Origin: Acaryochloris marina MBIC11017
Lineage (GTDB): Bacteria; Cyanobacteriota; Cyanobacteriia; Thermosynechococcales; Thermosynechococcaceae
Direction of reading: 5' to 3'
DNA length: 32,000 nt
Assembly: GCF_000018105.1 (NCBI RefSeq)
Contig: NC_009925.1
Span: 3,930,001-3,962,000 of the forward strand
The notes beneath the pieces were generated by a model. It saw only the letters and a list, made by a program, of their open reading frames with translations. It was not told the origin of the DNA and made no database searches. This document shows, piece by piece, positions 1 through 32,000 of this stretch (positions are counted from its first letter, which is position 1; each line of letters starts with the position of its first letter). A program made the position numbers and the translations under genes.

Positions 1-11
1 GCTCATCTCAG

Positions 12-653
12 CTATTCATTGCGCTTGCCGCCCAGAGGCTCTCGTCCAGGCACATGCTCAAGGGCATCTACCACAGCCGCCGCTGCAGTTTTGATATCTC
101 GCTCAGCTCCCCCCAAGTATAATCGGCCAAAACTGCCCACAGAGGTGATTTGTAAAATATTGATCAACGCGGCTTTTTCGGCTTCGTTGGCTGCGAGGGA
201 GGCATAGGCCGCGGGCTGAACCTCCATCACATAGAGGGCTTGACCCGCGAGCAACATATTGCCTCGGCTGTTGCGATTAATCAGCTGCGCGTGGTGTGGA
301 TCAATATTGCGAATAATCTGACTAGAGACGACTTGGGGGCTTAATCGTTCATTTTGTTTGACCCCTAGCGCTTCTAACATGGCTCGGCCTGCCGTTTGGG
401 TTTCAGCTTGGCTACTCGCATGCACTTCCAGAACCCCGTATAAGCGTTCCACCATCTGTACACCGGGGCGGACCACTGCCGCTTTCAGAGCGACGTCCAT
501 GATCCGGTTAATCTCAATCCCAGGGGAAATCTCTAGCCATAGAGAGGTATCCCCTGGTAAAGGTAAAAAACCAACGGCCACCTTGCCCATATAGGCAGCA
601 TGCTGTGGTTGGAGGCTATCTAAGTAAACATAGCTACGTAATTCAACACCCAA
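12..653 (-). CDS. ccmP: Carboxysome shell protein CcmP-like (tandem BMC domain, BMC-T)
   Basis: Two BMC-type cores are present ([15 protein letters not shown] and [14 protein letters not shown]). From memory, it resembles CcmP over its full length (about 213 aa, beginning [12 protein letters not shown]). An in-frame TTG at 653-651, preceded 8 nt upstream by AGGAGA, gives exactly 213 aa. The track's ATG at 719 would add 22 residues that look non-conserved. Confidence 0.8.
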
Positions 654-811
654 AATTAAAAGTCTCCTGTCGATGAAAAATAGGTCCCGACGGATCGCCA
701 GGGGCGACCACATCTGCACAAGGTGTTAGAGATAGTCTCCATTGATGTATGAAACCACAGAACCGTCCTTTGAGTGGTTTTTTCCTCTGGGTAAAGCGGT
801 TCCCAGTCGCT

Positions 812-2032
812 CTACTCAGGTTGCCCCATGGCCTGGGCCGCTAACCAGGCTGTCGTCCAGGCGTTTTGAAAGTTAAATCCACCGGTAATGCCATCAATGT
901 CGATCACTTCGCCAGCAAAATAGAGTCCGGGACAGCAGCGACTTTCCATGGTTTTGAAGTTGATTTGTTTAAGGTCGACGCCGCCGCAGGTAACAAACTC
1001 GTCTTTGAAGACTCCTTTCCCTAAGACATGAAACTTACCTTGGGTTAGTTCTTGCAGCAGCGATCGCAAATGGGTTTTGGATAGATCTGCCCAGCGCTGT
1101 TGGGGAGAAATCCCTGCTGCAGCAATCAGTTTTTGCCAGAGGCGCTGGGGTAAGTCGACGGGGCAGTGGTTTGCGATCGCACGCTTGGCAACGGCAGTTC
1201 GGGTTTGCCCCAACTGCTGACGCAGGTCTTCATAGGAGGAATGGGGCACCCAATTGACCGTCAATTCTCCCTGATATCGATGTTGATGAAAGGCCCGTGC
1301 TCCCCAAGCCGAGAGTTTGAGGACTGCAGGACCACTCAGTCCCCAATGGGTGACCAAGAGCGGCCCCTGCTGATCAAACTTTTGATCATTCACCGTTAAC
1401 CGCAACTGCACTGGATCAACCGCGATACCGGCTAAGCCTTGCAATCTCGGATCTTTGATTTTGAAGGTAAATAGGGACGGTACTGGCGATACGAGGGTAT
1501 GGCCGAGCTGTTGGGCGAGGCGATAGCCGAGGGGATGACTGCCCGTGGCTAAAAGAATGCGATCGCACCTCAGCTTCTCCCCAGATTTACACCCAACTGT
1601 AAATTGCCCTTCATGCTTGATATGAGTAACGGACATCCCCGTCCGCACCTGAATCCCTAAGTTTTGAGCCGTTCGTTGCAGACAGGCAATAATGGTTTCC
1701 GAATCATTGGTTTTGGGAAACATGCGGCCATCGGCTTCCGTTTTTAAGGAAACTCCGTGGGCTCGGAACCACTGCACCGTATCCTGGGGCTGAAACCGAC
1801 TAAATGCACCTCGTAAGGCTTTAGACCCGCGCGGATAATTGCCCACTAGTTCAGAGGGTTCAAAACAAGCATGGGTAACATTGCAGCGCCCACCCCCGGA
1901 AATTCGCACTTTAGAGAGCAGTTGACCACTGGCTTCCAAAATCGTGATCCGAGTTTGGGAATAGGCTTCTGCACAGGCAATCGCCCCCCAGAAACCAGCC
2001 GCCCCACCGCCGATGACGACAATCTTCACCAT
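812..2032 (-). CDS. HI0933/BaiN-family NAD(P)/FAD-dependent oxidoreductase
   Basis: The N-terminus has a Rossmann dinucleotide motif (VIGGGAAGFWGA). The RISGGGRCNVTH motif and the C-terminal GEVIDIDGITGGFNFQ motif are typical of the HI0933-like flavoprotein family. The ORF is intact at 406 aa. Confidence 0.85.
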   Translation of the reverse strand: MVKIVVIGGGAAGFWGAIACAEAYSQTRITILEASGQLLSKVRISGGGRCNVTHACFEPSELVGNYPRGSKALRGAFSRFQPQDTVQWFRAHGVSLKTEADGRMFPKTNDSETIIACLQRTAQNLGIQVRTGMSVTHIKHEGQFTVGCKSGEKLRCDRILLATGSHPLGYRLAQQLGHTLVSPVPSLFTFKIKDPRLQGLAGIAVDPVQLRLTVNDQKFDQQGPLLVTHWGLSGPAVLKLSAWGARAFHQHRYQGELTVNWVPHSSYEDLRQQLGQTRTAVAKRAIANHCPVDLPQRLWQKLIAAAGISPQQRWADLSKTHLRSLLQELTQGKFHVLGKGVFKDEFVTCGGVDLKQINFKTMESRCCPGLYFAGEVIDIDGITGGFNFQNAWTTAWLAAQAMGQPE

Positions 2033-2062
2033 GGCTTTATTACACCTAAAATTAGGTGCAAT

Positions 2063-3997
2063 TTAGGTCTGAGATTGATTTTTTAAATAGGTATCAATGG
2101 CATCAGACGCGACTTCAGTCAGGGTTTTGCCCTGGGCACTGGCGGTCTCTTTCAGACGGCTATAGACATCTTCCCGCAGGTTAACCCGATGGCGGACTCG
2201 CGCTTTACCGCTGGCGATTTTGCCCGTTTGGGTCGCCGGATCATAGGTGTCGCTATATTGCCGCAGGGCGTCGAAGCCAATGCGATCGCAAAAATCACCA
2301 AAGCTTTCAGCGGTTTTGCCCTTTTGCTTAAAGAACACCAAGAGCGGCTCTAGGGTCGCTTCCAGTTCGTCAATGGGCATCACTTCCAGAAAGGTTCTAG
2401 CGAGCCGAGTCTGATTGGAGCTTCCCCCTAACCAGAGCTGATAGGACGTTGGCTTTATCCCTACAAATCCCAGCTCAGCCATATAGGGACGAGCACAGCC
2501 ATTTGGACAGCCCGTCATCCGGATGACAAAATGCTCTTCTTTCAAATCCAGCTTATTGAGCAGCGCGCGGATGCGATCAATAATGCCGGGAATGGCGCGT
2601 TCTGATTCTGCAATGGCTAGTCCGCAAGTGGGCAACGCTGGACAGGCCATTGCATAGCGCACCAGCGGATCAATCTCCGTCTCTGCTAGCACCCCTGCAT
2701 TGTTCAAAATGCCTTGAATCGCCGCTTTGTCACTGGGCTGAATATTATAAATAATCAGATTGTGATTAGCCGTCAGCCGCATGGGCAGATGGTACTGCTT
2801 CGTAATTTGGCGTAGGGCAGACTTCAGCTGCAGCTTGCCATTGTCAAAGACCCGGCCATTCTCAATAGAAATGCCCAAGAAGAGCTGACCATCCCCCTGT
2901 TCATGCCAGCCTAAGTAATCTTCATACTTAAACTCAGGCAAGGGGCGACTGGGCGCAACAGACTTACCAAAATACTGCTCAACAACGCTGCGAAACTTAT
3001 CAATACCCCAGTCATTCACCAGGTATTTCATGCGGGCATGGCGACGCTGTTGACGGTCACCATAATCTCGTTGGGTGGCCACAATGGCTTTGACTAGGTC
3101 ATAGACATCCTCTTTGGCCACAAAGCCCAGTGGATCGGCAATGCGAGCAAAAGTCTCTTCTTTCTTGTGGGTGCGGCCCATGCCACCCCCGACAAATACG
3201 TTAAATCCTTGCAATTCGTCCTGGTCATCCAGGATAACCACTAGACCCACATCCTGGGTGTAGAGATCAATGGAGTTATCGCCTGGGACAGTAACGGCAA
3301 TCTTGAACTTCCGGGGCATGTAATATTGCCCGTAGATTGGCTCTTCGTCATCGTCTAGGTTAGTGCCGTTGGTATTGCGCTGGCGAGCCGCTTTGACCTC
3401 AGGATGCTCTTCTGCGGATAAGAATTTTTCCCCATCCAACCAAATCTCGTAGTAAGCGCCGGTTTGGGGGGTGAGTAAATCGGCAATCCGATTGGCATAC
3501 TCTTGGGCATAGACATAGTCGGGACGATTAACATAGGGGGCTGGCGGGGCCATCACATTGCGGTTCAAATCTCCACAGGCTCCTAGGGTAGACCCCATGC
3601 TGTGAATGATGGCGGCCATGACCGTTTTTAGGTTCTGCTTGACAATTCCGTGAATCTGGAACCCTTGGCGGGTGGTGGCTCGCAGGGTGTGGTTGCCGTA
3701 GGTCTCGCTGAGTTCATCCAGGGCTTCGTAAAGCTGTGCTGGGATAAATCCACCGGGACTGCGAGTCCGCAGCATAAACTGATAGTCTTTTTCCTGCCCT
3801 TTCGCTCGATTATCACGATTATCTTGCTGATAGGAGCCATGAAATTTGAGGATTTGAATGGCTTCTTCTGGCAAATTTCTCGCATCCGTCTGGAGTTCTG
3901 CAATTAACGGATGGCGTAGATGATGACTGCGCTCTTTAATCCCTTCCAATTTGGAAAGTTTAGGCGGAGTCGGTTGTTTAGGGGGAGCATTGACCAT
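2063..3997 (-). CDS. sir: Assimilatory ferredoxin-sulfite reductase (siroheme/4Fe-4S hemoprotein)
   Basis: The N-terminus ([11 protein letters not shown]...[13 protein letters not shown]) and the Cys cluster motifs ([21 protein letters not shown]) are characteristic of CysI/Sir-type sulfite/nitrite reductases. At 644 aa it carries about 55 extra C-terminal residues relative to CysI-type enzymes (see findings). Confidence 0.9.
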
Positions 3998-4268
3998 GAG
4001 GAAATAGGCAGTTGATGACAGTGTTTAGGTAGCGAATCGAACGATTTCTACCCTTAAGAAAAGGCTAGGCTAACGTCAATATATCCGAGCAATTCCAACG
4101 CGGAGATATTAATGCCCGGTAAGTCGGTCGGGATATCGATGAATCACCTCTTATCTTATCACTGCTTCCTTTGAGCAAACCGTGACAGACCCAAACAATG
4201 CCACAGGTGAGTCCAAATCATCAACGTTAGAACTTAAGCTTTTTTACCAACTAGGCTTGCTCAAGATA

Positions 4269-4297
4269 AATGCACACTAGCGCCGCTAGTGTGCATT
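4269..4297. repeat. Perfect 29-nt palindrome (14-nt arms, 1-nt centre), function unknown
   Basis: AATGCACACTAGCG-C-CGCTAGTGTGCATT was read directly from the sequence. There is no adjacent U/T tract on either strand, so it is not a canonical intrinsic terminator. Confidence 0.9.
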
Positions 4298-5127
4298 CAC
4301 TGTATCTAAAACTCAAAAACTCTGGATGAGGCCCAGGCGAAAACGCTCAAAAGTCCACCCTTTATGGCGCTAGCGTTGGGGATCATGATTGGGTAAACAC
4401 TGTCTCATCCAACATCGGTTCAAATACTCAATCCGATATTGTTGCCAAAAACGGCCTGGATTGAGAACCAGTTTAATGTCCGAATGGAATAAGGGCTGAT
4501 TGAGATATTGCCAAACGGGAAACCAATTTTGATGAGACTTAGAAATCATGACAGTTTTAGGATGTTGGGTGACTCAAGCGTTTAATCCAGGTGGGCTCAG
4601 CATAGCGAAGCCTTTGTACACGTCCCATGTCCTTGAAAGGCCCAATCTTAATAACTTTCATGAAGAATGAAGAGATCGCAATAGGGATCCCTAGAAGTTA
4701 TATAAAATCCAGCCCAAGCAGATGGCAAAGGTGCTTGTCCAGCTGATCGTGATTTGGAATAAAAGACGCGCTCCGTATACGCTTAGAGTGCCCAGAAATG
4801 TCGTAACATTTGTCACCGAATTTCTGCGATTCCCAAAAACTTTACAAATGACAAAATATTTAAGACGCCAAGTGCCAGCGACAAAGTTTATGATTAATTA
4901 ATAATTTCATTACAAAACCCACGAGCAATTCGGCCATAGTGGAGGATGCGTTATTCCTTCACTGCCAGCCTTACTAACGGGCAAGGTTACACTGTATTCG
5001 TTCCTAGGCAAAGCGGGGGAGACTTTGTTGGGCATCTCAAATGGGTGAGGATAACGGTAAACTTATGCCTCAATTGCTGCGGTCTTGCAGGTGCTGAATT
5101 CATTTTTGAGAGGAATCAAGCGTTTCC

Positions 5128-6042
5128 ATGTCTTTATTTGATTGGTTTGCAAATCGACGAAAATCTCATCCTGTGACCAAAGCACAGCCAGAACGAGAAA
5201 TCTCTGATGGCTTGTGGTCGAAGTGTGAGTCGTGTGGTGCTCTAACCTACACCAAAGATTTACGGGCCAATCAAATGGTGTGCCTAGAATGTGGCCACCA
5301 TTTGCGCGTCACCAGTGATGAGCGGATTGCGCAGCTGATTGATGCAGAGACCTGGGTGGCGATGGACAATAACTTAGTTGCCTGTGACCCTCTCCAGTTT
5401 CGAGATCGCAAAGCCTATTGCGATCGCATTCAGGAATACCAAAGCAAAACTGGTCTCCAGGACGCTGTCCAAACAGGGGTGGGTGAACTTGATGGTCTGC
5501 CTCTCGCCTTGGGTGTCATGGACTTCCGGTTTATGGGAGGCAGTATGGGGTCCGTCGTTGGCGAGAAACTGACCCGTTTGATCGAGCATGCCACGCAAAA
5601 CCGTCTTCCTTTAGTGATCGTTTGTGCGTCCGGTGGTGCTCGCATGCAAGAAGGGATGCTGAGCCTAATGCAAATGGCGAAAACCTCTGCCGCGCTAGAT
5701 CAGCACAGAACCAACCGTTTACTCTATATCCCCGTCCTCACCCACCCCACCACTGGTGGGGTGACCGCGAGCTTTGCGATGCTGGGGGATATGATTTTGG
5801 CTGAACCCAAAGCAACTATCGGCTTTGCCGGTCGCCGGGTAGTCGAACAAACCCTGCGAGAAAAACTACCGGATGATTTCCAAACGGCAGAATATTTACT
5901 CAGTCATGGATTTGTGGATGCCATTGTCCCGAGACCAGAGTTAAAGCGAACCTTAGCCCAGCTGATTCGCATTCATGCTCAAATGCCGATGGCCTCAGAT
6001 GTTTCACCTGCCGCTGTTCCAGTTGCCGCTGCCGTTGAATAG
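5128..6042 (+). CDS. accD: Acetyl-CoA carboxylase carboxyltransferase beta subunit
   Basis: The N-terminal Zn-ribbon is CESCGALTY...CLECGHH. The carboxyltransferase core includes [11 protein letters not shown] and [10 protein letters not shown]. 304 aa. Confidence 0.95.
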
Positions 6043-6171
6043 GGGATAGGGGGCTGAACCTTGATCCTCTTCCATTCCAGATTTGACCAATTTATGGAAT
6101 CTGGATTTGGGAAAGGGACGCCTCAATGGCATGATATTAGATGGGTCAACCTTAATAAAATCAGTACGTTA

Positions 6172-6357
6172 ATGATTATGGGGTTTGCAGACCTGTCAAT
6201 CTCGGAAATAGCAGAGGACTATCATCTCTCTATCGAAGAGGTTTGTACATTATGCGATCGTTTGGGTGTCGCTTATAAAGCGCCCCACACCCGTTTAGCC
6301 CTGGAGGATGTCAAAGCACTTATTTTAGAAATTTTGGCTAACCAAGAAAATACCTAA
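6172..6357 (+). CDS. Small conserved hypothetical protein with an IF-2 N-terminal-like helical motif
   Basis: The C-terminal ~59 aa (GFADLSISEIAEDYHLSIEEVCTLCDRLGVAYKAPHTRLALEDVKALI) resembles the IF2_N-type helical module. The start is uncertain: the track's TTG at 6061, or ATG at 6094, 6172 or 6178. Confidence 0.45.
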   Translation: MIMGFADLSISEIAEDYHLSIEEVCTLCDRLGVAYKAPHTRLALEDVKALILEILANQENT

Positions 6358-6565
6358 GATCAAACCAATAGGTGACGACTCAGGTTTTAATTCAATTAAG
6401 CCTAAAACTCTTTTACTGCTTTATTCATGCCTTTTCCTCTTCTCATTTCTGTGGACTTGATCACTGTCACCAGCAACGGGCAGGTTTAGATAGAGTACCC
6501 AGTTCTGTAGAGTGGATTTAACTGTGTTGAGAGCCTGATAATTAAACGAAATTGAAAGGAGAACT

Positions 6566-7054
6566 ATGCTGAAAAGATACATGTTGCTGGCGGTGGCTAC
6601 AGTATTTTTTGCTTTTCAAGTATTAACCAGTACTGCAACTGCTGCTGAATTAGATGATGCGACTCGAACAGTTGCGTTAAATGAGGGGAGTACCGTTACT
6701 CTATCCACTCAGCAAGCGAAAGAGGGCCAGCGCTTATTCAACTTTGCCTGTGCAAACTGCCACATTGGTGGTGATACAAAAACTAACCCCAGTATCAACT
6801 TGTCTTCAGCTAGCTTGGCTGGCGCTAACCCCCGACGTGACAACGTTGAAGGTCTTGTGGATTACATGAACAATCCCACAACCTACGATGGTTTTGACAC
6901 CATTTCTGAAGTGCATCCTAGTACTCAAAGTACGGATGTCTTCCCTCTAATGAGAAACCTGTCTGATGAGGATCTATTCGACATCGCAGGTCATATTCTC
7001 ATCCAGCCTTCAGTGATCGGTGATCAGTGGGGTGGCGGTAAAGCCAACCGTTAA
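6566..7054 (+). CDS. psbV: Photosystem II cytochrome c-550
   Basis: It has a signal peptide, the heme motif CANCH, the distal-His region YDGFDTISEVHP and the conserved MRNLSDEDL. An AGGAG Shine-Dalgarno lies upstream. 162 aa. Confidence 0.95.
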   Translation: MLKRYMLLAVATVFFAFQVLTSTATAAELDDATRTVALNEGSTVTLSTQQAKEGQRLFNFACANCHIGGDTKTNPSINLSSASLAGANPRRDNVEGLVDYMNNPTTYDGFDTISEVHPSTQSTDVFPLMRNLSDEDLFDIAGHILIQPSVIGDQWGGGKANR

Positions 7055-7124
7055 GTGTCCATTGGTTGTTGACCAGTATGAACGACGTTATCTTTATAAA
7101 GTTCATATTCGAGGCGGGCATCAA

Positions 7125-7640
7125 ATGCTGAAATCGTGGCTCAAATGTTGTTTTCTTGCAGTTCTTTGGGTTTGTTTGGGAGTTTTCCCCAACAGTTCCA
7201 TCGCCCAAGCTGGAGATATTGAGGACTATATTGTTCGGTATCTCAAGGTGACAGAACCTGTCCCTATCGTGATGGACGCTTCTGGAGAGACCCAATTGTT
7301 TTCTCCAGAAGAGCTATCAGATGGGAAACGGTTATTTGACGATAACTGTAAGAATTGCCATGTAGGTGGAGCGACATTGCCTAATCCTGTGCAATCTTTG
7401 TCAATGAAGAATTTGCAGGGGGCAACCCCTTCTCGGGATAACGTTGCTAATCTCATTGAATTTCAACGAGAGCCAACCATTTATGATGGTAGCGATGTTA
7501 GCTTTTGGTGCCGCCAGGTCCCGGATACTTGGCTGCCCGATAAAGAATTGGCAAATCTAGAAGCCTTTATTCTCAGAGCTGCTGAAGTAGCTAGAGGTTG
7601 GGGTACTGAAGATGTTGCTGATGGCATAGATTTTACTTAA
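7125..7640 (+). CDS. psbV2: Cytochrome c-550-like protein PsbV2
   Basis: It is a paralog of the preceding psbV (RLFDDNCKNCHVGG, RDNV, PTIYDG). It has a signal peptide (MLKSWLKCCFLAVLWVCLG). The ATG at 7125 avoids overlap with psbV, whereas the track start at 7020 overlaps the psbV 3' end. Confidence 0.85.
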   Translation: MLKSWLKCCFLAVLWVCLGVFPNSSIAQAGDIEDYIVRYLKVTEPVPIVMDASGETQLFSPEELSDGKRLFDDNCKNCHVGGATLPNPVQSLSMKNLQGATPSRDNVANLIEFQREPTIYDGSDVSFWCRQVPDTWLPDKELANLEAFILRAAEVARGWGTEDVADGIDFT

Positions 7641-7881
7641 GGTATTTGTCCTTAGAATTGCTTTAATCAAAGGATTAGTGCAATATCGATGCCGTTAAGG
7701 AAAGACTTGTAATCCTATGAACTCTCCGTTTGGGGTTCTAAAGTTGCAGGGACGATCCTAAAATAATGATGCGAGTCATCGCATTTGCCATAAATAAGCA
7801 CCGTATATATTCATCATTTGGTGTCTGGCGTTAATAAGTTTGGTAGCCTTGCTGCCAATATGAATTGAGAGGAGAAACACG

Positions 7882-8211
7882 TTGAAAAAACTTCTATCTA
7901 TTGCCTTAACTGCACTTGCTATCCTGACCTTTGCCATCAGCAGCCCTGTTTTAGCCGCTGATGCGGGTGCTGGCGCTGGTGTCTTCAATGCCAATTGTGC
8001 TGCTTGCCATGCTGGTGGTAACAATGTTGTCCAGGCTGACAAGACTCTAAAAGCGGATGCTTTGTCCGCTAATGGTATGGACTCTGCTGATGCCATTATC
8101 AATCAGGTCACCAACGGTAAAGGTGGTATGCCTGCATTTGGTGCTAGCCTTTCCCCTGCTGATATCGAGAACGTTGCTGCATACGTTTTAGATCAAGCTG
8201 ATAAGTGGTAA
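7882..8211 (+). CDS. petJ: Cytochrome c6
   Basis: It has a signal peptide ending VLAADA, the heme motif CAACHAGG and the Met-ligand region NGKGGMPAF. It starts at TTG with GAGGAG 8 nt upstream. 109 aa. Confidence 0.9.
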
Positions 8212-8240
8212 GTCTTTCCAAATAACTAGTTCATAGTTTT

Positions 8241-8272
8241 CCCCCTTTTCATATGAAGAGGGGGTTTTGTTT
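8241..8272 (+). terminator. Rho-independent terminator downstream of petJ
   Basis: A 10-bp stem (CCCCCTTTTC/GAAGAGGGGG, one G-U pair) with a 4-nt loop ATAT is followed by TTTTGTTT. It begins 30 nt after the petJ stop. Confidence 0.7.
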
Positions 8273-8362
8273 GGCCGGCCGATTGCTATTTTTCGCACGG
8301 GTACTCACCATCTTTGGGTGGGTTTATGTCATCTTGTACCTAGTACCTGTAGAGATGTTCCT

Positions 8363-9262
8363 ATGCGCCGAATTCGTCCATCTTACTTGTGGTCTTTAGG
8401 ATTAGGACTATTCTTGGCCTGTGCACTCCCGACGATTGGCTGGCAATTAATTAGCGCTTCGTCAGCGGTGAGTGTTGAGCAAAAAAACCTTTTAGACCAG
8501 TTATCTAAAGTGCAAGTGGTCTATTTAGGGGAAACCCACAACAGTGTGGCGGACCACAAAGCCCAGTTAGCGATTATTCGAGGGTTATTTGAACGACAAC
8601 CCAAATTGGCCATCGCTATGGAAATGTTTCAGCGTCCCTTCCAAGAGCCCATCAATCGTTATCTAGCAGGAGAGATCACGGAGGCGCAGCTGCAAAAAGA
8701 AACAGAGTATCGGCAACGCTGGGGATTTGACTGGGAATTCTATGCACCCATTTTGCGGTTTGCTAAGCAGCATCAACTTCCGGTCATCGCGTTAAATACG
8801 CCCACTGAGATTACGAAAAAAGTGGGTCGGCAGGGGTTGGAAAGCCTCACCCCGGAAGACTATACCTTTATCCCGCCTTTGGCCGATATAGACCTGAGCA
8901 ATACGGCCTATCGTCAAAAACTCACAACCATTTATGAGCAATTTCATCACGGTCCCGCGTCTGAAGAAGGATTTGAACGGTTTTTTTCAGCCCAAGTTCT
9001 TTGGGATGAAACCATGGCTGAAAAAATAGCCCAAACCGTTCGTCAACAGCCTGATCAACTGGTGGTTGTCATCGCTGGGAAAGGCCATATTGAACAAGGC
9101 TATGGCATACCCGATCGGGTTTCACGCCGCCTTAGCAAGTTTTCTAGCCAGGATCAACCGTTTCGCCAGTCTTCTATTTATCTCAATCCGACAGAAGAGG
9201 CTCGCAAGATCGTGAATCCTCCCGCCGCCACGCATTTTTGGACTCAGCCTGGATCGGAATGA
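8363..9262 (+). CDS. ChaN/Tiki-superfamily (haem-binding uptake-like) lipoprotein
   Basis: VVYLGETHNSVADHKAQLAII followed by AIAMEMFQRPFQ matches the GxxH...E motif layout of the ChaN/PF04187 family. The N-terminus has a lipobox-like LFLAC. The ATG at 8363 is chosen because the track's upstream extension runs through the petJ terminator. Confidence 0.65.
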   Translation: MRRIRPSYLWSLGLGLFLACALPTIGWQLISASSAVSVEQKNLLDQLSKVQVVYLGETHNSVADHKAQLAIIRGLFERQPKLAIAMEMFQRPFQEPINRYLAGEITEAQLQKETEYRQRWGFDWEFYAPILRFAKQHQLPVIALNTPTEITKKVGRQGLESLTPEDYTFIPPLADIDLSNTAYRQKLTTIYEQFHHGPASEEGFERFFSAQVLWDETMAEKIAQTVRQQPDQLVVVIAGKGHIEQGYGIPDRVSRRLSKFSSQDQPFRQSSIYLNPTEEARKIVNPPAATHFWTQPGSE

Positions 9263-9278
9263 TACCCAATCTCGATTT

Positions 9279-9584
9279 ATGATTCTAGAAGTTGCAATCC
9301 TGGATGTCATTCCTGGTCAAGCAGACCAGTTTCAGGCAGACTTTCAACAGGCCCAACATATTATCGCTGCCATGCCGGGTTATCTGGGGCATGAGCTGCA
9401 GCGCTGTATTGAACAACCATCCCGTTATTTGCTGTTGGTGCACTGGCAAACGTTAGAGGATCATGTGCAGGGCTTTCGCCAATCTCCTCAATATCAACAG
9501 TGGAAGACGTTGCTGCACCATTACTATGATCCATTCCCGATAGTTGAGCATTATGCAGCGGTTTTTTCGCAAACAAAGCGTTGA
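9279..9584 (+). CDS. Antibiotic-biosynthesis-monooxygenase (ABM) fold protein
   Basis: It is about 100 aa with the typical ABM layout (ILDVIPGQ...FQ, PGYLGHEL, LLLVHWQTLEDH, F..S..Y..W). Confidence 0.7.
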   Translation: MILEVAILDVIPGQADQFQADFQQAQHIIAAMPGYLGHELQRCIEQPSRYLLLVHWQTLEDHVQGFRQSPQYQQWKTLLHHYYDPFPIVEHYAAVFSQTKR

Positions 9585-9675
9585 TCAGAGATTGCTATCG
9601 ATATTGGGCCGAGAGGGATCGATATCGGCTGGTTTTAACCTCATCAACTCTGTATATACCTAATAGGAGATTTCT

Positions 9676-10407
9676 ATGCTAGATGAGAATAGCAAGATTG
9701 CCCTAGTGACGGGGGCCAACCGTGGATTGGGGCTAGAGGTTTGTCGGCAATTGGCCCAGCAAGGTGTTAGCGTCATTCTCACGGCTCGTGATCGGCAGAA
9801 GGGAGAACAAGCAGCCCAACAGCTCCAGCAAGAAGGGCTTGAAGTGATGCTCAAATTCGTAGATGTTGCGGATGACCAGAGCGTGGCCCAGTTGGTGCAT
9901 GACCTAGAAGGCAATCTCCCTCATTTAGATATTCTGATTAACAATGCAGGCATAAATTTTGATTTTCAGCAGCAAACCCTAGCGGCTGATTTGAATGATG
10001 TTCAGAATACTTTGAATACGAACCTGTTTGGCGCTTGGCGCATGACCCAGGCCTGCTTACCGCTGCTAAAGAAGAGTCAGCATGGCCGCATTGTGAATGT
10101 TTCTAGTGGAGCAGGGTCGTTTGCTGGCCCCAGAGGTCTGCAGGAGCAGGGCGGGGGATTGCCAGCCTATGGGATATCGAAAGCTGCTTTGAATGCGCTA
10201 ACTGTTAAGCTCAGCCGCTCCCTACTAGAGACGGGAATTTTAGTTAATGCAGTTTGCCCGAATTTCACTGCGACTTATCCAGGAACAGAAGAGATGGGGG
10301 CGAGACCGGTTCCTGAGGGGGCCGCTGCAATTGTTTGGGCTGCGATGCTACCGGATGATGGTCCCACCGGTGGATTTTTCCGAGATGGTCAGCCCCTCCC
10401 CTGGTAG
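9676..10407 (+). CDS. Short-chain dehydrogenase/reductase (carbonyl-reductase-like)
   Basis: Motifs present are TGANRGLG (cofactor binding), NNAG, and the catalytic YGISK (YxxxK) preceded by VSSGAG. AGGAGA lies upstream of the ATG. Confidence 0.9.
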   Translation: MLDENSKIALVTGANRGLGLEVCRQLAQQGVSVILTARDRQKGEQAAQQLQQEGLEVMLKFVDVADDQSVAQLVHDLEGNLPHLDILINNAGINFDFQQQTLAADLNDVQNTLNTNLFGAWRMTQACLPLLKKSQHGRIVNVSSGAGSFAGPRGLQEQGGGLPAYGISKAALNALTVKLSRSLLETGILVNAVCPNFTATYPGTEEMGARPVPEGAAAIVWAAMLPDDGPTGGFFRDGQPLPW

Positions 10408-10520
10408 GGAGGATGTAATGGCAGATGCATGATATGAGACATGCTTCAAGTGGAAAAAACGCTGGGTCATTTGTCTCCATGGGCACCCTAGAGGTAGGTA
10501 TGACCATGAATGTTATGACT

Positions 10521-10934
10521 ATGAAAAAATCTATTTCATTTTTACTGTTGCTAACGGCCACTTGGTTTAGTGGTTTGACCCTGAGTGCTGAGGCCAGAGC
10601 TAAGTGTGTGGTTGGACAAAGGGGTGAAGTGTTATGGAAGGGGAAATGGTATCCAGCTCAGGTTCTAGATACGAGTGGTCGACAATGCTACATCACCTAT
10701 GACGGCTATAGCAGTTCTTGGGATGAGTGGGTCGGTCCGAACCGTTTTCGTCCTTATGCTCCTGCCTCCTCTAATGCGGCTTATCGAGTGGGACAATCGG
10801 TGCAGATTTTGTGGAAAGGGAAATGGTACCCCGGACGTGTATTGGACGTCAGCGGGAACCGTTACTTTATTACTTACGATGGCTACAGCAGTTCTTGGAA
10901 TGAGTGGGTTGGTCCCGCTCGACTGAGCCGATAG
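10521..10934 (+). CDS. Secreted protein with two tandem Tudor/Agenet-like (SH3-fold) repeats
   Basis: The signal peptide is MKKSISFLLLLTATWFSGLTLSAEA. Two 59-aa-period repeats follow (VLWKGKWYPAQVLDTSGRQCYITYDGYSSSWDEWVGPNR and ILWKGKWYPGRVLDVSGNRYFITYDGYSSSWNEWVGPAR). The ATG at 10521 is preferred over the track start at 10425. Confidence 0.7.
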   Translation: MKKSISFLLLLTATWFSGLTLSAEARAKCVVGQRGEVLWKGKWYPAQVLDTSGRQCYITYDGYSSSWDEWVGPNRFRPYAPASSNAAYRVGQSVQILWKGKWYPGRVLDVSGNRYFITYDGYSSSWNEWVGPARLSR

Positions 10935-10951
10935 TAGAACGTTAATGCTGT

Positions 10952-12052
10952 TCACATATCTGCAGCAATAGTTAGACAGTCATGAAACGGCGCATCCGTT
11001 TTGAAGGCTTGGGGATTAATGTGGGTGAGGCTGGCCTGATAGCCTTGCTTGTGGAGTTGTGCAATGATGCGATCGCGTTTTGGTATATCCATTTTTCCCC
11101 ACCGTCCAATGTCTGCAACGGAGTAAAAATAAGGCGGCATCAGGGCTTCATCTTGCATCACCTGTAAGAGTTGCACTCGATCGGACCAGCCCCATTCCTG
11201 GGCAAGCGTCTGCATAGAAGTGAGCCAGGTGGGATGATGCAATGGCCCTAGCCACATAGGACCGCTGAGGGTTAACGGTGGACCTTGGTGGGGGCAGGTG
11301 GCTCGGCTGAGCTGGTCCCAAGCGACGGTTTGATAGTGACCGCAGTGGTGACAATAGCCGATAAATCCCAGGCCATGTTGGGATTGGGATGCGGTGACCT
11401 GGATGAGTACCCGATAAATTTGGCCTTGAAAATAAGAGAAAATGGGCTGAATATCTTGTCCTAGGATTTGAGCTTGTTGCCAGCAACTCCCTAACAATAG
11501 CCGTAAGCCTTGTTCATGGGCAGCAGGATGCGTTCGTGCCCATGCTCCCAGTAAGCGCTGGCTATGCTTGGGGTTGTGTCCCGCTAAGGTGCGGCTATCC
11601 GTGCCCGTGATATAAAGGAGTCCACCTGCTTTAACGGTTTGTAGACAGCCTTGCAGAAAAGGGGTAGGCAAGCCAAAACTGTCCAAGTCAATGAAATCAA
11701 ACTGTTCTGGGCATTTAGGAAAGAGCTGTGCGGCTGAATGATACGAAAGCTGATACCGCTGCGGGGGCAGTTGGCTTAAATTATCGGTTAAGACAGTTGC
11801 CATGTCAGGGTTCGCATCGTTAGCCCAAATCCAATCGGCACCACTTTCTAGGGCATAGCGTTGCGATCGCACCCCACATCCGGTCATCACATCTAAAACT
11901 GTTAGGTGACCTATTTTTTGGCGATAGACAGCCGCCGCCAATATGCCTAAATCGCGGGCGGGTCGACTGCTGGGGCGAAAAAATGCTGGCCCAACTTTAA
12001 ATAGAGCTTTGCCTTCTTGGAATTGATCAGTGGCGTTCCCAGACCATGACAT
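10952..12052 (-). CDS. trm1: TRM1-family tRNA (guanine-N2)-dimethyltransferase-like SAM methyltransferase
   Basis: The motif order matches Trm1. It runs FFRPSSRPARDL, VLDVMTGCGVRSQRYALE (SAM site), IDLDSFGLPTPFL, YITGTDSRTLAGH and HEQGLRLL. It continues with a Cys/His cluster (CHHCGH...CPH), GPMWLGPL, and C-terminal GYQASLTHINPQAFKTDAP. Confidence 0.8.
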   Translation of the reverse strand: MSWSGNATDQFQEGKALFKVGPAFFRPSSRPARDLGILAAAVYRQKIGHLTVLDVMTGCGVRSQRYALESGADWIWANDANPDMATVLTDNLSQLPPQRYQLSYHSAAQLFPKCPEQFDFIDLDSFGLPTPFLQGCLQTVKAGGLLYITGTDSRTLAGHNPKHSQRLLGAWARTHPAAHEQGLRLLLGSCWQQAQILGQDIQPIFSYFQGQIYRVLIQVTASQSQHGLGFIGYCHHCGHYQTVAWDQLSRATCPHQGPPLTLSGPMWLGPLHHPTWLTSMQTLAQEWGWSDRVQLLQVMQDEALMPPYFYSVADIGRWGKMDIPKRDRIIAQLHKQGYQASLTHINPQAFKTDAPFHDCLTIAADM

Positions 12053-12097
12053 TTAAGGGGTTTGCCCCAAACAACTTAGCATCTCGCTTTAGCCTCC

Positions 12098-13003
12098 TCA
12101 CACAATATCTCCAGGATGAGCATGACATGCTACCGGCCGCTTTGAGATCAGGGATTGAGAGGGAGAGGATGATCGCTTATCAGTTCGCCTGAAATACCAT
12201 TGCCCCCATAAGACCAAGCCAGCGATTGCGATGACGCTGACCACTACTAAAATTCGATATCGTTGGGCCAAACGTTTTTGGCTAGCCTCCATGTCTTGTC
12301 GCAAGCGATGTTCAACGGCTTGAATCTGTGACTTGAGCTGAGCAATATTGGGCGAGAGCGTTTCGAGGGATTCGAGTCTATATTCTACTGCTTCATATTT
12401 GAACGCTTCTATTTGGGTGACCAAGCGGGCAAGTTGATCGCCCTGACGGGTGAGCTGCGCTTCTAAGGTATGGACGAGTTGGATCTGTTCAGACTGTTGT
12501 TGTTGCCAATGGCTATTTTGCGTATCGGACGTTTGACGCAGATGAGCCATGTCTATTTGCAACTGTTGGATGTTCTGGTCCTGATCAGACCTCGCTTGTT
12601 TGTCTTGCTGCACCTGTTGTTTGAGCTGAGTTAATACTTGCATGATGCTTTCATGCTGCTGTGTGGCTTGATCTATCCCCGCGATTTGTGTCGAGACCGC
12701 TTGGATGCTTTGGCTGCAAGTCTCTACTTGCCTTGCTAGGGTGTGATATTGCTGTTCTAGGGTCTGCCGATTGTTGTGGAGCAACGCCATCGTTGTCTCC
12801 AGGTCGAGCACCTGAGCGGATAAGAGTTCGGCTTGCTCAGTGGCGGCTGTGAGGCTTGCCTGCTGTTGCTGCATGGCCTGGAGCAGTTGTTTGACTTCAT
12901 CCACACGACAGGCTTGTTGGACGAGATGTTCGCCGCGCTCGATGCCAGTGTGAATCAATAGTTCTAATTTCTCCAGTCCTTGGAGCGTTTCTAAATCATT
13001 CAT
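12098..13003 (-). CDS. Gln-rich coiled-coil protein with a single C-terminal transmembrane anchor
   Basis: About 250 aa are heptad-like and Q/L/E-rich (about 20% Gln), followed by ILVVVSVIAIAGLVLWGQWYF and a short basic/Ser tail. Its ATG overlaps the upstream stop codon (ATGA at 13003-13000). Confidence 0.75.
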   Translation of the reverse strand: MNDLETLQGLEKLELLIHTGIERGEHLVQQACRVDEVKQLLQAMQQQQASLTAATEQAELLSAQVLDLETTMALLHNNRQTLEQQYHTLARQVETCSQSIQAVSTQIAGIDQATQQHESIMQVLTQLKQQVQQDKQARSDQDQNIQQLQIDMAHLRQTSDTQNSHWQQQQSEQIQLVHTLEAQLTRQGDQLARLVTQIEAFKYEAVEYRLESLETLSPNIAQLKSQIQAVEHRLRQDMEASQKRLAQRYRILVVVSVIAIAGLVLWGQWYFRRTDKRSSSPSQSLISKRPVACHAHPGDIV

Positions 13004-15285
13004 AGCGTGAGATGGTCAATAACGTCAGCTAAACGGGTTTGTAGCGCTTCTCCCAAAAGAATCAGCAGATCACCAGACTGATCCAATAGTTCAGGGAAAG
13101 GGACATCCTCCAAAATATCCAGGTCAAACTGTTTGCGCACGCGTAGGGCCTCATAGATTAAGCCTTGATGGTCTAGGTCCTCCGCAATCTGATGGCCTAA
13201 ACGTTGATACTCTGCTGCATCCGTCTGTTGAAGCGACTGGGCTGTGGCGACCGCGTCCCAGGAGCGGTACATGGCTCGGAAGAGTAAACACCGTAATGAT
13301 ACTTCCAGCTCTTCACCCTGTGCATGGTGTAAAATCATAGGATTGCTCAAGATATCGAAACGGTCTTGAAGCCGTTGTAATGCCGCTTGCTCCCAATCAT
13401 TGTGGTCAATCTTAGCCGCTTGCAAGAGTGCATAGGTATCGGCATATAGATGGAGTGGATCGGTTGTCAAACTCGTCAGTAAACGATGGCGGATCTCGGT
13501 TGCCCGCTCAACCGCATCGGTACCGCCCACAGCTTCTATAATCCATTGAATCGTTTGGTCAACCGCTGCAGCGTCCTCTAACGGAATCTGGTCACAGTGG
13601 ACCAATGCATCGGGAACAAGCCTAGTCATCTCGTCGACTTCCAGGCGAGTGGCCAGGACCAAGAGCCGTGCCCGCGTTCGGGTTAAGAGGGTATACCACT
13701 GGTAGGCTTGTTCGGAGGTGGGAATATCTGTCGATGTAAAGGTCGGTAAAGCGATACAGCCTTCAAATTCTCGACCTTTAGCTTGGCTGACATCTAGGAA
13801 TTCTAAGGCCCGAGTGGTGGGATAGAGCAGATCATTCAGGTGCGATCTCAACACTTTGACTTGTTGCGCTAACTCCACCCTTAAATATCGATGCTGCGAG
13901 TTCTCTTGCAAGGGAGAGCATTGCACCAAGCGCTGGAAGAAGCCCATGATGTCTGCCTGCGACTCACACACGAGCAGTCGGACGGGGTCACCCACTTCTA
14001 GGGCATCTTCAGGTTGGGCAACTGCGGCTGTAATCGTCCGTTTCCCTGGGTCACCGTGTTTCGTAATCGAGAGAAAGGGATTGGCAAATTGCAAGATGTG
14101 ACCCGAATTTCGATAGTTAGACCGAAAGGGTTGGATAGATTTGTCCAATTCTAGCTGTCCCCACTCAAAGTCAACGGGCTGAATCCGCTGATTTAAATCG
14201 CCCAGCAGCCACAAATGGACTCGGTAGGGATGATGAGTTTGCCAGGATTGGCATAGGGCAATCACGGCTTTGAGTTCTGCCAGCAGATAGTCTTGGGCTT
14301 CATCAATAATGATTAAGGTATTTTTTGCGATCGGTGGTGGTTGATGAGCGAGCCGTTGAGCCACATCAAAGCGAGACAATTGGTTGCCTAATTGGCGTCT
14401 CCAATGGTCAGGCTTAATCTTTCTCAGGAGTTGAAGGCGCTGTTGGTTGCTATGAAACTGCGCACTTTTACGTAAATTCTTTGTGTCGTGATCCAAGATG
14501 TAGGCTTGATAAAGCAGAATATCTCGATATGAGATCGCTCCCAATGTCTTCAGGTGATGGCTTTGTTTGGCTGCGGCATAAAAAGCCTCCCGCTCCTGGT
14601 CTGGAGACGCTAAACAATCTTTTAAGTCAGGGTAAAGCTGACCTAACCAGGTCGCGAAAGTCATCGGTTGGAGTCCGTGGAGCCCCTCATCTTGTTGCTG
14701 CAGATATCGTTCAATCTCTTCCATGAGCAGCGAAGGCACGATTAACGAGACCTGCCAACCTTGTCGATAATACTTACTGGCCCAGCCTGTTGCCGTAATA
14801 CTTTTGCCTGTACCTGGCGGGCTTTGAATCAGTCGCGCAGAAAACTCAGTGTTGTGCTGGGCTAAGAGGTCATGGCCCACCTGCTCCTGCTCAGGCGTTA
14901 AGACGGGTGAATATTTATACCCGGCATCATAGACCCAGGCTCGCCAATCATTACCTGTCTCGCCGTGCCAAACGTAACAAGGACAATATTGACGCTGATC
15001 ATAGTCCTGGGAGTAAGTATGGTCGTCCCGTGCATCAATACCAATGACCGTCTTATCGTAGGCATCCCTTTTCCAAATAATTCGGGCTGAATGACCAGGG
15101 ATTTTGGTCCTAGATAGGGTTTTATAGCGGCCTTGTAAAGATTTGGTATCTAGTGCATTAGGACCCGCTCGCTTATGGTCTGCCTGCATTCCTGCCAAGA
15201 TGGTCGGAATATCATCAAAAAACTGCTCAATTGAAGATTGTTTCAGATCTCTTAAAGCAGCCGGGATGAGCTTGATCCTAGTCAT
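13000..15285 (-). CDS. RelE/ParE-fold N-terminal domain fused to a UvrD/HelD-like SF1 helicase/ATPase with a helical C-terminal extension
   Basis: Residues 1-92 follow a RelE/ParE-like pattern (IKLIPAALRDLKQ ... SARIIWKRDAYDKTVIGIDARDDHTY). The SF1 motifs are LTPEQ, SPPGTGKS, LIIIDEAQD, LLGDLNQRI, NYRNSGHILQFAN, AKGREFEG and YTLLTRTRARLLVL. The last ~200 aa have no motif I recognise. The ORF is intact at 761 aa. Confidence 0.8.
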   Translation of the reverse strand: MTRIKLIPAALRDLKQSSIEQFFDDIPTILAGMQADHKRAGPNALDTKSLQGRYKTLSRTKIPGHSARIIWKRDAYDKTVIGIDARDDHTYSQDYDQRQYCPCYVWHGETGNDWRAWVYDAGYKYSPVLTPEQEQVGHDLLAQHNTEFSARLIQSPPGTGKSITATGWASKYYRQGWQVSLIVPSLLMEEIERYLQQQDEGLHGLQPMTFATWLGQLYPDLKDCLASPDQEREAFYAAAKQSHHLKTLGAISYRDILLYQAYILDHDTKNLRKSAQFHSNQQRLQLLRKIKPDHWRRQLGNQLSRFDVAQRLAHQPPPIAKNTLIIIDEAQDYLLAELKAVIALCQSWQTHHPYRVHLWLLGDLNQRIQPVDFEWGQLELDKSIQPFRSNYRNSGHILQFANPFLSITKHGDPGKRTITAAVAQPEDALEVGDPVRLLVCESQADIMGFFQRLVQCSPLQENSQHRYLRVELAQQVKVLRSHLNDLLYPTTRALEFLDVSQAKGREFEGCIALPTFTSTDIPTSEQAYQWYTLLTRTRARLLVLATRLEVDEMTRLVPDALVHCDQIPLEDAAAVDQTIQWIIEAVGGTDAVERATEIRHRLLTSLTTDPLHLYADTYALLQAAKIDHNDWEQAALQRLQDRFDILSNPMILHHAQGEELEVSLRCLLFRAMYRSWDAVATAQSLQQTDAAEYQRLGHQIAEDLDHQGLIYEALRVRKQFDLDILEDVPFPELLDQSGDLLILLGEALQTRLADVIDHLTL

Positions 15286-15403
15286 TGAGACTCAAACATC
15301 ATTGGAATACACCACTAAAGCTATCAGACCATTGTTGCTAAATTATGCACAAGGTTGATGCGTCTTCAGCACTGGATGAGAAAGGTTTAATGGCTACTTA
15401 AGC

Positions 15404-15685
15404 CTAAATTTGGGTAATGGTGTTGACCAACTCGTCTGAACTCAATGTTGTGACAATAAAAACTTCTTGCACTGTCTTGCCTGAACGAGCCAAGACTTTA
15501 AAGCCGCCCCGAATGGGAACCGAAATTCGCAGCTTCAAGTGGGGGGCGTGGCCCTTGACTCGGCTAATCACGCCGGGGGTAACGGTTTGAATGCCTGGAT
15601 AGTGAATCAATTTTCCTAAAATCTCAAGCAAGCCGGGAATATGGGTAGAGTGATTCAGCACTAATCGGCCTTTATTGCCAGACAT
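15404..15685 (-). CDS. Small conserved protein, DUF2103-like
   Basis: The 93-aa sequence (LVLNHSTHIPGLLEIL...VTPGVISRVKG...GGFKVLARSGKTVQEVFIVT) matches my recollection of the DUF2103 family. Its start lies 3 nt after the clpS stop. Confidence 0.55.
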   Translation of the reverse strand: MSGNKGRLVLNHSTHIPGLLEILGKLIHYPGIQTVTPGVISRVKGHAPHLKLRISVPIRGGFKVLARSGKTVQEVFIVTTLSSDELVNTITQI

Positions 15686-15688
15686 CCC

Positions 15689-16033
15689 TTAAGCGGCCTC
15701 CAAGGGAGCCATGGTTAAACCCGCTCGCTGGAGCTGCATATGATAGAGTTCAGCTTGTTCTTGAGGACCGACCCAAACAATGGCCTGGCCTTCGAAATGA
15801 ATTTGATTGGTTAATTCCCAAGCCTTGTCAGACGTCATATGGGGAATATAGGTCATTAATGTTTTAGCCACATGCTCAAACGTATTGACATCATCATTGA
15901 CCACAATCACCTTGAAATTCGGATAGGGTTTCCGAACCGTTTTTTGTGCCTGTTTTTCTTCAGGGCGGGTAACAGGTGTTTGCACTGCGGTGATCGCCAT
16001 GCGTGGACTATCTAGCTCAGAAAGCTTAAGCAT
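15689..16033 (-). CDS. clpS: ATP-dependent Clp protease adaptor ClpS
   Basis: The ClpS core is YPNFKVIVVNDDVNTFEHVAKTLMTYIP...AWELTNQIHFEGQAIVWVGPQEQAELY. 114 aa. Confidence 0.9.
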   Translation of the reverse strand: MLKLSELDSPRMAITAVQTPVTRPEEKQAQKTVRKPYPNFKVIVVNDDVNTFEHVAKTLMTYIPHMTSDKAWELTNQIHFEGQAIVWVGPQEQAELYHMQLQRAGLTMAPLEAA

Positions 16034-16194
16034 GAGCTTAATTATTAAAGTTAAGAAATTAATTAGTTTACATTAGTTTAGCTTGTTGATAATGAGTTGC
16101 CTATGCCTAATTACCTAAGGTGCTCGATCTTTAGCCTAAACCCAATATTTGCAAAGGGTAGGTCTGTTTCTATGACTGAACTTTGGACTACTTT

Positions 16195-17091
16195 ATGCCC
16201 ATGACTAATGTCCAGCAACTGATTCCCGGTACGCTTCGAACGCGCCTGATTCATCGAACCCAGGAGGCTAAGAAGTGTGGGGCTCTACAGTCAATTGCCA
16301 CCCACTATGAGCCAGTGATCGATGGAGAGCTGGAGTTTATGGTGCGGATTGTCTCTAACTTGGCCCGCAAGACGAAAGCCCTCAAAACCCCCAAACCCAA
16401 AAACTTTAATCCCTTCCTTCCTTACGAAGCAGATCTATTCGTATCTGATCTATCGGATCAACATCTAGTCTTATTGAACAAGTTCAATGTGGTGGATAAT
16501 CATCTGTTGATGGTGACACGGGAATTTGTCAGCCAAGATACGTGGCTTGATGCCGCCGATTGTTTGGCGTTAGCCATTGTCTTGAGTGAAATGGAAGGGT
16601 TGGCGTTTTATAACGGCGGGTGGGCGGCAGGGGCGAGTCAACCCCATAAGCATCTGCAGATGGTGCCGTTACCGTTTTTCCCCGATCGCTCTGATTTACC
16701 GATTTCACCTGTCATCACTGCAGCGGATTTACAAGGTATAAGTCAAAGTCCAGCGTTGCCGTTTGTACATGGGATCGCACCCCTGTCTCTAGACTGGACA
16801 GACACTCCGCAGGACCTAGCACTGGTGTTACTAGATACCTATTACCAACTCTTAGATGCTATTGGTTTGCCATGGCAATCGGATACTACCGAAGCGACCG
16901 GTGCTTATAACCTGCTAGTCACGAGAGACTGGATGCTGATGGTGCTGCGATCGCAACCTAGTTTCGAAGGCGTTGCCATCAACTCGTTAGGGTTTGCTGG
17001 ATCTTTATTGGTACGCAATTTACAAGAGTTAGAGCATTTGAAGCAGATTGGACCCATAACTGTCTTACAGAATGTGGGAGTTGCTTTGTAA
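16195..17091 (+). CDS. ATP adenylyltransferase / Ap4A phosphorylase II family protein
   Basis: Motifs present are GALQSIATHYE, FMVRIVSNLARK, LLNKFNVVDNHLLMVTREF and the HIT-like SQPHKHLQMVPLP. The start is ATG at 16195 or 16201; the track uses TTG at 16183. Confidence 0.75.
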   Translation: MPMTNVQQLIPGTLRTRLIHRTQEAKKCGALQSIATHYEPVIDGELEFMVRIVSNLARKTKALKTPKPKNFNPFLPYEADLFVSDLSDQHLVLLNKFNVVDNHLLMVTREFVSQDTWLDAADCLALAIVLSEMEGLAFYNGGWAAGASQPHKHLQMVPLPFFPDRSDLPISPVITAADLQGISQSPALPFVHGIAPLSLDWTDTPQDLALVLLDTYYQLLDAIGLPWQSDTTEATGAYNLLVTRDWMLMVLRSQPSFEGVAINSLGFAGSLLVRNLQELEHLKQIGPITVLQNVGVAL

Positions 17092-17325
17092 GGGGTAGTC
17101 GAGTTTGGTGACTCGCTTGATCTGGCTTAACGGGTTGGACCATCAAAGACAGCAGTGACAATGGACTCATTACCGCTTTCAGCAGGGTGGCTTGTCATGA
17201 CTCGTTACAAAATTAATTTAATTTCTTGATCGCTAAAAATCTTTCCTTGTAAAGGATCTAATGCGATAAGACTCCTGCCAAAATCTGTTGATGACATTGA
17301 TTTCTTTACATTTCATAATGCTTGT

Positions 17326-17343
17326 GTTACATTTATTTACATA
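17326..17343 (+). promoter_or_regulatory. HLR1 element (RpaB-type direct repeat) upstream of the HLIP gene
   Basis: GTTACATT-TA-TTTACATA matches the published HLR1 consensus (G/T)TTACA(T/A)(T/A)-N2-(G/T)TTACA(T/A)(T/A) exactly. It ends 31 nt before the hli ATG. An extra half-site TTTACATT lies at 17305-17312. Confidence 0.65.
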
Positions 17344-17373
17344 AGCAAATCAAGTATTTACGGAGCACTTCCC

Positions 17374-17583
17374 ATGACTAAAGGATTCACTTCAGACGAT
17401 CGCGGTTACGTTAACAGCTTTGCGGTTGAGCCTAAGACCTCCGCTCAGGAAGAGCCCGTATTTGGTTTCAACAAGAATGCTGAGCGAATCAGTGGACGCC
17501 TAGCCATGGTGGGTTTCATGTCCATCCTGCTTTTAGAACTAGCCACAAACCTCAACTTCATCCAAATCGTGACGGGTGTCTAA
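17374..17583 (+). CDS. High-light-inducible protein (HLIP/CAB/ELIP superfamily, one helix)
   Basis: FGFNKNAERISGRLAMVGFMSILLLELAT is the canonical chlorophyll-binding helix motif (ExxNGRxAM-like). 69 aa. Confidence 0.9.
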   Translation: MTKGFTSDDRGYVNSFAVEPKTSAQEEPVFGFNKNAERISGRLAMVGFMSILLLELATNLNFIQIVTGV

Positions 17584-17638
17584 CAACTGATCCAATTGAT
17601 TAGATCCTCATCTGCAAGTAGGTGGGGGTCTGCCTTGG

Positions 17639-18301
17639 ATGGGGGATTCTATCCAGGCCTCGTTGTTAGACTGTAAAGCCATGCTAGTTGACCTTCACTC
17701 CGACTCCCTCATTGAACAATATGCGAACGGTATCCGAGACTTTAGCTCCACAATTTTGACCGGGGATAGTCTGTGTGAACTGTTGCTAAATGGTATTAAT
17801 TTTGAACAGGCAAACCTAGCTCGGGTCAATATGAGCCTGACCCAATTCCGCGGGAGTAACCTCAGAGGCGCGAATTTATCCCAGGGACTACTGTGGCGTA
17901 CAGACTTTATGGATGCCTGTTTAGAAGTGGCTAACTTAAGTCAATCCAAGCTAATTCGAGCAACTTTAACACGAGCTAACTTAAGGCAAGCTCTACTGGC
18001 AAAAGCAGATCTCAGGGTTGCGAATCTACGAGCAGCCAATTGTCCAGGGGCAAATCTGGCAGGAGCGGATCTTCGCTATGCTGACCTGACTGGCATTAAC
18101 CTCAGTGGTGCAAACCTCAGTGGTGCTGACTTAACTGGTGCTGATTTAACCGGTGCTGATCTAAGTGGGGCCATTTTAACCGGCACTATTCTTAGGCAAG
18201 TAGATTTAAGTCAGGTGATCCTACAGGATGTAGACTGGAACCATCGCCACATGGACGTTCTAGAAAACAATCCAGTGTTGACTGCGACTGAAAAGAAGTA
18301 A
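17639..18301 (+). CDS. Pentapeptide-repeat protein
   Basis: There is a long run of A(D/N)L(x)x pentapeptides (ANLSGADLTGADLTGADLSGAILTG...). Confidence 0.9.
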   Translation: MGDSIQASLLDCKAMLVDLHSDSLIEQYANGIRDFSSTILTGDSLCELLLNGINFEQANLARVNMSLTQFRGSNLRGANLSQGLLWRTDFMDACLEVANLSQSKLIRATLTRANLRQALLAKADLRVANLRAANCPGANLAGADLRYADLTGINLSGANLSGADLTGADLTGADLSGAILTGTILRQVDLSQVILQDVDWNHRHMDVLENNPVLTATEKK

Positions 18302-18352
18302 TTGAGCAGCGACTATAATTTGAGGACGTAGCGATGTGCGATCGCGTCCTCT

Positions 18353-18853
18353 ATGCTTACCCTTCGAGATTATGCCAATTCAGATATTGAGGCGTTGGTA
18401 GCACTAGCTAACAACAAATTGGTTTCGCGTTTTTTGGTTTACACCTTTCCTTATCCCTATACCCGAGCTGATGCAGAATGGTGGATTGCTGAAGGGGTGA
18501 CGGCTGAAGGAGATATAACTAAGGTCATCGAATATAACGGCCAATTTGTGGGTAGTGTCGGCATTACTCGTAAAACAGGTTGGCGTGACCACCTCGCTGA
18601 AATTGGCTATTGGTTAGGAGAACCCTATTGGGGAAAAGGCATTGCGACCCAAGCAGTTCACCAAATGACTAAGTATGCTTTTTCCGACCTAAGATTGCAG
18701 AAGCTTTATGCGCCTATTTTGGCTCCGAATCAAGCTTCGATGAGAGTAGTGGAAAAATGTGGCTATGAGTTGGAAGGGGTACTCAAACGGGAAGTGTTTA
18801 AAGATGGGCAGTATTATGACATTCATCACTTCGCCAACGTATTGAAGATTTAA
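18353..18853 (+). CDS. GNAT family N-acetyltransferase (RimJ/RimL-like)
   Basis: It shows EIGYWLGEPYWGKGIATQAV (acetyl-CoA motif A, Q/RxxGxG/A) and the NQASMRVVEKCGYELEG motif. 166 aa. Confidence 0.9.
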   Translation: MLTLRDYANSDIEALVALANNKLVSRFLVYTFPYPYTRADAEWWIAEGVTAEGDITKVIEYNGQFVGSVGITRKTGWRDHLAEIGYWLGEPYWGKGIATQAVHQMTKYAFSDLRLQKLYAPILAPNQASMRVVEKCGYELEGVLKREVFKDGQYYDIHHFANVLKI

Positions 18854-19163
18854 GGGGTAAACCACTTTTTTTGCAAAACTAGGTCTACTTCATCTGATGG
18901 CTTTCAATAGTCCCATTAATGTAAATCTCATCTGTTGGTGTAATCGATGGTTCTTTCTAAGCTGTGAATAGAATGACTCGAGAGTCTACATTTTAGGAGT
19001 TTGAGATGCCAGTAATTGGATTGTCTCGGAGCTATATTTGGTCTTGTATTGTGGTGCGATCGCAAAAAGATTGATGCTTTCTGGTAATAAATTTATATGG
19101 GGTTGTGAGTTTGCTCATTCTTAAAAGATTTTCTGATTTGAAAACTGAATTGATAATGATTAA

Positions 19164-19184
19164 TTTTTTGGAAATTCCAAAAAA
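19164..19184. repeat. Perfect 21-bp palindrome in an AT-rich promoter region
   Basis: TTTTTTGGAA-A-TTCCAAAAAA was read directly. It lies 163 nt upstream of the COP23 ATG. Confidence 0.9.
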
Positions 19185-19346
19185 TGAAAATAATTGATTT
19201 TATTGTCTAGGCTTTATAAACTCAATAAAGTTGGTAGTGAGTCTTTGTTGAGGAAATGTAATCTCTAAAGAAGAGATGGCTATATCCAAGTTTATTGAGT
19301 TTATTAGGTATATAGCGTTTGATGTAATTTAAGCTTGGACTTGACT

Positions 19347-19958
19347 ATGAAGCGTTACCCAATCATATCTTTGCTGACAGTGCCCGTCGTCGTGGGTGCA
19401 GCCTTGGGGGTGAGTCACTCCCCAGCACAAGCGAGTGAACCTCGATTTAGCTGTGGCCAAAGCCAAAATACGCCCACAACGCTGGCTAAAACGAAACAAG
19501 GCTTTGTTGCTGTGATTCGGTGGACTTCAGAACATTTTGCCGATTCAGGTTGGACCCCAGAAGCCCGTTGTCAAAAAGTATCGGGCTTGTTTGAACAATA
19601 CTACCGTGATGGGTCACTAAATTACTTAACAACTAAGTGGGATAGCAAAACGCGACAAAATATTGTCTGCGTTGCGCCTGCACCCAAGAAGGGGTGTACG
19701 GGGGTGCTATTTACCTTAAAACCCGGTAGTAACCCTGGTAGAACACTGCAAAGGTTAATGGATTTGCGGGTACGAGCATCCAATGACCCCCTCAATGAGA
19801 CCAATCGGCGTGTCTATATCAAGATGGATGAATTTTTGAATTCCAGACCGACCATTGATGCGACTCCGACAGCCTCTTCTAACAACAGGAAACCCTCTCA
19901 ACCCCAACCCGTTGAAAACTTAGCGCCCTCTCAACCTAAACCAGATGATATTTGGTAG
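19347..19958 (+). CDS. COP23 (circadian oscillating polypeptide)-family secreted protein
   Basis: After a signal peptide come FSCGQSQNTPTTLAKT, VIRWTSEHFADSGWTPEARCQKVSGLF, IVCVA...GCTGVLFTLKPG. This is the conserved Cys/Trp layout I associate with the cyanobacterial COP23 family. The tail is Pro/Ser-rich. Confidence 0.7.
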   Translation: MKRYPIISLLTVPVVVGAALGVSHSPAQASEPRFSCGQSQNTPTTLAKTKQGFVAVIRWTSEHFADSGWTPEARCQKVSGLFEQYYRDGSLNYLTTKWDSKTRQNIVCVAPAPKKGCTGVLFTLKPGSNPGRTLQRLMDLRVRASNDPLNETNRRVYIKMDEFLNSRPTIDATPTASSNNRKPSQPQPVENLAPSQPKPDDIW

Positions 19959-20033
19959 CTCCGGGTTTTCTGGTAAAGGTTTTGAACATTGGAGTTTGAT
20001 TGGAGAGTCCCGCTGGATAGGAGGAGTGGATAG

Positions 20034-21527
20034 ATGAAATTTGGCTATGGAATCCCATCGGTTTTGGTGGGGGCAGCAACAGTCATTGTGGTGCAATCGC
20101 AGGCTGTTTTAGCGCTGTCTGCTTCCCAGGTTGCCAGTATTGCTGAGCAAATTAGCGTCAAGATTGATGGACAAGCTCCAGGTTCAGGCGTGATGATTGC
20201 CAAGCGAGATAAGACTTACTTTGTGCTGACGGCAGCTCATGTTGTCGAAACGGATGATGAGTACGAAGTGATTACGCCGGATAATCAGCGCCATTCATTG
20301 AGCTATGCACAGGTCAAAAAACTGCCCGGCGTTGACCTTGCTGTCGTGCAGTTCAATAGTAATAAGCCCTATCAAATTGCCAATTTGGGTGATTCCAGCC
20401 AATCCCAGCGGGGCATGACCACCTATGTCGCCGGGTGGCCGTTGACGGGAACAGCGATCACGCAACCCACGCTGTTATTTCAGCAGGGGATTATTTCTGC
20501 CAATTCCCAGGTGCAGCAAGATGACGGTTATGGATTAATTTATACCAACAACACCTTGCCAGGAATGTCTGGAGGGCCAGTCTTGAGTGAAGAGGGAACG
20601 TTGGTAGGCATTCATGGCCGTGGCGAAACGGATCGCCAAGCTAGCACTCGCAATCCAGATGTGGTGGTTAAGGTTGGCTATAACCTGGGCATTCCAATTA
20701 GTACGTTTCTGTCCTTAGCACCTCAATCGGGACTTAATCTGGATTTGCAGATTGCAACCTCTCAAGCAACAGCTCCGAGTACGGAGGCAAAACCTTCAAA
20801 GGTGGATGATTTGATTGCCCAAAGCGGGAATCAACTCTATCAGGGCAATAATGAAGCCGCTCTGGGCGCTCTCAACCAAGCGATTGAAACGGATCCTAGG
20901 GCAGCGGATGCCTATCGATTAAGGGCGGATGCTCGCATGGCTTCGATTGGTTGGAGCTTTATGGAGGGCCGATCTAGGAAGAATCGCGATCTAGTCTTGG
21001 CGGCACAACAGGATATCAATGAGGCGATTCGCTTAAACCCGAACTTAAGCGATGCGTATACCATCAGAGCCTATCTCAAGTTTGTCTTGCAAGATGGCGC
21101 AGGGGCAACAGCCGATATTAACCAAGCCCTGAGGTTAGATCCTCAGAATGCGATGCCTTATATCCTGCGTGCCAATCTACTAGCCGATCAGCGGCAGTGG
21201 CAGATGGCCATCGCGGATGCCAATCAAGCCTTAAAGCTGGATGCCAATTCCCCCTATGCAGCCTTTGCCTATAGCGCCCGAGGTCTGGCACGGGCCAGTA
21301 TCCGAGATATTTCAGGTGGACTGCAAGATTTGACCAAGGCGATCAATCTATCTCCTGGAAATGCCTTGTTTTATATGAGTCGTGGCACGGTTCTGGCTCT
21401 GAGTGGTAAGAGAAATGAAGGACGGGTGGATCTGGAAAAAAGTGCCAGTTTGGCCCAACAGAAAGGCCGGACTGAGGTCTACAAAGAGGTCACTAAACGC
21501 TTGAATTTACTGAAACGTTTGCCCTAG
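20034..21527 (+). CDS. Secreted trypsin-like (S1) serine protease with C-terminal TPR repeats
   Basis: It has a signal peptide and a complete triad context: LTAAHVV (His), VDLAVVQF (Asp), PGMSGGPV (Ser). About 230 aa of TPR-like repeats follow (AYRLRADA..., AYTIRAYL..., PYILRANL..., AFAYSARG..., LFYMSRGT...). AGGAGG Shine-Dalgarno. Confidence 0.85.
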   Translation: MKFGYGIPSVLVGAATVIVVQSQAVLALSASQVASIAEQISVKIDGQAPGSGVMIAKRDKTYFVLTAAHVVETDDEYEVITPDNQRHSLSYAQVKKLPGVDLAVVQFNSNKPYQIANLGDSSQSQRGMTTYVAGWPLTGTAITQPTLLFQQGIISANSQVQQDDGYGLIYTNNTLPGMSGGPVLSEEGTLVGIHGRGETDRQASTRNPDVVVKVGYNLGIPISTFLSLAPQSGLNLDLQIATSQATAPSTEAKPSKVDDLIAQSGNQLYQGNNEAALGALNQAIETDPRAADAYRLRADARMASIGWSFMEGRSRKNRDLVLAAQQDINEAIRLNPNLSDAYTIRAYLKFVLQDGAGATADINQALRLDPQNAMPYILRANLLADQRQWQMAIADANQALKLDANSPYAAFAYSARGLARASIRDISGGLQDLTKAINLSPGNALFYMSRGTVLALSGKRNEGRVDLEKSASLAQQKGRTEVYKEVTKRLNLLKRLP

Positions 21528-21724
21528 GGGTTGGCGTATTTTGATCGCTGATTTTGGCATGGCCTAATCCTTATATTCCATGATCAAATTCGATTCTGGA
21601 ATAGAGTGATTAAACCTGAGTTCGGGATAAGCTGAAACCCTTATTTTTTATATGAGTTGACGGCTTTATATGTCTGTATAAGGATTTCAAAAAATGTACT
21701 TAACCTGAACTCAGGTGATCTACC

Positions 21725-23674
21725 TTAAATGTTGGTACTTTGGGGAATCTTGGATGGGAGCAAGATGTCGTAATAAGTGGGTCGGGTTTCGTTCCGGTCT
21801 TGAATGATCAACTCAATTTCTTCTAATCTTTGTTGGAAGTCTCGGAGGGCCTGTTTAACTTGGAGGTCCTTGAAGTAGGTATGGTCGTTAATATCATCTA
21901 AATCCACATCATTGGCTTTGTAATATCCGAGCTGAGTATAGTAGACCGAACCCAAGGTATACCCTAGATCCAACTGTTGTTCGGCCAAACTCAGGGGTGG
22001 TAGTAAAGAGAAATAATCTGCTTCACTGGCTTTCTCTGCCGTCGGACCTTCATTGAACCCTGCTAGGGGCATATTGGGGACGAACGTCATCAATGATGCT
22101 TGAGGGAAGTTGACAGATGCATGTTGGGCACTGCAGGTAAAAATAATGAGCGTTGTCGCATTAATGAGGTAATCCAAGGTGCGAATTTTAGGCTCGGGTT
22201 CTTCTGGAGTTGATTCACCGATTTCAGTCATCTGGCCTCCATCTTCAGCTCGTAGCTCGGCTAACCAATCCTGGAGGATGTCATCCTTGAGGACTGCATC
22301 ATCATCTTTGTAGTAGATCTGAAGATAGGCCTCAACCCAATCGTGAATGGCGTGCCAAATCAGTAATGCATCATCTCGATACGGGTAGTCCGGTAGCTTT
22401 TGTAGGTCGTCCACGCCTCGCGATGCAAAGGTTTGGGGGAGCATGGAGTCATTGAAAGAAAAGGGGTAACCCTTAGCGCCTTTGACGCTGAGCTGAACAG
22501 ATGACTTTAAGGTGCCAAATAAGATTTTGTCTACGGTGCCACCTGGAGCAATTAAGCTATTGGCTGCCGCATTGTTGATAAATAAGGTGCCTTCGAAGTG
22601 GGGGAGGAGCAATTTACCCAGTGGATGCTCTGTTCCTAGGCGTCGGTAAGTGCCTAAAGCAATGGGCTCAATCCAGAGATGAGTCCGCCCTAAATGAGAA
22701 ATCAATTCATGGTAGTTACCATCGGCGATTTGAACGACGGTCTTGGCCATGCGCCAAGCGAGCCGCTCCTCTTTATCGGCTTCTAGACTGGGTGGTGTAA
22801 ATATCGGGCTGCCTGCTTCTTGGTGGCATTGAATGGCAATCGGTTGGAGGAGGCGACCGGGACAATTTCCGGATGCGATCGCAAATAAGGCCAACGGCGC
22901 ATATCTATACTTTGGAATTTCGCGATCCTTTACCTCAACAGTACCCGCATCAATTTCTTCTAGAATTTGATAGTCTGCCAGATAGACTCGGCCATCATTC
23001 AAAGCTGCTTGGAGGGACTCACTATCTCCCATCACAGCTTTAAACTGTTGGTCAGTGACTTGGAAATGGTCTGGGAGTTCAGAAATGCGGTTAATCACGA
23101 GGGGGTTGGCTCCGGCAACCCGTTGAGCGGCAAAGGCACGATCTTCTAGGAAATGGTTGCTAATGTCCGGTAAGTAAATGATCTGAAAGAGATCGCGATA
23201 GTCAGCTAAAGAAGTTTGCTCTCTTGCCTCTCTCGACTCAGCCGTTTCTTGGATATCCTTGGCTATGGCGGAAATGCGGGCGGAGACTTTTTCAGGATGT
23301 TGCTCGTCCTTTACATCATGCTTGATATTTTGAGACTGGGCTCTGTTGCCAAAAATATTGGAGAGACCCCGTACGAGATTATTGATAGCATTGAAAACCC
23401 GCTCCAGACCTGACTGATAGAGGGGATTTTCTAGAATTCGATACAAGCGGATAAACGTAATCAGACGACAGGCTGATCCTCGGCGGACGGATATATCCTG
23501 CATGGCCTGATTGGCAATAATTCTGAGTACAACGGAAACGAGGTCTCGAGTCCAGGGCCATTTTGTCAAAGATTGGTCTGCTGGAAACACCTCCTTGGCC
23601 ATTGGATATTTCAATTCAGGGGAAACGTCTTTCAGGGCATCGTATCGATATTCATATTGTGGCGTCATATTCAC
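21725..23674 (-). CDS. Lipoxygenase (non-heme iron, no PLAT domain, helical N-terminal extension)
   Basis: YHELISHLGRTHLWIEPIALGTYRRLGTEHPLGKLLLPHFEGTLFINNAAANSLI aligns without gaps to the soybean LOX-1 His499/His504 helix. SAQHASVNFPQ supplies the His/Asn ligands. The C-terminus ...IPQSTNI supplies the terminal Ile ligand. 649 aa. Confidence 0.9.
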   Translation of the reverse strand: MNMTPQYEYRYDALKDVSPELKYPMAKEVFPADQSLTKWPWTRDLVSVVLRIIANQAMQDISVRRGSACRLITFIRLYRILENPLYQSGLERVFNAINNLVRGLSNIFGNRAQSQNIKHDVKDEQHPEKVSARISAIAKDIQETAESREAREQTSLADYRDLFQIIYLPDISNHFLEDRAFAAQRVAGANPLVINRISELPDHFQVTDQQFKAVMGDSESLQAALNDGRVYLADYQILEEIDAGTVEVKDREIPKYRYAPLALFAIASGNCPGRLLQPIAIQCHQEAGSPIFTPPSLEADKEERLAWRMAKTVVQIADGNYHELISHLGRTHLWIEPIALGTYRRLGTEHPLGKLLLPHFEGTLFINNAAANSLIAPGGTVDKILFGTLKSSVQLSVKGAKGYPFSFNDSMLPQTFASRGVDDLQKLPDYPYRDDALLIWHAIHDWVEAYLQIYYKDDDAVLKDDILQDWLAELRAEDGGQMTEIGESTPEEPEPKIRTLDYLINATTLIIFTCSAQHASVNFPQASLMTFVPNMPLAGFNEGPTAEKASEADYFSLLPPLSLAEQQLDLGYTLGSVYYTQLGYYKANDVDLDDINDHTYFKDLQVKQALRDFQQRLEEIELIIQDRNETRPTYYDILLPSKIPQSTNI

Positions 23675-23760
23675 TCCTATTTGAGACGTTATTCTAATAG
23701 AACTTTAAAAATGTTTGGGGCTACTAGAATCATCAGATATGGCGCAGGACCTTATGCGAA

Positions 23761-23817
23761 TTGCAAAGACTTATGTTCAATTAGTTACTAGTCTTTGCAA
23801 ACCCTGAAAGTCTTTCA
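23761..23817. repeat. Inverted repeats in the lipoxygenase leader/promoter (11-bp arms with an 18-nt spacer, then a 13-nt palindrome)
   Basis: TTGCAAAGACT (23761-23771) pairs with AGTCTTTGCAA (23790-23800). TGAAAG-T-CTTTCA lies at 23805-23817. All share the core AGTCTTT/AAAGACT. Confidence 0.85.
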
Positions 23818-24116
23818 AAATAAGGTTTAGCTCTAGATTGCTTGTGTTTTGAGCTAGGTAAATCTTGATATTCATTTACATCTTCTATTGCCTGGAATAG
23901 ATGCTTGAAAATTAAAAATATTTTTCTTCGAATGACTCAAATATTATGGTTGGCAGAAGAAAAAAGAAGTTGGGTCTTATGCAGATGCTGTGATGTTGTC
24001 TGGATTGTGTTCTAGTCTCTTCTAGGAATGGGAGAGAACCATCATCATGGTCGTTATATGCCGTTACAATTGGGAGCGGTAGCTTGCAATAAATCTGACG
24101 TACGGTAGATATCATC

Positions 24117-25508
24117 ATGGTTCAACTGACCCCCAACTCTAGCTTTAGCCTCACGATTCGGGTTAAGTTGCCCAACCAAACGGGAATGCTGGCTCAAGTC
24201 TTGCAGGCAATTGGTGATGCGGGTGGCAGTCTAGGACATATCGATCTTTTAGAACGGACCCATACCTCACTGACTCGCGAGATTACGGTCAATGCTTCCA
24301 GTACAGAGCATGCAGGTACCATTGTTGATGCTTTAAGAGCATTGCCACAGATTACGTTACTGGATATATCCGATCGCACCTTTGATTGTCACCGAGGCGG
24401 AAAAATTACGGTTCAAAGTAAGCTGCCCCTTCATAGCCAAGATGATTTGTCCATGGCCTATACCCCTGGTGTGGGACGGATTTGTACCGCCATTGCCCAA
24501 GAAAAAGATCAGGTGTATCGCTACACCATTAAAAGTAATACCGTAGCGGTGGTGACCGATGGTAGTGCGGTGTTGGGTCTCGGAAATATTGGTCCAGAAG
24601 CAGCTTTACCTGTCATGGAAGGTAAGGCCCTACTTTTTCAAGAATTTGGCAAGATTAATGCCTTTCCTGTCTGTCTAGCCACTCAAGATGTGGATGAGAT
24701 TGTGGAAACGGTAAAGCGGATGGCTCCCGTTTTTGGTGGCGTCAACCTGGAGGACATTAGTGCGCCTCGTTGCTTTGAAGTGGAAGAACGGTTGCGTCGA
24801 GAACTGGATATTCCCGTCTTCCATGATGATCAGCATGGAACGGCAATTGTGGTGTTAGCGGCGTTAATCAATGCTCTGAAACTGGTGGATAAAGCCTTTG
24901 AAGAGATTGCCATTGTAATTAATGGGGCTGGGGCTGCGGGGGTTGCCATTGCCCGGTTATTACAAAAGGCAGGTGTGAAAACGATTCGATTGTGCGATCG
25001 CAACGGACTGATCAGCCGAGATCGCACGGATTTAAACGAAACGAAGCGGTCCTTTGCCGTGGAACAGTCAGGTACCTTAGCCGATGCCCTCAAAGACGCA
25101 GATGTATTTCTGGGTGTCAGCGCCCCTGGCGTGTTAACCCCTGAGATGGTCAAGACGATGGCATCGGATCGGATTGTGTTTGCCATGGCCAACCCGATTC
25201 CTGAAATTCAACCTGAGCTGATTCAAAGTGATGTGGCTGTGATTGCGACAGGACGGAGTGATTACCCCAACCAAATTAATAACGTCTTGGCGTTTCCTGG
25301 AATTTTTCGCGGTGCCCTGAACTGCCGTGCTGCCGCGATTACAACGACAATGCACCTACAAGCTGCTTATGCGATCGCAGCACTGGTAGGAAGCGACGAA
25401 CTCCACCACGATCACATTATTCCGTCTGTGTTTGATGAGCGCGTCGCCACAGCAGTTGCTTCGGCAGTGGAACAAGCCGCTCGTCAAGAAGGAATTAGCC
25501 ATTGTTAA
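24117..25508 (+). CDS. NAD(P)-dependent malic enzyme with an N-terminal ACT-like domain
   Basis: An ACT-like first ~85 aa is followed by LSMAYTPGV, VVTDGSAVLGLGNIG, FGGVNLEDI, HDDQHGTA and a GAGAAG Rossmann motif. At 463 aa it matches the cyanobacterial malic enzyme. Confidence 0.9.
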   Translation: MVQLTPNSSFSLTIRVKLPNQTGMLAQVLQAIGDAGGSLGHIDLLERTHTSLTREITVNASSTEHAGTIVDALRALPQITLLDISDRTFDCHRGGKITVQSKLPLHSQDDLSMAYTPGVGRICTAIAQEKDQVYRYTIKSNTVAVVTDGSAVLGLGNIGPEAALPVMEGKALLFQEFGKINAFPVCLATQDVDEIVETVKRMAPVFGGVNLEDISAPRCFEVEERLRRELDIPVFHDDQHGTAIVVLAALINALKLVDKAFEEIAIVINGAGAAGVAIARLLQKAGVKTIRLCDRNGLISRDRTDLNETKRSFAVEQSGTLADALKDADVFLGVSAPGVLTPEMVKTMASDRIVFAMANPIPEIQPELIQSDVAVIATGRSDYPNQINNVLAFPGIFRGALNCRAAAITTTMHLQAAYAIAALVGSDELHHDHIIPSVFDERVATAVASAVEQAARQEGISHC

Positions 25509-25557
25509 CGTTTTAAGCAGCGCTGAATATCTAGGAAGGGTATGATTCCACAACCGA

Positions 25558-26202
25558 CTAAAGAGTCTGTATCTTTTTCAGTGCTTGTATTGAGCATCTC
25601 CAGGAATAGCCAAACCAGCCGATAATACCCAGTAGTTTGAAGCCGTCTTCGAACAGGATTCGCCATTGCCCAATCATTGCCTCAATCAGTTCTGGAAACG
25701 CATCCACTATGAGTGACAGTGCAAAAAAAATAAGGGCAACCCCAAAAATAAAATAGTCCGTTTGTAAGATGGTTTTCCAATATTTTACGATTCCACCGAT
25801 TGCAAGCAAGCCGTAAATCAGGAGAATAACATTCTCGCTTACTCTGAACAGTCTTGGATAGATTGATTCATGGAGCATAAATAAATCATCTAGCCCGAGC
25901 AGTAAGCTAAAAATACCTAAGCCTAGTAAAAACAGGGAAAATGTCCTAGTGCTGCGAATGGGTTGCAATGTAGCCCAGCTAAATATACATATTGCACCAG
26001 ATGCAGTGAGGACAAGAACTCCAAGATGCGATGCGATGCCGGCAAGGGGGTTAATGTTACCAATGACTGCTGGATCACGAGTAAAGGTCGTGATGGGGAT
26101 ATCAAGTTTTAGACTGGCGAATGCGATCGCAAATAAGAACAGTATGGGTAAAGAATAAAGGGATAGTAAAAATGAAGACAACTTGTGGTTTGAAGAAAAC
26201 AT
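25558..26202 (-). CDS. Hypothetical polytopic membrane protein
   Basis: The 214-aa ORF has about 6 hydrophobic segments and no family motif I recognise. It is noticeably more AT-rich than its neighbours. Confidence 0.55.
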   Translation of the reverse strand: MFSSNHKLSSFLLSLYSLPILFLFAIAFASLKLDIPITTFTRDPAVIGNINPLAGIASHLGVLVLTASGAICIFSWATLQPIRSTRTFSLFLLGLGIFSLLLGLDDLFMLHESIYPRLFRVSENVILLIYGLLAIGGIVKYWKTILQTDYFIFGVALIFFALSLIVDAFPELIEAMIGQWRILFEDGFKLLGIIGWFGYSWRCSIQALKKIQTL

Positions 26203-26564
26203 TTTGAAAAAAGTAAAAAATGAATTGATATCAATAATTTGAATATTTATTGTTAGTCATCTTGCTTTATCATGCAGTTACGGAATGCCAAAGAGCAAGC
26301 TTTCTGAAAAGAATATTTAAAGATGCGGCTCTAAATTTAGATGGTTTATCTTGGCTTTACCCACTCTCAAGACCAGACTGCTATGGAGTTTTAACAATCT
26401 GATCCCTGGTAGCTCTGCAGCCAAGGATGCGTCACAGGGCATTTACGATAACGACCAGATGCTGAACTCATAAGCCAATCAGAGTTCGGACTATGCCGAA
26501 ACTTTAGTTCTGGCAATCCAAACCGTTGATGTTATGGGTCAATAGGCATAGCCCAAACCAGGCG

Positions 26565-29480
26565 TTATTTTGTATTCGGTTGGTACCTACCTTCTTCAGT
26601 CAGACTGATTTGGCCTTGGGTGACTAAGTTCTCGATGATGGGTTCGCAGCGATCGCATAGCAAGGGATGCTGTTTAGACCTACCGACATAGGTGGAGTAA
26701 TTCCAGCAGCGATCGCATTTCTTGCCATCCGCCGTAACAACACCCACACCCAAGGTTTCAGACTGAAACTGATACATTAATCGATCTAAATTTTTAGGTG
26801 TCTCCAGCAATTCCACCTGGGAAGCCAAAAATAGGTATCGTAACTCATCCACATTATTTGAACCCCCACCAGTAGAAGGATTCATGGCGTCTAGCTGTTG
26901 ACGCAAGTCCGTATCACTCACATACAGCAATACCTTCGCCTCCAAAGACGAACCGATCTCTTTTTCTGTCCGAGCCTGCTCCAGCACCTTATTCACCTCT
27001 TGGCGAATCTCTCGCAGCACAATCCAGTGGCTAGCCAGGTCAGGATTATGCCACTGATCTTCTAATCGCATCCACCCGGAGGCAAACACCGATTGATGCT
27101 CTGTTTCATAGGGCAAGGACTGCCAGATGTCCTCTGCCATATGGGAAAGCACCGGAGCAATGGCGCGAGCTAGATTTTCTAGGGCAATGGCTAAAACCGT
27201 CTGACAACTTCGCCGTCGCTGGGCATTCGGCTCACTGATATAGAGACGATCTTTAGCAATATCGAGGTAGAAGTTGGACAGATCGACTACACAGAAATTC
27301 TGCACCGTCTGGAAGAAGCGGAAGAACTGGAAGCTTTCAAAAGCTTCTGTCACGTCGGTAAATACTTCCGTGATCCGATGCAGCATATAGCGATCGAGCT
27401 GGGGTAAGTCTTCGTAGGCCACCGCATCTTGAGCTGGGTCAAAGTCATGGAGGTTACCTAGCAAAAACCGAGAGGTATTGCGGATCTTACGGTAGACATC
27501 CGCCATTTGCTTGAGGATATTTTTGCCCAAAGGCACGTCGGAGGCATAATCCACGGAAGACACCCAGAGGCGCAGGACATCAGCTCCATAAGGCGGATCT
27601 TGCTTTTGGTTTTTGCCCCCTGCAATAACGATGGCCGGATCCACCACATTACCGATGGATTTACTCATCTTGCGACCCTGCTCATCCAGGACAAAGCCGT
27701 GGGTTAGAACAGTTTTGTAGGGGGCATGGCCGTTGGTGGCCACGCTGGTGAGGATACTGGACTGGAACCAACCCCGATGCTGATCCGACCCTTCTAGGTA
27801 CATCTCCGCTGGATACTTCAACGGCTCCCGCTGATCGCAGACCGCCGCCCAGGAGGATCCAGAATCGAACCAGACATCCATGGTATCGGTACCTTTGCGA
27901 TAGGTATTGCCATCGCTGCGATAGGGTTCGGGCAAGAGTTCGTCGTTGTCGAGTTCCCACCAGGCATCAGAGCCCTTCTCCGCTACAATCCCTTGGATAT
28001 GATTAACCGTGGCTTCATTTAGGAGAGGCTCTCCCGTGGCATCGTTATAGAACACTGGAATGGGTACACCCCAATTGCGCTGGCGGGAGATACACCAGTC
28101 CGATCGCTCCGACACCATAGATGTGATCCGGTTTTCTCCTTGGGCGGGAATCCAGTTTACGGTTGCGATCGCATCCAATACCGCCTCTCTAAACCCATCT
28201 ACAGAGGCAAACCACTGCTCCGTCGCCCGCAAGATCACTGGCTTTTTGGTCCGCCAATCGTAAGGATATTTGTGGGCATAGCTTTCTTCTTTTAACAAAG
28301 CACCTGCCGACTGCAATGCCTCAATTACCGCTTCATTACCACCATTTAAGACATTCAACCCAGCAAAAGGACCTGCTTCATCGGTAAACGTGCCATCACC
28401 ATCCACTGGAGACAGCATCGCTAAACCATACTGCTGCCCTACTTGATAGTCCTCTTGACCATGACCCGGTGCGGTATGCACCAGTCCCGTTCCTGATTCT
28501 GTGGTCACATAGTCGCCTAAGACCAAGGGACCTTCTCGCTCAAACAGTGGGTGCTGGTAGGTGGAATTTTCTAGGGCTTTACCAGGGAGGGTCTTGATTA
28601 CTTTAAAGGAGGACTCCAAGGTTTCCGTCAAGGTCTCCACCAAGTCTTCCGCCACAATCAGATAATCTTCGCCTGCCTTCACCACTGCATAGGTAAGGTC
28701 AGGATTTAAACTAACCGCTAAATTTCCTGGAATCGTCCAAGGCGTCGTCGTCCAGATTGCAACCTTTAGGGTGGGTAAATACTCATCGAGTAAAGGCTGA
28801 GCAGTTTCCGACAACCCAGTCACCTTAAACGTGACATAGATACTGCGAGAGGTATGACCTTCTGGATATTCCAGCTCGGCTTCGGCTAAGGCTGTTTGTG
28901 AACTGGGACTCCAATAGACGGGCTTAAATCCGCGATAGATATATCCTTTAAGAGCCATTTTGCCGAAGACACCAATCTGAGCGGCTTCATACTCTGGCTT
29001 TAGTGTGAGGTACGGGTTTTCCCAATTTCCCCAAACCCCATACCGCTGGAAGCTCTTGCTCTGCTTCTCAACAGTTTTTAGAGCAAAGTCCCGAGCCTTC
29101 CACCGCAATTTCAGTGGCGTCAGCTTGGCCCGATTCTCAGGTTGGATATTTTGCAGCACCTTTAGCTCAATGGGTAAGCCATGGCAGTCCCAACCTGGCA
29201 CATAGCGAACTTTGCGACCCTGTAAGAGCTGGAATTTATTGATGGTATCTTTGAGAATCTTGTTGAGGGCATGACCAATGTGTAGATCGCCGTTGGCATA
29301 GGGTGGCCCATCATGGAGTACAAACACATCTCCAGGATTATTCTGGGACAGGTTCTCGTAAATCTGGTGGTCAGCCCAAAACTTTTGTAGTTCAGGTTCG
29401 CGCTTCACCGCATTGGCGCGCATATCAAACTTGGTTTTGGGGAGATTTACGGTCTTTTTATAGCGTCCGGGTTCTGTCAC
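26565..29480 (-). CDS. ileS: Isoleucine--tRNA ligase
   Basis: It has the class I HIGH motif (PYANGDLHIGHA), KMSKS, an editing-domain region and a C-terminal Zn ribbon (CDRCW...CDRCE). It starts at GTG with the conserved N-terminus YKKTVNLPKTKFDMRAN. 971 aa. Confidence 0.95.
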   Translation of the reverse strand: MTEPGRYKKTVNLPKTKFDMRANAVKREPELQKFWADHQIYENLSQNNPGDVFVLHDGPPYANGDLHIGHALNKILKDTINKFQLLQGRKVRYVPGWDCHGLPIELKVLQNIQPENRAKLTPLKLRWKARDFALKTVEKQSKSFQRYGVWGNWENPYLTLKPEYEAAQIGVFGKMALKGYIYRGFKPVYWSPSSQTALAEAELEYPEGHTSRSIYVTFKVTGLSETAQPLLDEYLPTLKVAIWTTTPWTIPGNLAVSLNPDLTYAVVKAGEDYLIVAEDLVETLTETLESSFKVIKTLPGKALENSTYQHPLFEREGPLVLGDYVTTESGTGLVHTAPGHGQEDYQVGQQYGLAMLSPVDGDGTFTDEAGPFAGLNVLNGGNEAVIEALQSAGALLKEESYAHKYPYDWRTKKPVILRATEQWFASVDGFREAVLDAIATVNWIPAQGENRITSMVSERSDWCISRQRNWGVPIPVFYNDATGEPLLNEATVNHIQGIVAEKGSDAWWELDNDELLPEPYRSDGNTYRKGTDTMDVWFDSGSSWAAVCDQREPLKYPAEMYLEGSDQHRGWFQSSILTSVATNGHAPYKTVLTHGFVLDEQGRKMSKSIGNVVDPAIVIAGGKNQKQDPPYGADVLRLWVSSVDYASDVPLGKNILKQMADVYRKIRNTSRFLLGNLHDFDPAQDAVAYEDLPQLDRYMLHRITEVFTDVTEAFESFQFFRFFQTVQNFCVVDLSNFYLDIAKDRLYISEPNAQRRRSCQTVLAIALENLARAIAPVLSHMAEDIWQSLPYETEHQSVFASGWMRLEDQWHNPDLASHWIVLREIRQEVNKVLEQARTEKEIGSSLEAKVLLYVSDTDLRQQLDAMNPSTGGGSNNVDELRYLFLASQVELLETPKNLDRLMYQFQSETLGVGVVTADGKKCDRCWNYSTYVGRSKQHPLLCDRCEPIIENLVTQGQISLTEEGRYQPNTK

Positions 29481-29613
29481 AATTTCTAGCCAATACAGCA
29501 GAGAACATCAACAAGTCATTCAGACATTATCAACGAGATCTCAACGATGCTTCAACTTTTCGTCTATAGATTTGACGTTTTCTCGAGAAAGTGCGCATTG
29601 GCAAGGATTGTGA

Positions 29614-31254
29614 CTACCCTGGATTTAAGATCTCATTTGTAGAGAGCGTCTTAGATAAGTTGAGCTGGAGTTTCCCGTTTCTCAAAGTCGCAACGAACTC
29701 AGGCGATAAATAGATTTGGTATGTCCTATCCGCTGTAATATGCCGTTTCATAAAAGCGACACTCAACGCGGATAGGTATGCTTTAGCCGCAGCAGGAGAG
29801 GGACCTGCAAGTCCTTGGAACTCAGGTGGTGAGTCATTGGGCTGATCGGCATCAATGGTGGAAAAATGGGTGCCTCCCTTCATCAAGACAAAATATTTAT
29901 CTGTCGCGGTTAGCCATGTAAACGGAGTGGCCTGTTCTAGGAGTGATGGTGACACCTTGTCGGCACTGCCGGATACAAACATAACTGGCGTTTGGATTTG
30001 GCTAAGCGTCTCACCCAACACGCTACTCGTGACTGGATTGATGGCGATTGCCCCTTTAATCCGAGGATCTGCTAGCTCATATCGTTGTTGAGGTAGCTTG
30101 ATCACTTGGCACTGGAGTATTAAGGAGATATTGATCGTGTCTTTGAGCCGTGACCCACAATCTTGCTGGAGCTGCTCAAAATTGATCGTTGCCCCTGCTA
30201 AGGCTAGTGCTGTATATCCGCCAAAAGACTGGCCAATCACGCCAACCTGGTCTAGATTTAACTGCCCTTGAAGCATTGGATCAGAGGTTGATAACCTTTC
30301 CAGCTCATCCAATATAAACTGCACATCTAAGGGGCGATCTAGAAATTCTGTTGGTTGGGTGACCTCTTTCACTCGCCCTAGCATCAGGGCTTGGAGCTGG
30401 TTGGTATTGCTGCCGATATGTTCTGGCATGACCACCACAAATCCATAAGACGCGAGATGTTCGGCTAAATAGCCATAAGAGTCGCGATTGGAGTTCAGGC
30501 CATGAGAAATCACAACAATCGGTTTGGGCTGGGGACTGGCGGTTTGCGGTAGATAGAGATCAATGGGGAACTGACGGGACTGCCCGGTTAGGTTCTGCCG
30601 TGTGGGACTTTGATCTGATAACGTGAGGGTCGTTTGTTGCCAGGAAAATTGTCCCGGCTGAGTTAAGGCAGCTCCGGTTGGGTTACCCGTGGGACGAGCA
30701 GGGGTCTGCTTCTCCAATGTCTCAATCAAGGTATTCGTTTGTCGAATTAAGCCACGTATTTGAGAGAAAATGGCTAACCCTTCATCCAGATCTATCTTCA
30801 GACCTTGGATAGGATAGTGCTTTAAAAAGTTCAGAACCGTAAGTCCCTCTGGATCAGCCGCCGCAACAATGAGTGCGCCTCTAAGAGCATAAAACCCACC
30901 TTGATTGGATTTGGGCCGAATGACTTTGGCGATGCGACGCACCATTAACTCGCCAATATCTGAATAGAGAAATTGCGATACGGCACCGGGAGAAATGGCT
31001 AGCTGTTGCTGTAGTGCATTTTGGAGGAAGGGGCGTTGCTCAGGACTGATATAGCGAGCATAGGGAATAAAATCTCCCGTGATGCGTCCTGTTTCAGCGA
31101 AGGTTTCTAAAGACTCAACTGAGACCGATTGCTCAAAGGAGAGAAACGAGGCAAAAATGCGTTCGGCACCTCTAGCAGGCTTGGGATGGACATGAACGGA
31201 CAGCCAAACGGCTGAGCCAACCGCTAGTCCTAGTTTTGCAACACGCTTGAGCAT
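29614..31254 (-). CDS. Secreted alpha/beta hydrolase with an N-terminal DUF1400-like domain
   Basis: After a signal peptide comes a DUF1400-like region (VSVESLETFAETGRITGDF...YSDIGELMV). The hydrolase core has the nucleophile elbow GQSFGGY, the acid SGSADKV and the His GGTHFS. Confidence 0.8.
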   Translation of the reverse strand: MLKRVAKLGLAVGSAVWLSVHVHPKPARGAERIFASFLSFEQSVSVESLETFAETGRITGDFIPYARYISPEQRPFLQNALQQQLAISPGAVSQFLYSDIGELMVRRIAKVIRPKSNQGGFYALRGALIVAAADPEGLTVLNFLKHYPIQGLKIDLDEGLAIFSQIRGLIRQTNTLIETLEKQTPARPTGNPTGAALTQPGQFSWQQTTLTLSDQSPTRQNLTGQSRQFPIDLYLPQTASPQPKPIVVISHGLNSNRDSYGYLAEHLASYGFVVVMPEHIGSNTNQLQALMLGRVKEVTQPTEFLDRPLDVQFILDELERLSTSDPMLQGQLNLDQVGVIGQSFGGYTALALAGATINFEQLQQDCGSRLKDTINISLILQCQVIKLPQQRYELADPRIKGAIAINPVTSSVLGETLSQIQTPVMFVSGSADKVSPSLLEQATPFTWLTATDKYFVLMKGGTHFSTIDADQPNDSPPEFQGLAGPSPAAAKAYLSALSVAFMKRHITADRTYQIYLSPEFVATLRNGKLQLNLSKTLSTNEILNPG

Positions 31255-31394
31255 ATGATCTACCCTGTAAACCTTCCCTCAATTCGTTCAAGAGCATATC
31301 AAATTCGGCCCTTTTCATCCTCTGCCCTTAATTTTGGAGGAATCCTAAAGGGAATGATTTAGGCTAACGGAATGATACTTCTCTTTGATTTAGA

Positions 31395-32000
31395 TCAATT
31401 CCAGTTGCCCACCATCGTAAAGGAAGACCAATAGTAGGGATGGGTAAACTCCACTTCCCCCCGTTCCGCGAAAATAGCGGGTAGGGCGATTTGTGAGCCA
31501 TCTGCCAAGACCAATTGGGCATCATCGGTGACGCGAACTTGTCCCTGCAACATGGCGATTTGGGCCTGTCGCAGGGCCGCGGACTTGATCGGAGCCGTTT
31601 TCAAGTTCTGATAAAATCCCGTCATCAGCCCTAGGGTCCCTTCATCGCTGACAAACCACAGACTTCCTAATGCCGACTTAACCCCAGATTGAATTGCTAA
31701 GCCTGTAAAGCCCAGCTCTGCATCCGTATTACCCAGAGCGGTTTGACAGGCACTAAGAACTAGCAGTTCTACGGTAGGTGTGCCACTCCATTTGGATTGG
31801 GTCGCAACCTCGCGCAAGTCTTTCAGGGTCAGCTTGCCGTCCCAAAGCTGGATAAACGACTTATCGATCTTGCCAGGGTTGAACTCAGCATGGGTCGCCA
31901 AGTGGATAATGTCGAACTGCTGTTGCTGGGTGAACTTCTTGAGATTGTCTAGGGTGACATCTGGATCGAGATAGGCTGATCCTTGCCAAATATTTTCAGT
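31395..32000 (-). CDS. CHAT-domain (caspase-like) protein, C-terminal part; 5' end lies outside the window
   Basis: The reading frame stays open to position 32000, and the track's M at 31901 is an internal TTG (Leu). The catalytic dyad contexts are FDIIHLATHAEF (His) and LLVLSACQTALG (Cys). The C-terminus is HPYYWSSFTMVGNW. Confidence 0.85.
   Translation of the reverse strand, partial: TENIWQGSAYLDPDVTLDNLKKFTQQQQFDIIHLATHAEFNPGKIDKSFIQLWDGKLTLKDLREVATQSKWSGTPTVELLVLSACQTALGNTDAELGFTGLAIQSGVKSALGSLWFVSDEGTLGLMTGFYQNLKTAPIKSAALRQAQIAMLQGQVRVTDDAQLVLADGSQIALPAIFAERGEVEFTHPYYWSSFTMVGNWN

Follow-up and report, generated by a model that had tools for sequence, protein, structure and literature searches.

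In the cyanobacterium Acaryochloris marina MBIC11017 a RelE-type toxin domain is joined on one polypeptide to an SF1, UvrD-like ATPase, and the gene for this protein overlaps that of a coiled-coil partner with a predicted membrane anchor. We propose that the two genes form a toxin-type conflict module, of a defence or abortive-infection-like kind, in which an ATP-gated RelE effector would be regulated or anchored by the partner. We put the probability of this reading at about 45%. The pair lies in a stretch of 32,000 nucleotides, here called the window (NC_009925.1, positions 3,930,001 to 3,962,000), and all features below are on its reverse strand.

The RelE-ATPase gene occupies 13000..15285 (stop codon at 13000..13002) and encodes 761 aa, with translation beginning at the first in-frame start codon. 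The ORF check and the identity of its product to an Acaryochloris marina protein (P0001) leave the limits proposed for it by an earlier, sequence-only reading unchanged. The RelE-superfamily (BECR-fold) domain comprises aa 1-93 (15007..15285), as delimited by profile, Pfam, AF2, Foldseek and residue mapping. It is followed by an aromatic-rich linker, aa 94-126 (14908..15006), with a pLDDT of 81-92 in the structure model; in the homolog alignment Y104 and Y123 are invariant, and P102, W106 and W114 are kept in at least 90% of the sequences. The ATPase core of two RecA-like domains spans aa 127-560 (13606..14907). An all-helical C-terminal domain, aa 561-761 (13003..13605), is defined by the model and by conservation.

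The fold proposed earlier for the first 92 residues was borne out. A profile built from 32 homologous N-domains matches RelE/YoeB toxins of the PDB from end to end (9g12 RelE1, E=1.8e-5; E. coli RelE 4v7k, E=5.7e-4; also 2khe, 3g5o and 1wmi). Seven of the 32 N-domains individually match Pfam ParE_toxin PF05016, the best at 3.8e-6; that of the window protein alone has no match in a single-sequence Pfam search. Its AF2 model has a pLDDT of 85.7, and all of the top 50 Foldseek matches are RelE, YoeB, YafQ, HigB or ParE toxins, with TMt values up to 0.77. The ParE structures appear from rank 34 on, at a TM of about 0.5, and the profile scores likewise separate RelE (E=1.3e-8) from ParE1 (E=0.23). 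Cami1, a CARF-RelE protein bound to the 70S ribosome (PDB 8phj), is also among the Foldseek matches.

Are the residues needed for RNA cleavage retained? The E. coli RelE residues K52, K54, R61, R81 and Y87, which we take to be catalytic or mRNA-orienting, have as counterparts R59, K61, R68, R86 and Y91. R59 is kept in 57 of 59 homologs, position 61 is K or R and R68 is present in all 59, R86 is found in 58, and Y91 in 56 with F in the remaining three. The retention of these five positions speaks for an active nuclease that has to be kept in check. By the same residues, aa 1-93 are predicted to be a RelE-type ribosome-dependent RNase. PF05016 takes in both RelE mRNases and ParE gyrase inhibitors, and according to a 2025 survey of multidomain RelE/ParE toxins the ParE toxins are without the RelE-type catalytic positions.

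The complete set of SF1 motifs reported earlier was recovered, with every motif at the residues first given. The motifs Q, I, Ia, II, III, IV, V and VI follow in order and are invariant or nearly so in 59 homologs. They include motif Q, LTPEQ (aa 129-133, 14887..14901); motif I, SPPGTGKS (aa 155-162, 14800..14823); motif II, LIIIDEAQD (aa 324-332, 14290..14316); motif III, LLGDLNQRI (aa 360-368, 14182..14208); motif IV, NYRNS (aa 390-394, 14104..14118); motif V, AKGREFEG (aa 502-509, 13759..13782); and motif VI, TRTRARL (aa 535-541, 13663..13683). Invariant in the 59 homologs are Q133, G158, G160, K161, D328, E329, Q331, D332, G362, D363, N365, Q366, R367, R392, G432, K503, G504, F507, R536 and R540. 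HMM searches of the core returned AAA_30, ResIII, AAA_19 and UvrD_C_2, all below the Pfam thresholds; the scores of the window protein are 18.0 bits for AAA_19 (cut-off 25.1) and 15.7 for UvrD_C_2 (cut-off 27.4). Distant RelE-fused relatives, however, pass the cut-off of 23 for UvrD-helicase PF00580 at 44-54 bits. The Foldseek matches are SF1 helicases down to E=1.8e-8, among them Upf1, Ighmbp2, UvrD, HelD, Sen1, SLFN11 and RecD, a mixture of RNA-acting (Upf1, Sen1) and DNA-acting (UvrD, RecD) enzymes. Motifs and model together identify the core as a predicted SF1 ATPase of the UvrD-like type.

The last 200 or so residues, previously noted as helical and free of recognised motifs, are modelled as about ten helices, mostly with a pLDDT around 90. 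They have no Pfam match and no PDB sequence match, and W581, E632, R670 and E712 are conserved in the homolog alignment. This domain occurs together with the partner gene, both being present in a sister family and in a Gemmatales homolog, whereas TPR-tailed relatives such as that of Petrotoga are without a partner gene. Their co-occurrence suggests that the helical domain may be the site at which the partner docks.

The partner gene, 301 aa at 12098..13003, begins in a 4-nt overlap (ATGA) of its start codon with the stop codon of the RelE-ATPase gene, and the two genes are translationally coupled. The product begins with a conserved helix motif (aa 1-40, 12884..13003), continues as a variable coiled coil rich in Q and E, and has a TM anchor towards its C-terminus (aa 251-271, 12191..12253; mean Kyte-Doolittle value 2.24 at aa 251-269 in a 19-residue window). 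A same-strand ORF with the N-terminal motif was found in about 56 of the roughly 63 informative related loci. It starts -40 to +142 nt from the RelE-ATPase stop codon, mostly at -8 to +60, and is the sole recurrent neighbour of the RelE-ATPase gene among 76 loci. The motif could be aligned in 62 partners, including Slr7083, the PCC 7002 partner and the Gemmatales partner, and gene lengths across the family range from 140 to 650 aa. Searches with the partner in Pfam, PADLOC and NCBIfam gave coiled-coil noise only, with no match to an antitoxin family. The partner gene is the obvious candidate for a regulator of the RelE-ATPase.

On the upstream side, the earlier statement that the gene has no antitoxin-sized ORF before it must be corrected. 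A 93-aa ORF lies at 15404..15685; it is a DUF2103 gene of housekeeping type, and among the related loci for which upstream sequence was available no conserved small ORF was found in front of the gene. The arrangement of type II toxin-antitoxin systems, a bicistronic operon in which a small neighbouring gene encodes an antitoxin with a DNA-binding domain, was not found. The sequence-only reading was thus right that this is not a conventional toxin-antitoxin locus; what it missed is the overlapping coiled-coil partner downstream.

The N-terminal motif and gene position place the partner in the Slr7083 / C3a168 family, although its similarity to Slr7083 does not go beyond some 35 residues and the coiled-coil nature of both. 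Slr7083 of Synechocystis PCC 6803 is likewise encoded downstream of a RelE-ATPase gene, which in PCC 6803 carries a stop codon. Its C-terminus has a 'CDRPxW' motif where the window's partner has a TM helix. Slr7083 has been described as a coiled-coil-rich, filament-forming protein at the cell periphery, the deletion of which affected motility and cytokinesis; toxic overexpression and failed complementation were also published. It was treated as strain-specific and in isolation, and was not connected with the RelE-ATPase gene upstream of it. Independently, slr7083 was scored by Shah et al. as an accessory cluster of type III-B systems (C3a168, subtype B). Single knockouts of slr7080-slr7084 left CRISPR3 interference unimpaired, in a strain with the interrupted allele and for plasmid interference only. 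The adjoining type III module that is a trait of C3a168 occurs in a divergent subclade only; the window and the 8 kb around the RelE-ATPase gene contain no cas genes or CRISPR array.

How widely is this module distributed, and in what company? A pattern scan of 185,579 species genomes gave 76 loci, patchily distributed, and an exhaustive homolog search gave 82 representatives at E<=1e-30. Distant RelE-UvrD-TPR relatives occur in other phyla, and no homologs were found on phage or viral contigs. The window's copy sits among housekeeping genes (ClpS, DUF2103, Trm1), as most family members do, with conserved synteny and native composition, and no defence genes lie within 8 kb. Cas genes are near two of the 76 genome loci and WYL-domain genes near two more, with plasmid copies in addition. 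The divergent subclade is found on the Synechocystis plasmids pSYSA and pSYLA, where it is flanked by CRISPR modules and adjoins type III-B cmr genes and BREX, and homologs on plasmids of PCC 7002 and PCC 7003 lie among WYL, VapBC and PIN genes. Type III-B loci embed or adjoin the module in at least four lineages: within the Cmr operon of a Leptolyngbyaceae MAG (L004/L062, one copy), beside cmr genes at L076, in Synechocystis 6803 and 6714, and near a RAMP gene in PCC 7002. The Petrotoga relative adjoins a CARF gene, a NERD-UvrD gene and transposases. The allele of laboratory strain PCC 6803 contains an in-frame TAG and that of laboratory strain PCC 7002 a frameshift, while sister strains are intact. 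The module has identities of 71% and 56% as against 79-96% for its neighbours and therefore diverges faster than they do.

Does this architecture correspond to any known system? PADLOC-DB v2 gave no significant full-length match. The best was RTasHel (E=2.6e-6, 24.6 bits, about 110 residues), with GajB, Nhi and AbiO at 7.5e-5 or weaker, and these matches cover the P-loop motifs only. NCBIfam and Pfam matches were sub-threshold, the 2025 survey never mentions helicases, and no description of this RelE-helicase fusion was found in the literature and defence libraries searched. These results support the earlier view that the RelE-SF1 architecture belongs to no characterised family. The isolation which that view implied is less complete: JGI automatic COG annotation already labels homologs 'RelE', Slr7083 has been studied, and the CnuH protein of CoCoNuT systems offers a precedent. 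CnuH is a Upf1-like SF1 protein with a RelE/colicin D-like 'RTL' domain, and is the only described case, by prediction only, in which one polypeptide carries both a RelE-like domain and an SF1 helicase (PMC11090510). CoCoNuTs are also coiled-coil-rich and predicted to target RNA (PMC11090510). However, in CnuH the RTL lies between an OB-fold domain and the Upf1-like core and the protein works with McrB/McrC homologs, whereas the present protein begins with its RelE domain, continues with a UvrD-like core, and has a different C-terminal domain and partner. We rejected CoCoNuT membership on this domain order and on the absence of McrBC-type genes from the window and the 76 loci.

Canonical RelE toxins (RelBE, YefM-YoeB, DinJ-YafQ; M. 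tuberculosis RelE1, 9g12) share the fold, topology and profile-level homology, but stand alone at about 90 aa, while here RelE is the N-terminal 12% of 761 aa. Their modules include a RelB, YefM or DinJ antitoxin gene; here there is none, and the gene of a coiled-coil membrane protein lies downstream instead. Cami1, a CARF-RelE ribosome-dependent RNase ancillary to type III systems, resembles the present protein in the fusion of RelE to a regulatory or sensor domain, and in that one subclade of the RelE-ATPase family neighbours type III-B loci. It has a CARF domain, of which Pfam and NCBIfam showed no match here; the present family instead has an N-terminal RelE domain with an SF1 ATPase and a helical domain, and is mostly away from cas genes. 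In the defence systems Hachiman HamAB and Gabija GajAB an SF1/SF2 ATPase is reported to follow the same logic in restraining or licensing a nuclease effector, but that effector is a separate DNase, whereas here a predicted ribosome-dependent RNase is fused in cis. HelD shares the UvrD-like core, the DEAQD-type motif II and the GDxNQ-type motif III. In HelD, which recycles RNA polymerase, the N-terminal probe is a coiled coil of the Gre type and inserts into the secondary channel of RNAP. The N-terminus here has a RelE fold, and HelD is no closer than Upf1 or UvrD (TM 0.28-0.32), one of many generic low-TM SF1 matches; we rejected HelD identity, and the analogy once drawn with HelD finds no specific support.

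In the conflict module that we propose, the RelE domain would be the effector, covalently joined to the ATPase and helical domain, and the ATPase its sensor or gate. At rest the RelE domain would be kept inactive by packing within the protein, by the partner, or by both. The N-terminal helix of the partner may dock on the C-terminal domain and tether the enzyme at the membrane; in tethering it or holding it inactive the partner would replace the missing antitoxin. A trigger, perhaps the binding of foreign nucleic acid to the ATPase or a perturbed partner lattice, would set off an ATP-dependent change of conformation in which the RelE domain becomes exposed. Once freed, this would enter ribosomal A sites and cleave mRNA (or rRNA), shutting down translation. 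Two suggestions had been made earlier, an abortive-infection effector gated by the helicase and a remodeller of ribosomes or mRNA. The former fits better because one subclade lies beside type III-B loci on defence plasmids and the laboratory-strain copies are disrupted.

The conflict module has in its favour the conserved RelE and ATPase residues, the coupled partner in place of an antitoxin, the CRISPR and defence-plasmid contexts, the disrupted laboratory alleles, the fast divergence, the neighbours of the Petrotoga gene, and the Cami1 and CnuH precedents. Against it are the housekeeping synteny at the window and most loci, the weak PADLOC matches, the absence from phage and viral contigs, the intact CRISPR3 interference of the slr7080-slr7084 knockouts, and the slr7083 motility and cytokinesis phenotype, which could point to a cell-biological role. 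A rival reading is housekeeping surveillance of mRNA and ribosomes, in which the SF1 motor would move along mRNA or engage stalled ribosomes and RelE would free these by cutting the A-site codon, a bacterial analogue of Upf1-type decay; the partner would bring the enzyme to where membrane proteins are made, at the cytoplasmic or thylakoid membrane. The housekeeping contexts and stable synteny suit this account, as do the absence from phages, the conserved catalytic residues, the predicted TM anchor, the peripheral location of Slr7083, and the RNA helicases Upf1, Ighmbp2 and Sen1 among the best sequence-level and Foldseek matches of the core. However, the scarcity and patchiness of the family and the loss of functional copies from standard model strains are not typical of a core factor in quality control. 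One subclade is carried on plasmids next to CRISPR loci, the partner diverges quickly, and the distant relatives classify as UvrD-type, typically DNA-acting. We consider surveillance unlikely.

A role as a type III CRISPR-Cas ancillary module, in which the pair would act downstream of or alongside Cmr, for example in clearing or cutting marked transcripts, draws on the type III-B neighbourhoods, the C3a168 listing and the use of RelE as a type III effector in Cami1. On this view chromosomal copies that stand alone, the window's among them, would be derived or act independently. This seems quite improbable, given that neither CARF, SAVED nor another cyclic-oligoadenylate sensor domain was detected in Pfam or NCBIfam, that few loci (the window's not among them) have cas genes nearby, and that the knockouts did not affect interference. 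We attach very little probability to a RelE-fold domain that has no catalytic role and serves as an adaptor binding ribosomes or RNA, or that poisons gyrase as ParE does, with the ATPase as the main activity and the partner's cytoskeletal or motility role as primary. The mixed content of PF05016 and the Slr7083 filaments and phenotypes would agree with it, and the residues of the RelE family differ greatly from member to member, active and inactive alike (PMC11090510). The five catalytic positions, though, are conserved across 59 diverged sequences, and both profile and structure favour RelE/YoeB/YafQ over the ParE toxins.

A broader form of the conflict reading is a tentative idea, which we think rather doubtful as yet. 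RelE-UvrD fusions may be a widespread, unrecognised class of immune or stress effectors with toxin and sensor in a single chain, in which a motor of the SF1 type, driven by ATP, takes the antitoxin's place in gating a ribosome-dependent RNase. The cyanobacterial enzyme would be parked on a membrane-anchored coiled-coil lattice of the Slr7083 family, serving as both inhibitor and spatial sensor, and a disturbance of the membrane or envelope, or foreign nucleic acid, would release the translation-killing nuclease. If this is true, the published Slr7083 phenotypes would be by-products of a deregulated toxin module and not the expression of a cytoskeletal function.

The RelE-ATPase gene lies at 13000..15285 on the minus strand of the window and encodes a protein of 761 aa, identical to P0001, an Acaryochloris marina database protein labelled 'hypothetical protein / DNA helicase'. 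On this same strand the gene order is ClpS (15689..16033), a DUF2103 gene (15404..15685), the RelE-ATPase gene, a partner gene with an ORF of 301 aa (12098..13003) and a Trm1-type tRNA methyltransferase (10952..12052). The base composition of the RelE-ATPase gene is native to the window. Across the window, Rfam and tRNA scans found no RNA genes or tRNAs and no CRISPR arrays were detected; promoter and terminator scans gave signals no better than shuffled sequence. The sequence-only reading described a RelE/ParE fold joined to an SF1 ATPase; every motif it quoted is present at the residue given, and the fusion it saw is confirmed and is extended here by the partner gene and a family of relatives.

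Other genes of the window have features of their own. At 10425..10934 (+) a 169-aa protein has a hydrophobic N-terminal segment and two tandem Tudor/Agenet/chromo-like repeats (Pfam Agenet 1.6e-8, Tudor-knot 3.1e-8), a domain type unusual for a bacterial, apparently exported protein. A 69-aa protein at 17374..17583 (+) resembles high-light-inducible proteins, with a weak Chloroa_b-bind match, and stands beside a pentapeptide-repeat protein at 17639..18301 (+); both are ordinary cyanobacterial genes.

RelE toxins are the textbook case of a small nuclease that is restrained by a dedicated antitoxin. The Pfam search with the N-terminal 110 aa of the window protein alone gave no match, NCBIfam gave only noise for the single sequence, and phmmer of the whole 761-aa protein against the PDB returned only a spurious match to MIC60. 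When 32 homologous N-domains were combined into a profile, it matched RelE and YoeB toxin structures in the PDB over their full length, including M. tuberculosis RelE1 (9g12, E=1.8e-5) and further T. thermophilus 2khe, Rv2866 (3g5o), P. horikoshii 1wmi and E. coli RelE (4v7k). Individually, 7 of the 32 N-domains match Pfam PF05016 (best E=3.8e-6), the family that holds both the E. coli RelE and ParE toxins (PMC11980606). The AlphaFold2 model has a pLDDT of 86.9 and a pTM of 0.83 for the full protein and a pLDDT of 85.7 for aa 1-93. When the modelled N-domain was compared with the PDB by Foldseek, the top 50 matches were all RelE, YoeB, YafQ, HigB or ParE toxins (TMt <=0.77); among the matches is Cami1, a CARF-RelE effector with a 70S-bound structure. 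Family profile, PF05016 matches, model and structural comparison together bear out the fold that had been read from the N-terminus.

Are the catalytic-type basic and tyrosine residues of a RelE toxin retained? Alignment of the family profile to E. coli RelE pairs R59 with K52, K61 with K54, R68 with R61, R86 with R81 and Y91 with Y87, the E. coli residues being those that we take to orient and cleave A-site mRNA. Counterparts of all five positions are conserved in 59 full-length homologs, which share 29-71% identity with the window protein: R59 is R in 57/59, K61 is R or K in 59/59, R68 is R in 59/59, R86 is R in 58/59 (K in 1/59) and Y91 is Y in 56/59 (F in 3/59). This pattern argues for a predicted catalytically competent RelE-type RNase and against a ParE-like or degenerate domain. 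The possibility of a ParE-type gyrase poison was down-weighted on the same residues, and also because Foldseek ranks RelE, YoeB and YafQ above ParE.

The ATPase core (aa 127-560) contains a complete SF1 motif set, as had been claimed. Across the 59 homologs Q133, G158, G160, K161, D328, E329, Q331, D332, G362, D363, N365, Q366, R367, R392, G432, K503, G504, F507, R536 and R540 are invariant, so an active NTPase is expected. All Pfam matches of the core (AAA_30, ResIII, AAA_19 and UvrD_C_2) are below threshold; more distant RelE-fused relatives exceed the threshold for UvrD-helicase. Because motifs III (GDxNQ) and IV (NYRxS) are UvrD-like, the core is best placed, by sequence, in the UvrD/Rep-like lineage. 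Foldseek finds a generic SF1 likeness to Upf1, Ighmbp2, UvrD, HelD, Sen1, SLFN11 and RecD (TM 0.2-0.4). HelD is no closer a match than the other SF1 enzymes, and the specific analogy drawn to it is accordingly given less weight. The PADLOC matches were not accepted as evidence of membership in a known system: the ATPase matches RTasHel, Nhi, AbiO and GajB only at a sub-significant motif level, and matches of the partner to JetC, LmuB and ZorA are coiled-coil noise. The last 200 or so residues, described earlier as helical and free of recognisable motifs, are just that. About 10 confident helices are modelled in aa 561-761, with conserved residues W581, E632, R670 and E712, and this domain has no sequence relative in Pfam or the PDB; a Pfam search with the C-terminal 216 aa was also blank.

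The start codon of the partner gene overlaps the stop codon of the RelE-ATPase gene by 4 nt (ATGA). The partner product has three parts: an N-terminal helix motif of about 40 residues, a Q/E-rich coiled coil (Q+E = 25%) and a strongly predicted TM helix at aa 251-271. A scan of one genome per species in 185,579 species yielded 76 loci, almost all cyanobacterial; the others are in a single Gemmatales MAG and a doubtful 'Sphingobacterium' bin. The latter (L079) is probably mis-binned, as its neighbours are typical of a Picosynechococcus plasmid. About 56 of the ~63 loci with an intact gene end and downstream sequence have a same-strand ORF with the partner motif after the RelE-ATPase gene, starting -40 to +142 nt from its stop codon and mostly between -8 and +60 nt. 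The motif, roughly [ST]-D-x-[EQ]-[TIV]-x-x-x-L-x-x-L-x-x-x-I-x-x-G-[IL]-x-x-A, is followed by a variable coiled coil of 140-650 aa. The C-terminus is TM-like in 39 of 62 partners, W-rich ('WWWPxNWWWK') in 5, of a 'CDRPxW' type in 3 and of other kinds in 15.

Clustering of all flanking ORFs of at least 90 aa at the related loci leaves the partner as the only recurrent neighbour. In search of a missed antitoxin, ORFs of 35-160 aa lying up to 700 nt upstream of the RelE-ATPase gene were clustered, and only lineage-specific clusters of at most 6 loci were found. The unit of conservation is thus a two-gene module. The earlier statement that no antitoxin-sized ORF precedes the gene holds only in the sense that no small ORF upstream is conserved, and it overlooked the coupled gene downstream. 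In at least one case, L057, partner length appears to vary through internal tandem duplication, with five 75-bp tandem repeats (25-aa units) inside the coiled-coil gene at 10476-10850. At locus L009 six perfect 79-bp tandem repeats lie at 12835-13310, about 2.5 kb downstream of the ATPase gene. The CRISPR-array-like signals at these two loci are false, the repeats being spacerless in L009 and within the partner gene in L057. Three ATPase gene copies appear to be split by frameshifts (L072 8001-10306, L053 7974-10315 and L079 8001-10218); all are from MAGs, and sequencing error is possible.

A profile searched exhaustively against 1.84 billion representative proteins gave 82 matches at E<=1e-30, and 239 when the limit was E<=1e-10. 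Beyond the cyanobacterial family itself there are non-cyanobacterial relatives with the full architecture, such as a Gemmatales protein (RelE domain E=1.9e-14) that has its own partner gene. A sister family within the cyanobacteria, with proteins of 870-910 aa such as the Geminocystis NIES-3709 'PhoH family protein', matches along the entire profile; here too a coiled-coil partner that bears the N-terminal motif is tightly linked. In Thermotogota, Calditrichota and elsewhere, proteins of 810-1200 aa match in the RelE and ATPase parts only and end in a TPR or SNAP-like tail. Of these, a Petrotoga relative with TPR tail has no partner and adjoins a CARF-family gene, a NERD-UvrD gene and transposase fragments. 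The contig concerned (L083, 1-15780, from a Petrotoga metagenome) carries Cas_APE2256, NERD-UvrD, ISL3 transposase fragments and a second UvrD helicase around the RelE-UvrD-TPR gene, and looks like a defence island. The coiled-coil partner and the helical C-terminal domain occur together, and the domain may for this reason be the docking site of the partner. Phage genomes and IMG/VR viral contigs contained no relatives, which lends no support to an origin in phages.

The fusion of RelE to a UvrD-like ATPase is therefore a broad, uncharacterised architecture. JGI automatic annotation already calls several homologs 'RelE', and the only RelE-like domain on an SF1 helicase that we found in the literature is the predicted 'RTL' domain of CoCoNuT CnuH (PMC11090510). 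The survey of multidomain RelE/ParE toxins by Gerdes (2025) never mentions helicases, and set aside many multidomain proteins for which no antitoxin was identifiable (PMC11980606). The fusion belongs to no characterised family and is novel as a system; its component parts are of known kinds, with conceptual precedents.

Homologs were also found by tblastn on plasmids: Synechocystis PCC 6803 pSYSA and PCC 6714 pSYLA, and Picosynechococcus PCC 7002 pAQ6 and a PCC 7003 plasmid. On pSYSA, slr7081 and slr7082 are one RelE-ATPase gene cut by a single in-frame TAG (L081 11773-14160), and the next gene, slr7083, bears the partner motif. The pAQ6 copy is frameshifted (L082 11800-14183). Sister strains have intact copies, of 795 aa in PCC 6714 and 793 aa in PCC 7003. 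Published knockouts and annotations handle slr7081 and slr7082 as separate genes. Directly upstream of the RelE-ATPase gene, both Synechocystis plasmids encode a 310-aa P-loop protein (slr7080, L081 10726-11658; L088 7660-8592), which is cluster 35 of Shah et al. (PMC6546367); it is preceded by a TIGR03985 CRISPR-associated gene and an HD-domain gene, and a gene of this type is absent from the window.

Shah et al. (2018) scored slr7083 as type III-B accessory cluster C3a168, of 'unknown' function, and found CRISPR3 plasmid interference unimpaired when slr7080-slr7084 were knocked out one at a time (PMC6546367). That experiment was done in a strain carrying the interrupted RelE-ATPase allele. 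Springstein et al. (2020) found that Slr7083, which they term strain-specific, forms filament nets by self-assembly and is located at the cell periphery; its deletion in a motile strain led to less twitching motility, disturbed cytokinesis and cells without chlorophyll signal, and both overexpression and complementation failed in that strain (PMC7002697). The upstream RelE-ATPase gene is not discussed there and the word 'helicase' occurs 0 times. Speculatively, the Slr7083 phenotypes might reflect a deregulated adjacent Slr7081 fragment, which contains the RelE domain, rather than a cytoskeletal role.

A divergent subclade of the family sits in defence regions. The module is inside a Cmr operon in a Leptolyngbyaceae MAG (L004/L062), adjoins cmr genes and a WYL-domain gene at L076, lies between CRISPR2 and the type III-B CRISPR3 module on pSYSA, adjoins BREX and Cmr genes on pSYLA, and is found among WYL, VapBC and PIN genes on the Picosynechococcus plasmids. 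At L004 (about 970-14300) it stands between cmr2-cmr3-cmr4-cmr5 and a cmr6/1-like RAMP gene, and cas1 and cas2 follow downstream. In the majority clade, to which the window's copy belongs, neither cas nor defence genes occur within 8 kb. The window shares the synteny ClpS – module – Trm1 with a second Acaryochloris species. Between these two species the ATPase gene is 71% identical, the partner 56% and the neighbours 79-96%; the module has diverged more than its neighbours.

Is this a toxin-type conflict module, or does it serve the housekeeping surroundings of most copies? We tentatively favour a conflict module, with a probability of about 0.45. The RelE RNase would be the effector, the ATPase would act as sensor or gate, and the partner would be an anchor and regulator in place of an antitoxin; gating, docking and trigger are our inference. 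This reading draws on the conservation of catalytic and ATPase residues, the lack of a conventional antitoxin, the obligatory coupling of the partner, the setting of one subclade on defence plasmids and at type III-B loci, the faster divergence of the module and the recurrent disruption of the gene in laboratory strains. It has precedents in Cami1, likewise a RelE effector fusion, and in Hachiman-like helicase-gated nucleases. The main evidence against it is that most copies, the window's included, lie in a housekeeping context with stable synteny, and these same features keep alive a role in ribosome or mRNA surveillance, which we consider unlikely. A dedicated ancillary role in type III CRISPR immunity, to which the Cmr-associated copies might point, is more doubtful again, since a cyclic-oligoadenylate sensor domain is missing and many copies stand alone. 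Least probable by a little is a RelE domain that is non-catalytic or ParE-like, which the conservation of RelE-type residues disfavours.

The finding is of a RelE domain with intact catalytic-type residues and no antitoxin, which shares a polypeptide with an ATPase motor and has a membrane-anchored, filament-forming protein as its partner. Because the copies in the model strains PCC 6803 and PCC 7002 are broken, negative results from these strains are uninformative. If the conflict reading is true, the catalogue of conflict systems gains a family that spans several phyla, and two published but so far unlinked observations in Synechocystis, Slr7083 as a cytoskeletal/motility protein and slr7083 as a type III-B CRISPR accessory gene, would be joined. 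It would also mean a new control of a ribosome-dependent RNase, through ATP-driven gating and spatial sequestration.
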